NCBI GenBank assembly: GCA_020720365.1 | Contig: DYOU01000001.1 | Span: 32,459 to 96,458, forward strand | Reading direction: 5' to 3' | Length of the DNA: 64,000 bases | Origin: Candidatus Elulimicrobium sp. | GTDB taxonomy: Bacteria > Omnitrophota > Gorgyraeia > Zapsychrales > Fredricksoniimonadaceae | Part shown: positions 1-64,000 of the stretch, one piece after another | How positions within the stretch are numbered: the first letter of the stretch is position 1 | How the letters are laid out: each line of letters opens with the position of its first letter | Position numbers and translations under genes: made by a program | Notes under the pieces: model-generated | What the model was told of the DNA's origin: nothing | What the model saw: only the letters and a program-made list of their open reading frames with translations | Database searches by the model: none

Positions 1-1159
1 AAAGGGTTTTACGATAGGCGCGTGTTCCGGACAGCAATATGCCTCCTGCCAGAATGAACCAGAAGCCATTCCATTTAGGATGTTTCAGTTCAATCCCCAA
101 ATAGATAAAAGTTGCATATAGTCTTTCCATCAGAATGGGTTGAGTCGCGGTTGTCAGCCCATTGATGAAGGTACGGCTGTCAGGAGCCCATAATGTTTGG
201 AAAAAGAGTGTAGGCAGAAAGGATAAGATGAGCGCGAATAGTGGAACCTTCCAGGAGGAGGCGACTATTTTTCTGAGTGAAGGAGATCGCAGGATCGCCG
301 CTGCGCACATGAGGGCGGTGATCAGGGAGAGTACAAGTCCTTCACTTTTTGTAAAGCTCATGAAACCAAGGCTCAAGAGCAGGATGGATAAGTAGCTGTT
401 TGATCGGCGTTCAATAAAAAGCTTGAATGCCAGCAAGGCACTCAGCAGCCATGTTCCTGTTAGCAGGTCGCTATATTGGCTGGAGGCGAGGATGACCATG
501 AACATGACCGATAGTGCCCATAGCGGAGCGAGCAAGGAGGAAAGAGTCTTGTTTATTTCCTTGAGTCCGAAGAACAGGATCCCGGACATCAGCAGGGAGA
601 TCTGGCAGGAGGTGGCCATGGGGGTCGCCTGGGAGGGTTCTCCGGTAAAACACCATGCCCAGACATTCACGAGAGGGAGCAGGAAAGGGTAGCTGATATT
701 GGAACGCCAGAGCGCGGGGTCCATCATACCGCGCCAGCCGTCGCCTCCGAGGAAAAGAAATTTGGCCTTCAGGTTCCAGCATGACCAGGCATCCCACCCG
801 CCATGCGGATAAGCGGCGGCATAAAGAAAGACGGGGATATGAAAAAGAATGAGAAAAAAGAGCCCGATCAAATCTTGCTTGTTCCAGGCATTCAGGGTGA
901 AGGGGAACGGGATCCCTTTATGTTTTGCCAGGAAGAACAGAAAGAGTGTTACGGTACAATTCAGTGCAATGACATAACCGGGAAGGAGTTGGTTGAAGAA
1001 TAGAAAGCTGGTGAATGTCAGCAGAGCTGTTGTTCCCATGCCGATGAGGGCTCCGAGAAAAAGGAGTAGCGGCATGCGCGGGCGTTCAGAGGGCGGAAAG
1101 ATCGCGATGAGAAGAAAGAAGCCCTGCAGCAGCGATAGCACAAGGGGGAAGATCATCAT
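1..1159 (-). CDS. Polytopic integral membrane protein, 3' end runs off window (GT-C / O-antigen-ligase-like fold suspected); N-terminus MMIFPLVLSLLQGFFLL...
   Basis: Manual reverse-complement translation from ATG (rc of 1157-1159) gives >380 codons with no stop and a strongly hydrophobic multi-TM sequence. The frame stays consistent through position 2-4. The ORF track omits it because it lacks an in-window stop. ATGA overlap with upstream ORF 1156-1578. Confidence 0.6.
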   Translation of the reverse strand, partial: MMIFPLVLSLLQGFFLLIAIFPPSERPRMPLLLFLGALIGMGTTALLTFTSFLFFNQLLPGYVIALNCTVTLFLFFLAKHKGIPFPFTLNAWNKQDLIGLFFLILFHIPVFLYAAAYPHGGWDAWSCWNLKAKFLFLGGDGWRGMMDPALWRSNISYPFLLPLVNVWAWCFTGEPSQATPMATSCQISLLMSGILFFGLKEINKTLSSLLAPLWALSVMFMVILASSQYSDLLTGTWLLSALLAFKLFIERRSNSYLSILLLSLGFMSFTKSEGLVLSLITALMCAAAILRSPSLRKIVASSWKVPLFALILSFLPTLFFQTLWAPDSRTFINGLTTATQPILMERLYATFIYLGIELKHPKWNGFWFILAGGILLSGTRAYRKTL

Positions 1160-1578
1160 AAGCCTTGCCTTTCAGCAAATATGATCCCCTGCGGGCTGCG
1201 TTTGAGTGGTTTTGCCGACAACTGAACAGCCGCGGCAAAAGCTTTTTTCTCATCCTGAAAATCCAGGATCAGGAAATGATGCGTGCTGTTGCCGAGATCC
1301 AGGATGACCGGAGCAAGGGTGAATTGAGCCTGGGTCAAGCGCATGGAAACTTTATCGTCTTTGATATCGCGGTCTGTCAGATAGCCGATATATTTTTCAT
1401 TTCCGCTGGCGCCTTTGATCGGGGCGAAAAGGTCTCCGCCGAAGAAATAAGGATGAAGGCGGCGTTTAACGAAGAGTGTTTTAAGGTCATGCATAACATC
1501 GATTGATCCGCCGATAATGGCGAGCAGAAGGATTAATCGAACACTGTTGCGGCGTGTCAGCCAACCGGGGATTTTCAT
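1156..1578 (-). CDS. Hypothetical protein with N-terminal signal/TM segment (140 aa), translationally coupled to the downstream membrane protein
   Basis: ORF track. Hydrophobic N-terminus (LILLLAIIGGSI). Stop overlaps start of the 1..1159 minus-strand gene (ATGA). Confidence 0.45.
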   Translation of the reverse strand: MKIPGWLTRRNSVRLILLLAIIGGSIDVMHDLKTLFVKRRLHPYFFGGDLFAPIKGASGNEKYIGYLTDRDIKDDKVSMRLTQAQFTLAPVILDLGNSTHHFLILDFQDEKKAFAAAVQLSAKPLKRSPQGIIFAERQGL

Positions 1579-1653
1579 GTGTTCATTCTAGAAGGTCGTG
1601 TGTAAATTGCAAGTGCTAGTCTGGGATATCCAGATTTATCTTGTATAATACGG

Positions 1654-3219
1654 TTGCTTATGAACAGTTACCGGTTTTTGATGGATTTTGTGCAGACTTA
1701 TCGGGGATGGTTGTTGCTGACGGTTATTCTTGCCGTGACCGTGGCAGCGTACTATCCTTCACTTTTTCACTGCGCCCGTGCGGATCAGGTATCTTTTCTG
1801 GCTGAATACGGGATGCAAACGTCCTGGAAGGATTTGACGTTCGGAGTGATGGACTATAATCGTACGCGGCTTTTCTCTCCAGGTGATTCGCTTCTTTTTC
1901 GTCCGTTGTTGTTTGTATTTCTGGGTATTCAGAAGATATTTTTCGGGTACAATTTCTTTTGGTGGCAGGTTGTGGCTTTGGGGGCGCATCTTTTTACGGT
2001 GGCCGCTTTATGGCGTTTGTTATTGCGTTGGGGAGGGCCCGGAAGCCATGCGGCAGCGGCAGTATTTTCTCTTTTCTTTTCCTTGTTATTCGTGAATGTT
2101 GAGGCAGTTGTCTGGCATGGGATTACACCGTATGTATTTTTTGCGGGACTGATCATTCTGGCATTGGAACGCCTGGAGAAATATATTGTTTCTGATGGCG
2201 AGGATCGTGTTTCCCTGGCGGAGTGTACAGGGATACTGTTCGCGGCAGTGCTGATCTATGAAGCGGCCGTTTGGTATATCCCGTGTTTCTTTATGGTTAC
2301 GATCCTTCGTTTGTTCCGCTTGAAACAGGTGAAATTTGGAGTCAGGGCGATGGTGTTGTTATTGCCGTTGGCGGTTTATTTAACGTGGAGCTTGGGCCAT
2401 TTTTTCTTGTCAGGCGCTGTTGTGGAAGGAGAGGTAGAGGTAATGATGTCGGTCTCGATCTTGGGATTGACGGCAGAGAATTTCATTAAATTAGTGAAAT
2501 GGTTCTTGGCTGGCGGACTTTTTCTTCAAGGCCAGGATGTTCGTCCGTTCAGCCGTATGATGGTGGCACCGGAGCTTTTGGGATGGGATTGGCCGATGTT
2601 CAGCGGTTTTATCTCCCGATGGACGGGGGCGGCAGCGGCCGTGTTTATGCTGGCCGCGGTCATTGTTTCGTTAAGGAGTTTTCGGGAAGGCTGGCGGGTT
2701 GGTTTGCTTGGCCTTATGTTGACGGGGTATGTGTTGATCTTAACGGTTGGGCGTGCGAATGTCCGCGCCGATGGGACGGGGCTTGAAAGCAGCCTGTATT
2801 ATTTCTATAACTTCTGGGTCCTGGCAACAGTTATCCTGTTTGTGACGGTGCAAGGCCTTTTTAAAGCTGATGGCTGGCGGAGGTTTCTGGCTGCAGGGCT
2901 TGGCATGGCCGTTATTGTTTTTTCTTTGTTCAATGCCTGGCAGATCCGTCAATTGACAGCCCGGATGGCGCGGGACCATCAGGCGTGTATCATTCTGGTA
3001 AAAACAGTGGATGCTCTTATTGCTGAACACAGTAAAGAAACCGGGTTCTCTTTTTATGTTTCGCCGAGTGTCCCCGGTAATTTCATTGTTTCCTGGTTAG
3101 TGAAGAAGGGCGATCCGGCCGGCCGGCAGTACACCTATGCCGAGGCGCTTTACCCGTTGTATTTCAATGCCGTCGCGCCGAAATACATTATTCATAATGG
3201 CAGTCGGCAGGGCCTGTGA
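1654..3219 (+). CDS. Large polytopic membrane protein (521 aa), probable GT-C-type glycosyltransferase/glycan-modifying membrane protein
   Basis: ORF track. More than 10 predicted hydrophobic helices, aromatic-rich loops. Divergent from the minus-strand membrane protein and upstream of a sugar-nucleotide modification trio. Confidence 0.55.
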   Translation: MLMNSYRFLMDFVQTYRGWLLLTVILAVTVAAYYPSLFHCARADQVSFLAEYGMQTSWKDLTFGVMDYNRTRLFSPGDSLLFRPLLFVFLGIQKIFFGYNFFWWQVVALGAHLFTVAALWRLLLRWGGPGSHAAAAVFSLFFSLLFVNVEAVVWHGITPYVFFAGLIILALERLEKYIVSDGEDRVSLAECTGILFAAVLIYEAAVWYIPCFFMVTILRLFRLKQVKFGVRAMVLLLPLAVYLTWSLGHFFLSGAVVEGEVEVMMSVSILGLTAENFIKLVKWFLAGGLFLQGQDVRPFSRMMVAPELLGWDWPMFSGFISRWTGAAAAVFMLAAVIVSLRSFREGWRVGLLGLMLTGYVLILTVGRANVRADGTGLESSLYYFYNFWVLATVILFVTVQGLFKADGWRRFLAAGLGMAVIVFSLFNAWQIRQLTARMARDHQACIILVKTVDALIAEHSKETGFSFYVSPSVPGNFIVSWLVKKGDPAGRQYTYAEALYPLYFNAVAPKYIIHNGSRQGL

Positions 3220-3294
3220 GCGATCAAAGCGCAACATTAACGCAGAAAATCTTTGTCTGACGGTTGTGATACGGGATAGTTTAAAGAAAACACT

Positions 3295-3322
3295 TTGTTA
3301 TCAGCCTCCTGGTCTATATAAT
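3295..3322 (+). promoter_or_regulatory. Sigma70-like promoter (TTGTTA-16nt-TATAAT) upstream of 3352 gene; SD AGGAGG at 3341-3346
   Basis: Read directly from sequence: ttgtta tcagcctcctggtcta tataat, then aggagg 5 nt before GTG 3352. Confidence 0.4.
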
Positions 3323-3351
3323 ATATAAAAATTTTTAAACAGGAGGTTGCT

Positions 3352-4368
3352 GTGATTTCTGTTGGAGTTATCGGGTGCGGTCATTGGGGGCCCAATCATA
3401 TTCGTGTCTTTTCTCAGCTGCCGGATTCACAATGCTTGATGTGTGCGGATGTCGATGAAGCGCGTCTTAAGGCTGTTAAATCTCTTTTTCCATCGGTTGA
3501 ATTTACCAGGGATCATCAGGATATCCTGGCGAATCCAGCGATTGATGCGGTCTGTATTGCAGCTCCGACACGGTTCCATTATCAGCTTACCAGGGAAGCA
3601 TTGGCTTCCGGTAAGCATGTATTATGCGAAAAGCCGTTGGCGATGCTGCCTGAGGAGTGCCTGGAATTGAAGGCTCTGGCGGATAAGGCGGGAAAAGTTC
3701 TGATGGTGGGGCATGTCTTTACGTTTAATTCGGGTATTCGCTGGGTCAAGGCTTATATTGATTCCGGCGAAATGGGGAAGATCTTTTATGCTCATTCCGA
3801 GCGCACGAATCTGGGGCCGTTCCGTTATGATGTGAACGCTCTTTGGGATCTGGCGCCTCATGATATTTCCATCTTTGATTATCTTCTGGGGTGCGGGGCG
3901 GTGAGCGCCTCGGCGCGCGGGTTAAAATGCCTGGGGAATACACTGGAAGACCTTGCTTTTGCTACTCTGGATTATCCGGATTCCAGGCTGGTGAATATTC
4001 ACGTCAGCTGGGCGGATCCGCGTAAAGTCCGTCAGATCACGATTGTTGGAGAAAAGAAAATGCTGGTGTGGGATGACCTTGATCCTCTCGGAGCTGTGCG
4101 CGTGTATGACAAATATGTAGAGCGTACGACCAAGTACTATGAGAGTTACGGCGAGTTTCAGCTGCTTTCGCGTGAAGGCTCGATCACGATCCCCAAGATC
4201 AATCTGGGAGAACCCCTTAAGAGCCAGGGGCAGTATTTTATTGAATGTGTCAAGAATGGCGTTGCGCCGGAGATCGCCGATGCGTTAAAGGCCGCTTCTG
4301 TTGTGCGCACCTTGGCGGCTGTGCAGAAATCCATGGATAACGGTGGAGCGTCAGTCAGGATCGTATGA
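3352..4368 (+). CDS. Gfo/Idh/MocA family NAD(P)-dependent oxidoreductase (WbpB-like UDP-sugar 3-dehydrogenase type)
   Basis: N-terminal Rossmann motif VGVIGCGHWGPNHIR, EKPLA motif, ~338 aa. Gene context with hexapeptide acetyltransferase and GT2. Confidence 0.75.
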   Translation: MISVGVIGCGHWGPNHIRVFSQLPDSQCLMCADVDEARLKAVKSLFPSVEFTRDHQDILANPAIDAVCIAAPTRFHYQLTREALASGKHVLCEKPLAMLPEECLELKALADKAGKVLMVGHVFTFNSGIRWVKAYIDSGEMGKIFYAHSERTNLGPFRYDVNALWDLAPHDISIFDYLLGCGAVSASARGLKCLGNTLEDLAFATLDYPDSRLVNIHVSWADPRKVRQITIVGEKKMLVWDDLDPLGAVRVYDKYVERTTKYYESYGEFQLLSREGSITIPKINLGEPLKSQGQYFIECVKNGVAPEIADALKAASVVRTLAAVQKSMDNGGASVRIV

Positions 4369-4868
4369 GTTTCTTCCAGCATCCTACCGCATTAGTCAGT
4401 GAACAGGCGCATATCGGGGAAGGGACCCGTGTTTGGGCTTTTGTTAATATTATGGACGGAGCGGTTATCGGCCGGAATTGCAATATATGCGATCATTGTT
4501 ATGTTGAGGGTAAAGTCCGCCTGGGAGATCAGGTGACGATCAAGAATAATGTGCCTGTCTATGATGGCGTTATTATTGAAGATAATGTATTTGTCGGGCC
4601 GAACGCGACTTTTGTGAATGATCGTCATCCGCGCAGCCGCAGTTCAGGCTGGACGCTGGAGCCGACATTGCTCAGGAAGGGTGCGTCTATCGGGGCTAAT
4701 GCGACGGTGATGTGCGGCGTGACGGTAGGTGAGTATGCGGTCATTGGGGCCGGTTGTGTCGTGGTACGTGACGTTCCTCCGCATGCGGTCATGGTGGGAA
4801 ATCCTGCACGGCAGATCGGTTGGGTCAATAAGGATGGGCAGCGTGTGAACCCTGAGGAGCTTGTTTGA
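4365..4868 (+). CDS. Left-handed beta-helix (hexapeptide repeat) sugar N-acetyltransferase, WbpD/WlbB-like
   Basis: Repeating [LIV]G-x-x-x-x hexapeptides (VIGRNCNICDHCYVEGKVRLGDQVTIKNNVPVYDGVIIEDNVFVGPNATF). Start overlaps upstream stop. Confidence 0.75.
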   Translation: MSFFQHPTALVSEQAHIGEGTRVWAFVNIMDGAVIGRNCNICDHCYVEGKVRLGDQVTIKNNVPVYDGVIIEDNVFVGPNATFVNDRHPRSRSSGWTLEPTLLRKGASIGANATVMCGVTVGEYAVIGAGCVVVRDVPPHAVMVGNPARQIGWVNKDGQRVNPEELV

Positions 4869-5590
4869 AGATCCTCGTCTGTCCTATTGCTTATAACGAG
4901 CGTGTTAAACTGCAAAGTGTTGTTGAACGTTTTTTGAAAAGCCCGGTATGCGGCAAGGTAGATTATGCTGTGGTGGACGATGGGTCTAATGACGGCACAG
5001 AAGCGCTCCTTTGTTCTTACGCGCCGCGCGGTGTGCGGACGTTGCGCCATGTTTTTCAGCGCGGCGTTGGCGCTGCCATACGGACGGCGATCAAACATGC
5101 CTGTGCGCATCATTATGATGTCTTGGTGATCATGGCCGGCAATGACAAGGATAATCCGGACGAGATCCCGGTCCTGCTGCAGGCGGTCGAGGCGGGGTTT
5201 GATTTTGTCCAGGGGTCGCGGTATAAGGGCAAGGTGGGGACAGGCGGAGATATGCCGTTCTATCGCAAGATCGCGACGAGGTTTCATCCGTGGTTAATGT
5301 CGTTCTTTCTGCGCGTACCTATTACGGACAGTACGAACGGGTTTCGGGCGTTTCGTTTGTCGATCTTCAATGACAAGCGGTTCAATATCGATCAGCCGTG
5401 GCTTGATGCTTATGAGCTCGAGCCGTATTTGATGTTCAAGGCCATTCAGTTCAGGCTTAAGTTCACCGAAGTTTTTGTTACCAAGATATATCCGCCGAAA
5501 AAACTTGGTTACACCAAGATGAAGCCGTTCCTCGGCTGGTGGAGTATTCTGAAACCGGTGTTCTATTTAGGATTGGGGATAAGGAAATGA
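4865..5590 (+). CDS. Family 2 glycosyltransferase, polyprenyl-phosphate sugar synthase-like (DPM1/ArnC-like)
   Basis: VVDDGSNDGT motif and downstream DxD-type region. 241 aa, soluble GT2 typical of Dpm1/ArnC/GtrB. Confidence 0.7.
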   Translation: MKILVCPIAYNERVKLQSVVERFLKSPVCGKVDYAVVDDGSNDGTEALLCSYAPRGVRTLRHVFQRGVGAAIRTAIKHACAHHYDVLVIMAGNDKDNPDEIPVLLQAVEAGFDFVQGSRYKGKVGTGGDMPFYRKIATRFHPWLMSFFLRVPITDSTNGFRAFRLSIFNDKRFNIDQPWLDAYELEPYLMFKAIQFRLKFTEVFVTKIYPPKKLGYTKMKPFLGWWSILKPVFYLGLGIRK

Positions 5591-6366
5591 AGATTTACGG
5601 AAAGAATCCGGTGCTGGAGCGCCTTAAGGCTAACCCCAGGAGTGTTCGCGTTATTTTTATTCAGGCGGGAAATCCTGAGCACAGTTATATCGCGTCGAAG
5701 GCGAAAAAGTACGGGATACCGATCACGGTTATCGACGGTCGTAAAATGCTCAAGCTTGGCCGTAGTATGAATACTCAAGGGCTGCTTATGGAGGTCGAGG
5801 ATTTTACGTACCTGGACTTTGAAGATGTCCTGGATGAAGCGGCGGCCGGAAGGACAACATTTGTTTTTCTGGATGGGCTTAATGATCCGCAGAACCTCGG
5901 CGCGATCATCCGCAGCCTGGGCTGTTTGGGCGGGTTTACTTTGGTTCTTCCCACTCATGACTCCGTGCACGTGACGGAGGCTGTCCTGCGGGTGGCTTGC
6001 GGCGGCGATAATTACATCAGGATCGCGAAAGTTAATAATTTGAATCAGGCCATTCAAAAAGCCAAGTCCCGGGGGATTTGGATCGCCGGCAGCGTGGTCA
6101 AGGATGGCGAGGATATCAAGAAAGTCAAATTACCGTTCCCTATTGCATTAGTGATCGGATCAGAGGAGAAGGGGATCCGGGATGTGACGCTGCAGAAGCT
6201 GGATGTCAAGCTGACGATCCCTATGGCATTCCCCCGAATGTCGCTTAACGCCGCGCATGCCGCGAGCATATTTTGCTATGAGATCATTAAACAAAGACCA
6301 AAAAGTATTAAAACAACAGCCGCTCTCGAAGGGGAAAAGCTCCGCCTCGATAACCTCCCGGAGTAA
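5587..6366 (+). CDS. rlmB: 23S rRNA (guanosine-2'-O-)-methyltransferase, SpoU/TrmH family (RlmB-like)
   Basis: MKIYGKNPVLERL start (ATGA overlap with GT2 stop). SpoU motifs FVFLDGLNDPQNLGAIIRS, LVIGSEEKGI, LNAAHAASI. Confidence 0.75.
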   Translation: MKIYGKNPVLERLKANPRSVRVIFIQAGNPEHSYIASKAKKYGIPITVIDGRKMLKLGRSMNTQGLLMEVEDFTYLDFEDVLDEAAAGRTTFVFLDGLNDPQNLGAIIRSLGCLGGFTLVLPTHDSVHVTEAVLRVACGGDNYIRIAKVNNLNQAIQKAKSRGIWIAGSVVKDGEDIKKVKLPFPIALVIGSEEKGIRDVTLQKLDVKLTIPMAFPRMSLNAAHAASIFCYEIIKQRPKSIKTTAALEGEKLRLDNLPE

Positions 6367-6928
6367 GGCCCTGGATTTCTTTGCCGAAGCCGGATTGCTG
6401 AAGCGTGTTAAGCGCAGCGGCTGGTGGGTGGCGGGGATCGAGAATCCGGAGAGTGTGGCGGATCATTGTTTTCGTTGTGCTGTGATCGGTTTTTATATGG
6501 CGCATGAAGAAGGCGCGGATCCGTATCGTGTCCTGGCGATGACTCTTTTCAATGATATTCATGAAGCCCGCATTAATGATCTTCACAAGATGGGGCATTA
6601 TTACATTGATTTTAAGGCCGCCGAAAAACGGGTTTTTGCCGATCAGGTGGCAGGGCTTCCTTCTAAAGTAAAGACAGAGTTGACGGACATCCGCACAGAT
6701 TATGACGCGCAGCATTCACTGGAGGCCTTGGTGGCGAGGGATGCCGATATTCTGGAGTGCCTGGTGCAGGCCAAGGAATATATGGATAACGGATATCCTG
6801 TTGCCAGAAAATTTCTTAAGCGTGCGCCGGGTTTTCTAAAGACGCGGACAGCGATAAACTTGTGGGACTCGCTTCAGGAGTGGGATTCGACTGTGTGGTG
6901 GGAGAATGTTGTCAAGTTCGAAAGGTAA
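6257..6928 (+). CDS. HD-domain phosphohydrolase, HDDC2/YfbR-like 5'-deoxynucleotidase family; start codon uncertain (6257 or 6278)
   Basis: LKRVKRSGW...PESVADHCFRCAVI...HDIHEARINDL matches the HDDC2 signature (LKRVPRTGW...ESVSDHMYRMAV...HD). Confidence 0.7.
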   Translation: MPRAYFAMRSLNKDQKVLKQQPLSKGKSSASITSRSKALDFFAEAGLLKRVKRSGWWVAGIENPESVADHCFRCAVIGFYMAHEEGADPYRVLAMTLFNDIHEARINDLHKMGHYYIDFKAAEKRVFADQVAGLPSKVKTELTDIRTDYDAQHSLEALVARDADILECLVQAKEYMDNGYPVARKFLKRAPGFLKTRTAINLWDSLQEWDSTVWWENVVKFER

Positions 6929-7087
6929 TGATGAGTTGGTTTCCTTGCGCTCTGTTCACAGTTGGACTTGAAAGACCGTATTAAGGCTGTTAAAAAAAGA
7001 GATTGAATTGGTGAAGGCGAAATAATAAGATTTAATGTATAATGAATTCTTATACAAATATGAAACATAACTATTATTAGAGAGCTA

Positions 7088-9049
7088 ATGTCCATTAAAG
7101 ATAATAATCTTCCTCATTTTATCGATTCGCTCAAGATCGGTGTCGGCCGTACGACATTTGGTATGAGCGCACAATTCCTTTTTGTGAATGTGGCGCTTGC
7201 CGAGATGCTGCAATACAGCCAGGCGGAGCTGCTGGGCTGTAAGATGGCGGATATTTTTGAAAATAAAAAAGCCTTGTCTGATTTTGTGACGCTTCTGAAA
7301 AAGAAGGTCAGTGTTGAGGGGTACGAGATTTTGTTGAGGCGTAGAAGGGTTGGGACGATTTGGGCATCATTATCTGTTACCGTTGATACAGACCTCAAAG
7401 AACGTCCGCAGTTCTTGAATCTGGTGATCGAAGATATTACCAGAAAGAAAGAAGTGGAGCTCGACCTGTTGCGGTCGAAGGAGATCTTCAAGGTTGTCTT
7501 TGATAATTCCGCGGCAACGATCACGGTTACGGATCAGGATGAAAAGATCGTGGCGTGGAATCCTTTTACGGAGAAGATGCTGGAGATGAGCGGTGACGAT
7601 CTTTTTAACAAGCCGATCAAGGATCTTTATCCCGAACGCGAGTGGCGCAAGATGCGCAAGCTCAATATTCGCAAGAAGGGGGTCTTGTCGGGGATCAATA
7701 CCCAGGTGATCAAGAAAGACGGTACGATCCTGGATGTGGATGCGTCGATCACTGTGCTTAAAGATGCGCACGGCAAGGTTGTCGGGTCGATCGGTATCCT
7801 GCGGGATATCAGCAAGCAAAAACGCATTCAAGAAGTCCTGCTTCAGGCCAAGTTAGCGGCGGAAGAGGCGAACAGTTCCAAGAGTATGTTCCTGGCCAAA
7901 ATGTCGCATGAGCTGCGCACACCGATGAACGGGGTGCTTGGGATGCTGGACCTGACGCTGGACACACCATTGACAGATGAGCAAAGAGATAATTTGAAAG
8001 TCGCCAAGGATGCGGCAGGGAATCTTTTGGGTTTACTGAATGATATCCTGGACCTTTCCAAGGCGGAAGCGGGAAAGATCACGATCGAAAGCATCGAGAT
8101 CAGCCTGCGCGATGTCATCAAAAGCGTATGCAAGGGGCTGGCGGTCCTCGCCCAGAATAAAGGCCTTGAGCTGCGGTATTTTGTAGCGGAAGATGTTCCG
8201 ACTTTGATCATGGGGGATCCGGTCCGTGTCCGGCAGATCATCATCAATTTTGTTAATAATTCTATTAAATTTACACATCAGGGGCATGTGGAAGTTTCTG
8301 TCCGCCTTAAGCAGCCTCAGGGTGAAGATGGTTTTTGTGAGCTTCAGTTTGCGGTCTCGGATACGGGTATCGGTATCCCGAAATCGCGTCAGAACGCTCT
8401 TTTTGAAGTTTTCAGCCAGGTGGATGAGAGTACGTCACGGCGTTATGGCGGAACAGGCCTTGGGTTGGCTATCTGTAAGAAACTGGTGGAAATGATGGAT
8501 GGCCGTATCTGGATCGAGAGTGAAGAAGGTAAGGGCAGCAGTTTTATTTTCAGCTTGCGCCTTAAGGTCAGTCCGAGTGCTGTTTCGCTGGCGGCTCAAG
8601 GGGATGGGCAGGGAGTGGTTCAGGCCGTGGGGAAGGATGCGGCGGCCTCTTCAGAGGATGTTGGCCGTTTGCGCATTCTTCTGGCAGAAGATAATCTGGT
8701 GAATCAGAAGATCGCGGCCAGGGTCCTGGAGAAGCGTGGATGGGAAGTTGTTTGTGCGTTGAACGGACGTGAGACATTGGATCTGTTGAGCAAGAATCAT
8801 TTTGATCTTATATTAATGGATGATCATATGCCTGAGATGTCAGGTGTTGAAGCGACGATCATTATTCGTACAGAGGAGAAGCAGACAGGATTGCATATTC
8901 CGATTATTGCCATGACAGCTAATGCGATGGCGGGAGACAAAGAAAGATATTTGTCGCATGGGATGGATGCGTATATTTCCAAGCCTATTGACCGTGACGT
9001 ATTGTTTCAAACCATTATTAACCAAATTCAACAGAGGAAATCCGAATGA
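7088..9049 (+). CDS. PAS/PAC-sensor hybrid histidine kinase (two PAS, HisKA, HATPase_c, C-terminal receiver)
   Basis: H-box MSHELRTPMNGVLGM, N/G boxes (NNSIKFT, DTGIGI, GGTGLGLAI), receiver DLILMDDHMPEMSG. Confidence 0.85.
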   Translation: MSIKDNNLPHFIDSLKIGVGRTTFGMSAQFLFVNVALAEMLQYSQAELLGCKMADIFENKKALSDFVTLLKKKVSVEGYEILLRRRRVGTIWASLSVTVDTDLKERPQFLNLVIEDITRKKEVELDLLRSKEIFKVVFDNSAATITVTDQDEKIVAWNPFTEKMLEMSGDDLFNKPIKDLYPEREWRKMRKLNIRKKGVLSGINTQVIKKDGTILDVDASITVLKDAHGKVVGSIGILRDISKQKRIQEVLLQAKLAAEEANSSKSMFLAKMSHELRTPMNGVLGMLDLTLDTPLTDEQRDNLKVAKDAAGNLLGLLNDILDLSKAEAGKITIESIEISLRDVIKSVCKGLAVLAQNKGLELRYFVAEDVPTLIMGDPVRVRQIIINFVNNSIKFTHQGHVEVSVRLKQPQGEDGFCELQFAVSDTGIGIPKSRQNALFEVFSQVDESTSRRYGGTGLGLAICKKLVEMMDGRIWIESEEGKGSSFIFSLRLKVSPSAVSLAAQGDGQGVVQAVGKDAAASSEDVGRLRILLAEDNLVNQKIAARVLEKRGWEVVCALNGRETLDLLSKNHFDLILMDDHMPEMSGVEATIIIRTEEKQTGLHIPIIAMTANAMAGDKERYLSHGMDAYISKPIDRDVLFQTIINQIQQRKSE

Positions 9050-9396
9050 GTCAGGTCATTGATCTAAAAGATGTAATGGAGCGTGTGCAGGACGATAAAG
9101 AGCTTTTGCTCGAGTTGTTTGATATTTTTATTGAAGATTTCAAGAGTAAGCGTGACGGGTTCTGGAAGGCGTATGAGAAGCATGACCTGGCGACTTTTCA
9201 GTATTTGGCCCATGGCCTTAAGGGAGGGGCGGGGAATATTTCAGCTATGCAGATCCATGAGAACTGTATTAATCTTGACCGGATGGGTAAGGACGGGCAT
9301 ATTGAGAATGCCAAGTCGGCGCTTGAACTGCTGGATCAGCAGTTTGAAGCGTTTAAGGTTGAAGTGGCGCGGATCAAAGCGGAATTTGCGAAATAA
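9046..9396 (+). CDS. Hpt (histidine phosphotransfer) domain protein
   Basis: HGLKGGAGNISA motif with the conserved His. 116 aa, ATGA-coupled to the hybrid kinase. Confidence 0.75.
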   Translation: MSQVIDLKDVMERVQDDKELLLELFDIFIEDFKSKRDGFWKAYEKHDLATFQYLAHGLKGGAGNISAMQIHENCINLDRMGKDGHIENAKSALELLDQQFEAFKVEVARIKAEFAK

Positions 9397-9432
9397 CGAG
9401 AGTTCTTTTATAATTCATCGAGGTGAAAGCGG

Positions 9433-9468
9433 AAAAGGGTCTTTCATATGAAAGGCCCTTTCTGTTTG
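9433..9468 (+). terminator. Rho-independent terminator after Hpt gene
   Basis: AAAGGGTCTTTCA-tat-TGAAAGGCCCTTT hairpin followed by T-rich tract. Confidence 0.45.
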
Positions 9469-9518
9469 GTCTTGTATTCAAGAGATGAATGGGGATTCTG
9501 TATTGAGGAAAATGTTGT

Positions 9519-10199
9519 ATGCCGTTTGTGATGATCTTGAGTATTATGGTTGTTGTTCTCCTTGGGGTTTTGGCGTTCCTTCTCTGGCGGATGCCGGGAA
9601 TAGGGTGGCGTCCTGTGGAAAAGAAACGTTCCGCTGCGGCTGTTCCTCCGTCCAAAGATTGGCAGGGGATCGCGGATCGGCTTGAAGGACGTGTGAACAG
9701 GCTGGAAGCGGATGCGCAGGATCTTCAGCGTCAGCTTCGGGACAAAGAAAAACAGGCACAGGAGTGGAAGGTTTCATGTGCCGGGATGCAGCAGAAGCTG
9801 GATCAGGAGAAAGCCTGGAGAGAAAAAGAGACAGCCGGTTCTCAAAAAGAAAGGCAGCAGGAGCGTTTGCTTCAGGAGGATCTGGCCAGGACACGTGAAG
9901 CGTTGAACCATGAATCAACTCAGCGGATCAGGCTTGAGGCGGAGCTTAAAGAGGCGCGACGTGTTAAAGAGGAACTTTCGCTGGCCGGGCGTACGCTGTC
10001 GTCGAGAGTTTTAGAACTTGAACGTCAGCTGGAGGCAGCGTTGAAAGAACTGAAATCGCTGCGGGAGGAAAATCTTAAGCTTCGCAAGAAGAATGAAGGG
10101 ACCCAATGGGTGGCGAAGGCTGATTATATACAGCTTGAGGCAGCGCTTAAATGCGTACGCCAGGAAGTTGAAGAGTTACGGGTAAAGAAAGAAATTTAA
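9519..10199 (+). CDS. Membrane-anchored coiled-coil protein (226 aa), unknown function
   Basis: N-terminal TM (ILSIMVVVLLGVLAFLLW) then E/R/L/Q-rich heptad-like sequence. Confidence 0.5.
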   Translation: MPFVMILSIMVVVLLGVLAFLLWRMPGIGWRPVEKKRSAAAVPPSKDWQGIADRLEGRVNRLEADAQDLQRQLRDKEKQAQEWKVSCAGMQQKLDQEKAWREKETAGSQKERQQERLLQEDLARTREALNHESTQRIRLEAELKEARRVKEELSLAGRTLSSRVLELERQLEAALKELKSLREENLKLRKKNEGTQWVAKADYIQLEAALKCVRQEVEELRVKKEI

Positions 10200-10213
10200 C
10201 GAGGAGCGGATTT

Positions 10214-11242
10214 ATGTCGTTTGATTATCGTCAGCGCCTGCCCGATGTGGCGGCTATTATGCAGGAACTTCCGGTCAGCCCGGCATTGCTGGAAGTAAAG
10301 CAGGAACGGGACAGGGAAGTTTCAGATATTATTAAAGGGAAGAGTGACCGGTTCCTTCTCATCATTGGCCCGTGTTCGGCGGACAATGAAGATTCGGTGT
10401 GTGAGTATGTGGCGCGTCTGGCGAAGTTGCAGAATCGCGTTAAAGAGAAGGTGATGTTATTGCCGCGCATTTATACCAATAAACCCCGGACGACCGGTAT
10501 TGGTTATAAAGGGATGGCGCATCAGCCTGATCCGAAGGATGAACCTAATATTGTTGAGGGGTTGATCGCCATTCGCAGGATGCATATTCGTGCCTTGATG
10601 GAGTCCGGCTTGAGCGCGGCCGATGAGATGTTGTATCCTTTCAATTATCCTTATCTGGAAGATGTCTTGAGTTATGTCGCGATCGGGGCACGGTCTGTTG
10701 AGAATCAGGAGCATCGTCTGACGGTGAGCGGCCTGGATATTCCCGCCGGGATGAAGAATCCTACGGGTGGCGATATGGGCGTTATGTTGAACTCGATCCG
10801 TGCGGGCCAGGCGCCGCATATCTTTTCTTATAACGGGTGGGAAGTGTCTACTTCAGGCAATGAGTTGACGCATGCGATCTTGCGTGGATATGTGAGTCCA
10901 TATGGCAGAAATATCCCTAATTATCATTATGAGGATATTACGCTCCTTCAGAAGATGACAGCCGAAGCGGGCATTAAAAATCCGTCGGTCCTCATCGATG
11001 TAAGCCATGCGAATTCCAATCGTCAGTTTGCTGAGCAGCCGCGTGTGGCAGTAGAAATCTTGCGGACGTTGGAGTATGCTCCGGAATTGCGCCGGTTTGT
11101 CCGTGGATTGATGATCGAAAGTTATCTGGTGGAGGGAGCTCAGTCGTCGACCGATTGTGTTTATGGCAAGTCGATCACAGATGCCTGCCTAGGGTGGGAG
11201 GACTCCGAGTCTTTGGTCCTGCGGATTGCGCAGATGCTTTAA
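10214..11242 (+). CDS. aroG: 3-deoxy-7-phosphoheptulonate (DAHP) synthase, class I-alpha (AroG/F/H type)
   Basis: LLIIGPCS, KPRTTGIGYKGM, IGARSVENQEHR, GKSITDACLGWEDSE all match the AroG family. Confidence 0.85.
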   Translation: MSFDYRQRLPDVAAIMQELPVSPALLEVKQERDREVSDIIKGKSDRFLLIIGPCSADNEDSVCEYVARLAKLQNRVKEKVMLLPRIYTNKPRTTGIGYKGMAHQPDPKDEPNIVEGLIAIRRMHIRALMESGLSAADEMLYPFNYPYLEDVLSYVAIGARSVENQEHRLTVSGLDIPAGMKNPTGGDMGVMLNSIRAGQAPHIFSYNGWEVSTSGNELTHAILRGYVSPYGRNIPNYHYEDITLLQKMTAEAGIKNPSVLIDVSHANSNRQFAEQPRVAVEILRTLEYAPELRRFVRGLMIESYLVEGAQSSTDCVYGKSITDACLGWEDSESLVLRIAQML

Positions 11243-11321
11243 TTCAGGAATATTTTGTCATGAGAACCGGTTGTGTACGACTAAATACTAACAGTTATTA
11301 AGCAGGTTCATTAACGTTCTC

Positions 11322-11828
11322 TTGAAAGGGGTTTATATGGTATCAAAGAATGTAGTCAAATTATTGAATGAGCAAGTGGCTCTTGAGTCTGAATCGTCGA
11401 ATATTTATTTGGCGATGGCGGTCTGGGCGGAGGTGAATGGCTGGAGAGGTACGGCCAAGTTTATGTATAAACAGGCTGAAGAAGAACGCGGGCATATGCA
11501 GAAGTTGATCAGTTTTTTGATGGATATCGGTGAGCCTGTCAGTATCGCCGGCATGAAGGATCCGGTCAATTCTTTTAAGGATATCGCGGAAGTTTTTGCT
11601 GTTTCTCTGAAGCATGAATTGAAATTGACGGCATCGATCCATAATATTATGACAGAAGCGCGCAGAACTAATGATTATGCGGCCACTAGTTTCTTGAAAT
11701 TCTTTGTTGATGAGCAGGTTGAAGAAGAGAGCAATATGGAGAAGATCATTCATCTGATCAAGAATGCTGGCCCGATCAGTCTGTATCTTGCGGACAAAGA
11801 GATCGGCGCGATGGTCGGAGGGGCGTAA
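11322..11828 (+). CDS. Non-heme ferritin (Ftn-like); probable true start at 11337
   Basis: LNEQVALESESSNIYLAMAVWAE...EERGHMQKL ferroxidase-site residues, ~165 aa. Confidence 0.75.
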   Translation: MKGVYMVSKNVVKLLNEQVALESESSNIYLAMAVWAEVNGWRGTAKFMYKQAEEERGHMQKLISFLMDIGEPVSIAGMKDPVNSFKDIAEVFAVSLKHELKLTASIHNIMTEARRTNDYAATSFLKFFVDEQVEEESNMEKIIHLIKNAGPISLYLADKEIGAMVGGA

Positions 11829-13001
11829 TTGTTTTCGCGGCGCACAAGCTGGGAACTTTCCGAGAACCCTTTGTCCCTGGCCCTTGCGGAACGCAAGGCG
11901 CTGGGACAGGGGGTTTTGGATCTTACGGAATCAAATCCGACGCGTGCGGGGGTCGGTTATCCGGTAGAAGCTATTCTGGCCGGGTTCAGTGATGCTCGTA
12001 ATTTGGTGTATTTACCTGAATCAAAAGGGCTGCTGCATGCCCGGGAGGCTGTGGCGGCGTATTTCAAGGTGCGGGGAAACCAGGTGCCTGTTGAACGGTT
12101 GATCCTGACGGCAAGCACGTCCGAATCGTATTCATTTCTGTTCCGTCTTTTGGCTGATCCGCATGACCGTGTGCTTTTGCCGGTGCCGAGTTATCCTCTT
12201 TTTGCTTATTTGGCGGATATTAACGATGTGGAGCCGGCGTATTATCAGCTTGATTTCGACGGTTTATCCTGGAACATTGATCTTGATTCTATCGAAGCGG
12301 CCGCCAGGAAAGGCCGGGTCAAGGCGGTTATCCTGGTAAGCCCGAATAATCCTACCGGGTCAGCCATCAAACCGGAGGAGCTGAAGGCCTTGAATGTCCT
12401 GTGCCTGCGTTATGGTATGGCGATCATTAGTGATGAGGTTTTTAGTGATTATCTCTTTGGCACTGCCAAGGAGCGCTATATCAGCCTGGCGTCTAATACG
12501 GAGGTATTGAGTTTTTCTTTAGGCGGGTTGTCGAAAGCACTTGCGCTTCCCCAGATGAAGTTGGGCTGGATCGCGGCGAACGGGCCTGCGGATGTTCTGT
12601 CCGAAGCTTTAGCGCGCCTTGATGTGATCACGGATACGTATTTGTCTGTTAATACTCCGGTCCAGAATGCCTGTGCCGGGTGGTTAACAATGGCGGGCGA
12701 GATTCAGCAGGGAGTATTGCGGCGGGTTAAGGGGAATCTTGAATTCCTGACGCAATCAGCAGAGAAGGCGGAAGTTTTCTTGTATCCAGTCGACGGTGGT
12801 TGGTATGCGGTCCTGCGGGCAGAGCTTGGTATGCCGGAAGATGAGTGGGCGGTTGCCTTGTTGAAAGATGGCGGAGTTTATGTTCATCCTGGATTTTATT
12901 TTGACTTTCCAGCTGAAGGCCATATTGTCCTTAGCCTTCTTCCTCAGCCGGAAATCTTTGAGGCCGGAGTTGATCGGCTTCTGGCTTTCTTAAAAAGCTG
13001 A
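11829..13001 (+). CDS. PLP-dependent class I/II aminotransferase (AspC/AlaA-like); TTG start per ORF track
   Basis: SPNNPTGS motif, SLGGLSKALALPQMKLGW (Lys region), ~390 aa. Confidence 0.8.
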   Translation: MFSRRTSWELSENPLSLALAERKALGQGVLDLTESNPTRAGVGYPVEAILAGFSDARNLVYLPESKGLLHAREAVAAYFKVRGNQVPVERLILTASTSESYSFLFRLLADPHDRVLLPVPSYPLFAYLADINDVEPAYYQLDFDGLSWNIDLDSIEAAARKGRVKAVILVSPNNPTGSAIKPEELKALNVLCLRYGMAIISDEVFSDYLFGTAKERYISLASNTEVLSFSLGGLSKALALPQMKLGWIAANGPADVLSEALARLDVITDTYLSVNTPVQNACAGWLTMAGEIQQGVLRRVKGNLEFLTQSAEKAEVFLYPVDGGWYAVLRAELGMPEDEWAVALLKDGGVYVHPGFYFDFPAEGHIVLSLLPQPEIFEAGVDRLLAFLKS

Positions 13002-13144
13002 TTTCTTGCGAATTCCAGGCAAAGCCATTCGGTAAAAATTCAAAGATAAGGTGAAGAAAAATTAATCGCCTGAAAACGCTGTTTTTTGGTAATATTGATG
13101 CCGCTTAAGCACGGGTTATATAATTATTAATAGGGAGGCGATGT

Positions 13145-13624
13145 ATGGCCAGACCAAGTTGGGACGAATATTTCATGAAATTGGCAATGATCGCCTCTGA
13201 GCGTGCGACGTGTCCCCGGATGCATTGCGGGTGTGTGCTTGTGAAAGACCGTGAGGTTATTGCTACCGGGTATAACGGATCGATCCCGGGTGATGATCAT
13301 TGTGAAGATGTGGGGTGTTTGATTGTTGAAAACCATTGTGTGCGCACGAATCATGCGGAAATGAATGCGATTGTTCAGGCGGCAAGAAAAGGCCATATTA
13401 TTGACGGGGCAACGGCGTATGTGACCAATATGCCCTGTACGACCTGCGCCAAGGCGCTGATCGCTGCCGGTGTCAAACGGGCAGTTATTTTCTCTGATTA
13501 TCATGATACTTTAGCGACAGATTTCTTTACGAAAGGGAATGTCCGGATCGATAAGATCCCCATGCCCTCCAAGCAGATCGTTTATGATCTGGAGAAGTAT
13601 ACATCGGCGAGGAAAGCTTCTTAA
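13145..13624 (+). CDS. dCMP deaminase (ComEB/cytidine-deoxycytidylate deaminase zinc-binding family)
   Basis: HAEMNAI ... PCTTCAKALIAAG zinc-binding motifs, 159 aa. Confidence 0.8.
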   Translation: MARPSWDEYFMKLAMIASERATCPRMHCGCVLVKDREVIATGYNGSIPGDDHCEDVGCLIVENHCVRTNHAEMNAIVQAARKGHIIDGATAYVTNMPCTTCAKALIAAGVKRAVIFSDYHDTLATDFFTKGNVRIDKIPMPSKQIVYDLEKYTSARKAS

Positions 13625-13640
13625 CGGCTTTAAGGTGACT

Positions 13641-14438
13641 ATGGAACGGATAACCAGCCTTCAGAATTCAGGGATCAAACGGGTCGTACGCCTGCGGACT
13701 AAAAAGACACGGGAAGCCAAAGGCCTTACGATCGTTGAGGGTGTGCGGGAAGTGCGGCAGGCATTGAATGCAGGAGGCAGGTTCGCGGGTGTTTATGTAT
13801 GCCGAGAAGGCGTTTATCATTGCCCCGAGGACCTTATTCTGGAGCTTGAATCAAGGCATATCCGGGTTTTTGATTCGGTGGGCAGTGTCTTCGGGAAGAT
13901 GTGCTATGGGGACAGGAAAGAGGGTGTATTGGCGCTTGTGGAGCAGCCCGAGCATAGGCTGGACGGGTTAAAGCTGTCTTTAAACCCGTTAGTCGTGGTT
14001 ATGGAACGGGTCGAGAAGCCCGGGAATTTGGGGGCAGTGCTGCGGACATGCGATGGAGCGGGAGTCGACGCATTGCTCGTGTGTGATGAGCAGACGGATG
14101 TTTATAATCCGAATGTAGTGCGTTCCAGCCTGGGGGCTGTTTTTACAGTTCCAACGATAACATGTTCCAGTAAAGAAGCGTTCGCGTTCCTTCAGGCCCG
14201 GGGGATCCGTTCGTATGCCGCGATCGTGCAGTCGCATGATTATTACTTCAAGAAGGATATGTCGGGCGCTTGCGCGATCGTGCTGGGCAGTGAACAGGAA
14301 GGGTTAAGTGACTTTTGGCGTCGGAATGCTGATGAAAAGGTGCGGATCCCTATGCAGGGCAAGGTTGACTCGTTGAATGTGTCTGTGAGTGCCGCGGTGA
14401 TGATTTACGAGGCTCTCCGGCAGAGGATAGTGGGATAA
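13641..14438 (+). CDS. TrmH/SpoU-family RNA 2'-O-methyltransferase
   Basis: MERITSLQNSGIKRV..., VMERVEKPGNLGAVLRTCDGAG, IVLGSEQEGLS, SLNVSVSAAV. ORF track start 13539 overlaps upstream gene; ATG 13641 is the likely start. Confidence 0.75.
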   Translation: MERITSLQNSGIKRVVRLRTKKTREAKGLTIVEGVREVRQALNAGGRFAGVYVCREGVYHCPEDLILELESRHIRVFDSVGSVFGKMCYGDRKEGVLALVEQPEHRLDGLKLSLNPLVVVMERVEKPGNLGAVLRTCDGAGVDALLVCDEQTDVYNPNVVRSSLGAVFTVPTITCSSKEAFAFLQARGIRSYAAIVQSHDYYFKKDMSGACAIVLGSEQEGLSDFWRRNADEKVRIPMQGKVDSLNVSVSAAVMIYEALRQRIVG

Positions 14439-14464
14439 GGAATATTCTGAAAGGCGCCTCATTT

Positions 14465-15667
14465 ATGAAATTAATGCTTTTTCTGTCGCATAACGGGATT
14501 CTTTCTCGCCGAAAAGCGTTTGAAGCCATCAAAAATGGCGCGGTCGCGGTGAATGGCCGGCTCAACCTGGAACCGTCAACGGATATTGATCCATTGAAGG
14601 ATCAGGTGCATTATCACGGCCGGCTGGTGAATGACAAGATATTTGAATATATCATCCTGAATAAACCCGACGGATATGTTACGACATGTGAGAAACAGTT
14701 TGGGCAGATGACGGTCATGGAATTATTGCCGAAGGAACTGAAGCATTTGCGTCCCGTTGGCCGGCTGGATCGGGATACCGAGGGTTTGATCCTTTTTACG
14801 AATGATGGAGAGTTGGCGAATCAGATGGCACACCCTTCATTTAATGTAGATAAAACATATTTTGTGCGGGTGCAGGGACAGTTGACTCCGGAAGCGGTGA
14901 AAAGCCTTCAGGAAGGTGTTATTCTAGATGACAGAAAGACTGCGCCGGCGCTTGTCCAGGTTTTTAAAGCGGACGCACATGAGAGTGAATATCAGATCAC
15001 GATCCATGAAGGCCGCAAGCATCAGGTGCGCTTGATGGGGGATGCGGTCGGTTTCCCGGTAGTTCACTTGAAGCGGCTGCGTCAAGGGCCGCTAGTCCTT
15101 GGGAGTTTGCCGTCGGGACAGTATCGTCGGCTTACGGAAGAGGAGGCCGCGCAGGTCCGGAATATCAAGCGCCTGGCGAATTCATATTCCAGGAATGCGC
15201 ATAAGAAAGAATTTCAGCCGCGAGTGGATGAACGCAAGCTTCAGGGCCGTCGCGGCCGTGGAGAGGTGAATAAGGAAGAGCGCTTGCGTCAGAACACGCG
15301 TGAACGGGAAGAAGAGCGCCGCCAGGTACTTCGCGATGACCGGCGTGGTCCTGTCCGCGGAAAGCACCGCCCGGATTATGTTTCCAGGGATAAGCAGCGT
15401 AGTAGTGAACGCCCTGTTGAAGGCCGCACAGAAGGTCGCCGTCCGCCTCGACCGGAATATTCTTCCCGTGACGGACACCGCAGTTCGCCAAGGCCTGCGC
15501 AGGGGCGCAGTGATGAACGCAGCCCTGCGGCGTTGAAACCGCTATTTTCGTCGAATTCAGAGAAGCGTCGTTATTCCAGTACGCGTGAATGGCATAGCGA
15601 TTCAGATGTGCACGCGCCCAAGAAAGAAACTCCCAAACAAAGACCGCCTCGCGGGCCACAAAGATAA
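14465..15667 (+). CDS. rluB: Pseudouridine synthase RluB/RsuA family (S4 domain + catalytic domain) with long Arg/Ser/Asp-rich repetitive C-terminal tail
   Basis: S4 motif at N-terminus, catalytic GRLDRDTEGLILFTNDG. C-terminal ~150 aa low-complexity R-rich region with ~25-aa direct repeat (RP.Y.SRD.(Q/H)RSS.RP). Confidence 0.8.
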   Translation: MKLMLFLSHNGILSRRKAFEAIKNGAVAVNGRLNLEPSTDIDPLKDQVHYHGRLVNDKIFEYIILNKPDGYVTTCEKQFGQMTVMELLPKELKHLRPVGRLDRDTEGLILFTNDGELANQMAHPSFNVDKTYFVRVQGQLTPEAVKSLQEGVILDDRKTAPALVQVFKADAHESEYQITIHEGRKHQVRLMGDAVGFPVVHLKRLRQGPLVLGSLPSGQYRRLTEEEAAQVRNIKRLANSYSRNAHKKEFQPRVDERKLQGRRGRGEVNKEERLRQNTREREEERRQVLRDDRRGPVRGKHRPDYVSRDKQRSSERPVEGRTEGRRPPRPEYSSRDGHRSSPRPAQGRSDERSPAALKPLFSSNSEKRRYSSTREWHSDSDVHAPKKETPKQRPPRGPQR

Positions 15668-15675
15668 GAAGAGAT

Positions 15676-17628
15676 ATGATCAGCCTAACTAATGTATCAA
15701 AGAATTTTGATGAACGTATGCTTATGGATAATGTCACCTTGAGCATTTTTCGCAATGAACGCATCGGCCTTACCGGACCCAATGGAGCCGGTAAAACGAC
15801 AATGTTCCATTTGATCCTGGGGGATATTCATCCGACCGACGGTAGTGTGATGATCCAGAAGGGGATAAAGATCGGGTACCTGCCGCAAGAGGCTCATTTT
15901 GATTCAGACCGAACGGTCATGGAAGAGGTCACTTCAGGGGATGAAGAGATCCGTAAGCTCCTGGATGAAAAGCATCGGATGGAAGAAGGCGGCCTTTGCG
16001 GAGAAGTGCGTTATGGGGATGTATTGGAAAAGTTGGAGCATTTGGGGATTTATGACCTGGAGCATAAGGCCGAAAAGATCCTGACGGGACTTGGCTTCAA
16101 GGAATTTGAGTTTACCAAGCCGATCGTTCAGCTTTCCGGCGGGTGGCAAATGCGCACCTTGTTGGCCAAGTTACTAACGTATAATTACGATCTGCTTTTG
16201 CTCGACGAGCCGACGAATTACCTGGATCTTGCCGCTACTTTATGGCTTAAAGAATATTTAGGCCGGTATCCGGGTTCTTTTGTAATGATCTCGCACGATA
16301 AGGTCTTTCTGAATGATGTTACCAATTATACGATCGTCCTTGAGAGCGGCAAGATGGTGAAGGTGAAAGGTAATTATGATACGTATGAGGCTCAGAAGGA
16401 TATCGAGTATCGCACGCTTGAAAAACGGATGAAGGTCATTGATAAGAAAAAAGACCAGCTGGAGCGGTTCACGAATCGGTTTCATGCGCAGCCGAACCGC
16501 GCTTCCGCCGTGCAGAACAAGATGAAAATGCTGGACAAGCTGGAAGATGAAAGTGTAGACCTTCCGCGGGCAAGGATGAGTATCAAGGAATTCTCTTTTC
16601 CGGAGACGACTGAAAGTGGCTATACCGTTATTAATCTGGAGCATGTCAAAAAATCGTATCCGGATAAAACGATCTATACAGACCTGAATTTTGAGATCAC
16701 CAAAGGGCAGAAAGTTTGCCTTGTTGGCCCGAACGGTGCTGGTAAGTCAACATTGCTCAAGATATTGGCGGACGTTATTCCCTTTGATGGCGGTACGCGC
16801 CGCCTGGGGCATGGGGTTAAGATGGGATACTTTTCCCAGACCAGGCTGGATGTTCTGAATCCGAACCGGTCGGCATTGGAAGAGTTGCTGAGCGCTGTCG
16901 GCGGAAGTTTCCCACAGACACAGGCGCGCAACTTGCTGGGTATGTTCAATTATCATGGAGATGATGTGTTCAAGCCTGTAGCCGTCCTTTCCGGCGGTGA
17001 AAAGAGCCGCCTGATCCTGGCTAAATTGTTGATTAACCCACCGAACCTGATCCTTCTGGATGAGCCGACAACGCATTTAGATGTGGCGGGGGTTGAAGCG
17101 CTAGTGAAAGCATTGAAGAATTATAAAGGGACGTTATGTTTTATCAGTCACGATCTTTTTTTTCTGCGAGAGATCGCTAATCATGTCGTTGAAGTTGACG
17201 GCGGAGATATTCGCCAGTATCCTGGCGGCCTTGATTATTATTTGGACAAGAAACAAGGGCGCGCCTCCGAAGCGGCGGAAGAGGCCAGGAAAGCGGCGGC
17301 ACGCCAGGCCTATGAAGCGCAGAAAAAACCCAAGAGCGATCCTCATGAGCCGGAGCATTTACGCGCGGCCCGTCAGAAGCATGAACTGGCGCTTAAACGG
17401 ATCCAGGAGATCAAAAATCGGATCAAGATGATTGAAAAAGAAGAGAAAGACCTTGAGACGGAGACTTATGTAAAATCCCGCGTAATGAGCACTTCGTTCA
17501 GCGGCCGGGGCAGGGAAGATGTTGTGGAATGCGGCCGTCGTTTGAAAGAGATCCAGCTAAAGTTGCGCGAGCTGGGTACGGAACGCAGCCGGCTGATCGA
17601 GGAGCGCGACAGGATCAATCAGAATTAA
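15676..17628 (+). CDS. ABC-F family ATPase (tandem ABC domains, no TMD; Uup/EttA-like) with C-terminal coiled coil
   Basis: Two Walker A (GPNGAGKT, GPNGAGKS) and two signature LSGG motifs (LSGGWQ, LSGGEKSR). 650 aa. Confidence 0.85.
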   Translation: MISLTNVSKNFDERMLMDNVTLSIFRNERIGLTGPNGAGKTTMFHLILGDIHPTDGSVMIQKGIKIGYLPQEAHFDSDRTVMEEVTSGDEEIRKLLDEKHRMEEGGLCGEVRYGDVLEKLEHLGIYDLEHKAEKILTGLGFKEFEFTKPIVQLSGGWQMRTLLAKLLTYNYDLLLLDEPTNYLDLAATLWLKEYLGRYPGSFVMISHDKVFLNDVTNYTIVLESGKMVKVKGNYDTYEAQKDIEYRTLEKRMKVIDKKKDQLERFTNRFHAQPNRASAVQNKMKMLDKLEDESVDLPRARMSIKEFSFPETTESGYTVINLEHVKKSYPDKTIYTDLNFEITKGQKVCLVGPNGAGKSTLLKILADVIPFDGGTRRLGHGVKMGYFSQTRLDVLNPNRSALEELLSAVGGSFPQTQARNLLGMFNYHGDDVFKPVAVLSGGEKSRLILAKLLINPPNLILLDEPTTHLDVAGVEALVKALKNYKGTLCFISHDLFFLREIANHVVEVDGGDIRQYPGGLDYYLDKKQGRASEAAEEARKAAARQAYEAQKKPKSDPHEPEHLRAARQKHELALKRIQEIKNRIKMIEKEEKDLETETYVKSRVMSTSFSGRGREDVVECGRRLKEIQLKLRELGTERSRLIEERDRINQN

Positions 17629-17642
17629 AAGGGCGCGGAGCC

Positions 17643-17900
17643 ATGAAACTTAAACTGGACCTTCATCGTGTTTTTTCCAATGGCAGCGCTATTGAGTCGG
17701 CCTTGCATGAAATTATGGGCGAAGCCATTGAGAAGCGTGCGGAATATGTGGAAATTATTCCTGGTAAAGGCAGTGGGCAGTTAAAGAAATCTGTGCTGCG
17801 GTTTCTGGAGAAAGAATATAAAGGCCGTTATACGCGCATTGAGAAGGATGACAAGAATTTCGGGCGGCTGTTTGTGCATTTTAACTGGAACAAGCTTTAA
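17643..17900 (+). CDS. Smr-domain protein (small MutS-related nuclease domain)
   Basis: LDLHRV...VEIIPGKGSGQLKKSVLRFL matches Smr core. ATG at 17643 is in-frame within the longer ORF-track ORF. Confidence 0.65.
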   Translation: MKLKLDLHRVFSNGSAIESALHEIMGEAIEKRAEYVEIIPGKGSGQLKKSVLRFLEKEYKGRYTRIEKDDKNFGRLFVHFNWNKL

Positions 17901-17904
17901 AATG

Positions 17905-17935
17905 TAAAAAACCCTTCTTGCGAAGGGTTTTTTAG
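17905..17935. terminator. Bidirectional rho-independent terminator (AAAAAACCCTTC-ttgc-GAAGGGTTTTTT)
   Basis: Perfect 8-bp GC-containing stem with A-run upstream and T-run downstream. Sits between convergent Smr (+) and micro-peptide (-) genes. Confidence 0.65.
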
Positions 17936-17952
17936 TAAAGAATAAAAGATGG

Positions 17953-18039
17953 TTACTTCTTCTTTGCAACTTTTTTAACAGCCTTCTTTGGAGCTTTTTT
18001 TGAAGCTTTGGTGGAACATTTTGATGTGCAGCAAGCCAT
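17953..18039 (-). CDS. Micro-ORF encoding 28-aa Lys/Ala-rich peptide MACCTSKCSTKASKKAPKKAVKKVAKKK
   Basis: Strong SD (GAAAGGAGAAAACATC-ATG), followed by the bidirectional terminator. Paralogous to the 18198-18266 micro-ORF. The ORF track lists a longer 70-aa version, but the SD favours the internal ATG. Confidence 0.5.
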   Translation of the reverse strand: MACCTSKCSTKASKKAPKKAVKKVAKKK

Positions 18040-18043
18040 GATG

Positions 18044-18079
18044 TTTTCTCCTTTCATGATGTTGAATATCTGAAATAAT
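18044..18079 (-). terminator. Rho-independent terminator downstream of second micro-peptide gene (AGCCCCCT-loop-AGAGGGCT + T7 on minus strand)
   Basis: Hairpin read from sequence 18049-18073 with poly-T on the minus-strand transcript. Confidence 0.5.
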
Positions 18080-18197
18080 ACTATCATGGGCAAGAAGTAT
18101 GGTAAAAGGAAAAAGTGATTTTCTGATGCAGAGGGTATAAATAAAAAAAGCCCTCTAAATGACATAGGGGGCTTCTTTTATACCTGAAGAAGATCTT

Positions 18198-18266
18198 TTA
18201 CTTCTTTTTTGCAACTTTCTTGACAGGCTTCTTGACAGCTTTTTTTACGGGTTTCTTAACAGCCAT
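18198..18266 (-). CDS. Micro-ORF encoding 22-aa Lys-rich peptide MAVKKPVKKAVKKPVKKVAKKK (VKKP/AKK repeats)
   Basis: SD AAAGGAGAAATCAAT-ATG, own terminator downstream, AT-rich promoter region upstream. Below the ORF-track size cutoff. Confidence 0.5.
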   Translation of the reverse strand: MAVKKPVKKAVKKPVKKVAKKK

Positions 18267-18404
18267 ATTGATTTCTCCTTTCTTGAGGTTTTTTGTAACC
18301 TGTAATTATATTAACACGCGATAAAATAGATTCAAAAAATATTTCATTTTATTTAAGAAGAATTTAAATAAAAATATTTTTTTCTCGACGGGGGGAAAAA
18401 CATA

Positions 18405-19511
18405 GTGATTCAACCGCTTTCTGTGTATGTCCATATTCCTTTTTGTAAAAAGAAATGTCCCTATTGTTCGTTCGCAGTGGCTGTTGGCCAAGGGCATTAT
18501 GAGAAAGATTATTTAGCCGCGATCGATCGTGAGGCCATGTCGTATGGGGCTCGGGTTTCTACAGTTTATATTGGCGGCGGCACCCCGTCATGTTTGTCTC
18601 AGGAAGGGGTGGAGTATTTGTTCGCAAGTATCTTTCAGCGGTTTACAGTAGTTGAGAATGTTGAAATTTCTTTTGAAGTGAATCCTGACAGCATAGATCG
18701 CAAGAAGGCCGCGTTGTTAAAGAAAGCCGGAGTGAATCGTATCAGCCTCGGCCTGCAATCTCTGGACGATGATGCGTTGGTATTATTGGGGCGGACACAC
18801 TCTGCTGATGATGCGTTGCGGGCATTGGGGATTTTACGTGAAGCCGGTTTTGATAATATTAATCTTGATTTCATGTATGGTTATCCCGGGCAGAGTCGAG
18901 AGGGCGTAAGGAAAGATCTCTATCGTGTTTTGGCGCTGGGCTGTGAGCATTTGTCATTGTACGCGCTTAACATTGAAGAGCGCAGCCTTTTTTTTGCCCG
19001 GCGCGTGGAGGTAGATAATGACGCGCAAGGTGAGCTTTATGGAGAAGTTTGCGGGCAGGCAGAGGCTGCCGGTGTTTATCAATATGAGGTGAGTAATTTT
19101 TCCCGCCCGGGCTATGAGTCCCGTCATAATTCAAACTACTGGCAGGGAGGCGAATATGCGGGCCTGGGCCTGTCGGCTCATTCGCATATAGCCGGAGAGC
19201 GGTTCTGGAACGCCGCGGCATTGCCGGAGTATTTACAGCTAATGAAAGTGTCTGGAACGGCCAGGGTCGGCGGAGAGCGGCTTTCAGGCCCCGAGAAACT
19301 TGTTGAAGAATTCCTTTTCGCCCTTAGAATGAATAAAGGCTGCGACCTGGGAGCGCTGGAAATAAGGTTTGGTTCTGAAATGCCGATGGAGAAGAAAGAA
19401 ACCCTGGAAAGTTTGATCGAAATGGGCTTGCTTGAGGAAGAGGGCATGCTGATCCGGGCGACACCTCGGGGACGCTTGCTTCTCGATGAGATCGCGGCTA
19501 GGATTATTTAG
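18405..19511 (+). CDS. hemW: Radical SAM heme chaperone HemW (HemN-like, oxygen-independent coproporphyrinogen-III oxidase family)
   Basis: VYVHIPFCKKKCPYCSFA (CxxxCxxC), GGGTPS; 368 aa, GTG start. Confidence 0.8.
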   Translation: MIQPLSVYVHIPFCKKKCPYCSFAVAVGQGHYEKDYLAAIDREAMSYGARVSTVYIGGGTPSCLSQEGVEYLFASIFQRFTVVENVEISFEVNPDSIDRKKAALLKKAGVNRISLGLQSLDDDALVLLGRTHSADDALRALGILREAGFDNINLDFMYGYPGQSREGVRKDLYRVLALGCEHLSLYALNIEERSLFFARRVEVDNDAQGELYGEVCGQAEAAGVYQYEVSNFSRPGYESRHNSNYWQGGEYAGLGLSAHSHIAGERFWNAAALPEYLQLMKVSGTARVGGERLSGPEKLVEEFLFALRMNKGCDLGALEIRFGSEMPMEKKETLESLIEMGLLEEEGMLIRATPRGRLLLDEIAARII

Positions 19512-19519
19512 GAGAGGGC

Positions 19520-20575
19520 ATGAAACTTTTAGGTAAGATCCTGATTGTGCTAATCGTGTTATGCGTGATAGCCGCTGCCGCCTTGCGCTTGGCCGCGGCG
19601 GACCCCCGGCTGATGAGCGCGGCTTTACGCTGGGCGGCATCCAGGTATTGTAAATCCGTTCAAGTGCAGGATATAACGATTGCTTCCCTGAAATACGCGT
19701 TTCCATCGTCCTGGGTATTGAGCGATGTGCGCGTGCGGCTGGTCCTGAACGCGCAGGTGCTGGAGATCCGCGCGGCGGGGGCGGATTTTCGGGATTTGCG
19801 GCAATTGTTAATCATCGGGGAAAAAGCTGCCGTTGATCTGAAAGGAGTAAGTGTTTTGTACGGAAAATTGAATGCCGGGCCGTGCGCGTTGAGGGCGGTC
19901 GTTACTCGTTCATCTTCCGGCATAAGCGCTGAAGGAGTTGTGTCCGTGGTGGAAATTTCATGGGACCAGTGGAAGGCGCGAGCGGTGAGCGCGGTGTGGG
20001 CGGGAGATACAGCTTCGCTGGTCTTGCATGAAGGCTTGGCGGATGTCTATGGCGGAAAGTTATCTGTTGTTGGAAAAGTGATGTTCAGAGATTCGCTGGA
20101 ATATGAGGCGGCTGTTTCATTGAAGGGAGGGGATGCGGTTGAGCTTGAACGGGCGCTGGGCCGGGATGCGCGGGAATTTTCCGGAAGGTTATCAGGGTAT
20201 GGAAAAGTGCATGGCCTGGGAGATCGTATTGATGTTCTGGATGCGGCGCTGGATATGCCGGCGGGAGGGGAAGTCAGCGCGGCATTTCTGTCCCTGATCT
20301 CTTCGTATCTTCCGTCTTCAGCCCAGAAGAAGAAGTTGGACGCTTTGATTGATTCAGGCGGAAGGCTTGCAGTTGAGGTTTTTTCGTTTACAATAAAGAA
20401 TGATGCGCCAGATCGTTTGAGCGGAAAGATTGGCCTCAAAAGCCGCGAAGCCAATATTGAATTGAATATAGCGCATGAGATCAGGGTGGATGCCAGGGTA
20501 GACTCCCTGCTTCGGACGTGGCAGCTGTTTATGGATTCATGGCAGAAAGTTCCCAAACCAGTTAAGGGCTCATAA
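19520..20575 (+). CDS. Membrane-anchored protein, short YdbH-like (AsmA-like/DUF) partner of ynbE/ydbL
   Basis: N-terminal TM KILIVLIVLCVIAAAAL. Position immediately upstream of ynbE- and ydbL-like genes mirrors the E. coli ydbH-ynbE-ydbL operon. 351 aa, much shorter than E. coli YdbH. Confidence 0.45.
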   Translation: MKLLGKILIVLIVLCVIAAAALRLAAADPRLMSAALRWAASRYCKSVQVQDITIASLKYAFPSSWVLSDVRVRLVLNAQVLEIRAAGADFRDLRQLLIIGEKAAVDLKGVSVLYGKLNAGPCALRAVVTRSSSGISAEGVVSVVEISWDQWKARAVSAVWAGDTASLVLHEGLADVYGGKLSVVGKVMFRDSLEYEAAVSLKGGDAVELERALGRDAREFSGRLSGYGKVHGLGDRIDVLDAALDMPAGGEVSAAFLSLISSYLPSSAQKKKLDALIDSGGRLAVEVFSFTIKNDAPDRLSGKIGLKSREANIELNIAHEIRVDARVDSLLRTWQLFMDSWQKVPKPVKGS

Positions 20576-20613
20576 TGGGCCCGGGGTTATGCGGGGATAG
20601 ATAAGGAGATCGA

Positions 20614-20784
20614 ATGATACAATTGCTGGCGGGATTCATGGTGGTATTGTTTTGCTCGGGATGTACGGTCAAGGCTGTGGGCGATCCCAATCGCCCGATC
20701 ACGATCAATGCGCATATTACGATCGATATCAAGGGGCTTGAAAAGACAGCTTCGAGCATGGAAGATTTTGTGAGCGGCAGTTAA
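20614..20784 (+). CDS. ynbE: YnbE-family small lipoprotein (56 aa)
   Basis: SD AAGGAGA 5 nt upstream of ATG; MIQLLAGFMVVLFCSGCTVKAVGDPNRPITINAHITIDIKG resembles YnbE (signal-Cys then PITINxxVxIEH). Not in the ORF track (<60 aa). Confidence 0.6.
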   Translation: MIQLLAGFMVVLFCSGCTVKAVGDPNRPITINAHITIDIKGLEKTASSMEDFVSGS

Positions 20785-20807
20785 TAACTTTTATGAAAGG
20801 TTGAGTT

Positions 20808-21203
20808 ATGAAAAAGATATGGACAGGTTGTTTGATGGCGGTATTGGTTTCATCGGTGGCATTGGCCCAGGGTGCGTATGACATCAAGGAAATGACGCCG
20901 GCAGTCAAGTCGGCGCTGGAAAGCCGTAAGGCCCGCTTTACTGAATTGAAAGCGCTGAAAGCACAGGGGTCCGTGGGCGAGAATAATCGTGGATATGTTC
21001 AGGCCTTGAGCGACGCGGCTGAAGTTAAAGCGTTGGTTAAAGCCGAGAATGTGGACCGCAAGTTTGTTTATGAAGCGATCATCGAGCAGAACGGGCTGGA
21101 TGCCGGTGTTCTGGAGACTGTTGAAAAAGTATTTGCCCGTGTTCAGCGGGAAAAAGCCGGCGGCGGTGAAAAAGTTCAGGATGAGGCCGGTGGCTGGAAT
21201 TAA
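20808..21203 (+). CDS. ydbL: YdbL-family periplasmic protein (DUF1318)
   Basis: Signal peptide; LKAQGSVGENNRGYVQAL matches the YdbL signature (AKAQGLVGEQ.NGYL). Confidence 0.65.
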   Translation: MKKIWTGCLMAVLVSSVALAQGAYDIKEMTPAVKSALESRKARFTELKALKAQGSVGENNRGYVQALSDAAEVKALVKAENVDRKFVYEAIIEQNGLDAGVLETVEKVFARVQREKAGGGEKVQDEAGGWN

Positions 21204-22279
21204 TTTTTACGGTATCTGCCTGCGATCGTTGTGGACTGGTCAAAGAATTTAAATAATGCTTCTCCGACCAGTTCTTTGTACGGCGGAGTTATTTTGAGTG
21301 TCGCCAGGATCTTCTTGGCTTTGGTGATACGGGTATCCACTGCTTCCAGAGCGTAGTGCAGGCTTCCGGCCTTGATCACCAGTGCTTTTATGGCTTCCTG
21401 GTCGGTCAGGTTCTTTTTGGTTTTCAGGAATATCCGGGTCATGGCCGTCAGGTCCCGGCCTTTCAGACCGGCGTAGGCATGCACGATCAAAAGCGTTTTC
21501 TTTTGTTCATCCAGGTCGCTCAGGATCGATTTTCCAATCGCCTCTTCTGTTTCAAATAAACCGATAATATCATCCTGGATCTGGAAAGCCTGGCCAATGC
21601 AAAGGCCGAAGGCGGCAAGTTTAGGGATTTCGCTCTTAGGGGCGCCGGCCAGGATAGCGCCTGTGACCAGCGGGCAATCGAAGGTGTAGCGAGCTGTCTT
21701 GAGTGAATAATTCAGAAAGACGTCTTCTTCTTTAATATTCTTTAGTTCGTCTACGCCGTGAACAGTATCGACGAATTCGCCCATGGCCGTGAAAGCGGCG
21801 GTTTGAATAAAATATTTCAGCGCGGCTTCTTTACGCTGGGGATCTTCTTTGATCGACAGGAAGGCGTCGATCGCAAGGGCGTAGACAATATCGCCGGCGA
21901 TAATGGCAAGATCGACCCCCAATTTATTCGGGTTAGCGCACGGGACGGTCGCATTGAGGACGCGGTGCATGGTCGGTTTACCGCGCCGCAGGTCAGCGCA
22001 GTCAATAATATCGTCGTGGATCAGCATAAAATTATGCAGGAACTCGATACAAGTAGAGGCGTTATACAGTGAGCGAGAGGGTTTTTTCCCTTTGGGTGAA
22101 TAGCCCAGATATCCCAGAAGCAGCAGGATCGGGCGGATGCGTTTGCCTTCGCGCAAGGAGAATTCCCGGATACTTTTGAATAGCAGCGGATCGACCAGAT
22201 GCAGTTTGTAATCTTTAGCAACATGGTCAAGAAAAAGGCCGATGCTGATATCAATTTCTTTCTTGAAGGTCGTAAGCAT
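21200..22279 (-). CDS. Polyprenyl diphosphate synthase (trans-isoprenyl diphosphate synthase; IspA/IspB/GGPPS family)
   Basis: First and second Asp-rich motifs LIHDDIID and QIQDDIIG; 359 aa. Convergent 4-nt overlap with ydbL. Confidence 0.85.
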   Translation of the reverse strand: MLTTFKKEIDISIGLFLDHVAKDYKLHLVDPLLFKSIREFSLREGKRIRPILLLLGYLGYSPKGKKPSRSLYNASTCIEFLHNFMLIHDDIIDCADLRRGKPTMHRVLNATVPCANPNKLGVDLAIIAGDIVYALAIDAFLSIKEDPQRKEAALKYFIQTAAFTAMGEFVDTVHGVDELKNIKEEDVFLNYSLKTARYTFDCPLVTGAILAGAPKSEIPKLAAFGLCIGQAFQIQDDIIGLFETEEAIGKSILSDLDEQKKTLLIVHAYAGLKGRDLTAMTRIFLKTKKNLTDQEAIKALVIKAGSLHYALEAVDTRITKAKKILATLKITPPYKELVGEALFKFFDQSTTIAGRYRKN

Positions 22280-22405
22280 AAAAGTCCTTGAGGTTAGGGA
22301 TTATTTTCTTGCTTCATAACATAGCGGAATCCTGGAATATGTGATAGGATAATTTTCAAGTTTGAAAAATTCATGGATGCGACCTGTTAACCTTGGAGGG
22401 GTGAG

Positions 22406-23002
22406 ATGAAGAAATGTTCGTTATTTATCCTGTTTTTATTGATGTCTGCGGCGGCGAATGCCGAGACGGTTTATTTGAAGAGCGGCTCAACGGCGACGGG
22501 AAAGATCGTTGATAAAAGAGAGTCGAGTATTGTCCTGGATATCGGCGGGGCAACAGTGACGTATTATAATGATGAGATCGACCGTATCGATGAAGGGGGT
22601 GCGCCTGCCGCGGCTGTAGCTGAGTCTCCCGTTAGTGCGCCGGCTGGTTCCATTAGTACTATGAAGCGCGATCTTATCCTGAAGTTTATTGATGTGTTTG
22701 GAACGCATTCGAGCATGAAAGCCAATTTTGAGCAGATGATGGCTTCGATCGGCGTTGAGGAGGCGGATAAACTTCGCAGCGCATTCGACGTAGACGAGAT
22801 CATTGAGCTTCTCGTTCCTTTATATGATCGTTATATGTCAGAGAGCGATCTGCGCGCGTATATTGCTTTTTACGGGTCTGCCGATGGCAGGAAGCTGGTT
22901 GAGGCGATCCCGCAGATCATGCGCGGCAGCGTTGAGATCAGCGCCAAGTATTTTGAAGAGCGTATGCCTGAGGAATTCAAGAAGGGCGCGGCAGCCAAGT
23001 AA
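22406..23002 (+). CDS. Secreted DUF2059-like protein
   Basis: Cleavable signal peptide (LFILFLLMSAAANA). C-terminal region (LVPLYDRYMSESDLRAYIAFYGSADGRKLVEAIPQIM) resembles the DUF2059 core. Confidence 0.5.
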   Translation: MKKCSLFILFLLMSAAANAETVYLKSGSTATGKIVDKRESSIVLDIGGATVTYYNDEIDRIDEGGAPAAAVAESPVSAPAGSISTMKRDLILKFIDVFGTHSSMKANFEQMMASIGVEEADKLRSAFDVDEIIELLVPLYDRYMSESDLRAYIAFYGSADGRKLVEAIPQIMRGSVEISAKYFEERMPEEFKKGAAAK

Positions 23003-23143
23003 GCTTTTCAAAGAGCTATAAATTATTTAATTTCAACTACTTGCATCTTTACAGTTAAATTGTATTTGATTTTGTTCATCTCCTTTGTTATATTAAGCGG
23101 CGATTTTTTTGTGCCCTTAATTTAATAATAAGGAGATTTTTTT

Positions 23144-24439
23144 ATGATTGATAGGTACACTCTTTCCAAGATGGGTCGTATTTGGTCTGAGCAGCGGAAG
23201 CTTGAGATCATGCTGCAGATCGAAGTCCTTGCCTGTGAGGCCATGTGTCAGCTTGGCAAGATCCCTAAACCAGCCCTGGAGAAGATCAAAAAAAATGCTA
23301 AATTCGACCTCGATGAGGTGAAGCGGATAGAAGAGCGGACCAAGCACGATGTTGTCGCGTTCATTCACAATGTCGGTGAGAATATCGGAGCGGAAGCGCA
23401 GTACCTTCATATGGGGATGACATCTTCTGATCTGATCGACACATCCATATCTGTTCAATGCGTGGAAGCGTCTGAGATCCTGATCGCGGATATGAAAAAA
23501 CTTCAGGCGATCTTGAAAGCTAAAGCCAAGAAGTACAAGGATACGGTTTGTATTGCCCGTACCCACGGTGTGCATGCCGAGCCAATGACGTTCGGATTGA
23601 AATTGGCGCTCTGGTATGACGAAGTTGGCCGTAATCTCAAGCGCCTGGAAGCGGCTGCGGAAGATATGCGCGTGGGTAAACTTTCCGGCGCTGTTGGTAC
23701 GTATGCGAATATTGATCCGTTTGTAGAGGAGTATGTATGCCAGAAGTTGAATTTAAGGCCCGCCAATATCGCGACTCAGGTCATACAGCGCGATCATCAT
23801 GCGAATTTTCTTAACGTCATTGCGCTGGTAGGCGCTTCGCTTAGCAAATTTGCTACCGAGATCCGTTTGCTTCAGAAGACAGAGGTGCTTGAGGTTGAAG
23901 AGCCTTTCTTTAAAGGCCAGATCGGCTCATCGGCGATGCCGCATAAGCGTAACCCGGTGACCTGTGAACGTATTTGCGGGTTGGCGCGTATCTTGAAAGC
24001 TAATGCGTCGATCGGACTGGATAATATCGCTCTGTGGCATGAACGCGATATCAGCCATAGTTCTGCCGAGCGTATTATTCTCCCGGATAGCACCATTGCC
24101 CTGGATTATATGCTCAACAAATTCATTCCTCTGGTTGACGGCCTGCTGGTTTATCCGAAGAATATGATCAATTCGCTGCAGTTGACGCGCGGACTGATCT
24201 ATTCTCAGCGCTGCCTTCTGGAATTAATGAAGAAAGGCTTGGCACGCAGTGAGGCCTATGAGATTATTCAAAGCGCGGCTATGCAGGTTTGGCAGGAGAC
24301 GTCGGATTTTCGAGATGTCCTTAATCGTGACCGTCGTGTGCGTAAGTATTTGAGCAAAGATGAGGTAGATGCGTGTTTTGATATTAAATATTATATTAAA
24401 CACCGTGATTATGTTTTCAAACGCGTCGGGATCAAATAA
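23144..24439 (+). CDS. purB: Adenylosuccinate lyase
   Basis: MIDRYTLSKMGRIWSE..., fumarate-lyase signature GSSAMPHKRNP; 431 aa. Confidence 0.9.
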   Translation: MIDRYTLSKMGRIWSEQRKLEIMLQIEVLACEAMCQLGKIPKPALEKIKKNAKFDLDEVKRIEERTKHDVVAFIHNVGENIGAEAQYLHMGMTSSDLIDTSISVQCVEASEILIADMKKLQAILKAKAKKYKDTVCIARTHGVHAEPMTFGLKLALWYDEVGRNLKRLEAAAEDMRVGKLSGAVGTYANIDPFVEEYVCQKLNLRPANIATQVIQRDHHANFLNVIALVGASLSKFATEIRLLQKTEVLEVEEPFFKGQIGSSAMPHKRNPVTCERICGLARILKANASIGLDNIALWHERDISHSSAERIILPDSTIALDYMLNKFIPLVDGLLVYPKNMINSLQLTRGLIYSQRCLLELMKKGLARSEAYEIIQSAAMQVWQETSDFRDVLNRDRRVRKYLSKDEVDACFDIKYYIKHRDYVFKRVGIK

Positions 24440-24479
24440 GGTTCAGCTTATTAGCGGTTTGTTCATTAATGAGGGATCT

Positions 24480-25187
24480 ATGGAAAAGAGAGAGAAGCTC
24501 TACGAAGGTAAAGCAAAAATTCTTTACGCGACGGATCATCCGGACCTGGTCATTCAGTATTTCAAGGATGATGCGACGGCTTTTAATGCCAAGAAGAAGG
24601 GCACTGTTGATGAAAAAGGCATTATGAACAACGGGATCTCCGCGAAGATTTTTGAGTATCTCGGGGCGAATGGCGTGCCGACTCACTTTGAGAAGCAGTT
24701 AAGTGACCGGGAAATGCTGGTAAAGAAAGTTCAGATCGTTCCTGTTGAAGTTATTATTCGTAATCGTGCGGCGGGATCGTTGTGCCGTAATTACGGGGCT
24801 GTTGAAGGTAAGGTTCTTTCTCGTCCGATCTATGAGTTGTGTTACAAGAATGATGCGTACAATGACCCTCTGATGAATGAAGATCATGTCATTACGCTGG
24901 ATCTGGCGACGGATGCGGAATTGGCGGATATGAAGAAGATCACGTTTCAGGTGAATGAGCTGTTAAAGAAGTTTTTTCTGGCACTGAATATCGAGTTGAT
25001 CGATTTCAAGATCGAATTCGGCCGTTATAAGGGAAAGATCATTCTGGCCGATGAAATATCCCCGGATACGTGCCGCCTCTGGGAAGTGGGTACTGGAGTG
25101 CGCCTGGATAAGGATCGTTTTCGTAATGACCTTGGGAATATCAAGGAAGGTTATCAGGAAGTATTAAAACGGGTTACGCATAAATGA
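24480..25187 (+). CDS. purC: Phosphoribosylaminoimidazole-succinocarboxamide (SAICAR) synthase
   Basis: MEKREKLYEGKAKILYATDHP...; ~235 aa. ORF-track start 24369 overlaps purB; ATG 24480 is preferred. Confidence 0.85.
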   Translation: MEKREKLYEGKAKILYATDHPDLVIQYFKDDATAFNAKKKGTVDEKGIMNNGISAKIFEYLGANGVPTHFEKQLSDREMLVKKVQIVPVEVIIRNRAAGSLCRNYGAVEGKVLSRPIYELCYKNDAYNDPLMNEDHVITLDLATDAELADMKKITFQVNELLKKFFLALNIELIDFKIEFGRYKGKIILADEISPDTCRLWEVGTGVRLDKDRFRNDLGNIKEGYQEVLKRVTHK

Positions 25188-28093
25188 TCTGGCGCATTGA
25201 GATCCAGGAAAAGCCGGGCATTTTTGATTCGGTTGGCAATGGTATCCGTCATGATATCCTGGATATGGGCGTTGCTTCTGTTCAAGCTGTGCGCGTGGTG
25301 CAGGTTTTTCTGATCGAGGGAGACATTGACGCCCGGAAAGCCGGGCGTATCTGCCGTGAACTTCTGGTCGATCTTGTCGTTCAGCAATACACTCTTTCAG
25401 ACTGTCCGGTTAAGGCCAGGGCGCACAAAGGCCTGAGTGAAGTGGAGATCGCGTATAATTTAGGCGTGATGGATCCGGTTGAGGCATCGACGCTCAAAGG
25501 TATCCACGACCTTGGTATTAGCGGTGTTACGGCTGTCCGCACAGCGCGTAAATATTTGATCGAAGGGGATTTATCGCCGAAAGAATTGGATATTGTTAAA
25601 GATAAAGTCTTGATGAACAAGCTTGTGCAGCATGTGGTCAAGGACCCCTCCGATTCATTCAGATCGCTTGCGATCAATCGTAAAGAGCCGGCAGCGCCAG
25701 GCCTTCAGCCGGCTTCAGTCAAACTGTTGGGATTGTCGGATAAAGCTTTGATCGAGTTGAGTAAGAAAGGCCAGTTGTACCTGAATCTCGATGAGATGAA
25801 GGCGATCCAGAAACACTTTTCTTCGTTGCAGCGTGAACCGACGGATGTAGAGCTTGAGACGATCGCCCAGACCTGGAGCGAGCATTGTAATCATAAAACC
25901 TTCCGAGGGAATATAGCTTATACATGTCATGAAGATGGCCAGGAAACGACGGAGATTATTCATAATCTGCTGAAACAAACGATCGTTAAGGCGACTCATA
26001 CGTTGAATAAGCCGTGGTGTGTTTCTGTTTTTCATGATAATGCGGGCGTGATCCGATTTGATGACAAGTTTAATGTTTGTTTTAAAGTAGAAACGCACAA
26101 CCATCCTTCGGCCCTGGAGCCTTTTGGCGGGGCCAATACAGGTGTTGGCGGTGTTATTCGTGATATCCTGGGGACGGGCCTTGGCGCCAAGCCGGTATGC
26201 AATACAGATATTTTTTGTTTTGCCCGTCCGGATTATTCTTTTGATAAACTTCCTTCCGGCGCTTTGCATCCGAAGCGTGTGATGAAGGGGGTTGTGAGCG
26301 GGGTGCGTGATTATGGCAACAAGATGGGTATCCCGACTGTGAATGGAGCGATCTGTTTTGATGACCGTTATGTGGGTAATCCACTGGTATTTTGCGGAAC
26401 GGTAGGGATCATTCCCAGGAATATGGACAAGAAGAGGGTCCGGAAAGGCGATCTGATCGTGGTTTGCGGAGGCCGCACAGGGCGCGACGGTATTCACGGC
26501 GCCACTTTTTCCTCGGGTGATCTGACGCATGAATCGGAAGTTGTTTCTTCCGGAGCGGTGCAGATCGGTAATCCTATTGAAGAGAAGAAGGTCCTGGATG
26601 TCCTGCTGAAAGCACGCGATGCAGGGCTTTATACGGCCTTGACGGATTGCGGTGCGGGAGGTTTATCAAGTGCCGTCGGAGAAATGGGTTCTGAGCTTGG
26701 AGCGCGGGTTGACCTTGAACTGGTTCCGTTAAAATACCAGGGGTTGAATTACGCAGAGATATGGATCTCGGAATCCCAGGAACGTATGGTCATGTCGGTT
26801 CCGCCGAAGAATATGGAACGGTTCAAACAGATCTTCGCGGCGGAGAATGTGGATTTTGCGGTGATCGGAAGCTTTCCGGGGACACGCCGCCTTGAGCTTT
26901 TTCTGAATGGCGTGCAGATGGCTGATCTGGACATGGACTTTATGCACAATGGTACGCCCAAGATCACCAAGACAGCGGTCTGGTCTCGTCCGGCGCATAA
27001 GGAAATGAAAGCGGAATGCCCCGTTGACCTGACGGCGAAACTGGTCGAGGTCTTGTCCGATTATAATATATGTTCCAAAGAAGCGATCATCCGCCGTTAC
27101 GACCATGAAGTCCAGGGCGGGAGTGTAGTGAAGCCTTTGGCGGGCCCTGCCTGTGACGGGCCGAGTGATGCCAGTGTCCTTCGTCCGCGGCTTGGTACGG
27201 ATAAGGGGATCGCAGTATCGAATGGGATCAATCCCCGGCTGGGCGCTATTGATCCTTATTGGATGGCGGCGTCCGCGGTGGACGAAGCGATCCGTCAGAT
27301 CATTGCCGTCGGAGGAAATTTGTCGCAGATCGCTCTTCTTGACAATTTCTGCTGGGGGAATCCGGACAAGCCGGATCGCTTGGGCGGCTTGGTACGTGCG
27401 GCGAAGGGGTGTCATGACCTGGCGGTTGCGTATGGCACGCCGTTCATTTCAGGTAAAGACAGTTTTTATAATGAATATAATGATAAAGGCCAGTCTATTG
27501 CTATACCTGGGACTATCCTTATATCTGCGATAGGTATTATGGATGATGTGACCCGATCGGTGACGATGGACCTCAAGCAGGCCGGGAATCTTCTTTATGT
27601 AGCCGGGGTGACGTATGATGAGTGGGGCGGGTCGGCGTATGCCGCCACTTATGGTGTTATCGGCGGCCAGGTACCTGTGGTCCGTTCTCGTGAAGCGCTG
27701 GCCCTTTATGCGGCTTTATCCAAGGCGATCGCAAAAGGGCTGGTAGCGTCTGCCCATGATTGTTCCGAGGGCGGTTTGGCGGTGACAGTGACAGAAATGG
27801 CGTTTGCGGGCGGTTGGGGTGCGGCGTTTCTTGCCAAGAGTATCCCGTATGAAGGCCACGCCAATCGCGATGACATGATCTTGTTCGCTGAATCCAACTC
27901 CCGCCTGGTAGTAGAGGTTGCTCCGGAGCACAAAAAGGCTTTTGAGAGGATCATGAAAGACGTTCCGTGTCAGCTGGCCGGCCAAGTGTTGGTGGATGAA
28001 GCTGTTTTCTTTTATGGCCTTAAAGACAATCTCTGTCTGAAGGCGGATATTCATTCGTTGAAAGAGGTCTGGAAACGGCCGCTGCAATTCTAA
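25184..28093 (+). CDS. purL: Phosphoribosylformylglycinamidine synthase, PurS–PurL fusion (FGAM synthase II with N-terminal PurS-like domain(s))
   Basis: N-terminal ~230 aa PurS-like (MIWRIEIQEKPGIFDSVG...), then PurL motifs (QTWSEHCNHKTF, FDDRYVGNPLV, GAVQIGNPIEEK); 969 aa. Confidence 0.85.
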   Translation: MIWRIEIQEKPGIFDSVGNGIRHDILDMGVASVQAVRVVQVFLIEGDIDARKAGRICRELLVDLVVQQYTLSDCPVKARAHKGLSEVEIAYNLGVMDPVEASTLKGIHDLGISGVTAVRTARKYLIEGDLSPKELDIVKDKVLMNKLVQHVVKDPSDSFRSLAINRKEPAAPGLQPASVKLLGLSDKALIELSKKGQLYLNLDEMKAIQKHFSSLQREPTDVELETIAQTWSEHCNHKTFRGNIAYTCHEDGQETTEIIHNLLKQTIVKATHTLNKPWCVSVFHDNAGVIRFDDKFNVCFKVETHNHPSALEPFGGANTGVGGVIRDILGTGLGAKPVCNTDIFCFARPDYSFDKLPSGALHPKRVMKGVVSGVRDYGNKMGIPTVNGAICFDDRYVGNPLVFCGTVGIIPRNMDKKRVRKGDLIVVCGGRTGRDGIHGATFSSGDLTHESEVVSSGAVQIGNPIEEKKVLDVLLKARDAGLYTALTDCGAGGLSSAVGEMGSELGARVDLELVPLKYQGLNYAEIWISESQERMVMSVPPKNMERFKQIFAAENVDFAVIGSFPGTRRLELFLNGVQMADLDMDFMHNGTPKITKTAVWSRPAHKEMKAECPVDLTAKLVEVLSDYNICSKEAIIRRYDHEVQGGSVVKPLAGPACDGPSDASVLRPRLGTDKGIAVSNGINPRLGAIDPYWMAASAVDEAIRQIIAVGGNLSQIALLDNFCWGNPDKPDRLGGLVRAAKGCHDLAVAYGTPFISGKDSFYNEYNDKGQSIAIPGTILISAIGIMDDVTRSVTMDLKQAGNLLYVAGVTYDEWGGSAYAATYGVIGGQVPVVRSREALALYAALSKAIAKGLVASAHDCSEGGLAVTVTEMAFAGGWGAAFLAKSIPYEGHANRDDMILFAESNSRLVVEVAPEHKKAFERIMKDVPCQLAGQVLVDEAVFFYGLKDNLCLKADIHSLKEVWKRPLQF

Positions 28094-28126
28094 TCGGGAT
28101 CAAAAGAAGCTTTAAGAGAGGGTGCT

Positions 28127-28789
28127 ATGGTAAAGAAACCGCATGAAGCAACACCGGATTTCTATGATATGGATCAGTGGCGTATCTTTCGTATCATGGC
28201 AGAATTCGTTGAAGGGTTTGACGGGTTGCATCATGTGAATAATGCTGTCACCATCTTTGGTTCGGCCAGGTTGAAGCCGACGCATAAGATGTATCAGTTG
28301 GCGGAGCAGACGTCCAAGCTGCTTGTGCAGAACGGTTTTGCTGTTATTACTGGCGGCGGCCCGGGGATCATGGAAGCAGGGAACCGCGGGGCGTTCCTGG
28401 CCAAGGGGGAAAGTATCGGCCTGAACATCGAACTGCCTTTTGAGCAGAAGCCGAATCCCTATATCCGTACGCTGATCAATTTTCACTATTTCTTTTGCCG
28501 TAAAGTCATGTTCGTAAAATATGCTAAAGCGGTCGTTGTTTTTCCCGGAGGCTTTGGCACACTGGATGAGCTTTTTGAAAGTCTGACCCTGACCCAGACA
28601 GGCCGCATGCCCAAAGTCCCGGTTATTATGGTGGGCAGTTATTTCTGGAAAGGCCTGCAGGGGTGGATGAAAGAAAGCCTGCTGGGGGAAAGATGTATCG
28701 ACGAGGACGATCTTAAGCTGTATCAGGTTGTGGATGAGCCGGCCGAGGTGGTCAAGATCATTAAGGATTTCTACCGTAAAAAGAAATGA
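28127..28789 (+). CDS. LOG-family protein (TIGR00730; cytokinin riboside 5'-monophosphate phosphoribohydrolase-like / nucleotide N-glycosidase)
   Basis: VTIFGSARLK, VITGGGPGIMEAGNRGA, PGGFGTLDELFE are LOG family signatures. Confidence 0.8.
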   Translation: MVKKPHEATPDFYDMDQWRIFRIMAEFVEGFDGLHHVNNAVTIFGSARLKPTHKMYQLAEQTSKLLVQNGFAVITGGGPGIMEAGNRGAFLAKGESIGLNIELPFEQKPNPYIRTLINFHYFFCRKVMFVKYAKAVVVFPGGFGTLDELFESLTLTQTGRMPKVPVIMVGSYFWKGLQGWMKESLLGERCIDEDDLKLYQVVDEPAEVVKIIKDFYRKKK

Positions 28790-28795
28790 TGTCCT

Positions 28796-29596
28796 ATGGC
28801 CAATAAATCACGCGTTCTTGTATTACGTACGGCGGGGACCAATTGTAATGTTGAGACGGCGTTCGCTTTTACCCGGTGCGGAGCCCACGTGGATGAGGTT
28901 CATCTTGAAGAGCTGTTTGCCCGTCGCGTATCGATGAAAGATTATCATATTATAGCGCTGCCGGGCGGATTCAGCTACGGTGATGACATTGCCTCCGGAC
29001 GCATTTTTGCCAATGAACTGCGGGTGCGGCTGGGGGAGGATGTAGCGAAGTTCATGAAAGATAAGAAATTGATCATTGGCATTTGTAACGGCTTTCAGAT
29101 CCTGGTTAAGGCCGGGATCCTGCCGGGCCCTTTTGAGGTCGGGGCAAAGACGATACAGACGGCGACATTGTTTAATAATGATTCCGGGAAGTTTGAAGAT
29201 CGCTGGGTGCATTTAAAGACTTCCGGTGAGTGCGTGTGGACGCAGGGATTGGCAAAGACGATCTTTGTTCCGGTAGCGCATGGCGAGGGCAAGTTTATTC
29301 CGGCCAGCAAGAAAGTCCTCGATGGGCTAAAGGTAAAAGGCCAGATTGTCTTCTCTTATGTGGCCGCAGATGGGAGCAAGCCTGTTTATCCTGATAATCC
29401 GAATGGATCCACCGAAGATATCGCGGGCTTGACAGACCCGACAGGCCGGATTTTAGGGCTGATGCCGCATCCGGAACGGCATTTTCTGGCTACGCAACAT
29501 CCTTTCTGGACGCGGCTGAAGAAGAAATCCCGGTTTGGTGACGGCGCGAAAGTCTTTCAGAATGGCGTTGATTATGTGAAGAAGAACTTACTGTAA
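28796..29596 (+). CDS. purQ: Phosphoribosylformylglycinamidine synthase I (glutaminase subunit)
   Basis: RVLVLRTAGTNCNVE..., catalytic GICNGFQIL, GLMPHPER; 266 aa. Confidence 0.85.
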   Translation: MANKSRVLVLRTAGTNCNVETAFAFTRCGAHVDEVHLEELFARRVSMKDYHIIALPGGFSYGDDIASGRIFANELRVRLGEDVAKFMKDKKLIIGICNGFQILVKAGILPGPFEVGAKTIQTATLFNNDSGKFEDRWVHLKTSGECVWTQGLAKTIFVPVAHGEGKFIPASKKVLDGLKVKGQIVFSYVAADGSKPVYPDNPNGSTEDIAGLTDPTGRILGLMPHPERHFLATQHPFWTRLKKKSRFGDGAKVFQNGVDYVKKNLL

Positions 29597-29624
29597 GCTG
29601 GAAGGTGTTGAACGCGGGTGGCCT

Positions 29625-30623
29625 ATGAAGACGTTGACGTATAAAGACAGTGGCGTGAATATTCAACAAGCCGATGAGTTTGTCTGCGCGATCAAAGGGC
29701 TCGTGAAGTCGACGCACCATAGCGGAGTTATGGACCGCACGCGTGCTTTCGGCTCTCTTTTTCAGCTGCCCAAAGGATATAAAGAACCGGTCCTGGTTTC
29801 ATCAACCGACGGGGTTGGCACAAAGCTTCTGATCGCTAATAAGCTTGGCCAACATGATACGGTAGGTATCGACCTGGTCGCGATGAATGTGAATGATGTC
29901 CTTTGTGTAGGTGCAAAGCCGTTGTTCTTCCTGGATTATGTGGCCTGCGGGAAGGTGGATAAGAAAGTTCTTGTTGCTGTTATGGCGGGCATTGCCGAAG
30001 GCTGTCGTCAGGCGGGCTGTGCCCTTACCGGTGGAGAGACCGCTGAAATGCCGGGGATGTATAAACCTGAAGATTATGACCTGGCGGGTTTTACCGTTGG
30101 CATTGTGGAGAAGTCAAAGATCATTGATGGGGCAAGAATAAAACCAGGCGATGCCGTGATCGCACTGCCTTCCAGCGGGATCCATTCTAATGGGTATTCG
30201 CTGGTACGACGGATATTCACTCCCGCTGAGCAGAAGAAGTATGCAAAGCTGCTTCTGGAGCCGACACGTATTTATGTAAAGCATGTCCTTCCGCTCGTTG
30301 GAAAATTTGATATTCATGGGATGGCGCATAATACGGGCGGCGCTTTCTATGAGAAATTGACCAAGTGCCTGCCGGATCATTGTGCCTTGCGGATCACCAA
30401 GGGGTCATGGCCGGCGCCGGAGATCTTTCAGTTGATGAGGCGGAAGGCGGCTATCGCGGAGCGTGAATTGTACCGCACGTTTAATATGGGTGTCGGATTT
30501 ATTATTGTTGTTAATCCGGCGGACGTGGCTAAAGTACGTCAGGCGATCCTTAAGACCGGACTCCCGTCGTATGTGATCGGAGAGGTTGTTCGGCGCGGGA
30601 GAGAAAAGTTGGAACTGGTGTGA
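29625..30623 (+). CDS. purM: Phosphoribosylformylglycinamidine cyclo-ligase (AIR synthetase)
   Basis: YKDSGVNI..., DGVGTKL, GGETAEMPG, SNGYSL motifs; 332 aa. Confidence 0.9.
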   Translation: MKTLTYKDSGVNIQQADEFVCAIKGLVKSTHHSGVMDRTRAFGSLFQLPKGYKEPVLVSSTDGVGTKLLIANKLGQHDTVGIDLVAMNVNDVLCVGAKPLFFLDYVACGKVDKKVLVAVMAGIAEGCRQAGCALTGGETAEMPGMYKPEDYDLAGFTVGIVEKSKIIDGARIKPGDAVIALPSSGIHSNGYSLVRRIFTPAEQKKYAKLLLEPTRIYVKHVLPLVGKFDIHGMAHNTGGAFYEKLTKCLPDHCALRITKGSWPAPEIFQLMRRKAAIAERELYRTFNMGVGFIIVVNPADVAKVRQAILKTGLPSYVIGEVVRRGREKLELV

Positions 30624-30646
30624 AAGAATTGTCTGGGCCTATCGGT

Positions 30647-31915
30647 ATGAATATCCTTGTTATCGGTTCTGGTGGTCGTGAACACGCGTTAGTCTGGAAG
30701 ATCCGCCAGAGCCCTCGTGTGTCACAAGTGTATTGTGCCCCCGGTAATGGCGGCATTGCCGGTTTGGCGGAATGTGTGGATATTAAAGCCGATGATATTT
30801 CCGGCTTGCTAAAGTTTGCGCAGGAGCGGTCGATCGATCTAACCGTCGTCGGACCGGAAGTGCCTTTGGTTATGGGCATTGTAGATATCTTTGAGAAGGC
30901 GGGGCTAAAAGCCTTTGGCCCTTCAAAAGCTGCTGCCTGCCTGGAAGGAAGCAAGGCTTTTGCTAAAGAATTCATGACCCGCCATTGTATTCCTACCGCT
31001 GAATATGGCTCTTTTGATGATATTCTTCAGGGACGGGAGTTCCTGAAACAGTGCCAGTATCCGTTAGTGGTTAAGGCCGACGGCCTGGCGGCAGGTAAGG
31101 GTGTGATCATCTGTCAGGATAAAGCAGAGGCTGAAGAGGCGTTGCGATCCATTATGTTTGATCATATATTTAAAGATGCGGGCAAACGGGTTGTTATTGA
31201 AGAATTTCTTGTTGGTGAAGAGGCGTCGATCCTGGCTGTCGCCGATGGAAATGATTTTATTATTCTGGAGACTTCGCAGGATCATAAACGGATCTTTGAT
31301 AATGATCTTGGGCCGAACACCGGAGGAATGGGCGCTTATTCGCCGGCGCCGGTAGTGACACCTGTTTTGATGGGCCGGATCGCTGAAACTGTTATTCGGC
31401 CTGTTGTGGATGGGATGCGTCGCGACGGCGTGCCGTTCAAGGGGATTTTGTACGCAGGGGTCATGGTGACAGCGGAAGGGCCGAAGGTGCTGGAATTTAA
31501 TACCCGGTTCGGTGATCCTGAAACACAGGCCGTGCTCCCTCGGTTAAAGAGTGATATTGTGGATATGATGTTGGGGTCGGTTGAAGGCCGCCTGGCAACA
31601 ATGAAGTTGGAGTGGGACAGCCGGGCTTGTGTTTGCGTAGTTATGGCTGCCGGTGGATATCCGGGAGATTATGCTTCAGGAAAAGAAATCCAGGGTTTGA
31701 GCGATGTTGGTGACGATGCGGTGGTTTTTCACGCGGGAACGAAGCAAGAAGGAGGCCGGATCGTTTCTTCCGGCGGGCGTGTTTTAGGTGTGACAGCCCT
31801 TGGGCAGGGGATTGCGCAGGCGATCGCGCAGGCGTATGCGGCGGCCGGCAAGATCGGATTTGACGGTGTGCAGTACAGGCGGGATATCGGAAGAAAAGCT
31901 TTAAATAGAACTTGA
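30647..31915 (+). CDS. purD: Phosphoribosylamine–glycine ligase (GAR synthetase); ORF-track GTG 30620 alternative start
   Basis: MNILVIGSGGREHAL, ATP-grasp region, ~422 aa. Confidence 0.9.
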   Translation: MNILVIGSGGREHALVWKIRQSPRVSQVYCAPGNGGIAGLAECVDIKADDISGLLKFAQERSIDLTVVGPEVPLVMGIVDIFEKAGLKAFGPSKAAACLEGSKAFAKEFMTRHCIPTAEYGSFDDILQGREFLKQCQYPLVVKADGLAAGKGVIICQDKAEAEEALRSIMFDHIFKDAGKRVVIEEFLVGEEASILAVADGNDFIILETSQDHKRIFDNDLGPNTGGMGAYSPAPVVTPVLMGRIAETVIRPVVDGMRRDGVPFKGILYAGVMVTAEGPKVLEFNTRFGDPETQAVLPRLKSDIVDMMLGSVEGRLATMKLEWDSRACVCVVMAAGGYPGDYASGKEIQGLSDVGDDAVVFHAGTKQEGGRIVSSGGRVLGVTALGQGIAQAIAQAYAAAGKIGFDGVQYRRDIGRKALNRT

Positions 31916-31930
31916 GCGCAAGGGGATGAT

Positions 31931-32407
31931 ATGGTTAAAGTTCAAGTGGCTCTCATGATGGGAAGTAAGAATGACCGGCCGGTGGTGGAGGAGGCTGTCA
32001 AGATGCTGGAGGCTTTTGGGATCGGCCATGAGGTCAAGGTTCTTTCGGCGCATCGCACACCCAAACAAACAGCGGCTTATGCCGAGGCCCTTCAAGGCCG
32101 CGGGATAAAGGTGGTTATTTGTGCGGCCGGTGGGGCCGCGGCTCTTTCCGGTGTTGTGGCGGCGCATACGCAAATACCGGTGATCGGTATCCCGTTGGAT
32201 TCCATGGGATTCAATGGCCTGGATGCTTTATTATCGACAGTGCAGATGCCGCCGGGCGTCCCTGTAGCGTGCGTGGGTATTGGTAAGGCCGGCGCCAAGA
32301 ACGCCGCTTTGATCGCGGTGCGTATCCTGGCTTTGTCGGATACATTACTTTTAGGCCAGCTGGATGATTTTTCCAGGGATCAGGCGGAGAAGATCCTGAA
32401 AGGGTAA
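31931..32407 (+). CDS. purE: N5-carboxyaminoimidazole ribonucleotide mutase
   Basis: VALMMGSKNDRPVVEEA...VVICAAGGAAALSGVVAAHTQIPVIGIP; 158 aa. Confidence 0.9.
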   Translation: MVKVQVALMMGSKNDRPVVEEAVKMLEAFGIGHEVKVLSAHRTPKQTAAYAEALQGRGIKVVICAAGGAAALSGVVAAHTQIPVIGIPLDSMGFNGLDALLSTVQMPPGVPVACVGIGKAGAKNAALIAVRILALSDTLLLGQLDDFSRDQAEKILKG

Positions 32408-32417
32408 GGCGGCAGCG

Positions 32418-33488
32418 GTGAAGACAAAAGTCATCAGGGTTCATTCCAGAGAATCTGATTCTGAAGCTATTCTTGAAGCGGCGCATTGCGTTCATAAGGG
32501 CGGCCTGGTTATTTTTCCGACAGAGACAGTTTACGGGATCGCCGCTGACTGTTCCAATCCTTTGGCGATGAAGCGCCTGCGGGAGGTAAAGCGGCGTTCA
32601 GATGATAAACCGTTCTCGGTCATGATCGCGCAAAAAGAGCTGGTGCGCAATTATACACCGTATGCAGACCCTAAACTTTATAAGCTGATCGATCGTTATT
32701 GGCCGGGTCCGTTGACGGTGATCGTGCCCGCAGCCTCTGAAAAACCGGGAATGACGATCGGCATCCGGATCCCTGACCACCCGGTAGCCCTTTCTTTGGT
32801 CAAGAACGCCCGTTGTACGATCGCGGCACCGTCCGCTAATTTTGAAGGCAAGCCAGCTCCGACGACATGTGAAGAAGCTTTGGCAGACCTTGATGGGCTT
32901 GTGGATATTGCGCTTGACAGCGGAAGGGTGGATATTGGCACAGCGTCAACGATCGTTGATTTTACAAAGCCGTCGCCTGAAGTTGTGCGTGCGGGTGTGA
33001 TCGCGCAGGACGATGTGAACGCAGTGACGCAGCGTAAGCATATTCTTTTTGTTTGTACCGGCAACAGCTGCCGTTCAGTGATGGCGGAATATATATTTAA
33101 AAAGAAGATCAAGGGTATCAGGGATGTGCATGTTGAGTCCTGCGGGACAGGGGTGCTTTTCCCGACATCAGCGAGCCAGGAAGCAGTTGCGGTTGTCAGA
33201 GGATACGGGATGGATGCGCGGGAACATCTCTCACAGCCTGTGACCAATATGCTTTTGAAGAAATCAGATCTGATCTTTGTCATGACCCGTGCGCATCGTT
33301 CCCAGGTCCTGGAACGTGTTCCCGGGGTTGAGGCCAGGGTTTATTTACTCGGAGAGTTCTGCAGTGAGCCGATACGGCGGGAATCTGACCTGGATATCCC
33401 GGATCCTATTGGCCATGCCCGCGCAGAATATCAGGCGTGCGCGGCGTTCATTGAGGATTGTTTGGATAAGGTTGTAAGACTAGTGTGA
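32418..33488 (+). CDS. Fusion protein: L-threonylcarbamoyladenylate synthase (YrdC/Sua5/TsaC domain) + low-molecular-weight protein (Tyr/Arg) phosphatase domain
   Basis: N-terminal VIFPTETVYGIAAD (YrdC). C-terminal ILFVCTGNSCRS P-loop (CX4CR) and downstream D-P motif (DIPDPIG) typical of LMW-PTP. 356 aa. Confidence 0.8.
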   Translation: MKTKVIRVHSRESDSEAILEAAHCVHKGGLVIFPTETVYGIAADCSNPLAMKRLREVKRRSDDKPFSVMIAQKELVRNYTPYADPKLYKLIDRYWPGPLTVIVPAASEKPGMTIGIRIPDHPVALSLVKNARCTIAAPSANFEGKPAPTTCEEALADLDGLVDIALDSGRVDIGTASTIVDFTKPSPEVVRAGVIAQDDVNAVTQRKHILFVCTGNSCRSVMAEYIFKKKIKGIRDVHVESCGTGVLFPTSASQEAVAVVRGYGMDAREHLSQPVTNMLLKKSDLIFVMTRAHRSQVLERVPGVEARVYLLGEFCSEPIRRESDLDIPDPIGHARAEYQACAAFIEDCLDKVVRLV

Positions 33489-33517
33489 GCTCCTAATAGC
33501 AGGTGAGGGATGAAAAA

Positions 33518-33979
33518 ATGACGATCTTTATTGGTGCGGATCATCGGGGATTTGATTTAAAGGCCAGGATCATTGTGATATTGAAAGCGCAGGGCCATGA
33601 AACGATTGATGTCGGGACCTATGAGCCGGAACCGGCGTGCGATTATCCGAAACTTTCTCTGGAGGTCGCGCGTAATGTGGCGCAGCACAAGAATTCGCGA
33701 GGCATCCTTGTATGCATGACGGGAATAGGGCATTCGATCGCCGCTAATAAAGTGCCGGGGGCGTACGCAGCTTTATGTTATAACAAGGAAGCGGCAGAAC
33801 TTTCTCGTCAGCATAATAATGCGAATGTCCTGGTGCTTGGTTCCAGGTTTGTGGGAGAGCGGCAGATGATCGAGATCATTAAGGTATGGTTGTTAACTGA
33901 TTTTGAAGGCGGGCGTCATTTGCGCCGCGTTAATCAGATCAAGGCTATTGAAAAGGCATACGTTAAAAAAGCGGAATAG
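33518..33979 (+). CDS. rpiB: Ribose-5-phosphate isomerase B (RpiB/LacAB family)
   Basis: [36 protein letters not shown]; SD GAGGGA 7 nt upstream of ATG 33518. Confidence 0.85.
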
Positions 33980-33987
33980 AGGTGTTT

Positions 33988-35235
33988 ATGAAGTATTTGC
34001 AGAAATCTGACCCTGAAGTGTATGCAACGATCTCCCATGAACTGAAGCGGCAGCAGGAGAACCTTGAACTGATCGCTTCAGAGAATATTGTGTCTCAGGC
34101 GGTTATGGAAGCCGCGGGTTCGGTTATGACCAATAAATATGCGGAAGGGTATCCTCAGGCGCGCTGGTATAACGGTTGTGAAAATGTAGACGAAGTAGAA
34201 CAGCTGGCGCTCGACCGCTTGAAGAAGCTTTTTGGTGCCGAACATGCGAATGTGCAGGCACATTCCGGTTCGCAAGCGAATATGGCGGTGTATCTGACGG
34301 CTGTGAAGCCCGGTGACACGGTTATGGGCCTCGACCTGGCCTGCGGCGGACATTTGACGCACGGGCTCAAGATTAATTTTTCCGGCAAGCTGTATAATAT
34401 GGTGTCGTATAAAGTGGATCCGAAGACGGAACGCATTGATATGGATGAAGTCGAACGCGCGGCGGTTGAACATAAGCCGAAGATGATCATCGCCGGATAT
34501 TCGGCGTATTCACGCGAGCTGGATTTTCAGCGGTTCCGTGAGATCTGCGATAAGCTAGGGGCTTTTTTGTTTGTGGATATGGCGCACTTTGCCGGACTGG
34601 TGGCGGCGGGGATTCATCCGAGTCCTGTGCCGTATGCGCATTTTGTTACGTCAACGACGCATAAGACCTTGCGTGGCCCTCGTGGCGGGATCGTCCTGTG
34701 CAAGGCCGAGTTCGCCAAAAAGATCGATATGAATATTTTCCCTGGTATCCAGGGAGGCCCGTTGATGCATGTGATCGCGGGTAAAGCGGTTGCTTTCGGC
34801 GAGGCATTGACGCCTGAATTCAGGATCTATCAGCAGCAGGTTGTCAAGAATGCCAGGGCGTTCGCGGCGGCCATGGAGGGGCGCGGGTTCCGGATCGTTT
34901 CCGGAGGAACTGATAATCATTTATTCATGGTCGACCTGCGCCCGAAGAATATTACCGGTAAAGACGCGGCCACATTGTTGGATTCGGTCAAGATCACCGT
35001 CAATAAGAATCTTATTCCTTTTGATGTTCAGTCCCCTGCGGTGACCAGCGGAGTTCGTATTGGAACGCCGGCCTTAACAACGCGCGGGATGAAAGAAATT
35101 GAGATGAAGTTGGTGGCCGAGTTGATCGACCGCGCCGTCTTGGGCCGTGATGATCCGGCAGTGTTGAACGCGGTCCGTTCGGGAGTGGAAGCGTTGACGC
35201 GGCAATTCCCCATTTATGACGGGTTGGTCTATTAA
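33988..35235 (+). CDS. glyA: Serine hydroxymethyltransferase
   Basis: [32 protein letters not shown] (PLP-Lys); ~415 aa. Confidence 0.92.
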
Positions 35236-35711
35236 TGAAGTGTCCTGCGTGCGGTTACAGGGATACCAAGGTCGTGGATTCCAGGGAGAATGCGGAAGCT
35301 ACGTCAATCCGTCGCCGGAGAGAGTGCCTGAAATGTTCCAAGCGTTTTACGACACATGAATATGTTGAGCAGGTGTCGTTCATGGTCATCAAGAAAGATG
35401 CGCGCCGCCAGCCGTATGACCGGTCGCGCGTGATCAACGGGATCATGAAGGCGTGTGAAAAGCGGCCGGTGAGTGTAGCGCAGGTCGAGGAAGTGGCGAT
35501 CGACATTGAACGGGCTATTCAAAAGAAATATGACCGTGAAGTGGAGTCTTCCGTGATCGGAGAGCTGATCATGGATAAGCTGGCAACGCTGGATGAGGTG
35601 GCGTATGTGCGTTTTGCTTCCGTATACCGGCAGTTCCGGGATGTGAATCATTTTATGAAAGAGATACAGGTCATTCTCGAGCGCGAGCGTGACGTGAAGG
35701 GAAAGAGATAA
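35235..35711 (+). CDS. nrdR: Transcriptional repressor NrdR (zinc ribbon + ATP-cone)
   Basis: [17 protein letters not shown]...CLKCSKRFTTHE and ATP-cone region; 158 aa. Confidence 0.9.
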   Translation: MKCPACGYRDTKVVDSRENAEATSIRRRRECLKCSKRFTTHEYVEQVSFMVIKKDARRQPYDRSRVINGIMKACEKRPVSVAQVEEVAIDIERAIQKKYDREVESSVIGELIMDKLATLDEVAYVRFASVYRQFRDVNHFMKEIQVILERERDVKGKR

Positions 35712-35712
35712 T

Positions 35713-36114
35713 ATGGTTCCTGTTGATCTGGTCAAGATCATTATTGATGAAAAAAATCATGATCAGGCTATTGTCCTGCGCGAGCGAGGAGGCAATCGTC
35801 AGATCCCGATCGTGATCGGCTATCCTGAGGCGGCGAGTATTCAGATGAAGATCTCCGGTATTTCGACTCCGCGGCCGTTGACCCATGATCTGTTTGCTTC
35901 TGTTATCACCGCTTTGGGTGGAACGGTGGAACGGATGACGATCGATGATCTGAAAGAGGGAGTTTTTTTTGCCAAACTTGTCCTGTGTGATAAAGCCGGC
36001 CGGTCACTGGCAGTTGATTGCCGTCCTTCGGATGGTATTGCGATGGCGGTTCGTCTTAATATTCCTATGTTGATCGATGAGAAAGTCTTCCTTCAGGCTG
36101 TGAAGGATGAATAG
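35713..36114 (+). CDS. Bifunctional nuclease (BFN/DUF151) domain protein
   Basis: IPIVIGYPEA...RPLTHDL...DCRPSDGIAMAVR pattern of the BFN family; 133 aa. Confidence 0.65.
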   Translation: MVPVDLVKIIIDEKNHDQAIVLRERGGNRQIPIVIGYPEAASIQMKISGISTPRPLTHDLFASVITALGGTVERMTIDDLKEGVFFAKLVLCDKAGRSLAVDCRPSDGIAMAVRLNIPMLIDEKVFLQAVKDE

Positions 36115-36126
36115 TGAGGCGCTCGT

Positions 36127-37635
36127 GTGCCGGTATTAAATGACCTTCCCGAAATCTATTCCATTATTGAATTAGCGAAAAGAAGGCAGGTTTCCGTGTT
36201 CTTGGTCGGCGGATTCTTGCGCGATCAGCACTTGAAGCGCCAGGCACGAAAGGGCGCGGACTTCGATTTTATTGTTACCGACGGCGCGATCGCTTTTGCC
36301 CGTGCCTTTGCCAAGAAAGTGCGCGGAGCTTTTGTTCTGCTGGATAAGGAATCCGGCTGCGCGCGCGTGGCCAGAAAGCTGCCCGGAGGTCTTTGGACGT
36401 ATGACTTTGCGGATCTGCGGGCGAAAGATATCGCCGGTGATATCAGAAAACGTGATTTTACCATTAACACTTTTGTGGTCGACCTGATGAAGCTTCGGGG
36501 GAACGACGATATTTTATCGGCTTGCCGGAGGAATCCAAAAGCTTTGGCGGATGTGCGCGCCCGAACGATCCGGATGACGGGTTCAGGTGCTTTTGACGAT
36601 GATCCATTGAGGCTTCTGCGTGCTTATAGTTTAAGCGCTCAGACAGGGTTCAGCATTGCTTCGTCCACGCTGGCAGCGATCCGTCCGAGAGTCCTGTTGA
36701 TACGAAACGCCTCTCCGGAACGGGTTCGGGAGGAACTGTTCAAAATATTTGAGACGTCCCGGGCGGCTGTGACAATGAGGTCTATGGCGCGGTCAGGGCT
36801 TCTGTTCGCGATCATACCGCAGTTGAAGCTGCTGGAAAGTGTGCCCAAAGGAGGGTACCATCATTTGAATGTCTGGCAGCATTCATTGTGCGCTCTTGTG
36901 GAATTTGAGAAGTTGCTGAGATCAATGGCAGGCCGTGCGCAGCTGCCGGACTATCTTGCGGAGATCGTAGGTGGAGGTCATTCTCGGTCGGCGTTGATTA
37001 AATTTGCCTGTTTGCTTCATGATACAGGAAAGCCGGAAACGCGCAGGAATCTGCCTGACGGTCGGGTGAGCTTTCACAGCCATGAGCGCGTAGGGCGGGA
37101 TATTACCAGGATCATCTGCCGGCAGTTGAAGTTATCGACAGCGGAACGTTATGTTCTTGAAGATATGGTGGCCCTGCATTTGAGGCCGGGCTATTTGACG
37201 AATTTCAAGAAGGCTCCCGATCGAATGGTCTTTCGGTTCATGCGCGATGCGAAGGAGGAAGCGGTATCGCTTCTGCTTTTGTCTCTTGCCGATCAACGCG
37301 CTACGCGCGGGCCTTTGACCAGCCCGCAGGATATTCAGCATCATGCCAATATTGTTTTACCGCTGATAGAGCTTTTTTTTGCTAAAAAGAGGGAGAAGCC
37401 GTTTGTCCGGCTGATCGATGGTGATGATCTGATCAAGGAATTAAAGTTGGCTCCCGGTCCGCAGTTCAAGGTGATCCTGGCGGCGGTGGAAGAAGCTCAG
37501 CATTTGGGAAAGGTCAAGGTTCGTGCCGAGGCGCTGGCGTTCGCTCGGCAGGAAGCAAGAAATTTCAACCCGGATCTTTCTGTTGAGAAAGCCGTGTTCA
37601 AGGAAGGGGGCAGACATGAAGATCAGAGGCATTGA
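36127..37635 (+). CDS. cca: tRNA nucleotidyltransferase (CCA-adding enzyme)/poly(A) polymerase family with HD domain
   Basis: Pol-beta head [13 protein letters not shown]...DFDF, HD region [10 protein letters not shown]...LLHDTGKP; 502 aa, GTG start. Confidence 0.8.
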
Positions 37636-38365
37636 AGTCCGGATTATCCGGAAGGGCGGCGCGGGGCTTCCTGTTTTAAGCGGGAAGGTCGATGAATGGA
37701 CGGTAAGGGCGGCCTTCAAAGAGGCCTTTCTTCAGGCTGCGGCAGAGGGGAAATCTTCTGTGACGGTCCCGGCGTTCGGATTTCAGGAAGGGTTATTTCC
37801 TTGCGTGGGTTGTGCGAAGATCGCTTCCCAGGAGATCTTGTGCGCGGGGCGTGAAGGGCGGGGCTCGCTCAAAGAGATCATCGTCTGTCTGGACACCGAG
37901 GAGGCTTTTTTAATATTTGAGAAACAGGTTTTTGGATATTTAAAACATGTTACGGAAGATATGGGCTGGGGGCCTTATGTGACGACGGATATTATTATTG
38001 AATTTGCTGAAGGGATTATTTTGATCGAGCGTACGAATCCGCCGTTCGGCTGGGCACTGCCGGGCGGGTTTGTGGATAATTATGAAAGCCTGGAGAGCGC
38101 GGCTATGCGCGAGGCCAAGGAAGAAACCAATCTGGAATTGAAGGACCTGGAGCAATTCAGGACGTATTCCAATCCTTTACGGGACCCGCGATTCCATACG
38201 GTTTCGACTGTCTTTATTGGAAAAGGCTTCGGGACAGCCAAGGCGGGTGATGATGCCAAGGGGCTCAGGGTCGTTCCTTTTACGAAGCTGAGGAAGTTTA
38301 AATGCGCGTTTGATCACAATCATATTATTGAAGATTATCTTAAAGCACGAAGAAAGGTTTATTGA
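37616..38365 (+). CDS. NUDIX hydrolase with N-terminal ~120-aa extra domain (possibly degenerate macro-like)
   Basis: Nudix box [30 protein letters not shown]-terminal [16 protein letters not shown]...[16 protein letters not shown] resembles the C-terminal half of a macro domain. In-frame ATG 37616 preferred over ORF-track 37523. Confidence 0.6.
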
Positions 38366-38461
38366 GTTGTTCTGTCATTTGGCTTGATTCTGGTATAAGA
38401 TCAGAATGGTCACAAGGCGGATGAAAAGGTTCTTTGTGAAACAGGCAGGTTTATCAAGGAG

Positions 38462-38869
38462 GTGGCGGTGTTCCCAATTAAAGAGATTATGACGAAAGAA
38501 GTGCTTACAGTCACGCGTGAAATGCCGATCATGGATGCGGCGCAGATCCTGGTGGATAAGCGTATTTCGGGGATCCCGGTTGTGGATGCGGAGCATAATC
38601 TGGTGGGTATTTTGTCTGAGTTTGATGTGTTAAGGTTGTTATCAGAAACGTCTGTCAGTGAAAAACGTGCGGTGGAAGAGTTTATGACCAGCAAGGTGTT
38701 GTCTTTTGAAGATACGGTCACAGCGCTTGAGGTGTGCGATTTTTTTCTGGCAAATCCGTCCAAACGCCGGGTGCCTATTACGTGTCAGGGAAAGCTTGTG
38801 GGGTTGGTGAGCCGTTCGGATATTGTGAAGTTGATCGTTAAACTGCGTCATCACAATTCAGCGGGTTAA
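38462..38869 (+). CDS. CBS-domain pair protein
   Basis: Two CBS motifs (IMTKEVLTV...GIPVVD; FMTSKVLSF...VGLVSRSDI); 135 aa. Confidence 0.75.
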   Translation: MAVFPIKEIMTKEVLTVTREMPIMDAAQILVDKRISGIPVVDAEHNLVGILSEFDVLRLLSETSVSEKRAVEEFMTSKVLSFEDTVTALEVCDFFLANPSKRRVPITCQGKLVGLVSRSDIVKLIVKLRHHNSAG

Positions 38870-38914
38870 ACATTGATTGACATCAGGCTGGCGCGCGATA
38901 CAATTTAAAGCCTT

Positions 38915-39670
38915 ATGAGATATATTTTATTTTCTCTATTGTTGACCCTGTCTGTTCCGGCTTATGCGGCGCCCGATCCTTTGGCTGACCTTCAGGCGGC
39001 GATCATTCAGGAAGATTACAAGGGCGCGAATGGGCTGGCACAAGAGCTTCTTAAGCGCCGCTTGTCTCGCGGCCAGGCGGCAGAAGCTCAATATTACTTG
39101 GGTCTGAGTCATTTGCGATTGGGAGAGTATAGCCAGGGGTATGAGGTTTTCAAGAGACTGCTTGCCGAGCGGCCTGTCGTGGATCTTTACGACAAGGCTT
39201 CGGTTGGAGTTATTGATGCCTTGTATATGCAAGGGCAATACGCCAATGCGTTAAAAGAGGCGATGAGCCTGATGGGGAAGAGGCGCGATTCAGAATTGTT
39301 GAGCCTTATTTATCTGAAAGCAGCCCGGGCGAATTTAAAACTGGCGCGGTGGAGTAAATCCCGGGAATTCCTGCAGAAGATCGTGATGGAATATCCTCAG
39401 AGTTTTGAAGCTGATGTAGCCCGCGGACTGCTTGAGGAAAAACAGTATTTTGCTGTGCAGGTGGGGTCTTTCAATGATAAGGCGCACGCTGAGAAGTTGA
39501 TGAAAGAGATCCTTGAACGCCAGGAGTACGCGTATATTGTGGAAACAAAATCTCCTGAAGGACGGACCTATTACCGTGTCCGGGCAGGTCAGCTGACGGC
39601 TTTGAAAGACGCCCAGGATCTGGAAAAGAAGCTTTCCGGTCTTGGCTATCCAACACTCATTTATCCTTGA
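38915..39670 (+). CDS. Secreted TPR-repeat protein with C-terminal SPOR (peptidoglycan-binding) domain
   Basis: Signal peptide, TPR-like helical repeats, C-terminal YFAVQVGSFNDKAHAEKL...YYRVRAGQLTALKDAQ SPOR signature. Confidence 0.7.
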   Translation: MRYILFSLLLTLSVPAYAAPDPLADLQAAIIQEDYKGANGLAQELLKRRLSRGQAAEAQYYLGLSHLRLGEYSQGYEVFKRLLAERPVVDLYDKASVGVIDALYMQGQYANALKEAMSLMGKRRDSELLSLIYLKAARANLKLARWSKSREFLQKIVMEYPQSFEADVARGLLEEKQYFAVQVGSFNDKAHAEKLMKEILERQEYAYIVETKSPEGRTYYRVRAGQLTALKDAQDLEKKLSGLGYPTLIYP

Positions 39671-40575
39671 TGAACGAAAAACTTTCCGTCCTTCTTCAAC
39701 AGGCTTTGATTCCAAACAAAATACTTTTTATTGTCGGTCCAACAGCCGTTGGAAAATCAATGCTGGCGGTGGAAACGGCACTTGCCTGTGGGGCGGAAAT
39801 TGTTTCTTGCGACGCGATGCAGGTGTACCGTGAGGTTAATATTTCCAGTGACAAGCCGCCCGCCGGCTTGAGGGCCGTTGTACCGCACCACCTGCTGGAT
39901 GTGGTTTCTGTGGAAGAAGATTTTAACGCAGCGAAGTACCGGGAGCTGGCTGTCGCGGCGATCGAAAGCATCCTTGGCCGCGGGGGGAGAGCTATTGTCT
40001 GCGGGGGCAGCGGGATGTACATGATGGCGATTCTCGACGGTTTATTTGAGACCGTAGAGATCCCGGAAGCGGTTCGCTCCGGGTTGACAGAACGGGCCGG
40101 AAGCGCGGGCCTGGCGGCGCTTTATCAGCAGCTGCTTCAAGTTGATCCTGAAGCGGCGGCGAAGATCAATCCTCATGATCAGTTGAGGATCATTCGTGCG
40201 CTGGAAGTATTTGAGGCGGCTGGCCGGCCGATCTCGCAGCTGCGGAAAGACCGTAAAGGCCTTTGGGGAAAATATCCAATAGCGTTGATCGGGCTTGAAA
40301 GGCCAAGGGATATCCTTTACGCGCGGGCTGAAGCGCGTGTGGAAGGGATGTTTGCGGACGGGCTTGTAGATGAGGTGCGCGGGCTTTTACAGAAAAAGTT
40401 GACGCCGAGTGCTTCGCGTTTGATCGGGATACCTGAGGTCAGAAGTTTTTTGGAAGGCCGATCTTCGTTGAGCAGGGCTAAAGAACAGATGAAACAGAAT
40501 ACCCGTCATTATATCAAGCGGCAATTGACGTGGTTCCGTAAAGATAAACGCATTGAGTGGAGTCAGATTGAATGA
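39670..40575 (+). CDS. miaA: tRNA dimethylallyltransferase
   Basis: P-loop IVGPTAVGKS, SCDAMQVYR; ~301 aa; TGATG overlap with upstream stop. Confidence 0.9.
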   Translation: MNEKLSVLLQQALIPNKILFIVGPTAVGKSMLAVETALACGAEIVSCDAMQVYREVNISSDKPPAGLRAVVPHHLLDVVSVEEDFNAAKYRELAVAAIESILGRGGRAIVCGGSGMYMMAILDGLFETVEIPEAVRSGLTERAGSAGLAALYQQLLQVDPEAAAKINPHDQLRIIRALEVFEAAGRPISQLRKDRKGLWGKYPIALIGLERPRDILYARAEARVEGMFADGLVDEVRGLLQKKLTPSASRLIGIPEVRSFLEGRSSLSRAKEQMKQNTRHYIKRQLTWFRKDKRIEWSQIE

Positions 40576-41813
40576 GAGAGCGTGTACTGGTAGCTATGGT
40601 TGATTTTAAAGAGAGAAACGCCTGGCCCATGTCTCAGTCGGCGTATGAAATGGAAGAGCTTGTAAAAGCGTGCAATGCCGATGTGGCTGGAAAAGTCATG
40701 TGCCCGGCACATCCTCCGGAAGCCGCGACGTTGATCCATAAAGGCAAGGTGCAAGAGATCGCGGGACTTGTGGGAGCCCTGGAGGCGGATACGGTTATTT
40801 TCAGTACGGAATTAAAGGGGCGCCAGCAGCGGGAGCTTGAAGAGGCATTGGGGGTGAGGGTCCTGGACCGGACGCAGTTGATCCTGGATATTTTTGCCCG
40901 TCGGGCAACATCGCTGGAAGGCAAGTTACAGGTTGAGTTGGCGCAGTTGGAATACCGTTTGCCCCGGCTTTCGGGGAACTATGAGTCTTTATCACGGCAG
41001 GGCGGCGGTATAGGGGCGATCGGGCCGGGAGAAACCAAACTTGAAACAGACCGCCGGCGGATCATGGAGCGTGTAGACAAGATCAAGAAGGATCTCGTTG
41101 AAGTGACCCGTTCGCGCCAGGTCAAACGTAAGAAGCGTCAGGGGAAGCATGTCCCGCTTATTTCTCTCGTTGGGTATACGAACGCAGGAAAGTCAACGTT
41201 GCTGAATACCCTGACGGATGCGGAAACGACGACTAAAGACGGGCTTTTTACCACTCTGGATTCTCTGTCGCGCCAATGTGTCCTGCCCAATCGCCAGAAG
41301 GTTGTTTTTTCTGATACCGTTGGATTTATGCATGACCTGCCGCATGGCCTGATCGAAGCGTTTAAGGCAACGCTTGAAGAAGTAGAGAGCTCTGACCTCT
41401 TGCTGCATGTGCTGGATGTCAGTAATCCAGAGTATTTAAACTTCAAATTATCGGTGGACAAGGTGCTTGATCAGCTGGGGGCATTGAAGAAGCCGACGAT
41501 CCTGGTTTTGAACAAGGTAGATCAGGTGGATGACAAGAGCCTTATTATTGACGCTCAGCGTAAGTTTGATATGACAGTGGCGGTTTCGGCGCGTGAGAAA
41601 TTTCATATAGGTGCCTTGTTGCGTATCGTTGAGGAACATTTGGCGGATCAGGTAGCTGAAGTGGATGTCCTGATCCCGATGAAGCGGATGGACTTGGTGC
41701 GCCTGGCGCATCAGGAGGGAGAAGTTTTGTTGGAAGAATATGGTTCCGACGGCATTCATTTGCGCGCGCGCGTTCCTGTGTATCGTCAGGAAACGTACTA
41801 CAATTGCGCGTAA
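40572..41813 (+). CDS. hflX: GTPase HflX
   Basis: N-terminal HflX domain, G1 GYTNAGKST, G3 DTVGF, G4 NKVD; 413 aa. Confidence 0.9.
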   Translation: MRERVLVAMVDFKERNAWPMSQSAYEMEELVKACNADVAGKVMCPAHPPEAATLIHKGKVQEIAGLVGALEADTVIFSTELKGRQQRELEEALGVRVLDRTQLILDIFARRATSLEGKLQVELAQLEYRLPRLSGNYESLSRQGGGIGAIGPGETKLETDRRRIMERVDKIKKDLVEVTRSRQVKRKKRQGKHVPLISLVGYTNAGKSTLLNTLTDAETTTKDGLFTTLDSLSRQCVLPNRQKVVFSDTVGFMHDLPHGLIEAFKATLEEVESSDLLLHVLDVSNPEYLNFKLSVDKVLDQLGALKKPTILVLNKVDQVDDKSLIIDAQRKFDMTVAVSAREKFHIGALLRIVEEHLADQVAEVDVLIPMKRMDLVRLAHQEGEVLLEEYGSDGIHLRARVPVYRQETYYNCA

Positions 41814-41822
41814 GGGCGCGAT

Positions 41823-41841
41823 TAGTTAGATAATCTAACTA
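41823..41841. promoter_or_regulatory. Perfect 9-bp inverted repeat TAGTTAGAT-a-ATCTAACTA immediately upstream of the hspR-like promoter (candidate operator)
   Basis: Checked base by base; arms are perfectly complementary; AT-rich so unlikely a terminator. Confidence 0.3.
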
Positions 41842-41857
41842 TTTAAATAAGATTTCC

Positions 41858-41886
41858 TTGACAAGAAAATCAGGCCGTGTTATTTT
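41858..41886 (+). promoter_or_regulatory. Sigma70-like promoter TTGACA-17-TATTTT for the hspR-like gene
   Basis: ttgaca agaaaatcaggccgtgt tatttt read from sequence. Confidence 0.4.
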
Positions 41887-41915
41887 ATTTCTGTTGATCA
41901 ATATGAGGGATATGC

Positions 41916-42200
41916 GTGAGGAGTGAAAAGAGCATCAAGGATTTTGATTGCAAGATCGACCCGCACGCTCCGCTTTTTGTTATTGGAGTAGCATCGGATA
42001 TGGTGGGTGTTCCGATCTGGACTTTACGCAAGCTTGATGAGATGGGCGTTGTCAGTCCTCGGCGTGTGGGTGTCCGTACGCGGTGTTATTCCCAGGTTCA
42101 GATCAAACGGCTTACGTATGTCAGATATTTGATGGAAGAGCGTGGGGTCAATATCCGCGGTGTCAGGATCATTTTGGAAATGGATGTGTCGAAGGATTAA
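41916..42200 (+). CDS. MerR-family transcriptional regulator, HspR-like (heat-shock repressor type)
   Basis: HTH region PLFVIGVASDMVGVPIWTLRKLDEMGVVSPRR. 94 aa; adjacent to chaperone genes. Confidence 0.65.
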   Translation: MRSEKSIKDFDCKIDPHAPLFVIGVASDMVGVPIWTLRKLDEMGVVSPRRVGVRTRCYSQVQIKRLTYVRYLMEERGVNIRGVRIILEMDVSKD

Positions 42201-42217
42201 TTTTTTTTGACAAGAAA

Positions 42218-42244
42218 TTAGCACTCGGTAATGAAGAGTGACAG
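42218..42244. promoter_or_regulatory. CIRCE-like element: TTAGCACTC-N9-GAGTGACAG (left arm perfect, right arm 5/9 to consensus)
   Basis: Follows a TTGACA (42207-42212) upstream of the sHsp-like/clpB genes. CIRCE consensus is TTAGCACTC-N9-GAGTGCTAA. Confidence 0.35.
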
Positions 42245-42319
42245 AATTATAGAATCTTTTTATTATTTTCTAAAACTATTAACCAAAAGGAGGATCTGTT
42301 ATGAGGAGGGCGTCAACAA

Positions 42320-42754
42320 TTGTTATCGGCATCAACAGCCTTCGCTTTATTTGAGAAAGCCGAGCCATCGAAAGATGATGTTACAGCCTTGAGGGCTCAG
42401 GTCGCGGAGATGCAGGGCAAGATCGCTGTTCTGGAGCAGAAATTGACTCAACAGGAGGCGGCATCTTTAGATCCTCTCGCTGGGCCGGCTGTTGCGGTTC
42501 AGGACCAGGATCCTTTTACGATGATGGATGCCATGGAACAGCGGATCCAGGCATTGTTCGGGACGTACGGTTTTGGCTCATCGTCTATGCCTGCCGGGCG
42601 TACGTATGGGGGTGGCTTCAGCCCGGACTATGATATTAAGGAAACGGATAAAACATATGTGCTGACCTTTGATATGCCGGGAATGGATAAATCCAGGATC
42701 AATAAAGAACCGGTTCAAAAGAAAGAAGCGGCACAGAAGGTGGAAGTAAAATAA
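42320..42754 (+). CDS. sHsp-like ORF with truncated alpha-crystallin domain (possible pseudogene or non-canonical start)
   Basis: [23 protein letters not shown] matches the beginning of an Hsp20 alpha-crystallin domain, but the ORF stops ~20 aa later. TTG start lies 27 nt from the SD. A 17-codon ATG ORF (42301-42354) sits directly after the SD in another frame. Confidence 0.4.
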
Positions 42755-42785
42755 ACAGGTTTATTATTTAAAAAAGGCGGCACAG

Positions 42786-44894
42786 ATGAATCCAACGATG
42801 AATGATCCTCAACAGGGAAACCAGAGCGCGCTTGAGCTTTATGGCCGAGATCTTACAGCGCTTGCGCGTAAGGATGCGCTCGATCCGGTCATCGGGCGAG
42901 ATGAGGAGATCCGTCGTGTTGTTCAGGTCTTGTCGCGCCGCACCAAGAATAATCCTGTTCTGATCGGTGAGCCTGGGGTAGGCAAGACAGCGATCGTTGA
43001 GGGCTTGGCTCAGCGGGTGATTTCCGGGGATGTCCCGGAAAGCCTCAAGAACCGGCGGGTCGTTACGCTGGATATGGGGGCGCTGCTGGCTGGCGCGAAG
43101 TTCCGGGGGGAATTTGAAGAGCGGCTGCGTGCCGTGCTCAAGGAGGTCGAAGCCAAGGATGCGGACGTGATCCTGTTCATCGATGAGTTGCATACGATCG
43201 TCGGGGCCGGGAAGGCCGACGGCGCCATGGATGCATCCAATATGTTGAAACCGGCACTTGCCCGAGGGACATTGCGCTGTGTCGGGGCAACGACGTTGGA
43301 TGAGTATCGTCAATATATAGAGAAAGACGCGGCCCTGGAACGACGATTTCAGCCGGTGATGGTTTGTGAGCCAACGGTCGAGGATGCCATTGCGATCTTG
43401 CGCGGGCTTAAAGAGCGGTATGAAGTGCATCATGGCGTGCGGATCCAGGATAGTGCTATTGTTTGTGCCGTCGTGATGTCCGACCGTTACATTACAGATC
43501 GTTTCCTGCCCGACAAGGCTATTGACTTGATCGACGAATCAGCTTCCCGCCTGCGTATAGAGATCGACAGCATGCCGCATTCGATCGATGAGAAAGAACG
43601 AGGTATTCGCAAGTTTGAGATCGAACGGCAAGCGTTGGTGAAGGAAAAAGATGATGCTTCGCGGGAGCGGCTGAATAAGCTTGAATCCCAGCTGGCGGTA
43701 TTAAGGGAGGAGAGCCGTGTCTTGCGTGCCCGCTGGCAGAAGGAGAAAGATGTTATCACGCGTATGCGTTCGGTCAAGTCTCGCATGGAAGCGGTCAAGG
43801 TGGAAGGCGAAAGGGCTGAGCGGGAGGGAGATCTGGCGCGTGCGTCGGAGATCCGTTACGGTACGCTCGTGGGATTGGGGAAAGAATTAGTGGACCGTAA
43901 TAAGGAATTGATCGCGGTCCAGGGGGGGCATCCTTTGCTTAAAGAGGAAGTAGGTGAAGAGGATGTGGCTTCTGTTATTTCTAAATGGACGAAGATCCCG
44001 CTGGAAAAATTGATGGCTGGTGAAGCGCAAAAACTGGTGCTGATTGATGAGCAGTTAAAGAAGCGCGTGATCGGCCAGGATGAAGCGATCCGGCTTGTTT
44101 CAGCGTGCGTCCGCCGCTCGCGTGCCGGATTGAGTGATCCGCATCGCCCGATGGGTTCGTTTATTTTTGCCGGCCCTACCGGGGTGGGAAAGACCGAGCT
44201 TACTAAAGCGTTGGCTGAATTTCTTTTTGATGATGAAGGTGCGATGGTCCGGATCGATATGAGCGAGTATATGGAGAAGCACAGTGTCGCCCGCCTTATT
44301 GGTGCTCCTCCGGGATATGTAGGGTATGAGGAAGGCGGACAATTGACGGAAGCTGTGCGCCGGCGTCCATATTGTGTCATCCTGTTTGATGAGATCGAGA
44401 AAGCCCATCCGGATGTGTTTAATGTCCTGCTTCAGTTATTGGATGATGGCCGTCTGACAGACAGTCAGGGGCGGGTGGTCAATTTCAAGAATACGATCGT
44501 GATCATGACATCGAATATCGGCAATGAAGAGAGCGGAATATCATTGGAGAGCGCATTGCGGGCAGTATTTCGTCCTGAGTTCCTGAACCGTATCGATGAA
44601 GTCGTTGCGTTTCGTCGTTTGGATCGGGAGGACGTCGCGCGTATTGCGGATATTCAGCTGGCGATCCTTCAGGCACGGCTGGCTGAACGGCATATTACTC
44701 TGACAGTTTCCCAAGAGGTGCGTGCGTGGTTGTCTGAACGCGGGTATGATCCGCAGTTTGGCGCGCGGCCGTTGAAGCGGCTGATCCAGCGTTCAGTGCA
44801 GGATGTTATTGCGCTGCAGATGCTTAAAGGTGAAGTGAAAGATGGCCAGCTGGTGAATATCAGCCTGAAAGATGGCCTGCCGATGATCGGGTAA
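42786..44894 (+). CDS. clpB: ATP-dependent chaperone ClpB lacking the N-terminal domain (starts at the NBD1 linker)
   Basis: [13 protein letters not shown], Walker A GEPGVGKT (NBD1), long middle coiled coil, NBD2 GPTGVGKT, sensor/ C-terminal domain; 702 aa vs ~860 for full-length. Confidence 0.85.
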
Positions 44895-44930
44895 GCCTCG
44901 AATCGAGATCTGTTCTTTGACAAAATGCGG

Positions 44931-44958
44931 TTGAATTGTCGGGTGCGTTTGTTACAAT
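44931..44958 (+). promoter_or_regulatory. Putative promoter TTGAAT-16-TACAAT only 6 nt upstream of ATG 44965 (possible leaderless transcript)
   Basis: Read from sequence; no SD between -10 and ATG. Confidence 0.3.
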
Positions 44959-44964
44959 GAACGT

Positions 44965-46002
44965 ATGCATAGAAAGTTTGTCTTCATCAGCCTTGCCATG
45001 ACTTTTCTTTTTACTGCGACGGCGGTTTCTGCTGAGACTAGAAAAGATGGTTTTTATGATGAATACGACAGCCAGGGAGGGCTGGTGAGTACCGTCCAGT
45101 ATCAGCAGGGTGTTCCGCATGGGCGGTTCCGGTCGTTCTATTCTAATGGGCTTCTACACTCAACGGGGATGTATATTAACGGCAGGATAGACGGGATGCT
45201 GATGGAGTATTACCCTGAAGGCAAGCCGAAAGCCAAGGTCTTCTATCGAAATGGTATCCTGCATGGCCCATCGACATTATATTATCCCGGTGGACGGATC
45301 AGGCTCGAAGAGCCGTATATTGCCGGATGGAAAGAAGGCGTTGTGCGGGAATATTCCCAGGATAGTATCCTGGTGTTTGAGCGTGAGTTCCGCCATAATA
45401 AGCAGGAAGGCGTAACCCGGAAATATTTTACTACGGGTGCGGTCTATCGGGACTATGATTACAAGAATGGCGTGCAGCAGGGCAAGATCCGTGAATATTA
45501 TCCAGACGGGGCCCTGAAGGGCGTTTACCAGTCTTCTGATGAGAAACGCAGCGGGCCGGGTAAGGAATATTTCAGCTCCGGAGAGCTGTTCTATGAGGGT
45601 TTTTATGAGAATGATCAGTTGAACGGCCGGGTTATTATTTATTACAAGAACGGAAAGATCCATATTAAAACGAATTACAAGAATGGCTTGATGGATGATC
45701 CAACCTGGAGCGAGTATTACAAGAGCGGAAGCGTGTATTGGGTTGTTCCGGTCAGGTTGGGAAAGAAAGAGGGTGAAGGCAGGGAGTATTATGAAGACGG
45801 TCAGTTAAAAAGTAGCGGCCTGTTCAAGGATGATCAACGTGAGGGTTTGTTTAAATTGTATAATGAGCAAGGCTTGTTAACGGCAGAAGAAAAGTTCGAG
45901 GCGGGGCGCCTGGCGCGGCGTATGGAGTTCTATCCGACGGGCAAGGTGAAGAGCGATCAGTATTTCTTTGAAGAGCAGGGAAAAACAGAGAAGGCAGATT
46001 GA
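44965..46002 (+). CDS. Secreted MORN-repeat-variant protein (YwqK-like)
   Basis: Signal peptide; ~12 tandem ~23-aa repeats of the Y..G.L...G.Y.NG...G type; 345 aa. Confidence 0.7.
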   Translation: MHRKFVFISLAMTFLFTATAVSAETRKDGFYDEYDSQGGLVSTVQYQQGVPHGRFRSFYSNGLLHSTGMYINGRIDGMLMEYYPEGKPKAKVFYRNGILHGPSTLYYPGGRIRLEEPYIAGWKEGVVREYSQDSILVFEREFRHNKQEGVTRKYFTTGAVYRDYDYKNGVQQGKIREYYPDGALKGVYQSSDEKRSGPGKEYFSSGELFYEGFYENDQLNGRVIIYYKNGKIHIKTNYKNGLMDDPTWSEYYKSGSVYWVVPVRLGKKEGEGREYYEDGQLKSSGLFKDDQREGLFKLYNEQGLLTAEEKFEAGRLARRMEFYPTGKVKSDQYFFEEQGKTEKAD

Positions 46003-46009
46003 GTTTTAT

Positions 46010-46038
46010 TTGACAGGTGAAGGTCTTTTTTTTATAAT
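46010..46038 (+). promoter_or_regulatory. Sigma70-like promoter TTGACA-17-TATAAT of the hrcA-grpE-dnaK-dnaJ operon
   Basis: Exact consensus hexamers with 17-nt spacer, verified by position. Confidence 0.55.
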
Positions 46039-46044
46039 CTCGCG

Positions 46045-46071
46045 CTAGCAAAGAAGCTTTAAGAGTGCTAA
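46045..46071. promoter_or_regulatory. CIRCE-like operator CTAGCAAAG-N9-GAGTGCTAA (right arm perfect, left arm 5/9) between -10 and hrcA start
   Basis: Position relative to promoter and hrcA matches classic CIRCE placement; arms are asymmetric. Confidence 0.4.
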
Positions 46072-46082
46072 TTGGAGTTTAT

Positions 46083-46814
46083 ATGGTTCGAGTTAATCCT
46101 CGACAGCGGAAAGATATTGTTTTGGGAATGGTTATTCAGCAATACATTTCCAGGGAAGTGCCGGTCAGTTCGGCCTTCATTGCTGAGGAGTATGAGAAGG
46201 ATATCAGTTCAGCGACTATCCGGAATATTCTGGCTGATCTTGAATCCGACGGATATCTAACGCATCCGCATACCTCTTCAGGGCGCGTCCCAACACAGCG
46301 CGGGTATCGGTATTATGTGGATTTCCTGATGCGCGAGATCGTCCTTGTTGAAGAAGAGCGCCGGCAGGTTCAGCGGGAATATGAACAGGGCGTGCGCGAG
46401 TTAAAACATCTGATGGAATTAACGTCGGAAGTGATCTCGGACCTGACGCACTGCGCGAGTATTGTAACGCTGGAAGGTTATCCGCGGACGTACTCTTTTC
46501 GCGGCACGAACTATCTGGCTGAAGCCGTGGGGGTTTACGGAGTGCAGAAGATGGCGTGTATCCTGAAAGCGCTGGAGGAAAAAGAGCGGATCCTGGAAGT
46601 CCTTCGGCGGGATCTGGACAAGAAGATCAAGATCTATATTGGCCAGGAAACGGCTTGCGAGGATTTTGACGATTGTGCGATGGCGGTATCGCATTTTCAG
46701 ACGCGCATGGGAGCATCCGGACACATAGCTGTATTAGGGTCAACGCGGATGAATTATGAACGGGTGGTTTCTACCCTTGAATACGTATCAGATCTGATGC
46801 GGCAATTAGGATAA
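46083..46814 (+). CDS. hrcA: Heat-inducible transcription repressor HrcA (short form, ~243 aa)
   Basis: SSATIRNILADLESDGYLTHPHTSSGRVPTQRGYRYYVD is the HrcA signature. ATG 46083 preferred over ORF-track GTG 46065, which lies inside the CIRCE-like element. Confidence 0.8.
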   Translation: MVRVNPRQRKDIVLGMVIQQYISREVPVSSAFIAEEYEKDISSATIRNILADLESDGYLTHPHTSSGRVPTQRGYRYYVDFLMREIVLVEEERRQVQREYEQGVRELKHLMELTSEVISDLTHCASIVTLEGYPRTYSFRGTNYLAEAVGVYGVQKMACILKALEEKERILEVLRRDLDKKIKIYIGQETACEDFDDCAMAVSHFQTRMGASGHIAVLGSTRMNYERVVSTLEYVSDLMRQLG

Positions 46815-46821
46815 TATTATT

Positions 46822-47331
46822 ATGGCAGATGAAGATATTATTAAAGAAGAAGTTGTTCCGCCTGTGATCGATCCGGTGGAGGAGAAGGTGCGCTATCAGC
46901 AGGAATTGGGTGAAGCGAAGGATAAGTATATCCGGCTCTTTGCCGAATTTGACAATATGCGTAAACGTCACGAGCGTGAGCGTAGCGAGCTGATCAAATA
47001 CGCGCATGAAGAAGTCATCATTGAAATGCTCGGATTTTATGAGGATTTTGAGCGTTGTGTCGCGGCGGCGGGAGAAAATTCTGCCGGGAGCATGGTCTTG
47101 TTAAAAGGGATTGAAATGGTCCTTAAACGCATGCAGGAATTGCTCAAGAAATATGATGTCGCGGAGATCGACGCTATGGGTAAGAAGTTCGATCATGTGT
47201 ATCATGAAGCCTTGATCGCGGTGGATTCTCCGGAGACTGAGGATGGAGCGGTCCTGGAGGTCTTTCAAAAAGGGTATACGATGGGTGGAAGGGTTGTACG
47301 TACAGCCAAGGTGAAGGTATCGAAGCATTAA
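46822..47331 (+). CDS. grpE: Nucleotide exchange factor GrpE
   Basis: [12 protein letters not shown]... and C-terminal [14 protein letters not shown] pattern; 169 aa; position between hrcA and dnaK. Confidence 0.88.
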
Positions 47332-47371
47332 TGACGGGATTTTCCCGTCTTTTAAAAAGGAGGCAGTGAGT

Positions 47372-49303
47372 ATGGCAAAATTTATTGGTATTGATCTGGG
47401 AACATCGAATTCAGCGGCGGCGGTCATGGAAGGCGGCCGTCCGGTGATCATTCCGTCAGCCGAAGGGGCTGGTGTGGCGTCGGGAAAAGCTTTCCCGTCA
47501 TTTGTAGCTTTTACGAAAGAAGGCGAGCGCTTGGTCGGTGAACCTGCCCGCCGTCAAGCTGCGGTGAATTCCCAGGGGACTATTTACGCGGCGAAGCGCA
47601 AGATGGGGACGGATCACAAGTTCAGTGTGAATGGCAAGGATTTTACGCCGCAGCAGGTATCCGCGTTCATTCTGCAGAAGATCAAGGCAGACGCCGAGAA
47701 GTATTTGGGTGATACCGTTGAGGGTGCCGTGATCACAGTTCCTGCGTATTTTAATGATAATCAGCGTCAGGCCACCAAGGACGCAGGAGAGATCGCAGGG
47801 CTTAAAGTCATGCGTATTATCAATGAGCCGACGGCTGCGTGTTTGGCGTATGGTATTGACAAAGCCGGCAAGGAACAGAAGATCATGGTGTTCGACCTTG
47901 GCGGCGGCACACTGGACGTGACGATCCTTGAAATGGGCGAAGGCGGTACATTTGAAGTCCTTTCCACGAGCGGAGATAATCTTCTCGGCGGTACAGATAT
48001 GGATAATGCCCTTATTGCGCATATTGTCAGTGAATTCAAGAAAGAGACCGGTGTTGATCTTTCGCAGGACAAGATGGCTTTTCATCGTTTACGTGAAGCG
48101 GCGGAAAAAGCCAAAGTCGAGTTGTCCAGTACCGTTCAGACAGAAGTTAACCTGCCGTTCATTACGGCCGATGCTTCTGGCCCGAAACATTTGGCATTGA
48201 CGCTTGACCGTGCCAAACTGGATTCCCTGGTGGGGCCTATTGTTGAGCGTTGTCGCGGACCGATCCGTCAGGCGTTGAAAGACGCGACAGCGAAGCTGGG
48301 CGAAGACGTCAAGGTTGACAAGATCATCATGGTTGGCGGTCCGACACGTATGCCGATCGTTCAGGATTTTGTGGAGAAAGAAGTTGCGCAAAAGATCGAG
48401 CGCGGGATTGATCCGATGGAATGCGTGGCGCTCGGCGCGGCTGTTCAGGCGGGTATCATCAAGGGAGATGTGAAGGATGTCCTGCTTCTTGACGTAACGC
48501 CGTTGACACTGGGTATTGAGACCATGGGTGGTGTCATGACGAAAATGATCGAGCGCAACACAACGATACCGACGAAGAAATCGAATGTCTTTTCGACAGC
48601 GGAAGATAATCAGCCTGCGGTGACGATCCGTGTCCTGCAGGGAGAACGACAGATGTCGAATGACAATGTAGAGCTTGGCCGGTTTGACCTTGTAGGTATC
48701 CCTCCGGCACCCCGCGGTGTTCCGCAGATCGAGGTTACCTTTGATATCGACGTGAACGGGATCGTTCATGTGCATGCGAAGGATAAAGCCACAGGCAAGG
48801 AACAGTCTATCCGTATCACGTCTCCGAAGAAATTGTCGGATGATGAGATCCAGAAGATGGTGAAAGAAGCCGAGAAATACGCGGAAGAGGACAAGAAGCG
48901 TAAAGAAGAAGCCGAGCTGCTGAATCAAGCCAATAATCTGGTATATTCGACGGAAAAATCGCTCAAGGATTATGGGGATAAAGTGCCTCAGGCGGAACGT
49001 GAAGCGATCATGAAAGAACTGGAAGCGCTGAAACAGGCGATTACGGATAAAGCGGCGGACCGTATCAAGGCGGGCATGGAGGCATTGACCAAAGTCAGCC
49101 ATAAGCTGGCAGAGGAAATGTATAAAGCCACAGCGGCTCAGGCCGGAGGCCCGGGCGCACAGGAAGGCTGCGGTGGCGGGTGTGGAGATAGTGCCGGTGC
49201 GGGAGCTCAGGATGGGGCGCCTTCCCAGGAGCCGAAAGCCGACGCGGCCCAAAAGCGTGAAGGGGTTATTGACGCTGACTTTGAAGTCAAGGATGACAAA
49301 TAA
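47372..49303 (+). CDS. dnaK: Molecular chaperone DnaK (Hsp70)
   Basis: [31 protein letters not shown] and other Hsp70 signatures. SD AAAGGAGG 8 nt upstream of ATG 47372. Confidence 0.95.
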
Positions 49304-49311
49304 AAGTAATT

Positions 49312-50442
49312 ATGAAAAAAGACTACTACGAAATACTAGGTGTTAAAAAAGACGCGTCAGTTGCCGATATCAAAAAAGTATATCGGCAGCTGGCCATGCG
49401 TTATCATCCTGACCGTGTTGAAGAAGCGGAGAAGAAGCAGGCCGAGGAGCGTTTCAAGGAGATCTCGGAAGCTTATGGCGTGCTGTCTGATGCTCAGAAA
49501 CGCCAGACCTATGATCAGTACGGCCATTCCGGGATCGATCAGAATTATACGTCGGAAGATATTTTCCGCGGCGCGGATTTCTCCAGTGTTTTCGGGGAGA
49601 GCGGGCTGGACGATATTTTGGGCCAGTTCTTCGGTGGTTCAACGGGAGGATCTCGTCGCCAGCAGCGCCGGCCGGCTCGCGGAAGGGATATTCAGTATGA
49701 GGCGGAGCTGACGCTGGAAGAGGTATTCAAGGGTGCCCGTAAGCCGATCAAGGTTCCGCGTAATGAGGTATGCCCTGACTGCAAGGGCAATGGTTCCAGG
49801 AACGGAACGGCTTTTGCGGAGTGTCAGACGTGCGGCGGCCGCGGTCAGGTGATGATGAATAGCGGTTTCTTTCGCATGGCGCAGACCTGTCCGGCTTGTC
49901 ATGGCGAGGGGCGCATTACGAAAGAAATATGCCCCAAGTGTAGTGGACGGGGGGCGCTCAAGCATGTGCGTGAGATCGAAGTTAATTTTCCGCGCGGCCT
50001 GGATAATGATTCCCAGATGCGCCTGCGTGGAGAAGGAGAGGTCGGACCGGGAGGCCCTGGAGACCTGTATCTTTTTATCCGCGTTAAACAGCATCCTGTT
50101 TTTCGTCGCTCAGGGAAAGACCTTGAACTTGACCTTCCGGTCAGTTTCGTGAAAGCTGCGCTCGGTGGTGAAGTTGTTGTACCGACCATTGAAGATCAGA
50201 TCACCATGAAAGTTCCGGCAGGAACAGAGAGCGGAAAAGTTTTTCGCGTCAAGGGCAAGGGGATGCCGGACCTGCGTGATGAGAATGCGTTCGGGGACAT
50301 TTATGCCCGTGTCATGATCGATGTTCCCAAAAAACTTTCCAATGAACAGCGCCGGTTGCTGGAAGAGTTTGCCAGGGCGAGCGGGGAAGTGCTGGCGGAA
50401 AATGAAAGCATTAAAGACAAGATCAAAAAAGTTTTTAAATAA
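49312..50442 (+). CDS. dnaJ: Co-chaperone DnaJ (J domain, G/F region, four CxxCxGxG zinc-finger repeats, C-terminal domain)
   Basis: DYYEILGV...HPD, CPDCKGNG/CQTCGGRG/CPACHGEG/CPKCSGRG. Confidence 0.93.
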   Translation: MKKDYYEILGVKKDASVADIKKVYRQLAMRYHPDRVEEAEKKQAEERFKEISEAYGVLSDAQKRQTYDQYGHSGIDQNYTSEDIFRGADFSSVFGESGLDDILGQFFGGSTGGSRRQQRRPARGRDIQYEAELTLEEVFKGARKPIKVPRNEVCPDCKGNGSRNGTAFAECQTCGGRGQVMMNSGFFRMAQTCPACHGEGRITKEICPKCSGRGALKHVREIEVNFPRGLDNDSQMRLRGEGEVGPGGPGDLYLFIRVKQHPVFRRSGKDLELDLPVSFVKAALGGEVVVPTIEDQITMKVPAGTESGKVFRVKGKGMPDLRDENAFGDIYARVMIDVPKKLSNEQRRLLEEFARASGEVLAENESIKDKIKKVFK

Positions 50443-50482
50443 TGTACGGCAGCCGTAACAATCGCGCGGGGTTCCTGTTCAC

Positions 50483-51553
50483 ATGAAAAGGGTACTGATC
50501 ACAGGCGGCTGCGGGTTTATCGGGTCAAGTTGCGCTATAGACCTGGCATTGCGCGGCTATGCGGTGACGGTGCTAGATAATCTTAGCCGCCGCGGATCGG
50601 AGTTCCTTCGTGCTGTAGTTGAAGCTCAGGGCATAGATTTTGTTCTCGGGGATATCCGTCAGCCAGGAGATCTGGCCAGATTGAGCGGTGAATTTTCCTT
50701 GATGATCGAATGCAGTGCCGAACCTTCGGCTTTTGCGGCAATGCAGGGGAAAGACGCGCGCCATCTGCTGGATGTTAATTTGCTGGGAGCGATCAATTGT
50801 TTTGAATGGGCCCGCGAACATGGCGTGCCTGTTCTGTTTCTTTCCAGTTCGCGGGTGTATCCGCATGATCGCATCAATTCCTGTCAGTATAAAGAATCAG
50901 AAGATCGCTTTAACCTTGCGGCCGACGCTCCGGGGATCGGAAGTCAGGGTATTCAATTGGATATGCCTCTTCAGGGAGTGCGTTCACTTTATGGCGCCAG
51001 TAAACTGTCAGCGGAAATGATCCTTCAGGAATATGCCTTTCTCTACAAACTTCCGTCGATCATTGATCGTTGCGGGGTGATCGCTGGGCCTGGTCAATTG
51101 GGGCGGAGCGATCAAGGGTTTTTTACCTATTGGCTGGCGGGGCATTATTTCAAGAGGCCTTTGCAATATATGGGGTTTGGCGGCCTGGGGAAACAGGTCC
51201 GGGACCTTTTGCATATCCAGGATCTTGTGCGCCTTCTGGCAGAGCAGGCGGAATGTTTGATCAAGAGGCCGGCTGAGTTCCAGGGAAAAATATTTAATGT
51301 TGGTGGGGCGATCGAGCGGACGCTTTCTTTAAAGGAAGCGACCGCGATCTGTGCTGAGTTAACAGGACATACGCTGAGGATCGGAAGTGTTCCTGGAACG
51401 CGGCCGGGAGACGTGATCTGGCAGGTGATGGATAATTGTGAAACGAGTCGTTTCTTTCATTGGCAGCCGCAGATCCCTGTGCAGGGGATCCTGGAAGATA
51501 CCTATCGATGGCTGCGAGATAATGAAAAGAATTTGAAAGATATTATTGTGTAA
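50483..51553 (+). CDS. NAD-dependent epimerase/dehydratase (extended SDR; CDP-paratose-2-epimerase/UDP-sugar epimerase-like)
   Basis: VLITGGCGFIGS Rossmann motif, YxxxK (YGASK); 356 aa. Confidence 0.75.
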   Translation: MKRVLITGGCGFIGSSCAIDLALRGYAVTVLDNLSRRGSEFLRAVVEAQGIDFVLGDIRQPGDLARLSGEFSLMIECSAEPSAFAAMQGKDARHLLDVNLLGAINCFEWAREHGVPVLFLSSSRVYPHDRINSCQYKESEDRFNLAADAPGIGSQGIQLDMPLQGVRSLYGASKLSAEMILQEYAFLYKLPSIIDRCGVIAGPGQLGRSDQGFFTYWLAGHYFKRPLQYMGFGGLGKQVRDLLHIQDLVRLLAEQAECLIKRPAEFQGKIFNVGGAIERTLSLKEATAICAELTGHTLRIGSVPGTRPGDVIWQVMDNCETSRFFHWQPQIPVQGILEDTYRWLRDNEKNLKDIIV

Positions 51554-51559
51554 CTCTCC

Positions 51560-52639
51560 TTGGAGAAAAAGATGAAGATCGCATTGGTGTCTGGATCTGC
51601 CGGGCTTGTTGGTTCTGAAGCGGTCCGGTTTTTTCACGGGAAAGGTTTTCAGGTTGTCGGGATCGATAATAATATGCGCAAGGTCTTCTTCGGCGAGGAG
51701 GGGACAACCGCATGGAATCTGACGGAACTTCGGGCTGAATGCGGTGATGGATTCATGAATCATGATGTAGATATTCGGGATGCCGTTGCTGTTGCGCGTG
51801 TTTTTGCCGAATATGGTCAAGATATTGACGTGATCATTCATACGGCGGCTCAGCCTAGCCATGACTGGGCTTCAAAAGAACCCATTATTGATTTTAGTGT
51901 GAATGCGCTGGGAACTCTTCATTTGCTTGAGAGTGCGCGCAAGTATTGCCCGCAGGCTGTCTTTATTTCCATGTCTACCAATAAAGTGTATGGTGATCAT
52001 TGTAATCGTCTGCCTTTGGTCGAGCTGGAAACACGCTGGGAGCTGGACCCGTCGCACCCGTATTTTTCAAAAGGGATCGATGAGCAAATGCCTCTGGATC
52101 AGAGCACACATTCCCTGTTCGGCGCGTCAAAACTTTCGGCGGATATCCTGACGCAGGAGTATGGGCGGTATTTTGGCATGAAGACCGGTACGTTTCGCGG
52201 CGGATGTTTATCGGGATCCCGGCATAGCGGAGTACAGCAGCATGGCTATTTGGCCTATTTAATGCGGTGTGCCATGATCAGGCGGGAGTACCAGATCCTG
52301 GGGTATAAGGGCAAACAGGTACGGGATAATATTCACAGTTATGATCTGGTGAATGCTTTTTATCATTTCTACGAGAATCCCCGGTGCGGGGAAGTGTATA
52401 ACATCGGCGGCAGCCGGTTCAGCCATTGCTCCTTGCTGGAGTCTGTTCAGATGTGCGAAAAGATCACAGGCAACAAGATGAAGATCTCCTATGTGGAGGC
52501 GAATCGTCGGGCTGATAATATCTGGTGGGTGAGTGATGTCTCTAAATTTTCTGGCCATTATCCATCCTGGGAGTTGACTAGGAATTCTGAAGATATCCTG
52601 ACAGAACTGTTTACGTATAACCATTCTCGTTGGGTCTAA
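51560..52639 (+). CDS. NAD-dependent epimerase/dehydratase family protein (second paralog); likely start ATG 51572
   Basis: [12 protein letters not shown] glycine-rich motif, FGASK catalytic motif; 359 aa. Confidence 0.7.
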
Positions 52640-52642
52640 TCG

Positions 52643-53572
52643 GTGAGCAGGGACACTCTCGTTAGTGTAGTCATTCCTACCTGCGGCCGAAATGATTATT
52701 ATATTTCTTGTATTCAGTCGCTTCTTCAGCAGGCGCATTCCTTCTTAGATATTATTGTGGTGGAGAATTCAGGGGATCTGGCTCTTGAGGGGAAGGCCCT
52801 GGTGCTTTGCCCGGCGGCAAGGGTTGTTCAGGCTCCGCAGGGATCATCGTATTGCGATCTAATGAACACAGGGATCGGGTTAAGCCGTGGTGAGCATATT
52901 CTTTGCCTGAATGATGATGTAACGCTTGATCCGGCGTTTCTTGAGAATGCGTTGAAAGGTTTTACGCTGGATCCTCGCATAGGGATGGTCACAGGCAAGG
53001 TGTTAAGGCAGGATCGAACGACGCTGGATACGACAGGTTTGTTCCTGGGTATTTGCAGGACAGCACAAGAAAGAGGGTATGGGCAGGCGGACCGCGGGCA
53101 ATTCCAGAGGGAGGGGTTTATTTTTGGCGTGTGTGGGGCGGCTGCTTTTTATCGTAAGACGATGCTTGATGAGATCAGGGAAGGTCAAGATTGGTTTGAT
53201 CCTCGTTACCGGTTCTTTTATGAAGACCTTGATATTGCATGGAGAGCGCAGAGAAGAGGTTGGAACGCTTACTACATACCTGATGCGGTGGCGTATCATG
53301 TGCGCGGAGGTTCTATCCGTGGCAACGGAGGGCAGGGGAAGCCATTTGCCCGGAAATATTTAAGTGATGAAATGCATGCAGCCTTGATCCGGAACCGATA
53401 CAGGACAATCATGAAGAATGAAACGTTGGGCGGGCTTATCCTTCATTTGATCCCGATCATCCTGTATGAGCTTTGGGCATGGGCCTATATTATTTTCTTC
53501 AGGCCGAATGTTGTGAGGGTATTTGTTGCGGAGCTTTGTTCAGTAAAAGGCCTAGCAGAATACACCAGATAA
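52643..53572 (+). CDS. Family 2 glycosyltransferase (rhamnosyl/galactosyl-transferase-like GT2)
   Basis: VSVVIPTCGRNDY, LNDDV (DxD) motifs; 309 aa. Confidence 0.75.
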   Translation: MSRDTLVSVVIPTCGRNDYYISCIQSLLQQAHSFLDIIVVENSGDLALEGKALVLCPAARVVQAPQGSSYCDLMNTGIGLSRGEHILCLNDDVTLDPAFLENALKGFTLDPRIGMVTGKVLRQDRTTLDTTGLFLGICRTAQERGYGQADRGQFQREGFIFGVCGAAAFYRKTMLDEIREGQDWFDPRYRFFYEDLDIAWRAQRRGWNAYYIPDAVAYHVRGGSIRGNGGQGKPFARKYLSDEMHAALIRNRYRTIMKNETLGGLILHLIPIILYELWAWAYIIFFRPNVVRVFVAELCSVKGLAEYTR

Positions 53573-54662
53573 AACATGTTTCCGGAAAGAAGAATGTAAA
53601 GTCGATGCAGTTATGGAGAAGAAAGGCCAGTGATCCGCATAGCAGCCCTGCCGTCACAGGTTTGTCCGCGGCTGTTTCCAGGGCACGAAATCCTGAGCGG
53701 ATAAGTGTTGTTATCAGAAATATAAAAGAAGCGAAACCCGCCAGGCCTGTTTCTGCCCATAGCTGAAGAAAGTTGTTATGCGCATAGCGGGCGTTGATCA
53801 GGTCAAGATGGCCGAGCCCGATCCCGAACAAGAGATGTTCCTTGATGATCAGGGCTGTCTGCAGCCAATAACTTAAACGCATTCGCATGGAGTAGTCTGG
53901 CTGGAAATGTTGGAATTGGGATGATGTTCGGAGGGCAAAGATGGCCGCTGCCAGAGTGAATAGCCCGATCAGCAGTACGGTTATAAGGAGCGTAATGGTG
54001 CTGTCTTTTTCTTTCTTTTGTTTGAACGCGAAGAAAATAGCCGCGGCAGCCAGTAAACAGACGATCGCTCCGATAGATTTGGAGAGCAGAAGGGCGAAAA
54101 ACAGCGGCAGGACGACCCAGGCATTGTCTTTCAGTGTAAGGGCAAGAGGAATGATCATAATGAGGTATCCCGCGAGTGTATTGGGAGTAATAAAAGGTGT
54201 AAACACCCTTTGCTGGGCAATGAAGTTACGGGCAACCGGATCAACGGTCTTTGTTTCATTCAGATAGTTTTTAATATTCTGGAATCCGCTGAAAAACTGA
54301 TTAAGATCCAGGAAGCTGATGAAGACCGCCGTCAGAATAAGGGTTATGATGACGGTGTTCTTTTGATCTTCTGCCAAAGACCGGCAAACGAAGAACAGCA
54401 GAATGCCATTCAGATATTGCAACAGGGTTAAAGCAGAGAGCAGCTTGTTGTGAGAGGGGATTAATGAGAATAAAAGAGCGGCTATGAATAACAGGACTGC
54501 CGTTGTCAATCTTCGATCGTCCCATAAAGGTGTTTCCTGAATGAATATCCAGCTGGCCAGAAAAGTGGCAAGCGCGATAGAATGCATCAGGTTGAACTCA
54601 GGGAAGGCTGTTGAGCAGATGAACGGACGGATAATAATCAGAAGTAATAGCAGAATAAACAT
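53499..54662 (-). CDS. O-antigen ligase/Wzy-like polytopic membrane protein (Wzy_C-type)
   Basis: ~10 hydrophobic helices; pattern with conserved R/H-containing periplasmic loop region (YAHNNFLQLWAETG). 3' end overlaps the convergent GT2 gene. Confidence 0.55.
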   Translation of the reverse strand: MFILLLLLIIIRPFICSTAFPEFNLMHSIALATFLASWIFIQETPLWDDRRLTTAVLLFIAALLFSLIPSHNKLLSALTLLQYLNGILLFFVCRSLAEDQKNTVIITLILTAVFISFLDLNQFFSGFQNIKNYLNETKTVDPVARNFIAQQRVFTPFITPNTLAGYLIMIIPLALTLKDNAWVVLPLFFALLLSKSIGAIVCLLAAAAIFFAFKQKKEKDSTITLLITVLLIGLFTLAAAIFALRTSSQFQHFQPDYSMRMRLSYWLQTALIIKEHLLFGIGLGHLDLINARYAHNNFLQLWAETGLAGFASFIFLITTLIRSGFRALETAADKPVTAGLLCGSLAFLLHNCIDFTFFFPETCFIWCILLGLLLNKAPQQIPSQHSA

Positions 54663-54747
54663 GAATTTAAGTATACAATATCTTTAAGTTGTTTCCTATA
54701 ACATCACAATATTTTCAATGATTAATGGATCATTCAAGGATGAATTA

Positions 54748-54912
54748 ATGACATGGCTGCTGATGTTCTTCTGATCATTTGCCCTGTTTGGGCTGTTGAT
54801 TTACCTTCTTCAGGCCTGCTTATATCGCGGCTTATTTAGAGAAGAAGGGTGTTCCATGCGACATTCTGGATTTAAACCTTGTTATGTACGAGTCTAAATT
54901 CATGTAATGTGA
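54748..54912 (+). pseudogene. Frameshifted N-terminal remnant of a B12-binding-domain radical SAM gene
   Basis: Frame a: MAADVLLIICPVWAVDLPSSGLL... stops. +2 frame continues PAYIAAYLEKKGVPCDILDLNLVMYESKFM*, the canonical start of a B12-binding domain (LP.LGLAY.AAYL.K.G..V...D). No downstream domain; a related intact gene starts at 62090. Confidence 0.55.
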
Positions 54913-55204
54913 CGGCGTCAACTGATCCTGAGATCTTTCCGGAAAAGTTCGGGATAATATTTCCAGAAGGGAAAAGCCCGTGCGAGTATTGGGAAAGTTC
55001 AGACGGGACGAATACGTTTGATGTCAGAAAGCGCAGGGTTTTGGAGATCTTTCAGTTATTAAAAGAACTGAAAGTTACAACATATTATGTAGGTATTTAT
55101 GATGGAGATAGTCCTCTCTAAGAGGCTTGTCGGAAAGGTAGAATGTGTGGCTGGTATAAGTATTTGTGCGGATATTGTTAGATAGGCCAGTCCGGTCAGG
55201 AATA

Positions 55205-56365
55205 ATGCCCGAAAAAAAGATTAATGTACTTTATGTGATCACCAAGCTTGAATTAGGCGGCGCTCAAACGCATGCGCTCGATCTGATTCGGAGTATTGAC
55301 CAGAACAAGTTTAATGTATTTCTTTTCTCTGCGCGGGAAGGGCTGTTAGTTGAGCAGGCGTTGAATATTCCCGGATTGAATTTTTATCGCTCGTCTTTTC
55401 TGGAACGGCGTATTCATCCGGTTAAAGATGTTTGTACGGTTATTTCTTTATATTTCTATATCAAAAAGCATAAGATTGATTTCATTCATACACATAGTTC
55501 AAAGGCTGGTATTTTAGGAAGGTTCGCGGCGAAAGCGGCGGGATTGAGAGGCATTGTTCATACCGTTCATGGTTGGAGTTTTCATGAATATCAGTCGAAG
55601 GTTGTGTATAATATCTTTCTTTATTTAGAGCGACTTTGCGCGCGATTTACTGATAGACTGATCGTTGTTTCTCTGCTTGACCGGGAGACGGGTGTTCAGC
55701 TGGGGGTAGGGCCGCCAGAAAAGTATAGACTCATTCGATGCGGGTTGGATGCAGAGCGTTTTAGTGTCAAAGGGCCGCTCGCGAGTGCGCGGGCAGCATT
55801 GGGGTTATCTGAAACTGATCTTGTGGTTGGGATGGTGGCCTGTTTCAAGCCGCAGAAAGATCCCTTAAGTTTTGTTCGATTAGCTGCGGCTGTCAGAGAA
55901 AAGCTCCCGCATGTTAGATTTTTCTTGGTTGGTGACGGAGTCTTGCGGGGGGAGATCGCGCGTTTGATTGGAAGTTTTGGCCTTCAGGAGAATATTCTTT
56001 TATTGGGATGGCGCCGGGATATGCCGTTGATTTATGCGGCCATGGACCTGTGCGTATTGACGTCATTATGGGAGGGCTTGCCGATCGCTATCATGGAGGC
56101 GATGGCGTCAGGCGTTCCCGTGATTGTTACGGATACCGGAGGTGTTCGGGATGTTGTCCGGGATGGAGAAACGGGCTATTTGGTTAAAGCCGCGGATGTT
56201 GAGGCTATGCGGGATAAAGTGATATTGTTATTGAAAGATCCGGAGTTAAGGGAAGATATAGCGGGAAGAGCCGTGGAATGGATCAGGAATGATCTGTTTT
56301 CTTTAAGGCATATGATGCATAAAGTTGAGGGCTTGTATCAGGAGCTTTGGATTAAGCATGGGTAA
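55205..56365 (+). CDS. Family 4 (GT-B) glycosyltransferase
   Basis: EGLPIAIMEAMASGVPVIVTDTGG (E-x7-E region) typical of GT4; 386 aa. Confidence 0.8.
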   Translation: MPEKKINVLYVITKLELGGAQTHALDLIRSIDQNKFNVFLFSAREGLLVEQALNIPGLNFYRSSFLERRIHPVKDVCTVISLYFYIKKHKIDFIHTHSSKAGILGRFAAKAAGLRGIVHTVHGWSFHEYQSKVVYNIFLYLERLCARFTDRLIVVSLLDRETGVQLGVGPPEKYRLIRCGLDAERFSVKGPLASARAALGLSETDLVVGMVACFKPQKDPLSFVRLAAAVREKLPHVRFFLVGDGVLRGEIARLIGSFGLQENILLLGWRRDMPLIYAAMDLCVLTSLWEGLPIAIMEAMASGVPVIVTDTGGVRDVVRDGETGYLVKAADVEAMRDKVILLLKDPELREDIAGRAVEWIRNDLFSLRHMMHKVEGLYQELWIKHG

Positions 56366-57341
56366 ATATTTATTTCTTTTCTCTTCAGTGTTTGTTTTTA
56401 GCCTGTTTGTCATGTGGGTTTTACGTAAGTTTGCGTTTAAGACCAAGGTTTTAGTTTCAAAGAATATTGCGTTGATCGGCGGAATAGGTATTGCTATCGG
56501 GCTGGCTTTCTCGTCAGGTCTTGGTTTTCTTGTTTTTGGCCTTGATCCGCGTCAGATCGTGCCTGTTATCGGGATATCTCTGGTCATGCTGTTATTTGGA
56601 GTCATGGATGATCTGCGAGAGGCCTCAGTTCTTCAAAAGATTCTATTACAGTGTATCGGAGCGGTATTGCTGATCAGTATCGATATCAGGACGCATATTG
56701 TGTACCTGGATTACTGGAGTAATTGCGTTATTACTTTTTTTTGGATTCTGGGGATTACGAACGCGTTGAATTTGTTGGATACAATGGATGGGTTAAGTTC
56801 GGGAGTTGCGTTCATTGCGACGATCGCATTGTTTGTTCTTTCACTCTTTTATCCTGATATTAATATTCAAATACTGGCGTTAGGTTTATCGGCCGCTATT
56901 CTCGGGTTCCTTGTTTTTAATATCCCTCCGGCAACGATTTATTTAGGAAATGCCGGGAGTCACTTTTTAGGCTTTCTTCTGGCGGCGCTTACTTTGATGG
57001 TGAGTTATACTGTCCTGGACAGTTCAGTGGCCCTGGTGTGTCCCATTATTATTCTTTGGGTTCCTTTGCTTGAAACGGTGTGTTTGATCTATTTTCGTTT
57101 AAGAAAAAGCATTATTCCATTTAATAAAAGTAATGATCATATCGCCTTCAGATTGATGGCTTTAGGGTGTACGCGTCACGGTGTATTATTGATCATGCTG
57201 GGATTGGCGTTGTTTTGCGCGCTTTGCGGGATAATGATTGGCCGGATGAATAATATTATTGGGGCGGTAATTGTGATGGCCGTTGTTATCGTGAGTTTTT
57301 TCTTTTTTAAAGTGCTGACGAAAGCCGAGTGCCATGGCTAA
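56358..57341 (+). CDS. Polyprenyl-phosphate N-acetylhexosamine-1-phosphate transferase (WecA/WbpL/MraY family, initiating enzyme)
   Basis: NALNLLDTMDGLSSG (NxxNxxDGxDGL) motif, ~10 TM helices; 327 aa; overlaps upstream GT4 stop. Confidence 0.8.
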   Translation: MGKYLFLFSSVFVFSLFVMWVLRKFAFKTKVLVSKNIALIGGIGIAIGLAFSSGLGFLVFGLDPRQIVPVIGISLVMLLFGVMDDLREASVLQKILLQCIGAVLLISIDIRTHIVYLDYWSNCVITFFWILGITNALNLLDTMDGLSSGVAFIATIALFVLSLFYPDINIQILALGLSAAILGFLVFNIPPATIYLGNAGSHFLGFLLAALTLMVSYTVLDSSVALVCPIIILWVPLLETVCLIYFRLRKSIIPFNKSNDHIAFRLMALGCTRHGVLLIMLGLALFCALCGIMIGRMNNIIGAVIVMAVVIVSFFFFKVLTKAECHG

Positions 57342-58632
57342 TCAGGAAGTTATTATTTTAGGCGCGGGCCTTGCCGGATTAAGTGCGGCGTATCATCTGC
57401 AGAAAGAAGGAGTTGCCTGTCAGATCTTTGAGAAAGAGGCTGAGGTTGGAGGATTGTGCCGTTCAAAGAAGCTGGATGGATTTACATTTGATTATGATGG
57501 CCATTTGTTGCATTTTCGGCATCAGTATACGTTTGATCTGGTCAAGTCATTGCTTAAGGGAAACTTTATAAAACATAATCGGAGCGCATGGGTATATTCG
57601 CACGAACGTTTTATTCCCTATCCGTTTCAGACGAATCTTGTTAATCTTCCTGTTGATGTCGCGCAAGAGTGCCTTGCAGGTTTTCTGGCAGCAAACAAGA
57701 ATGGCCGTGTAAAGGCGAATGAAAGTTTTTTGCATTGGATTGATCGGACTTCTGGAAAGGGGATCGCCCGGCATTTTATGGTGCCGTATAATACCAAGTT
57801 CTGGACCATCTCTCCCCGACGAATGGTGTGTGATTGGCTTGACGGGTTTGTGCCTCAGCCGACGGTCGCACAGGTTATGGATGGAGCAACGAAAGAAGGT
57901 GGTCAGCCGTTAGGGTATAATGCTTGTTTCTGGTATCCTGAAAAAGGCGGTATTGAACAACTTTCTTTAGCGATGAAGTCGCGCATCGAGCATATTCATA
58001 CGGGGTTTGAAGTTAAAACGATTGATCTGAAAGCGCGGCAGATCGAATTTGCCAATGGTGTAAAGAAAAAGTATCATCATTTGATCTCAACGATCCCTTT
58101 GCCTCAATTGCCCGGGATTGTGAAGGGGCTTCCGAAAGATGTGCGGGAAGCGTTTAGCAAGCTGCGCTGGAACTCGGTGTATAATTTGAATCTGGGATTG
58201 AGTCAAAAGAAGCGTTGTGAAAGTCACTGGATCTATTTTCCCCAGAAAGAATTGGTTTTTTTTCGTGTCGGGTTCTTTCATAATTTTTCATCCGGCCTTG
58301 TTCCTGAGGGGAAGACTTCTATATATGCTGAAGTTGCGTATTGTAAACAAAAACCTGTTGATAAGAAGAAGGTCGCCGGTCGCATTGAGAAGGACCTGAA
58401 AAAAGTCGGATTGCTTTCTGATGAAGATGAGGTTTTGGTACGTGATAGTAATGATATCCAGTGCGCATATCCTATTTATGACAGAAATTACAAAGCTTCC
58501 AGGAGTCGTATCCTGGGTTTCTTGTCCAAACATCATATTCTGACTTGCGGGCGCTATGGCAGTTGGCGGTATATGTCTATGGAGGATGTTTTATTGGAGG
58601 GCAGGGAGTTTTCCGGAAAGCAGTTTGGCTGA
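57334..58632 (+). CDS. FAD/NAD(P)-binding oxidoreductase (amine-oxidase/UDP-galactopyranose-mutase-like fold)
   Basis: VIILGAGLAGLSAAYHL...EKEAEVGG dinucleotide-binding motif; 432 aa; in glycan cluster. Confidence 0.65.
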   Translation: MANQEVIILGAGLAGLSAAYHLQKEGVACQIFEKEAEVGGLCRSKKLDGFTFDYDGHLLHFRHQYTFDLVKSLLKGNFIKHNRSAWVYSHERFIPYPFQTNLVNLPVDVAQECLAGFLAANKNGRVKANESFLHWIDRTSGKGIARHFMVPYNTKFWTISPRRMVCDWLDGFVPQPTVAQVMDGATKEGGQPLGYNACFWYPEKGGIEQLSLAMKSRIEHIHTGFEVKTIDLKARQIEFANGVKKKYHHLISTIPLPQLPGIVKGLPKDVREAFSKLRWNSVYNLNLGLSQKKRCESHWIYFPQKELVFFRVGFFHNFSSGLVPEGKTSIYAEVAYCKQKPVDKKKVAGRIEKDLKKVGLLSDEDEVLVRDSNDIQCAYPIYDRNYKASRSRILGFLSKHHILTCGRYGSWRYMSMEDVLLEGREFSGKQFG

Positions 58633-58667
58633 TTAGTTGTGATAATATTTTCTTGGTAATTTTAACC

Positions 58668-59486
58668 ATGATGAAATTATGGAATAGTTTTAAAAGAATG
58701 AAATTCTGTCAATTTCTCTCTGCCGTGGCTGGGTTTCAACAAAGAGAAGTTTTGAGGAATCTGGTCAATAAGAATTTGAAAGCCAAATATGCCGGATCCA
58801 TGCTGGGCATGTTGTGGGCGTTCATTAATCCTGTTTTACTGGCATGTATAGTAGGATTCATATTTACAAACATCCTTAAAGTGAATACGCCGAATTATTA
58901 TTTATACATTTTATCAGGGATGCTGCCCTGGACATTCTTTGCGACATCGATACAGGAAGCTTCAGTATCTATCCAGGGGCATGCGAGTCTTTTGAAACAA
59001 TTCCCTTTAGCCAGGATCTTTATTCCGGTTGCGATCGTTATATCAAATTTTATTCTTTTGTTATTTAGTCTGACGATTTTACTTCCCCTTTTCCTTATTG
59101 TTGATTTGAAAGTTATCACCTTGTTGCCATTATTAGTGTTTGCTCTGATCATATTATTGTTGTTCACGCTCGGATTATCTTTGATGTTCGCGGCCATATG
59201 CGTTGAATGGCGTGACGTGCAGCAGGCATTAAACACATTGCTGGTTTATTGGTTATGGTTGACGCCGATATTTTATAGTGCACAGATGGTCCCAAGGGAT
59301 TATAAAATTCTTTTAGACATTAATCCTATTAATTTTTTCTTGATCTTGTACAGGAATTCTTTATTTGATGTAAAAACTCCTTCTTTAGGTGTTTTGGGGA
59401 TCCCTGTGATCATGGCATTGGGAGCCTTATGGTGCGGCATTGTTTTGTTTCATAAGAAAGAAGGGGGGTTTTTAAAAAGAATATGA
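58668..59486 (+). CDS. ABC-2 type polysaccharide export permease (Wzm/KpsM-like)
   Basis: Six hydrophobic segments, ABC-2 signature region. In-frame ATG 58668 gives ~272 aa, typical for Wzm; ORF-track start 58545 is probably too far upstream. Confidence 0.75.
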   Translation: MMKLWNSFKRMKFCQFLSAVAGFQQREVLRNLVNKNLKAKYAGSMLGMLWAFINPVLLACIVGFIFTNILKVNTPNYYLYILSGMLPWTFFATSIQEASVSIQGHASLLKQFPLARIFIPVAIVISNFILLLFSLTILLPLFLIVDLKVITLLPLLVFALIILLLFTLGLSLMFAAICVEWRDVQQALNTLLVYWLWLTPIFYSAQMVPRDYKILLDINPINFFLILYRNSLFDVKTPSLGVLGIPVIMALGALWCGIVLFHKKEGGFLKRI

Positions 59487-61786
59487 AGATGGAAACAGAT
59501 ATTGCCATTCAATTAAAGAATGTTTTTGAGAATTATGAAATTGAAATAAAGACGGATGAAAAAGTGATCCGTGAGAGATATTCAGTTCTGAATGATATTT
59601 CATTGACGGTAAAAAAAGGTGAATGCCTGGCTGTCATTGGAGCTAACGGAGCGGGCAAGTCAACGATTTTGAGGATTATTGCGGGTCTCCTGAAGCCTGA
59701 AAAAGGTGAAGTTACGGTGAACGGCCGGGTGGGCAGCCTCCTGGATCTGGGAGCGGGATTTCATCCCGAGTTGACAGGCAGGGATAATTTGCGTTTGAAC
59801 GCGAGTCTGTACAATTTTAACCGGAATGAGTTTGAAGCAAAGTATGAAGAGATCCTGAAGTTCGCTGATATTGGCAAGTTTATTGATGTGCCGGTGCGTT
59901 GCTATTCGCAAGGCATGTATGTGCGTTTAGCGTTCAGTTTGGCTATTCATGTTGATCCGGACATTCTTTTGATCGATGATTGCCTTTCTGTTGGGGATGA
60001 TAATTTTCAGTTAAAAAGCATGGATAAAGCGCTGGAGTTAAAGAGCAAGAATAAAACCATTATCTTTGTTACACATAATTTCAGTTTGGCAAGACAGTTG
60101 TGTGAACGTTGTATTTATATTAAAGATCATCAGATCGTTCAAGATGCCGCTCTGGAAGAGGTTGTGTCAACGTATTTGGCACCGTCCAAGATCGATAAAG
60201 AGCAGTATCATTATTTAAGCGCCAAGATCCATGAAATAGAAAGTTACGAGGAAAGTCAGGAAGCAAAGCGGCAACAGCAGGAACAAGAACGAAGAAGGTC
60301 TGAAGAAGAGGCGGCATTCAATGAAATGATGGGGCGTCGGCAGTTGGAAGAAGAAATTTTCCAGAAAGCGCTGAGTGAGCGGCGCAAAGCCGAGGAGATT
60401 GCGTGGGGGCAGGCCGTGGCAGCACGGCGCGCGGAAGAAGAAGAGTTATGGAGAAATGAAGTGGCAGCGCGGCGCGAGGCGGAAAGAGATCGGGAGTTAT
60501 TAAAGAAGAATCACCAGAGAACGAAAGAGGTTTCTTTGTATGCGGGAGCGCTTAAGTTGGCCGTTGCTCCTTCACAAATCAGATTGTTATGTGATCATGT
60601 GAATGTGATACGCAATGCGGGCATTCAGACGCTCTTTCTAAAAGATAATATATTGGTTTGTTCCGCAACGGCCGAATGGCGGATAAAGAAGATCTCTGAA
60701 GCGCAGATCGCCTGTTTCTTAAGGTGGCCGGGATTGGAGGGCGTGGTACAGCGCTGGCATTTCATTCGTTTGGAGAATGGGGTTACAGGGCTTTGCATTT
60801 CCATGAGAGTTGCGGCATCCGTTTGTATTGAGAATGAACGTGTGGAATTCTGGCCGAATACAACAGGTGGAGTTCTGGAGGATGCTCAATGGGGCAATAA
60901 GTCCAGGTTTGTATTTTTGGGGGATCAGGGTAAAGTGCAGGTTGAAACATATCAAGATGATTGTGTTTCCGGTTCGGTTGATCAGGATGATGGTCGTCGT
61001 GTACCATATTTCTTAAAAACATGTGCTGATACTATTCTGAGTCCGGAACGAGCATCCTATCGGAAAGTTGTCTTTAATGGCGGTATCTTTCTTGGAGACA
61101 AGAGCGCTGAAAAGCGTCCGATGGTTCTGGAAAGAAGAATCTTGAGATCAGAAAATCTTGCGGTTGATTTTCAGGAGGGATGTTGTCAGATCATTTTGGG
61201 TGAGAAAGTAATAACAACCGGATTAGGTCTTTATACATCTGTTTTCTCACACGGTCTTTGGCGGGACTCAACGCAGGCTAAATGGAAGGTGGTATCTTTT
61301 TCAGGGAATAAGTTGACTGTAAGAGGGGCTTGGCCATGGATGCCTGTTATTCAGGAATGGCAGGTTGAGATCGCAGGGCAAAACAGGATCTTGTTAAATG
61401 TAAGAATGAAGATATTAAAAGATATCATGATCGATATGCAGGAGACGGTGTTGATGTTGCCGCAGGAGTATTCATCATGGAGCGATGGGAATGTATTTCA
61501 AAGATTCTCAGAAAATATGACCAGTGATGATTTCTTCAGACTTTGTTCCTTGATAAAGGAAGCGGATGGATCGGCTTCTGTTTCTGTTAAAGGAGAGGGT
61601 TTGCCGGAGATCAATTTTAAACCAGGTTTTATACAGGGGCATCGAATGATCGTTGAGAATTCAGCGCATATTTACAAGACGCAGGCTCGTCTTATGCATT
61701 GTTTAAAGGGATATCAGAAGGAAAAGGGAAGCGTTAAGGCCGGGGAAATGGATTTTTTTAAAGGGATTCTTACTATTAATAATTAG
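59483..61786 (+). CDS. ABC transporter ATP-binding protein (Wzt-like) with ~110-aa Glu/Arg/Ala-rich coiled coil and ~400-aa C-terminal extension made of two related beta-rich (Trp-rich) domains
   Basis: Walker A GANGAGKST, signature YSQGMYVRLAF, Walker B ILLIDD within first ~250 aa. Residues ~260-360 EEAAFNEMMGRRQLEEEIFQKALSERRKAEE... Then duplicated region (AEWRIKKIS...LRWPGLEG...QRWHF vs AKWKVVSFS...GAWPWMPVIQEWQV). 767 aa total. Confidence 0.8.
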   Translation: MKMETDIAIQLKNVFENYEIEIKTDEKVIRERYSVLNDISLTVKKGECLAVIGANGAGKSTILRIIAGLLKPEKGEVTVNGRVGSLLDLGAGFHPELTGRDNLRLNASLYNFNRNEFEAKYEEILKFADIGKFIDVPVRCYSQGMYVRLAFSLAIHVDPDILLIDDCLSVGDDNFQLKSMDKALELKSKNKTIIFVTHNFSLARQLCERCIYIKDHQIVQDAALEEVVSTYLAPSKIDKEQYHYLSAKIHEIESYEESQEAKRQQQEQERRRSEEEAAFNEMMGRRQLEEEIFQKALSERRKAEEIAWGQAVAARRAEEEELWRNEVAARREAERDRELLKKNHQRTKEVSLYAGALKLAVAPSQIRLLCDHVNVIRNAGIQTLFLKDNILVCSATAEWRIKKISEAQIACFLRWPGLEGVVQRWHFIRLENGVTGLCISMRVAASVCIENERVEFWPNTTGGVLEDAQWGNKSRFVFLGDQGKVQVETYQDDCVSGSVDQDDGRRVPYFLKTCADTILSPERASYRKVVFNGGIFLGDKSAEKRPMVLERRILRSENLAVDFQEGCCQIILGEKVITTGLGLYTSVFSHGLWRDSTQAKWKVVSFSGNKLTVRGAWPWMPVIQEWQVEIAGQNRILLNVRMKILKDIMIDMQETVLMLPQEYSSWSDGNVFQRFSENMTSDDFFRLCSLIKEADGSASVSVKGEGLPEINFKPGFIQGHRMIVENSAHIYKTQARLMHCLKGYQKEKGSVKAGEMDFFKGILTINN

Positions 61787-61796
61787 GAGGGCAGGT

Positions 61797-62093
61797 ATGA
61801 GGACGGCATTAATGTTAAAGAACTCAGCGCATTTTATTTTGTTGGCAGGTATGATTATGGCCATTTATTTCTTTCCTGTTAATACGTTTCAGTTCTGGTG
61901 TGTGATCGGCCTGACGGGAGTATTGTGGTTGATCGTAAGGCTTTTGGCTAATATAGGCCAGCTTGTATATGAAATGCGTCATGAGTCAGGTCGGTCTTTG
62001 GCGAATATGGAGCGTTCTCTCCATCAGATCAATGCTACGTTGCAGGAAATGAGGGATTCTATTGATTCCAAAGGAGCCAAGGACGCTGCATGA
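61797..62093 (+). CDS. Small 2-TM membrane protein (98 aa) translationally coupled between wzt and the radical SAM gene
   Basis: Hydrophobic segments FILLAGMIMAIYFF and FWCVIGLTGVLWLIV; stop overlaps the next ATG (ATGA). Confidence 0.5.
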   Translation: MRTALMLKNSAHFILLAGMIMAIYFFPVNTFQFWCVIGLTGVLWLIVRLLANIGQLVYEMRHESGRSLANMERSLHQINATLQEMRDSIDSKGAKDAA

Positions 62094-64000
62094 AGATCGT
62101 ATTGGTTAATTTACCATGGAAAAGAAAAGGCTTATGGGGTGTGCGGGCCGGTTCAAGGTGGCCGCATATTAAGAGTGCATTGGAGAAGGATTATTCCCCC
62201 TTTCCGTTCTTTATGGCTTATGCGGGGTCTTTGTTAAAACGGGAAGGGTTTGAGGTTGAGGTGATCGATTCTTTGGCCCAACAATTACCTCTTGGCCGAT
62301 TACTTAAGCTTTTGAATGATAGTCAACCGGACTTATTAGTTGCGGAAACATCAACGCCATCGTTGGCGAATGATCTGGCTATCCTGCAGAAACTGCCGCA
62401 AGGGTTGGCGGTGGCTTTATGCGGACCGGAGATCAATATTCGTGACGGACAATTTCTGGCGAGACATCCGCGTATTACATACGCGTTTGTGGGGGAGTAT
62501 GAATATACACTTCTGGAATTGGCGCAACGTTTAAAAGCCAGGCAGGATCTGGCCGGTTTATGTGGTTTGATCTATATGAATAACGGGGTGTGTCAAACAA
62601 ATCCGGCGAGGCCTTTGCGCGAGGATCTGGATGATCTGCCATGGCCTTTAAGGGATGGGCTGCCGATGGAAAAGTATAAGGATACTCCCGGAGGGATCCC
62701 TTCCCCCAGTGTTCAGATGTGGTCGTCACGGGGGTGTCCGTATCATTGTTTATTTTGCAGTTGGCCGCAGTTGATGTATCAAAGTCATCGCTACAGGACG
62801 CGTAATGTGATCGATATAGTGGATGAGATGGAATATCTTGTGACTGTAAAGGGTTTCAAGTCGGTTTATTTTGATGATGATACGATGAATATTGGCAAGT
62901 TACGCATGATGGTATTGGCGAATGAGATTAAACGCAGAGATCTGAATGTGCCTTGGGCGATGATGGCGCGGGCGGATTTGATGGAAGAGGATGTTTTGGA
63001 AAATCTGCGCGCGGCCGGATTAACGGCTGTGAAATATGGAGTAGAGTCAGGCAATCAAACGCTTGTTGATCGGAGTAATAAGAAACTGGACCTTCAGAAA
63101 CTTGAACGTATGGTTCGTTTTACCAAATCCCTTGGAATTAAAACGCATTTAACGTTTACTTTCGGGCTTCCGGGAGAGACGCAAGCGACGATTCAACAGA
63201 CAATTGACTTTGCAAAAGAGCTGGATCCTGACTCACTTCAGTTTTCGATCACAACGGCATTCCCGGGAACACAATATTTTAATGAATTGGAAACATGCGG
63301 GCATATTGTTTCAAAAGACCTTAAAGATTATGACGGGAGTTCCAGGGCGATGCTGCGAACGGATTCTTTAAGCGCCGGAGATTTGCGGAGAGCGAAACAG
63401 CTGGCGGATAAAGCCTGGCAGATGCATGTATGGAGGACCAGACCGCAGGCAAGAACCACAGAAGGTTTGCTTGGGAGATCTATCAGGAACATTAAGGATT
63501 ACGGTTTTCAGTCGTTTTTATCAAGAGGAAGTTTGTTTCTCAGGCATCGGTTTCGGATGCCAAAGTTTGAGCGGATCAATAAATTCTTGAGTTTTGACTG
63601 GCGAATAACGTTGGCACGCCCATTGGGTCAGTGGGAGAAAATAAAGAAGAATGTGTTGAATTTAATGGGTGTGCAGCATGGTTCGTATGCTTTTAAAGGG
63701 CCGGACTGTGTCCAGATCGATCTCACCAGTAATTGTAATAATAATTGTGTGAGTTGCTGGTGTAACTCTCCACTCCTGCAGGCGCGGGCGTATAAAGGCG
63801 TGAAAAAGTACAAGACATTGCCGACACAGCTTGTTCTTTCTTTGATTGATGACCTTGTCGAGATGGGTACAGGCGAGCTTTATTTCTCCGGCGGAGGAGA
63901 GCCTTTTATGCATCCGGATATCATGACTATTATGGCTCATGCCAAAGCGCGCGGCGCATATTGTTGTATTAATACGAACTTTACACTTGTTAATGAAGAA
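62090..64000 (+). CDS. B12-binding-domain radical SAM protein fused to a second radical SAM (MoaA/SPASM-like) domain; 3' end beyond window
   Basis: Manual translation: MKIVLVNLPW...FMAYAGSLLKREGFEVEVID (B12-binding region). First CxxxCxxC: GCPYHCLFCSW (~aa 215). Then TIM-barrel region, then second core QIDLTSNCNNNCVSCW plus FSGGGEPFMHPD (~aa 545-600). No stop through position 64000. Not in the ORF track because it lacks an in-window stop. Confidence 0.75.
   Translation, partial: MKIVLVNLPWKRKGLWGVRAGSRWPHIKSALEKDYSPFPFFMAYAGSLLKREGFEVEVIDSLAQQLPLGRLLKLLNDSQPDLLVAETSTPSLANDLAILQKLPQGLAVALCGPEINIRDGQFLARHPRITYAFVGEYEYTLLELAQRLKARQDLAGLCGLIYMNNGVCQTNPARPLREDLDDLPWPLRDGLPMEKYKDTPGGIPSPSVQMWSSRGCPYHCLFCSWPQLMYQSHRYRTRNVIDIVDEMEYLVTVKGFKSVYFDDDTMNIGKLRMMVLANEIKRRDLNVPWAMMARADLMEEDVLENLRAAGLTAVKYGVESGNQTLVDRSNKKLDLQKLERMVRFTKSLGIKTHLTFTFGLPGETQATIQQTIDFAKELDPDSLQFSITTAFPGTQYFNELETCGHIVSKDLKDYDGSSRAMLRTDSLSAGDLRRAKQLADKAWQMHVWRTRPQARTTEGLLGRSIRNIKDYGFQSFLSRGSLFLRHRFRMPKFERINKFLSFDWRITLARPLGQWEKIKKNVLNLMGVQHGSYAFKGPDCVQIDLTSNCNNNCVSCWCNSPLLQARAYKGVKKYKTLPTQLVLSLIDDLVEMGTGELYFSGGGEPFMHPDIMTIMAHAKARGAYCCINTNFTLVNEE

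Follow-up and report, generated by a model that had tools for sequence, protein, structure and literature searches.

Two micro-genes beside hemW

The DNA analysed here (the window) is a 64-kb stretch from a MAG of Candidatus Omnitrophota. On its minus strand, divergent from hemW, lie two paralogous micro-genes, A and B, each of which forms a complete transcription unit with a promoter, a Shine-Dalgarno (SD) sequence, an ORF and an intrinsic terminator. Both ORFs are present exactly as they had been transcribed in a preliminary description of the region, which presented them as two separate, independently expressed genes for Lys/Ala-rich peptides:

18198-18266, minus strand: micro-gene A, Cys-free type; MAVKKPVKKAVKKPVKKVAKKK, 22 aa, net charge +11, pI 11.0
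17953-18039, minus strand: micro-gene B, Cys3 type; MACCTSKCSTKASKKAPKKAVKKVAKKK, 28 aa, net charge +11, pI 10.3

The two peptides share the C-terminus VKKVAKKK, as that description had noted, and the Cys-rich N-terminus that it ascribed to one of them belongs to the B type. Lys makes up 50% of the residues in A-type and 41% in B-type peptides, and the remainder are mainly Ala, Val, Pro, Ser or Thr. There is almost no Arg, and Asp, Glu, aromatic residues, Leu and Ile are absent. In both types, the sequence is built of three to five xxKK units with a period of four. Neither peptide contains a signal peptide or other export signal, and both are expected to be disordered, without a fold. No other ORF of 12-80 aa in the 64 kb combines a preceding SD with at least 39% Lys.

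The divergent neighbour is HemW, which matches the equivalog model TIGR00539 with 279.7 bits (cut-off 205.4) and whose only domains are Radical_SAM and HemN_C. The genes flanking the locus in the window are translation-related, encoding ABC-F (a soluble translation factor), Smr, a pseudouridine synthase and a SpoU methylase. In relatives, the upstream genes are not this set; giant ORFs, a P-type ATPase or TatC are found instead. No conserved transporter, immunity or processing gene was found near the locus in the window and its relatives, and no polyphosphate (polyP) kinase or granule gene adjoins it.

Signals for transcription and translation

The following signals accompany the two ORFs:

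18308-18335, minus strand: promoter of A; -35 TTGAAT (18330-18335), 16-nt spacer, extended -10 TGTTAATAT (18308-18316), AT-rich stretch upstream
18267-18281, minus strand: SD region of A; AAAGGAGAAATCAAT, predicted duplex -13.4 kcal/mol
18143-18179, minus strand: intrinsic terminator of A; hairpin followed by U7, hairpin-competent on the plus strand too
18078-18105, minus strand: promoter of B; weak -35-like TTACCA, 16-nt spacer, extended -10 TGATAGTAT (18078-18086)
18040-18054, minus strand: SD region of B; AAAGGAGAAAACATC, predicted duplex -12.7 kcal/mol
17906-17933, both strands: bidirectional intrinsic terminator; 13-bp stem between A6 and T6, ending B (minus) and Smr (plus)

The promoters of A and B are of the sigma-70 type with an extended -10 element. 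Each of the 10 A-type units, which come from different genomes, has an extended -10 (TGnTAnnnT) 40-53 nt 5′ of its ATG and, at a spacing of 16-17 nt, a -35-like hexamer. For the B type, an extended -10 lies at a similar distance in four of six units, and in a fifth (L085) it is located further upstream; the promoter evidence is weaker for B than for A.

The SD core GAAAGGAGA is found upstream of both genes and is kept in their orthologs. It had been described as near-consensus and placed 6-7 nt before the ATG; the first part holds, and the spacing is roughly right, as the 10-mer AAAGGAGAAA that precedes each ATG ends 5 nt from it and the GGAG core ends 8 nt from it. None of the 49 long ORFs in the window has a predicted SD:anti-SD pairing as strong as those of A and B; their median is -6.3 and their best value -11.6 kcal/mol. 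These energies were computed with an assumed generic bacterial anti-SD tail. The SD of B falls within a 70-aa ORF, P0001, that was predicted by one gene caller; given this position, translation of B more likely starts at the downstream ATG.

Each gene had also been credited with its own strong rho-independent terminator. In effect, both hairpins fold strongly next to a U-tract: that of A has a predicted energy of -18.3 kcal/mol (z -3.6) and that of B of -16.9 kcal/mol (z -6.2), and in neither case did any of 200 shuffled sequences fold as well. Exclusive ownership does not hold for B, however. Its terminator begins 6 nt past the stop codon of the convergent Smr gene (17643-17900, plus strand), and this closeness, together with the flanking A- and T-runs, points to a bidirectional terminator that B shares with Smr. 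In the orthologs, the terminator stems have changed in sequence while their pairing has been kept.

The strongest predicted SD pairings of the window, the extended -10 elements and the AT-rich upstream region suggest that the products of A and B are probably abundant. The pairing of a Cys-containing with a Cys-free paralog also prompted a search of the A and B promoters for a dyad-symmetric operator (Zur- or Fur-like), in which no consistent symmetry above that of shuffled controls was found.

Conservation of the reading frames in relatives

The same two types of peptide are encoded at the same site, divergent from hemW, in relatives whose HemW is 44-65% identical to that of the window. Of 14 loci, 11 have the A type (10 besides the window) and seven have the B type (six besides the window), and hemW divergently adjoins the micro-genes in every locus that carries them. 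A-type peptides are 16-22 aa long, except for one of 47 aa in L097, and B-type peptides are 25-28 aa long. Four loci with A lack B (L088, L089, L178 and L097), and in three others (L176, L177 and L003) both types are absent upstream of hemW. These absences indicate that neither gene is universally required, at least at the hemW locus. The order of A and B relative to hemW also flips between lineages.

The preliminary description had proposed that conservation of nucleotide sequence alone, and not of the ORFs, would speak against the two genes. What is conserved is the ORFs: change is mostly synonymous, indels are in frame, and start codons, SD sequences and terminators are kept. In B, the variable columns at codon positions 1, 2 and 3 number 5, 6 and 23 of 26, and pairwise codon differences are synonymous in 157 cases and nonsynonymous in 60. 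For A, the corresponding values are 7, 7 and 19 variable columns of 20, with 162 synonymous and 97 nonsynonymous differences. All length differences are multiples of three (3-18 nt between A of the window and its short orthologs), and all 18 ORFs, 11 of the A type and seven of the B type, are intact and retain a GGAG-type SD. An alignment of six B sequences has 15 invariant columns, which include M1, C3, C4, C8 and ASKKAP, and the seventh ortholog (L179) shows the same pattern of three Cys and ASKKAP. The number of internal repeats varies among the orthologs of A and B, up to the expanded 47-aa form. Nevertheless, the net charge is +9 to +11 in 16 of 16 short peptides, despite indels and substitutions; charge is thus the property that is conserved.

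Look-alikes are practically missing elsewhere. Across the roughly 1.5 Mb of the 179 loci retrieved, the C-terminal motif KK[VA]AKKK has no further occurrence, and in the hemW loci of other phyla (about 1.29 Mb) only two K-rich, SD-preceded small ORFs were found, neither of them similar to A or B. As judged from these comparisons, purifying selection maintains A and B within a clade of Candidatus Omnitrophota, at an unchanging site divergent from hemW. The syntenic orthologs, the three-base periodicity of substitutions, the in-frame indels, the retained SD, promoter and terminator and the lack of look-alikes in other phyla make it very probable that A and B are genuine protein-coding genes that are translated. 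Hence, ORF conservation, SD sequences and terminators support the central proposal of two separate, independently expressed micro-genes.

Searches and annotation

Although their predicted SD pairings are the strongest of the window and they persist among deeply diverged members of an uncultivated phylum, A and B escape standard annotation. In every record examined, the region is either empty or has out-of-frame ORFs called in it, as had been anticipated; the genes are invisible because they are below the 30-codon cut-off and of low complexity. The combination used here offers a practical way to find real micro-genes: at a syntenic anchor, one looks for an SD, a terminator and conservation with codon periodicity.

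The peptides match no entry in Pfam, NCBIfam, PDB or Rfam. No Pfam family was found at E values up to 1-10 for seven peptides, including the 47-aa form, and no PDB chain at E values up to 10 for peptide B or an A-type profile. In Rfam, no match in the whole window reached the gathering score, and the matches within 17800-18500 were all sub-threshold and driven by the terminators. A protein homology search with A and B concatenated returned only the mis-called P0001 of the window itself, and one with the 47-aa form returned no match. These null results are taken to reflect the correction for compositional bias and the lack of ORFs below 30 aa in protein databases, and do not count as proof that homologs are absent.

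Among genome contigs, the best relative found through HemW was L003 (50% identity), which has neither the micro-genes nor the upstream synteny; the other 79 loci of this search served as negative controls. A scan of metagenomes with a HemW alignment provided at least two useful loci, L096 and L097. By contrast, a scan with a specific B-type DNA pattern, which matches all nine B-type loci fetched up to then, gave no match in metagenomes. P0001 has a JGI source, which suggests that JGI data contain the sequence; the scan either covered a collection without those contigs or does not detect patterns with variable gaps. Viral contigs contain no B type, and four matches to the A-type start pattern in them were discarded, as they belong to an unrelated protein of 88-103 aa.

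A proposed role as nucleic-acid-binding polycations

We propose, with a rough probability of 0.45, that A and B are abundant, free-standing polycations, akin to H1 tails or protamines, that bind nucleic acid. We infer this function only from the Lys content, the lack of acidic and aromatic residues, the held charge, the variable repeats, the precedent of ScvA and Hq1 in Coxiella, and the ultra-small cells (about 0.2 µm) of most Omnitrophota (PMC10066038). The peptides would be cytoplasmic, with a charge of about +10 to +11 and neither a fold nor an export signal, and would bind electrostatically to the phosphate backbone of nucleic acids, most likely chromosomal DNA. Such binding may serve to neutralise charge and compact DNA in cells about 0.2 µm across. 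B would add to the same polycationic tail its invariant N-terminal C-C-x2-K(K)-C head, which might bind a metal ion or form thiol cross-links. By joining two or more tails, this head could turn B into a bridging, switchable condenser, similar to what the zinc or disulfide bridges of mammalian protamines do; a metal or redox cross-linking role for its three Cys is purely conjectural. In its most far-reaching form, the proposal would be that Omnitrophota encode a dedicated polycation system, in which ~20-aa peptides with a fixed charge of +10 to +11, the smallest bacterial chromatin proteins known, handle bulk charge neutralisation and compaction of the chromosome, and that a metallothionein-like Cys3 paralog makes this condensation metal- or redox-switchable, an independently evolved bacterial equivalent of the cross-linking of protamines. 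The odds are against this version, which we put forward as rather unlikely.

Several known polycations resemble A and B to different degrees. ScvA of Coxiella burnetii, which is about 30 aa long and Arg/Gln-rich rather than Lys/Ala-rich, is developmentally regulated, and no sequence relationship between it and A or B is expected. Of the known proteins, ScvA comes closest to A and B in both size and suggested role; like Hq1, it is a small basic DNA-binding protein that is enriched in the small cell form with a condensed nucleoid (PMC4766238).

The preliminary description had compared the peptides with Hc1/Hc2, BpH1 and AlgP. Membership in these families was rejected, as no Pfam or NCBIfam match was found, including to the Pfam HC2, Hc1 and linker-histone models. 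There is, nevertheless, some likeness to Hc2 (HctB) of chlamydiae, a group that shares the PVC superphylum with Omnitrophota: A and B are also rich in Lys, Ala, Pro and Val, repetitive and free of acidic residues. As in their orthologs, the number of repeats in Hc2 varies between lineages (PMC2848022), and its binding and condensation of DNA are documented. By contrast, Hc2 has 165-237 aa, whereas A and B, with 16-28 aa (47 aa in L097), correspond roughly to one lone tail module; they lie outside the Hc1/Hc2 class as a whole (about 125-237 aa, many Lys-rich pentamer repeats) in both size and repeats. Other H1-like tails, such as the C-terminal domain of eukaryotic H1 and the tail of actinobacterial HupB, are similar in composition, but A and B come without a globular or any other domain; the winged-helix domain of eukaryote-type linker histone H1, for which 22-28 aa leave no room, is absent and unmatched in Pfam. 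To our knowledge, a Cys3 head like that of B is not part of H1-like sequences.

Protamines of vertebrate sperm are likewise short DNA-compacting polycations, and mammalian protamine P1 contains Cys, including Cys-Cys pairs, that cross-link it via disulfide or zinc bridges, an arrangement analogous to the head and tail of B. Protamines are, however, Arg-rich, eukaryotic and about 50 aa long, and the comparison is only an analogy, without homology.

Alternative readings

The composition of the peptides would suit rRNA, mRNA or polyP as ligand as well as DNA, and does not separate them. Other readings are to be weighed, and the preliminary description had itself named ribosome-associated, antimicrobial-like and RNA-binding roles as alternatives to a nucleoid protein. 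The first is that A and B are lineage-specific ribosomal or rRNA-bound micro-proteins that occupy defined rRNA pockets, with the Cys and Cys-free types as alternative paralogs. Tiny basic ribosomal proteins of this kind are bS22 and bL37 of mycobacteria, bTHX of Thermus, and eL41; all four are Arg-rich, non-repetitive and conserved in sequence, unlike A and B. Known examples measure 24-33 aa, are extremely basic and highly expressed, and were long missed by annotation (PMC10081302), all of which recalls A and B with their very strong expression signals. A defined binding site such as a pocket on the ribosome would also account for lengths (19-22 and 25-28 aa) and termini that remain nearly constant despite deep divergence. 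The Cys/Cys-free pair recalls the ribosomal paralogs of mycobacteria, one zinc-dependent and the other zinc-free (PMC6094098), and the neighbours in the window are translation-related. Nevertheless, those neighbours are not conserved in relatives, B is missing from several loci that carry A, and the promoters show no dyad-symmetric operator such as a Zur box. No match was found among PDB chains, which include many bacterial ribosome structures, or among Pfam or NCBIfam ribosomal models. Moreover, the peptides have almost no Arg, no aromatics, a low-complexity middle with indels and, in one lineage, a repeat expansion to 47 aa, and site-specific ribosomal peptides do not look like such low-complexity, Arg-poor, repeat-expanding sequences. 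We regard this reading as unlikely. If A and B are polycations of either the nucleoid or the ribosome, they would bear on how nucleic acids are packed and neutralised in ultra-small cells and would form a new minimal class of bacterial chromatin or ribosome-associated proteins.

A clearly less probable partner is another polyanion, polyP granules or mRNA, with the disordered Lys/Ala/Pro segment acting as a scaffold, chaperone or translation modulator. Charge rather than sequence is conserved, which fits any polyanion ligand, and AlgP and PhaF of Pseudomonas have Lys/Ala/Pro low-complexity polycationic segments of the same class. Such segments bind polyanions, among them polyP granules, DNA and RNA, and the H1-like tails are reported to act on polyP granules in the case of AlgP (PMC9239181) and on RNA in that of PhaF (PMC12818456; see also PMC11894788). 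However, both proteins are much larger, have several domains and carry KPAA or AAKP repeats, whereas A and B consist of xxKK units of period four with no domain besides; nor does the locus adjoin polyP kinase or granule genes. From DNA binding, nothing in silico tells this reading apart.

It had also been suggested that the peptides could be antimicrobial-like. As leaderless cationic antimicrobial or predation peptides, they would permeabilise host or prey membranes; they are short and strongly cationic, and a host-dependent life has been proposed for Omnitrophota (PMC10066038). On the other hand, Leu, Ile, Phe and Trp are absent, and mean hydrophobicity is -0.35 to -0.71, compared to +0.17 to -0.31 for four reference antimicrobial peptides. 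The helical hydrophobic moment of the orthologs varies between 0.01 and 0.44, so that no amphipathic helix is conserved, and the locus is a stable housekeeping neighbourhood without a signal peptide in the products or conserved transporter, exporter, immunity or processing genes nearby. The evidence favours a polyanion-binding role and disfavours an antimicrobial one, which seems most unlikely.

It is barely credible that the adjacent radical-SAM protein has B as its substrate or partner, with B being either a RiPP-like precursor with modified Cys, Ser or Thr or a Cys-ligand partner of the heme chaperone HemW. The divergent adjacency is kept in every peptide-carrying locus, and the three invariant Cys of B lie next to Ser and Thr. 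But the neighbour is a housekeeping HemW equivalog without a SPASM or peptide-recognition domain, and the locus has no maturase of that kind, no leader and core architecture, and no protease or exporter. Furthermore, Cys-free A is the more widely conserved neighbour, hemW stays where B is absent, and gene order relative to hemW flips.

Finally, a non-coding origin, with the units as small RNAs or Lys-codon leader-peptide attenuators whose ORFs are incidental or purely regulatory, can practically be dismissed: each unit is predicted to be a short promoter-to-terminator transcript, the Lys-codon runs superficially resemble amino-acid leader peptides and Rfam yields weak, sub-threshold hits among leader and sRNA families, but those hits are far below gathering scores and centred on the terminator hairpins, the third-position substitutions and conserved amino-acid sequence argue for coding, and no minus-strand gene lies downstream to be attenuated, A being followed by B with its own promoter and B by the convergent Smr.

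Both peptides can be synthesised chemically, which would make their binding to DNA, RNA, polyP and metals accessible without cultivation. Once Met is removed, the computed average mass of A is 2331.0 Da and that of B 2851.5 Da; with Met, the values are 2462.2 Da and 2982.7 Da, respectively.

Two micro-genes and their expression signals

Upstream of hemW, a radical-SAM heme chaperone gene, and divergent from it, two short minus-strand ORFs lie within 17901-18404, exactly as the preliminary description had them. These are a Cys-free, Lys-rich micro-gene, A, and its three-Cys paralog, B.

Features of the micro-gene region (coordinates, strand, description)
15676-17628, +, ABC-F ATPase gene, flanking the micro-genes
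17643-17900, +, small Smr-domain protein gene, flanking the micro-genes, convergent with B
17906-17933, both strands, terminator of B: GC-rich hairpin and U-tract, -16.9 kcal/mol, z -6.2
17953-18039, -, micro-gene B: MACCTSKCSTKASKKAPKKAVKKVAKKK, 28 aa
5' of B, -, sigma-70-type promoter with extended -10: TTACCA, 16 nt, TGATAGTAT
3' of ORF A, -, terminator of A: GC-rich hairpin and U-tract, -18.3 kcal/mol, z -3.6
18198-18266, -, micro-gene A: MAVKKPVKKAVKKPVKKVAKKK, 22 aa
5' of each ATG, -, Shine-Dalgarno (SD) of A and of B: AAAGGAGAAA, GGAG core ending 8 nt upstream
5' of A, -, sigma-70-type promoter with extended -10: TTGAAT, 16 nt, TGTTAATAT, with an AT-rich stretch farther upstream
18405-19511, +, hemW: TIGR00539, 279.7 bits against a cut-off of 205.4; domains Radical_SAM and HemN_C only

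With a generic bacterial anti-SD tail, used as an assumption, the predicted pairing is -13.4 kcal/mol for A and -12.7 kcal/mol for B, and with this assumed tail it exceeds that of all 49 long ORFs in the window (median -6.3, best -11.6 kcal/mol). Besides A and B, no SD-preceded ORF of the 64-kb window is equally Lys-rich. A sigma-70-type promoter, predicted from sequence, is plausible for each unit. In addition, a hairpin begins 15-35 nt after each ORF. That of B has an A-run on one side and a T-run on the other and lies 6 nt past the stop of the convergent Smr gene; thus, it is bidirectional and common to B and Smr. The earlier claim of a separate strong terminator for each ORF therefore holds for the hairpin and U-tract after each, and does not hold for B as regards exclusive use. 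No tRNA or Rfam family is found at the micro-gene region, where a permissive Rfam scan gave sub-threshold matches only, driven by the terminators.

Ordinary gene callers overlook the micro-genes, as had been anticipated: their intergenic region is uncalled in one MAG and miscalled where calls exist. Between Smr and hemW there are no gene calls in MAG GCA_974330425.1 (contig CDCMAX010000008.1, matched through an exact neighbour protein), while a JGI call, P0001 (window 17953-18165, -), is a 70-aa ORF that extends B upstream across its own SD. Other calls overlap the micro-genes in two relatives, at 3586-3795 (-) of locus L085 and 3734-3967 (-) of L090. These three calls are annotation artefacts, out of frame or over-extended, and are misplaced because of the minimum-length rule. 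As for the Smr-domain gene, its longest ORF (17529-17900, +) would run 100 nt into the ABC-F gene; the start at 17643 (MKLKLDLH..., 85-86 aa) is the one used by the MAG annotation and by orthologs.

Conservation at hemW loci

The hemW loci of relatives were taken at graded distance and scanned for small Lys-rich ORFs. Fourteen distinct loci, a small sample, had enough upstream sequence (the flank of L096 was too short to score), and copies elsewhere in the genomes would escape, since sampling was anchored on hemW. Both types recur on the strand opposite hemW, approximately 100-700 nt upstream of it. The preliminary description had made its reading depend on conservation of the ORFs themselves, and this is borne out: A occurs in 11 of the 14 loci and B in 7, with a coding signature. 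Neither type is found upstream of hemW in L176, L177 and L003.

Micro-gene products at hemW loci of relatives (L numbers from one set of 179 loci)
A type (no Cys)
L083, MAVKKAAKKAVKKVAKKKK
L085, MAVKKAAAKKPVKKVAKKKKK
L086/L087, MAVKKAAAKKPAKKVAKKKK
L088, MAATKKAAKKAPAKKVAKKKK
L089, MATKKKAAKKTKKVAKKKR
L090, MATKKKAVKKVAKKKK
L091, MAVKKAKKKAPVKKAKKKK
L179, MAKKAKKKAPVKKGKKKKK
L178, MAAVKKATKKKAAKKTAKKK
L097, 523-666, -, expanded 47-aa form starting MAVKRKKAAKKATRKKAAKKATRKK...
B type (three Cys)
L083, MVCCSTKKCAKPASKKAPAKKVAKKKK
L085, MVCCSSKKCAKPASKKAPAKKAAKKK
L086/L087, MTCCSSKKCAKPASKKAPAKKVAKKKK
L090, MSCCSTKKCTKKASKKAPAKKVAKKK
L091, MKCCSTKKCTKPASKKAPAKKAKKK
L179, MPCCSMKKCTKKASKKAPAKKAKKKK

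The unit proximal to hemW is B in L083, L085 and L086, and A in the window, L090, L091 and L179. When the order flips, each unit travels with its own promoter and terminator; consequently, A and B are cassettes that were rearranged separately, or else separately lost and regained. The L097 form contains Arg and repeats KKAAKKATR-like units about four times, which shows that the A-type family can grow through internal repeat duplication. It is above gene-caller cut-offs, yet it was not retrieved by HMMER-based searches.

In codon alignments, variable columns at positions 1/2/3 number 5/6/23 of 26 among six B-type genes and 7/7/19 of 20 among eight A-type genes, and pairwise codon differences are 157 synonymous versus 60 nonsynonymous for B and 162 versus 97 for A. 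Every length difference among orthologs is a multiple of three. In the six-sequence alignment, B keeps M1, C3, C4, C8 and the block ASKKAP invariant, and these are kept in L179 as well, where each of the two units has an SD and a hairpin that looks like a terminator. In all 16 units analysed, the SD is of GGAG type and the terminator is a hairpin plus U-tract, with stem sequences that vary from genome to genome, and the extended -10 is retained in 10 of 10 A units. As negative controls, hemW loci of other phyla (660 kb and 626 kb) yielded two SD-preceded small Lys-rich ORFs, neither of which resembles A or B. Moreover, the C-terminal motif KK[VA]AKKK is confined to these micro-genes among the 179 loci. 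From the codon periodicity, the in-frame lengths, the retained signals and the clean controls, it is concluded that A and B are, on sequence evidence, real protein-coding genes under purifying selection.

In the more distant relatives, a small-protein gene is convergent with the A type in L097 (~100-429, +) and L178 (3354-3623, +), sharing a bidirectional terminator with the micro-gene; its counterpart in L003 (3670-3987, +) lies directly upstream of hemW. The motif HLWIESQK[AV]GY is present in the L003 and L097 proteins, and each of the three ends with its own Lys-rich C-terminal tail.

Properties and possible function of the peptides

The peptides are Lys/Ala-rich, as first described: the A type has 50% Lys, 25% Ala and 10% Val, and the B type 41% Lys, 18% Ala, 11% Cys and 10% Ser. 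Asp, Glu, Leu, Ile and aromatic residues are absent from all members. Selection seems to preserve charge and length, as net charge stays at +9 to +11 in all short members across indels; the helical hydrophobic moment varies from 0.01 to 0.44 and is not conserved. As residue 2 is small in nearly all members, the mature peptides probably lack the initiator Met, which would give computed masses of 2331 Da (A) and 2852 Da (B). No member matches Pfam, NCBIfam or the PDB; ORFs this short are absent from protein databases.

The peptides encoded by A and B are polycations that are expected to be unstructured and have no export signal, and their micro-genes are strongly signalled and conserved. We infer from composition and context that they would be abundant cytoplasmic polyanion binders. 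On the same grounds DNA is the favoured ligand: the polycations would neutralise nucleoid charge and compact the DNA. This is because histone H1-type tails share the Lys/Ala/Pro/Val composition and the xxKK periodicity, and because repeat number drifts and can expand (L097), as documented for chlamydial Hc2 (PMC2848022). Likewise, small basic DNA-binding proteins, for instance Coxiella ScvA and Hq1, exist in small cell forms with a condensed nucleoid (PMC4766238), and most Omnitrophota cells are ~0.2 um (PMC10066038).

The head of B, with its three invariant Cys, is rich in Ser, Thr and Lys. It is reminiscent of part of a metallothionein and of the Cys-Cys pairs found in mammalian protamine P1. 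Such a head could link tails via metal or thiols, which would make a monovalent ligand a bridging one. A Zur- or Fur-type operator, suggested by the Cys-plus/Cys-minus pair, is unsupported in the promoters.

Sequences of this kind would have equal access to RNA, ribosomes and polyphosphate as ligands (PMC9239181, PMC12818456). A ribosomal micro-protein would suit the size and basicity, with bS22 and bL37 as precedents (PMC10081302); nevertheless, the peptides are poor in Arg and lack aromatic residues, carry low-complexity indels, match nothing in the PDB or family models and have a patchy B distribution, and their translation-gene neighbours are not conserved in relatives, so this role is rather unlikely. 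Polyphosphate or RNA as the partner is less probable still. An antimicrobial or predation peptide is improbable, as a hydrophobic face, a signal peptide and a transporter are all absent. The conserved adjacency to hemW might suggest a HemW-linked RiPP or a HemW partner, but this HemW is of the standard kind and its more constant neighbour is the Cys-free A type, which makes this very doubtful. Finally, a non-coding sRNA or attenuator is scarcely credible, being contradicted by the codon periodicity and the absence of a gene downstream on the minus strand.

The nearest functional kinds to these putative DNA-binding polycations are H1-like bacterial proteins (Hc2; the tails of AlgP, PhaF and HupB), ScvA, protamines and tiny ribosomal proteins. 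In the tests applied, A and B could be assigned to none of these families, and no family model matched. In contrast to Hc2 and AlgP, the micro-peptides are about an order of magnitude shorter, and they have no accompanying domain. Histones, lysine-rich proteins and small proteins are unmentioned in the Omnitrophota genomics papers searched, nor did literature searches turn up any account of such peptides. Judged by sequence, the micro-peptides would be minimal, free-standing polycations of H1-tail or protamine type, with the Cys-headed paralog as a new element. As far as sampled, the gene family is unannotated and confined to part of the Omnitrophota.

Genomic surroundings

Homologs of the gene next to the micro-genes carry the name Candidatus Omnitrophota or Omnitrophica in their source records, the closest being 64-65% identical. 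A conserved gene string (window 18405-24439; L083, L085-L091, L179) runs from hemW through an unknown 337-351-aa protein, an unknown 55-63-aa protein, DUF1318, a polyprenyl synthase (opposite strand) and DUF2059 to purB. The 337-351-aa protein has no Pfam match, and both unknown proteins appear lineage-specific. Upstream of the micro-genes in several relatives, very long ORFs (L083 1-3349, L086/L087 1-3384, L091 1-3395, L085 36-3182) of 1048 to >2500 aa run off the locus, with no or weak Pfam matches, in keeping with reports of giant genes in Omnitrophota.

Across the window (1-64000), GC skew is uniformly extreme: each 2-kb bin lies between +0.17 and +0.30, the cumulative skew rises monotonically, and nearly all long ORFs are on the plus strand. 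Among the rare minus-strand genes are the micro-genes, the polyprenyl synthase (21200-22279) and a gene (53499-54662) resembling Wzy_C O-antigen ligases. Between 54000 and 62000, G+C is 0.41-0.44, down from ~0.50. The genes of this stretch have surface-polysaccharide roles: a Wzy_C O-antigen ligase, glycosyltransferases (GT4 and GT family-4), a flavoprotein resembling amine oxidases, and an ABC-2 permease together with its ATPase. They may form a glycan cluster that arrived by lateral transfer.

Follow-up and report, generated by a model that had tools for sequence, protein, structure and literature searches.

A predicted surface-glycan assembly and export cluster downstream of dnaJ in an uncultured Candidatus Omnitrophota

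Gene content of the locus

The window analysed here is the whole stretch of 64 000 nucleotides, and the genes found at its positions 50483–64000 support the identification of a putative cell-surface glycan (O-antigen-like polysaccharide) assembly and export cluster in this uncultured Candidatus Omnitrophota. This cluster occupies a slot directly 3' of the conserved hrcA-grpE-dnaK-dnaJ operon and extends approximately 6.4 kb beyond the window, with two more radical-SAM genes (rSAM2 and rSAM3) and a GT4 gene (GT4b). An initial annotation had listed an O-antigen-like cluster of SDRs, GT2, a minus-strand Wzy/ligase-like gene, GT4, a WecA-like gene, Wzm, Wzt and an rSAM gene after dnaJ; Pfam and NCBIfam searches at the domain level confirmed and refined this list, and the O-antigen-like character was likewise upheld. 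As every NCBIfam match fell below its curated cut-off, substrates are called at the family level only. The features are as follows:

50483–51553, plus strand: SDR1, extended SDR, CDP-tyvelose/paratose 2-epimerase-like (Pfam Epimerase, 8.8e-29)
51560–52639, plus strand: SDR2, second CDP-tyvelose 2-epimerase-like SDR (Pfam Epimerase, 4.7e-35)
52643–53572, plus strand: GT2, family-2 glycosyltransferase (Pfam Glyco_tranf_2_3, 1e-18)
53499–54662, minus strand: Wzy_C-family (PF04932) polytopic membrane protein (Pfam Wzy_C, 1.8e-16)
54000–55200, no strand: compositional break, GC from about 0.50 to about 0.44, low up to the contig end
54753–55115, plus strand: relic of a decayed B12-binding radical-SAM/GDSL gene homologous to rSAM3, with a frameshift and about 360 codons lost internally
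55205–56365, plus strand: GT4a, family-4 (GT-B) glycosyltransferase (Pfam Glycos_transf_1, 8.2e-37; Glyco_transf_4, 8.9e-21)
56358–57341, plus strand: WecA-like PNPT (Pfam Glycos_transf_4, 1.5e-31; NCBIfam ECA_wecA, 1.4e-24, below cut-off)
57334–58632, plus strand: eukaryote-type UDP-galactopyranose mutase homologue (pyranose/furanose mutase), from PDB sequence matches
58668–59486, plus strand: Wzm, ABC-2 permease (Pfam ABC2_membrane, 3.8e-14; NCBIfam galactan export permease, 6.8e-20)
59483–61786, plus strand: Wzt (767 aa), whole gene, NBD plus helix plus two β-domain copies
59483–60151, plus strand: Wzt NBD (aa 1–223; Pfam ABC_tran)
60152–60439, plus strand: Wzt linker (aa 224–319), predicted as one helix of about 96 residues, E/R/K-rich (AF2 full-length model)
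60515–61783, plus strand: Wzt C-terminal region (aa 345–767), all-β, in two tandem units of about 200 aa each, Pfam-less family
61797–62093, plus strand: 98-aa protein, two TM helices and a charged helix (five-locus alignment, 39–57% identity)
62090–64000, plus strand, continuing past the window: rSAM1, N-terminal 637 of 910 aa visible

The small 98-aa protein was absent from the initial gene list. Reading frames are coupled at two points, the Wzm stop overlapping the Wzt start and the small-protein stop overlapping the rSAM1 start.

The two SDRs are paralogous (30% identity, E 3.6e-38), and their PDB sequence matches are CDP-tyvelose 2-epimerases in both cases (1orr, 1.8e-32, and 9rl0, 3e-30, as the top matches of SDR1; 9rl0, 3.5e-36, and 1orr, 4.7e-32, for SDR2). 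The product of 56358–57341 is a candidate polyprenyl-phosphate HexNAc-1-phosphate transferase, and as such the putative initiating enzyme. The next gene, described initially as an FAD oxidoreductase, is indeed present, and its identity could be refined from PDB matches: it aligns with the Trypanosoma cruzi UGM (4dsg) at 7e-50 across aa 4–414, and with that of Aspergillus fumigatus at about 1e-41. However, the flap arginine of the FMRPYN motif is replaced by valine, so that UDP-Gal may not be the substrate of this homologue.

Homologous loci in relatives

Wherever the retrieved contig was long enough, hrcA-grpE-dnaK-dnaJ was kept. Synteny of the cluster itself is not conserved in all relatives: it followed dnaJ in only one (contig L016) of the 48 relatives in which 8 kb or more is available past this gene, and two relatives as close as L016 (L005 and L008) carried giant ORFs or a pseudopilin there. 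L016 has SDR1 through the mutase homologue at 44–76% identity (65% for SDR1, 45% for the Wzy_C protein, 58–64% for GT4a-WecA-mutase), its proximal eight genes lying in the same place. It is divergent from Wzm on: identity falls to 35% in Wzm itself, and a GT2-rSAM fusion takes the place of Wzt. Four other contigs (L087–L090) also carry the Wzm-Wzt-small protein-rSAM1 cassette, at sites unrelated to this one, with identities of 51–52% for Wzm (L087–L089) and 61–69% for rSAM1. One cassette-bearing contig comes from a MAG whose dnaJ is on another contig, this single MAG being the extent of the check for a cassette elsewhere in close relatives lacking the cluster after dnaJ. The convergent GT2/Wzy_C pair, whose genes overlap by 74 nt at the 3' end of GT2, is also kept in L016 and L088 (40% identity for the L088 Wzy_C protein). 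In the Wzt and rSAM1 searches, all close homologues were from Omnitrophota.

Compositional break

The initial annotation had proposed, by eye, a lower GC than in the flanking genes, in a cluster starting at 50483 and noticeably AT-rich from about 53.6 kb. The drop is real, and its position has to be moved approximately 4 kb downstream of dnaJ, to 54–55 kb. Upstream genes (n = 44) have a GC of 0.506 ± 0.024 and a GC3 of 0.556 ± 0.032, and SDR1, SDR2, GT2 and the Wzy_C gene are within this native range (GC3 0.50–0.54, z −0.6 to −1.7; 0.524 for SDR1 and 0.536 for SDR2). All genes from GT4a on (GC3 0.470 for GT4a, the first gene within the block) have GC 0.37–0.46 and GC3 0.43–0.50 (z −1.9 to −3.9; Mann-Whitney p = 1.3e-6). 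This block covers at least 17 kb, running past the window to the contig end, its distal edge lying beyond. GC is lowest in the membrane proteins Wzm, WecA and UbiA; the soluble mutase, Wzt, rSAM2, rSAM3 and GT4b also show a GC3 drop of about 0.10. Of the two AT-rich examples given initially, 59.0–59.5 kb is confirmed (GC 0.40 over 59–60 kb), and the 54.66–55.2 kb ‘spacer’ is indeed low in GC (0.425 over 54–55 kb) but is not empty, as it holds the relic.

The relic sits at the break. By blastx it matches rSAM3 over aa 4–27 (58% identity) and aa 390–457 (31% identity; E 1e-7), its N-terminus aligning with the true rSAM3 start, and the nucleotide repeat D2 connects the two; at the same place, L016 has a spacer of approximately 48 bp. 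Nothing in the oligonucleotide signature points clearly to a foreign origin, the TETRA correlation of the cluster (0.65–0.70, against 0.70–0.79 among upstream chunks) and its dinucleotide distance both being near the within-genome range. The genome is strongly GC-skewed, and this skew carries on through the cluster; codon bias rises only modestly relative to upstream genes (p = 0.02). Searches around the cluster for a tRNA, an integrase, and flanking or att-like repeats found none.

Origin of the locus

The presence of the cluster after dnaJ in a single relative, the divergence of L016 from Wzm on and the cassette at unrelated sites indicate that the locus is variable, mosaic and exchanged within the phylum, and recombination among related Omnitrophota glycan loci is its most likely history. 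The initial suggestion of a horizontally acquired or fast-evolving serotype-like locus is thereby retained in its weaker form, to which the relic at the break also contributes. Its strong form, i.e. a recent genomic island spanning the whole 50.5–64 kb cluster and coming from a foreign donor of lower GC, is very unlikely. Such an island would account for a significant GC and GC3 drop across at least 17 kb and for the 47 relatives without the cluster after dnaJ; yet SDR1, SDR2 and GT2 are compositionally native, the oligonucleotide signatures and GC skew stay close to those of the genome, the usual marks of integration looked for around the cluster were not found, the close homologues all belong to Omnitrophota and the proximal eight genes are in the same place in L016. 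We also observed that the low-GC block includes GT4a-WecA-mutase, common to L016, so that a simple swap relative to L016 fails to explain the position of the break.

That the lower GC arose without any transfer, for instance from the many membrane proteins, from codon selection relaxed under low expression or from a mutational bias of the region, is unlikely, if less so than an island. The lowest values in membrane proteins, the host-like oligonucleotide signature, the modest change in codon bias and the GC of approximately 0.44 in the homologous cassettes of L087 and L088 are all consistent with it, whereas the drop shared by soluble enzymes, a step-like change coinciding with a pseudogene relic and the L016 orthologues, whose GC3 equals that of the L016 housekeeping genes, argue against it. 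Finally, the step at about 54 kb could be an assembly chimera of two Omnitrophota populations, since the source contig is metagenome-assembled and independent Logan contigs with identical proteins (L002–L004 and L086) stop short of spanning 54–55 kb. This is highly improbable, as the order GT2, minus-strand Wzy_C, GT4a, WecA and mutase across the junction is also found in the independent assemblies L016 and L088, and GC skew and strand bias are unbroken there.

Exporter and radical-SAM enzymes

In a profile search of the PDB, the Wzt NBD is closest to Aquifex Wzt (6amx and 7k2t, about 1e-72), followed by TarH/TagH and Mtb RfbE. Whereas canonical Wzt ends in a jelly-roll CBD, here the NBD is followed by the helix of about 96 residues, with repeat-like length variation among aligned homologues, and by two β-supersandwich-like domains. 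No Pfam match was found for this C-terminal region at E ≤ 10. Its AF2 model (pLDDT 90.3, pTM 0.88) retrieves with Foldseek the β-supersandwich domains of LacZ, GH38, 1,2-β-oligoglucan phosphorylase and YidC P1. This β-domain is rare (357 matches among 1.84e9 representatives); it was found in 101 of 120 Wzt homologues and, among the matches listed, in 50 of 120 rSAM1 homologues. Wzt CBDs recognize caps (PMC6379404), and by analogy we infer that the β-domain may bind the glycan.

rSAM1 is a fusion of an HpnJ-like B12-binding radical-SAM half (NCBIfam HpnJ, 1.5e-67, 228 bits for a cut-off of 577 bits) with a second half of radical-SAM/SPASM type (NirJ/PqqE-type matches for aa 529–637; Radical_SAM twice plus SPASM in Pfam at full length). 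These double radical-SAM enzymes of about 900–1400 aa, the best-conserved of the cassette, form at least 120 clusters, assigned to Omnitrophota wherever the source name states a phylum. In each of the five aligned loci, the 98-aa protein, for which a Pfam search gave no match, lies between Wzt and rSAM1. That the radical-SAM genes are a separate system (e.g. for peptide or lipid modification) merely adjoining the glycan genes is hardly credible: SPASM radical-SAM enzymes frequently mature peptides, there are weaker NCBIfam matches to lipid-type B12-rSAM models and L089 has a run of seven further small rSAM genes, but translational coupling joins Wzm, Wzt, small protein and rSAM1, whose adjacency is kept in five loci, at least 16 contigs are, from their matching lengths, apparently common to the Wzt and rSAM1 match lists, the β-domain is shared, and NBD, β-domain and rSAM/SPASM occur on single chains (P0088, P0093 and P0096).

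Proposed pathway

We consider it likely that the locus encodes an ABC-transporter-dependent, polyprenol-phosphate-linked glycan pathway, in a variable slot after dnaJ and made mosaic by recombination among Omnitrophota loci. In the predicted order of steps, the WecA-like transferase would load HexNAc-1-phosphate onto undecaprenyl phosphate, and GT4a, GT2 and GT4b would lengthen the chain on the cytoplasmic side, from substrates that would include a furanose provided by the mutase homologue and sugars epimerized by both SDRs. rSAM1, rSAM2 and rSAM3 would tailor the lipid-linked glycan, Wzm/Wzt would export it and the Wzy_C-family protein, probably a periplasmic ligase, would transfer it to an acceptor. 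The initial annotation had singled out the Wzy/ligase-type protein alongside Wzm/Wzt as worth noting; this combination is not anomalous, and is expected if this protein is the ligase, as PF04932 contains the WaaL ligases that ABC-transporter pathways require and that complete them (PMC6379404).

The acceptor itself may differ from LPS. The Wzy_C protein could instead act as an oligosaccharyltransferase, giving an O-glycan on a protein or S-layer, or some other glycoconjugate; such a product is possible though less probable, and it affects the acceptor only, being otherwise compatible with the pathway above. PF04932 spans WaaL ligases, Wzy polymerases and PglL/WsaB-type O-oligosaccharyltransferases; the NCBIfam models matched, below cut-off, are the O-glycosylation ligase and IctB family rather than a WaaL model, and a PDB sequence search with this protein gave no match, WaaL included. 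Nevertheless, LPS is compatible with all the data, Omnitrophota are diderm bacteria of the PVC group and the cluster has no candidate acceptor-protein gene.

Whichever the acceptor, the more interesting result of this analysis is the Wzt β-domain shared with double radical-SAM enzymes: as modelled, it appears to be an undescribed, β-supersandwich-like domain, present also in radical-SAM enzymes encoded beside such exporters.

Genomic setting and gene content

The 50 kb upstream of the glycan cluster encode ordinary housekeeping functions (purB, purS-purL, purD, glyA, an ABC-F protein, a hybrid histidine kinase, a HemN-like protein, a CCA-adding enzyme, miaA, hflX, clpB and hrcA-grpE-dnaK-dnaJ), and thus form a fair compositional reference. 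DnaJ (49312-50442) has an identical sequence on CDCMAX010000008.1 of GCA_974330425.1, and of 80 related dnaJ loci taken from GTDB genomes, nearly all belong to Candidatus Omnitrophota MAGs. The + strand carries almost all genes of the window; the GC skew is approximately +0.2 over all 64 kb, individual 1-kb bins ranging from about +0.12 to +0.32, and this strong skew is unaltered across the low-GC cluster. Two upstream genes are recorded here as observations in their own right:

25184-28093, +, PurS-PurL fusion in one 969-aa ORF (PurS, FGAR-AT linker and AIRS domains)
44965-46002, +, MORN-repeat protein between clpB and hrcA, its position kept in many relatives (24-63% identity)

The contig around Wzt was fetched, and the cluster runs on past the window end. 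From the genes found there, the glycan locus extends from ~50.5 to 70.4 kb on a scale prolonged beyond the window. The features referred to below are as follows.

Selected genes of the glycan locus and its 3' flank, in order
53499-54662, minus, Wzy_C-family (PF04932) protein
55205-56365, GT4a
57334-58632, mutase homologue
58668-59486, Wzm
59483-61786, Wzt
61797-62093, conserved 98-aa protein with two TM segments, between Wzt and the radical-SAM gene
62090 to beyond the window, rSAM1 (910 aa), a fusion of an HpnJ-like, B12-binding radical-SAM half with a second half of the radical-SAM/SPASM type
beyond the window, rSAM2 (597 aa), with rSAM and SPASM domains
beyond the window, rSAM3 (772 aa), with B12-rSAM and GDSL/SGNH domains
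3' of rSAM3, a 51-aa ORF, then GT4b (389 aa)
70405-71786 window-equivalent (20923-22304 of the contig reaching past the window, L085), minus, UbiA-family and AA_kinase-family genes after GT4b, followed by the contig end

The UbiA-family and AA_kinase-family genes 3' of the cluster are both of low GC. In other bacteria, the addition of pentofuranose to glycans is fed by UbiA-type phosphoribosyltransferases.

All the domains named in the initial annotation were recovered by Pfam and NCBIfam. Wzm (PF01061) and Wzt (PF00005) lie in adjoining genes with overlapping stop and start codons, as do the small protein and rSAM1, so that both pairs are probably co-translated. Initiation and elongation are represented by a WecA-like protein (PF00953), a GT2 and two GT4, and no MOP/Wzx-type flippase occurs among the genes called between 50.5 kb and the end of the contig data at 71.8 kb (extended scale). 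The Wzm/Wzt pair, WecA-type initiation, cytoplasmic glycosyltransferases and lack of Wzx are those of an ABC-transporter-dependent glycan pathway. Both SDR proteins, 30% identical to each other, have the solved CDP-tyvelose 2-epimerases 1orr and 9rl0 as top matches (E from 1e-30 to 1e-36), and the cluster holds no gene for a cytidylyltransferase, a CDP-glucose dehydratase or RfbH/S. Promoter and terminator counts were close to the shuffle expectation and are uninformative; an Rfam scan detected no riboswitch or other RNA family in the whole window.

The co-occurrence of a Wzy/ligase-type protein with Wzm/Wzt, singled out in the initial annotation, is to be expected: the PF04932 protein is most simply predicted to be the ligase. 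It may act instead as an O-oligosaccharyltransferase; a PDB sequence search returned no match for it, and in sequence it is compatible with ligases, polymerases and O-oligosaccharyltransferases alike. Its gene converges on that of GT2 with an overlap of 74-164 nt in three independent genomes (window 53499-53572; L016, a relative's dnaJ locus, 14210-14310; L088, a contig with the cassette at another site, 4552-4715).

The gene first described as an FAD oxidoreductase matches UDP-galactopyranose mutases of the eukaryote type over its full length (7e-50 across aa 4-414 against Trypanosoma cruzi 4dsg; about 1e-41 against Aspergillus fumigatus). Full-length homology and an FAD-binding N-terminus are accompanied by three conserved motifs: the His loop (aligned ‘DGH’), the arginine of FYRA (‘FFRV’) and GRxGxWRY near the C-terminus (‘GRYGSWRY’). 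The arginine of the mobile flap, which binds the substrate diphosphate (FMRPYN), is missing: the protein reads FMVPYN, and this valine makes its substrate and activity uncertain.

A decayed gene at the compositional break

The stretch 54,663-55,204, regarded at first as an AT-rich spacer, holds a decayed gene:

54753-55115, +, relic of the B12-radical-SAM/GDSL type, related to rSAM3

The relic starts with an ATG at 54,753, opening MAADVLLIICPVWAVDLPSSG, and reads PAYIAAYLEKKGVPCDILDLNLVMY after a frameshift, with 58% identity to the rSAM3 N-terminus. The 75 codons after this correspond to rSAM3 aa 390-457 (31% identity; E 1e-7 by blastx on a small database), and a deletion has removed the complete radical-SAM core (~360 codons); the similarity to rSAM3 was visible at the nucleotide level too in a repeat search. 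The equivalent spacer is only ~48 bp long in L016 and ~64 bp in L088, and the relic is absent from both, hence it is specific to this lineage. We rejected a recent duplication of rSAM3 and GT4b as the source of the relic and GT4a, the two GT4 proteins being only 24% identical. The relic's position coincides with the compositional break.

The 44 upstream genes have a GC of 0.506±0.024 and a GC3 of 0.556±0.032. SDR1, SDR2, GT2 and Wzy_C fall within this native range (GC3 0.50-0.54), and all genes between GT4a and GT4b, these two included, have a GC3 of 0.43-0.50 (z -1.9 to -3.9; Mann-Whitney p=1.3e-6 against the upstream genes). The UbiA gene has 0.41 (z -4.5). At third positions, C decreases from 0.199 to 0.142 as A and T increase. 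The lower GC reported for the cluster is real, but it begins at ~54-55 kb and not at the dnaJ boundary. Oligonucleotide usage was also compared: the correlation of TETRA z-scores is 0.65-0.70 between the low-GC block and upstream chunks, and 0.70-0.79 among upstream chunks themselves; Karlin's dinucleotide distance of the block is similar to that of within-genome comparisons, and codon bias, measured against the upstream genes, is raised only modestly (p=0.02). The GC shift is robust, and the oligonucleotide signature does not look foreign. Taken alone, the GC observation is ordinary, surface-polysaccharide loci being well known as variable regions of lower GC.

Variable position and mosaic history

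The order hrcA-grpE-dnaK-dnaJ is kept in every retrieved contig of sufficient length. Of the 48 loci that extend 8 kb or more beyond dnaJ, a single one, L016 (CAIVRE010000030.1; 82% identity in DnaJ, 91% in DnaK), carries the cluster at this position.

Identity of L016 orthologues to those of the window
SDR1, 65%
SDR2, 76%
GT2, 57%
Wzy_C, 45%
GT4a, 58%
WecA, 64%
mutase, 62%
Wzm, 35%

After Wzm, the place of Wzt is taken in L016 by a GT2-radical-SAM fusion (19643-21134; CNLSCRIC motif), within which the locus stops. In this relative, GC3 is the same in the cluster (0.60-0.70) as in housekeeping genes (0.60-0.74). Two other relatives as close as L016 (L005 and L008) have other genes after dnaJ, and the slot 3' of dnaJ seems variable in general. 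The contents of these two loci are:

L005 11815-19023, two ~1150-aa ORFs with zero Pfam matches
L008 11424-17916, a pseudopilin-like protein and a 1867-aa protein with HATPase_c as sole match

Four contigs with the cassette at other sites were chosen, three (L087-L089) via full-length Wzt homologues and one (L090) via the closest rSAM1 homologue. All four display the order Wzm, Wzt, ~100-aa protein and ~910-aa double radical-SAM enzyme, with varying combinations of companions (GT4a, WecA, mutase, GT2 and Wzy_C orthologues, rSAM2- or rSAM3-like genes, GDSL proteins, GT4b) and unrelated flanks (PFK/SMC, RNR/GGDEF or PMT_2 GT-C genes). Within the cassette, conservation is highest for rSAM1 (61-69% identity). 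L090 and a relative's dnaJ locus (L020) come from one MAG, on separate contigs; together with the single occurrence after dnaJ, this shows that the cassette has no fixed position. In L089, seven consecutive radical-SAM genes (15608-22475; ~340 aa each, some with SPASM, the last cut by the locus end) lie 3' of the rSAM1 homologue.

Several explanations of this pattern were weighed. The features of a classical genomic island are lacking: a tRNA scan of the window gave zero hits, which, with the empty Rfam scan, leaves neither a tRNA-linked insertion site nor a riboswitch; a repeat search of the whole cluster detected no flanking att-like repeats, only chance short matches besides the relic/rSAM3 similarity; no recombinase domain occurs among the cluster genes; TETRA and delta* values are host-like, and the distal end lies past the contig end. 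In addition, megablast of 55,166-64,000 against a plasmid collection gave no match. A simple swap relative to L016 was likewise rejected as the cause of the GC break, as homology breaks at Wzm (~58.6 kb) and GC at ~54 kb.

The locus is a mosaic in a variable slot after dnaJ. Its proximal block, SDR1 through mutase, is common to the window and one relative, and its distal Wzm-Wzt-rSAM module is nearer to cassettes that lie elsewhere in other genomes. The most economical account is that related glycan loci of Omnitrophota have recombined with one another. Constraint acting alone on these genes would produce lower GC by itself, and the host-like oligonucleotide signature fits such an origin; set beside this, the GC3 drop is as clear in soluble enzymes as in membrane proteins, and we consider constraint alone rather unlikely. 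An assembly chimera would place a GC step inside the contig, as found here, and the strong skew runs on through it; this explanation appears very improbable. Of the initial proposal of a horizontally acquired or fast-evolving locus, the milder form is partly supported; a recent foreign import is not upheld.

A new domain in Wzt

Wzt has 767 aa, and ~25 homologues can be aligned over its full length (41-48% identity). In a PDB search, the Wzt of Aquifex aeolicus is the nearest match to its NBD, followed by TarH/TagH and the mycobacterial RfbE. An AF2 model of the whole protein (pLDDT 80.7) predicts an NBD (aa 1-223), a single continuous helix (aa 224-319), a low-confidence stretch and two β units. 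The helix is rich in E, R and K and shows repeat-like length variation among homologues. Modelled alone, the C-terminal 423 aa reach a pLDDT of 90.3 and a pTM of 0.88, and the two units bear a weak in-register similarity to each other.

This region is not the canonical jelly-roll CBD (PF14524, Wzt_C): aa 345-767 have zero Pfam matches even at E<=10, and the model contains two ~200-aa supersandwich-like units. Foldseek against the PDB returned YidC P1 and β-supersandwich domains from carbohydrate-active enzymes (LacZ domain 5, GH38 mannosidases, 1,2-β-oligoglucan phosphorylase), with E-values of 6e-7 to 1e-3 and low TM-scores (0.3-0.5); no canonical Wzt CBD figured among the top 50 hits.

An exhaustive HMMER search of 1.84 billion representatives retrieved only 357 proteins with the new unit at E<=1e-3, in one to five tandem copies. 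In local searches, it was present in 101 of the 120 best Wzt homologues, those bearing PF14524 (P0106-P0120) being devoid of it. It was also present in 50 of the 120 best rSAM1 homologues, as a single N-terminal copy in those of ~1150-1230 aa, and as one copy between the radical-SAM halves plus one C-terminal copy in those of ~1390-1440 aa. Finally, three proteins (P0088, P0093 and P0096; about 1212-1220 aa) unite a Wzt NBD, two new units and rSAM/SPASM on a single chain.

Canonical Wzt CBDs recruit capped O-antigens, the pathway being completed by WaaL (PMC6379404); by analogy, we infer that the new domain may bind the glycan of this locus.

Radical-SAM enzymes

The N-terminal half of rSAM1 covers nearly the full HpnJ model (aa 20-432, 1.5e-67), with a CxxxCxxC motif and a weak B12-domain match. 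Its score of 228.5 bits is well below the TIGR03471 cut-off (577.6), so that rSAM1 is not an HpnJ equivalog, and an identity as HpnJ was also rejected on its Wzm/Wzt context. Compared with HpnJ, which makes the hopanoid cyclitol ether, rSAM1 is fused to a second radical-SAM/SPASM domain and lies in a context of glycan export, not of hopanoid synthesis.

The occurrence of one domain on both exporter and radical-SAM enzyme, the fusions and the conserved adjacency lead us to argue that radical-SAM chemistry would act on the exported glycan, whether by methylation, an HpnJ-like rearrangement or otherwise.

Comparison with known systems

The Klebsiella pneumoniae O1/O2 D-galactan I locus (wzm-wzt-wbbM-glf-wbbN-wbbO) makes an ABC-transporter-dependent O-antigen. 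It has in common with the present locus an initiating step of the WecA type on undecaprenyl phosphate, a UDP-galactopyranose mutase or its homologue, glycosyltransferases acting in the cytoplasm, export through Wzm/Wzt and a Wzy_C-family protein, here the probable ligase. By contrast, the mutase homologue of the window belongs to the long eukaryote type, the glycosyltransferases are not WbbM, WbbN or WbbO, Wzt combines a long helix with a duplicated new domain, and three radical-SAM enzymes and two CDP-tyvelose-2-epimerase-like SDRs are added.

Exporters of capped O-antigens (Escherichia coli O9a, Raoultella/Klebsiella O12, A. aeolicus WzmWzt) carry a C-terminal jelly-roll CBD (PF14524), and in O9a WbdD acts as a coiled-coil ruler (PMC6379404, PMC3482155). 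The present Wzt resembles them in its NBD, nearest in sequence to that of Aquifex Wzt, in a long helical element and in an all-β C-terminal extension that is probably carbohydrate-binding. However, this domain is ~200 aa, tandem and supersandwich-like, whereas theirs is a jelly roll of ~150 aa; the helix lies within Wzt rather than in a separate terminating enzyme; and here, where kinase, methyltransferase and Kdo-transferase terminators are all missing, radical-SAM enzymes are the sole candidates for capping.

Mycobacterial galactan synthesis (WecA, Glf, GlfT1/2; Wzm/Wzt as RfbD/RfbE) follows the same WecA and mutase logic, with RfbE among the best PDB matches. Galactan export models of NCBIfam ranked first for Wzm (permease, 6.8e-20) and third for Wzt (ATPase, 7.9e-49, after two TagH models at 1.2e-51 and 6.3e-50), all far below cut-off. 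Unlike mycobacteria, the locus has no GlfT-type polymerases, and acceptor and envelope differ.

Two preprints describe hypervariable cell-surface polysaccharide cassettes in Omnitrophota genomes, with CDP-paratose 2-epimerase noted as mobile cargo (bioRxiv 10.64898/2026.05.20.726742, 10.64898/2026.06.07.730766), so the variability of the locus is not new. The cassette described there (Wzc/Etk, AlgI/J, heptosyltransferase) is unlike the present cluster, and term searches of the two texts found neither a radical SAM-Wzm/Wzt link nor the Wzt domain. The locus differs from known ABC-transporter systems by its Wzt architecture and radical-SAM set; the export pathway itself is known.

Possible coupling of glycan modification to export

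These elements can be assembled into a variant of the ABC-transporter pathway proper to Omnitrophota, a scheme that we regard as speculative and doubtful in its entirety. The B12-rSAM plus SPASM-rSAM enzyme would make a modification at the chain end or along the chain, and the tandem β-domain of Wzt would read it ahead of export. The new domain would also bring the radical-SAM enzyme to the glycan. The helix of variable length between NBD and domain would set the distance from the membrane at which the glycan end is sensed, thereby acting as a chain-length ruler within the transporter, and radical-SAM chemistry would stand in place of the known terminators.

The family of Wzt C-terminal domains deserves pursuit, together with its connection to double radical-SAM enzymes: in a conserved module of Omnitrophota, export by Wzm/Wzt is coupled to a large enzyme of this type, and an undescribed domain is common to the exporter ATPase and the enzyme. 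If this domain reads a mark made by radical-SAM chemistry, it would represent a new coupling of chain completion to export and, if true, would give a first clue to the function of a protein family that ranks among the most conserved unannotated ones in this poorly understood and mostly uncultured phylum. Surface glycans of Omnitrophota may matter for the host-attached lifestyle proposed for the phylum.

Follow-up and report, generated by a model that had tools for sequence, protein, structure and literature searches.

Class B (cobalamin-binding) radical SAM enzymes include the TIGR03975 RiPP C-methyltransferases, PhpK, CysS (9n1b), HpnJ/HpnR, BchE, and AprD4. An uncurated subfamily from the glycan clusters of Omnitrophota and other candidate phyla (P0122, P0121, P0045, P0044, P0035, and the protein encoded at L117:3182-4636) shares the two-domain layout of the class B radical SAM methyltransferases, in which a B12-binding domain (PF02310) is combined with a radical SAM core (PF04055); its gene context suggests a glycan as substrate and not a peptide, lipid, or tetrapyrrole. 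Members of this subfamily carry no annotation more specific than "B12-binding domain-containing radical SAM protein". Among curated models TIGR03975 fits them best, with 129-155 bits (cut-off 281.85), and their best PDB matches are 9ccb and CysS (E ~1e-9). Because all curated scores lie far below their cut-offs (e.g., 155 versus 282 bits), the subfamily falls outside every curated equivalog. A second type of described system is the truncated or frameshifted gene remnant, which is left by reshuffling in the O-antigen and capsule clusters of well-studied bacteria. In Omnitrophota chromosomes, LPS and capsule glycosyltransferases are reported to be among the hypervariable loci (10.64898/2026.06.07.730766, preprint).

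The window analyzed here is a stretch of 64,000 nucleotides, and the region of interest (54663-55204) is the whole 542-bp gap between a Wzy_C-family gene and a GT4 glycosyltransferase gene. The Wzy_C-family gene on the left flank points away from the gap. On the right, the GT4 gene heads a block of GT4, WecA-like, amine oxidase, ABC2, and ABC ATPase genes that is syntenic across many Omnitrophota loci. The gap is, with high confidence, the non-functional relic of one class B radical SAM gene that formerly stood directly upstream of the GT4 gene. Of a gene of ~470-545 codons, ~47 remain from the 5' end and ~77 from the 3' end (Table 1). Like the intact subfamily, the relic has an N-terminal motif (icPpWgv.mPPlGlAYLaaYLkkkG...lDlN) and a C-terminal domain (LN.CNv...pe.fGi..p...W...DG.NTf..RkrR) in that order, lies directly upstream of a GT4 gene, and co-occurs with a radical SAM/SPASM gene of the type found at position 62090 of the window (the 62090 gene). 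Unlike the intact subfamily, it is frameshifted and lacks the membrane tail as well as ~350 codons from its center, which would encode the Rossmann core, the CxxxCxxC motif, and the TIM-barrel core. Two lesions account for most of this state: an internal deletion of ~1.05 kb, which spared only codons 1-47 and the ~77 codons at the 3' end and changed the reading frame at the junction, and a 1-bp deletion at 54818, which shifts the frame within the N-terminal piece. The 3' membrane tail of the closest relatives is absent too. The gene loss probably took place in situ and fairly recently.

Table 1. Features of the gap, its flanking genes, and the radical SAM genes of the window (window positions; family HMM of 611 nodes)
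Feature	Position	Strand	Basis and remarks
Radical SAM gene	18372..19508		Family HMM E = 7.5e-5
Wzy_C / O-antigen-ligase family membrane protein gene, 387 aa	53499..54662	-	Pfam PF04932, 60.7 bits
Candidate ribosome-binding site AAGGA	54736..54740	+	12 nt 5' of relic ATG; putative, read from the sequence only
Relic piece N-a, codons 1-22 (MAADVLLIICPVWAVDLPSSGL), start of B12-binding domain	54753..54818	+	Frame 1; family HMM positions 13-34, E = 4e-4 (fragment 54744-54836)
1-bp deletion site, ancestral CTG GCT to CTGCT	54818..54819	+	Frame 1 to frame 3
Relic piece N-b, codons 23-47 (AYIAAYLEKKGVPCDILDLNLVMYE)	54818..54892	+	Frame 3; family HMM positions 35-60, E = 5.3e-6 (fragment 54800-54904)
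Internal-deletion junction	54887..54892	+	Family HMM match jumps from 60 to 406; frame 3 to frame 1
Relic piece C, 77 codons + stop (TSLNSCNVTAST...YYVGIYDGDSPL, stop)	54888..55121	+	Frame 1; family HMM positions 406-472, E = 1.8e-11 (fragment 54876-55118)
Relic stop-to-GT4 spacer, 83 bp	55122..55204	+	Without trace of ~60-aa membrane tail
GT4 glycosyltransferase gene, ATG at 55205	55205..56365	+	Pfam PF00534 + PF13439
Intact B12-binding radical SAM gene (62090 gene)	62090..64000, runs off window	+	Pfam + NCBIfam; family HMM positions 139-399, E = 7e-53

The family of the relic was found through its neighbor. Scans of genomes and metagenomes anchored on the GT4 gene gave 160 loci, nearly all of them Omnitrophota MAGs and at most 58% identical; neither the Wzy-like nor the GT4 protein is on record with an identical sequence. 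With 58% as the best GT4 identity, a same-species comparison is impossible; no relative of the same species or genus was found among these loci, so that what stood at this position in the ancestor is reconstructed rather than observed. The first intact homologue, in locus L117, came from the metagenome scan. When peptides of the gap were compared with the fetched loci by local tblastn, L117 matched twice on the same strand, with the N-terminal peptide at 3200-3325 (E = 1.4e-7) and the peptide of an 80-aa ORF at 4385-4594 (E = 9.6e-6). Both matches fall within a single 484-aa ORF (L117:3182-4636) that carries PF02310 and PF04055. In the reverse direction, tblastn of this L117 protein against the window recovered the 62090 gene (core only), 54888-55112, and 54756-54818. 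The L117 protein itself has 138 relatives at E <= 1e-20, many labelled as Omnitrophota B12-binding radical SAM proteins.

A family HMM was built from the top 92 intact relatives of the L117 protein, all unrelated to the window, and was searched against all 2619 stop-to-stop six-frame fragments of the window. Besides the three colinear pieces in the gap, the only window matches below 1e-3 are genuine radical SAM genes. One of these, the third radical SAM gene of the window (18405-19511, 368 aa), gives a weak, core-only match and is unrelated to the relic. The preliminary description of this DNA had recognized a decayed B12-binding radical SAM fragment in the gap, and the three colinear matches bear out that reading. 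The pieces are short (22, 25, and 77 codons), and AT-rich intergenic DNA might by chance resemble the short and common PPLGxAYLAAxL motif of B12-binding domains. In keeping with chance, the repaired N-terminal 51-mer is sub-threshold in both Pfam (19 bits) and NCBIfam (13 bits), and the conceptual peptide of 123 aa, joined from the pieces, found nothing among 5.8e9 proteins in a word-indexed search. However, the family search and phmmer did find relatives, so that the blank reflects the limit of the word filter rather than an absence of relatives. Against chance stand the joint significance of three colinear HMM matches, which is far past chance, the E-value of 3.5e-23 for the C-terminal piece among 1.84e9 proteins, and homology at the nucleotide level to the intact gene in locus L167. 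Chance resemblance, refuted by the family HMM, phmmer, the identities to P0122, and the L167 nucleotide alignment, has a negligible probability.

The N-terminus of the relic is spelled by two reading frames, as had been proposed. In frame 1, an ATG at 54753 opens MAADVLLIICPVWAVDLPSSGL, which is followed by LISRLI and a stop; a peptide translatable from this ATG could thus have 28 residues only. Frame 3 reads ..PAYIAAYLEKKGVPCDILDLNLVMYESKFM to a stop at 54905-54907, and the continuation of the N-terminal text in this frame is AYIAAYLEKKGVPCDILDLNLVMYESKFM, ending at the same stop. The two N-terminal pieces abut exactly at family HMM positions 34/35 in different frames. At the point of change, blastn against the intact L167 homologue opens a one-base gap (GGCCTG-CTTAT in the window versus GGACTGGCTTAC), and the missing base is a G. 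Pfam PF02310 matches the repaired 51-mer at profile positions 8-37 (19 bits, E = 0.0013; cut-off 32.1). Only the first ~30 positions of this profile survive in the relic, whereas intact relatives carry the full domain. The NCBIfam model TIGR03975 also matches the 51-mer below threshold (positions 1-43, 13 bits, E = 0.02).

The C-terminal piece sits within a mechanical 80-aa ORF (54879-55121, frame 1, with a TTG start at 54879), which had been taken as possible further debris and is the C-terminal end of the same gene. Residues 397-471 of the L117 radical SAM protein, compared with the whole window by tblastn, match 54888-55112 (E = 5.8e-7). When the 80-aa ORF was searched exhaustively with phmmer against 1.84 billion representative proteins, 34 matches emerged, led by P0121 (E = 3.5e-23, 55% identity) and P0122 (E = 1.5e-18). 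Each of the 34 is part of a protein of 243 aa or more, so that no small protein standing alone is among them. The matched segment of ~70 residues (LN.CN...W..DG.NTf..RkrR) is without a Pfam model; it is repeated two to four times in proteins of 1300-2300 aa (P0123, P0124, P0127, P0131), apparently once per radical SAM module. Its distribution is that of a segment which behaves as a conserved, unnamed C-terminal domain of the radical SAM subfamily to which the relic belonged.

Between the N- and C-terminal pieces, ~345-360 codons (~1.05 kb) are missing, and with them have gone the remainder of the B12 domain and the entire radical SAM core with its CxxxCxxC motif. In a multiple alignment (A1) the relic is aligned at both ends with a 374-column hole between them, which spans the Rossmann core of the B12 domain, the SRGCxxxCxFC motif, and the GIESGS region; a search for PF04055 in the gap gave no match. 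Amino-acid homology of the N-terminal piece extends to the codon at 54890-54892 and nucleotide homology of the C-terminal piece to the 3' part of the L167 gene starts at 54889, which places the junction within 54887-54892. This small overlap is compatible with a microhomology-mediated deletion. Since the deletion itself alters the reading frame (3 to 1), the TAA at 54905 is simply frame 3 read past the junction out of frame and is no separate lesion. The preliminary description had attributed inactivation to a frameshift followed by a stop; the 1-bp frameshift at 54818 holds, yet the main lesion is the internal deletion of ~350 codons. With the core and its CxxxCxxC motif removed, the relic is derived from a member of the class B radical SAM enzymes and is not a working member, and its remaining coding content permits no catalytic product. 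The closest relatives P0121 and P0122 run on for ~60 residues as a hydrophobic tail ending in FPGG, of which a permissive tblastn of 55080-55400 found nothing.

An assembly or sequencing artefact would give a similar picture if the gene were intact in the real genome and both the 1-kb hole and the 1-bp frameshift had been made by metagenome assembly. The window probably derives from an uncultured Omnitrophota genome, as its closest relatives are all MAGs, and the 1-bp deletion, taken on its own, could be a read error. However, the junction is without flanking repeats that might collapse an assembly, both flanks are in normal synteny with relatives, and two independent lesions together with an absent 3' tail resemble decay more than a single misjoin. 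No repair of a sequencing error could rebuild the gene within 542 bp. An artefact is accordingly regarded as highly improbable, and a deleted gene is the preferred reading.

The closest intact relative of the surviving pieces is P0122 (545 aa, encoded in L167), which shares 64% of residues with relic codons 1-47 and 47% with the C-terminal piece; at the nucleotide level the relic and the P0122 gene are 67% identical for both pieces. Median identity of the relic to the family is 37% for the N-terminal piece and 24% for the C-terminal piece, compared with 39% and 23% among intact members. Strongly conserved columns are kept at 11 of 14 N-terminal and 4 of 5 C-terminal positions, the clearest departure from the family consensus being PPLG to PSSG, and the homologous pieces contain no in-frame stops. 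Intact genes of the window and L167 have comparable identities (65% for the 62090-type radical SAM protein, 59% and 70% for two epimerases). An identity to P0122 within the range of these neighbors, together with the lack of in-frame stops, suggests, for pieces this short, that inactivation was recent relative to the divergence of these lineages. The recent remodelling of the cluster proposed earlier is thus plausible, on evidence that is indirect only.

The preliminary description had also taken the relic for a paralogue of the 62090 gene, but the two proved not to be closely related. The two are alike in superfamily and in gene cluster, but the 62090 gene encodes an HpnJ-like B12 domain, a radical SAM domain, and a second radical SAM/SPASM module, and the relic belongs to a different subfamily. 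Likeness is at the superfamily level only, with the 62090 protein ~25% identical to the intact L117 protein in the radical SAM core alone and without similarity at either terminus. The suggested check, tblastn of the 62090 N-terminus against the gap, gave no match, and neither did the complete 62090 protein match the gap when compared by tblastn with the gap itself and with all of the window. A close or recent duplicate of the 62090 gene is ruled out by this blank and by the core-only identity. In relatives, moreover, the two radical SAM types are adjacent but distinct genes (L161, L164, and L167), which also argues against a recent duplication. Homologues of the 62090 gene (50-65% identity) adjoin P0045, P0035, and P0122 and are directly upstream of each. 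Genes of the relic's subfamily usually occur in the company of 62090-type genes in Omnitrophota glycan loci.

Intact family members lie in clusters that carry the GT4, WecA, amine oxidase, and ABC genes also present in the window, but the order of genes around them varies between loci. L167 has a 62090-type radical SAM/SPASM gene, P0122, a GT4 gene 15 bp further on, a second GT4 gene, a GT2 gene, two epimerase genes, and a wzy gene on the minus strand. L164 has an amine oxidase gene, ABC2, a gene for a 1900-aa fusion (ABC::B12::rSAM::SPASM), P0035, and a GT4 gene after 113 bp. L161 has a gene for a 62090-type protein (1401 aa), P0045, and a GT4 gene after 444 bp; L163 and L166 have similar layouts. 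In L117 the family radical SAM gene is followed by wzy on the plus strand, GT4, WecA, amine oxidase, ABC2, and ABC ATPase genes, an order that equals that of the window apart from the position and orientation of wzy. A comparison with related genomes had been advised in order to see whether an intact gene sits at this place. Intact members do precede a GT4 gene in L167, L164, and L161. In the relatives that share the layout of a minus-strand wzy and a plus-strand GT4 gene (L001, L004, and L082), gaps of 47, 29, and 101 bp contain no relic, as compared with 542 bp in the window. Shuffled sequences resemble the short wzy/GT4 gaps of L001 and L004 as well as the two ends of the window gap do.

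Such variability is also what would be expected if the N- and C-terminal pieces were end-stubs from one or two recombinations that swapped a variable part of the cluster. Gene order near the family differs in every locus examined (L117, L161, L163, L164, L166, and L167), GC content declines to the right of ~53500, and LPS and capsule glycosyltransferases belong to the hypervariable Omnitrophota loci (10.64898/2026.06.07.730766). Among the first 120 matches, the N-terminal piece is closest to the P0045/P0044 group and the C-terminal piece to P0035/P0002. However, P0122 matches both pieces well, and the difference in best match is within noise for pieces so short. Since both pieces keep the order and orientation of the intact gene and meet at a clean joint, a single deletion is simpler, and a mosaic produced by cassette exchange is judged unlikely. 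An identity gradient against L001 was considered as a sign of recombination and rejected, because the 91% identical gene is DnaK, a slow-evolving member of the hrcA-grpE-dnaK-dnaJ operon. The gap had been described as AT-rich, and its GC content is indeed 39.1%, compared with 49.1% in the window overall. Genes on its right side have 38-46% GC, so that this richness is regional and not specific to the gap.

A remnant of this type might have been co-opted, with the 80-aa ORF serving as a small protein or the relic supplying the GT4 operon, or the divergent wzy-like gene, with a promoter or 5' leader. The C-terminal piece is an uninterrupted ORF that keeps the conserved residues W, R, R, and G, sigma-70-like hexamers occur at 55059-55103 and 55179-55206, and divergent genes require promoters somewhere in the gap. 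Yet all 34 matches of the ORF lie inside larger proteins, promoter-like sites in a promoter and terminator scan of the gap (6) are not in excess of the shuffle expectation (3.3 +/- 2.0), an Rfam scan of the gap matched no RNA families, and relatives cope with gaps of 29-101 bp. Co-option is very unlikely. The wider proposition that the relic is not inert, its C-terminal piece acting as a protein or as a promoter or leader, and that the lineage is in addition a natural knock-out of a cobalamin-dependent, glycan-modifying radical SAM enzyme whose normal partner is the 62090-type enzyme, is granted a similarly small chance; if it were true, comparison of the glycans of this lineage with those of P0122-carrying relatives would reveal the reaction of the enzyme. 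For the inert relic that is preferred here, the 80-aa ORF should be annotated as a pseudogene fragment rather than a hypothetical protein, and the gap should not be taken as a regulatory or novel element.

Like the remnants of O-antigen and capsule clusters, the relic is a disrupted stub, placed where a conserved part of a surface-polysaccharide locus meets a variable one. It differs from them in that a repeat scan of the gap found neither IS-like nor flanking repeats, with none at the deletion junction, and in that its host is an uncultured Omnitrophota-like bacterium. The relic is an ordinary pseudogene remnant of the usual turnover of surface-polysaccharide loci and is unsurprising to a specialist; the hypervariability of Omnitrophota glycan loci (10.64898/2026.06.07.730766) fits this turnover. 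Its meaning is that the surface-glycan cluster of this lineage formerly held, beside the GT4 gene, a second cobalamin-type radical SAM gene that has since been lost. As judged solely from its superfamily and genomic context, the lost enzyme probably modified the glycan by a radical, cobalamin-dependent reaction of the methylation type, and the glycan of the lineage would now be without this modification. The window ends inside the 62090 gene, and in view of the synteny with L161, L164, and L167, a loss of function can be claimed for the gap only and not for the genome; an intact copy of the family could follow the 62090 gene just past position 64000.

The subfamily itself and its giant radical SAM fusion partners are a more interesting subject than the relic. 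In the window, the genes for the ABC ATPase (767 aa) and the 62090 radical SAM protein are separate, with a 98-aa ORF between them (59483-64000). In L164 (1314-7016) their homologues are fused into one protein of 1900 aa (ABC_tran::B12::rSAM::SPASM), which has 50% identity with the window ABC ATPase in the N-terminal part of the latter and 56% with the 62090 protein. The 62090 homologue of L161 (2799-7004) is a 1401-aa multi-module radical SAM/SPASM protein, and a further 62090-type homologue lies at L167:65-2155. Pfam searches of the ~500-aa C-terminal extension of the ABC ATPase (window 60233-61783) and of the 98-aa ORF gave no match. Residues ~545-767 of the ABC ATPase recur several times, at 24-26% identity, inside the giant radical SAM fusions of L161 and L164, and the extension may be an undescribed domain that links an exporter to radical SAM modules. 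Upstream of the intact radical SAM gene in L117 (1-3010) are a sulfatase fragment and genes for an ABC ATPase, a CobW/HypB-type GTPase, and a small Fe-S (PF04060) protein, which may assist the radical SAM protein as accessory genes or in the delivery of its metal cofactor.

The glycan cluster of the window begins straight after dnaJ, with two epimerase/dehydratase genes at 50483, and the hrcA-grpE-dnaK-dnaJ heat-shock operon (46065-50442) lies directly upstream; L001 has the same junction. To the left of the gap, the GT2 gene (52643-53572, plus strand) and the wzy-like gene (53499-54662, minus strand) are convergent, and their mechanical ORFs share 74 bp (53499-53572). This overlap of 3' ends is also present in L001 and L004.
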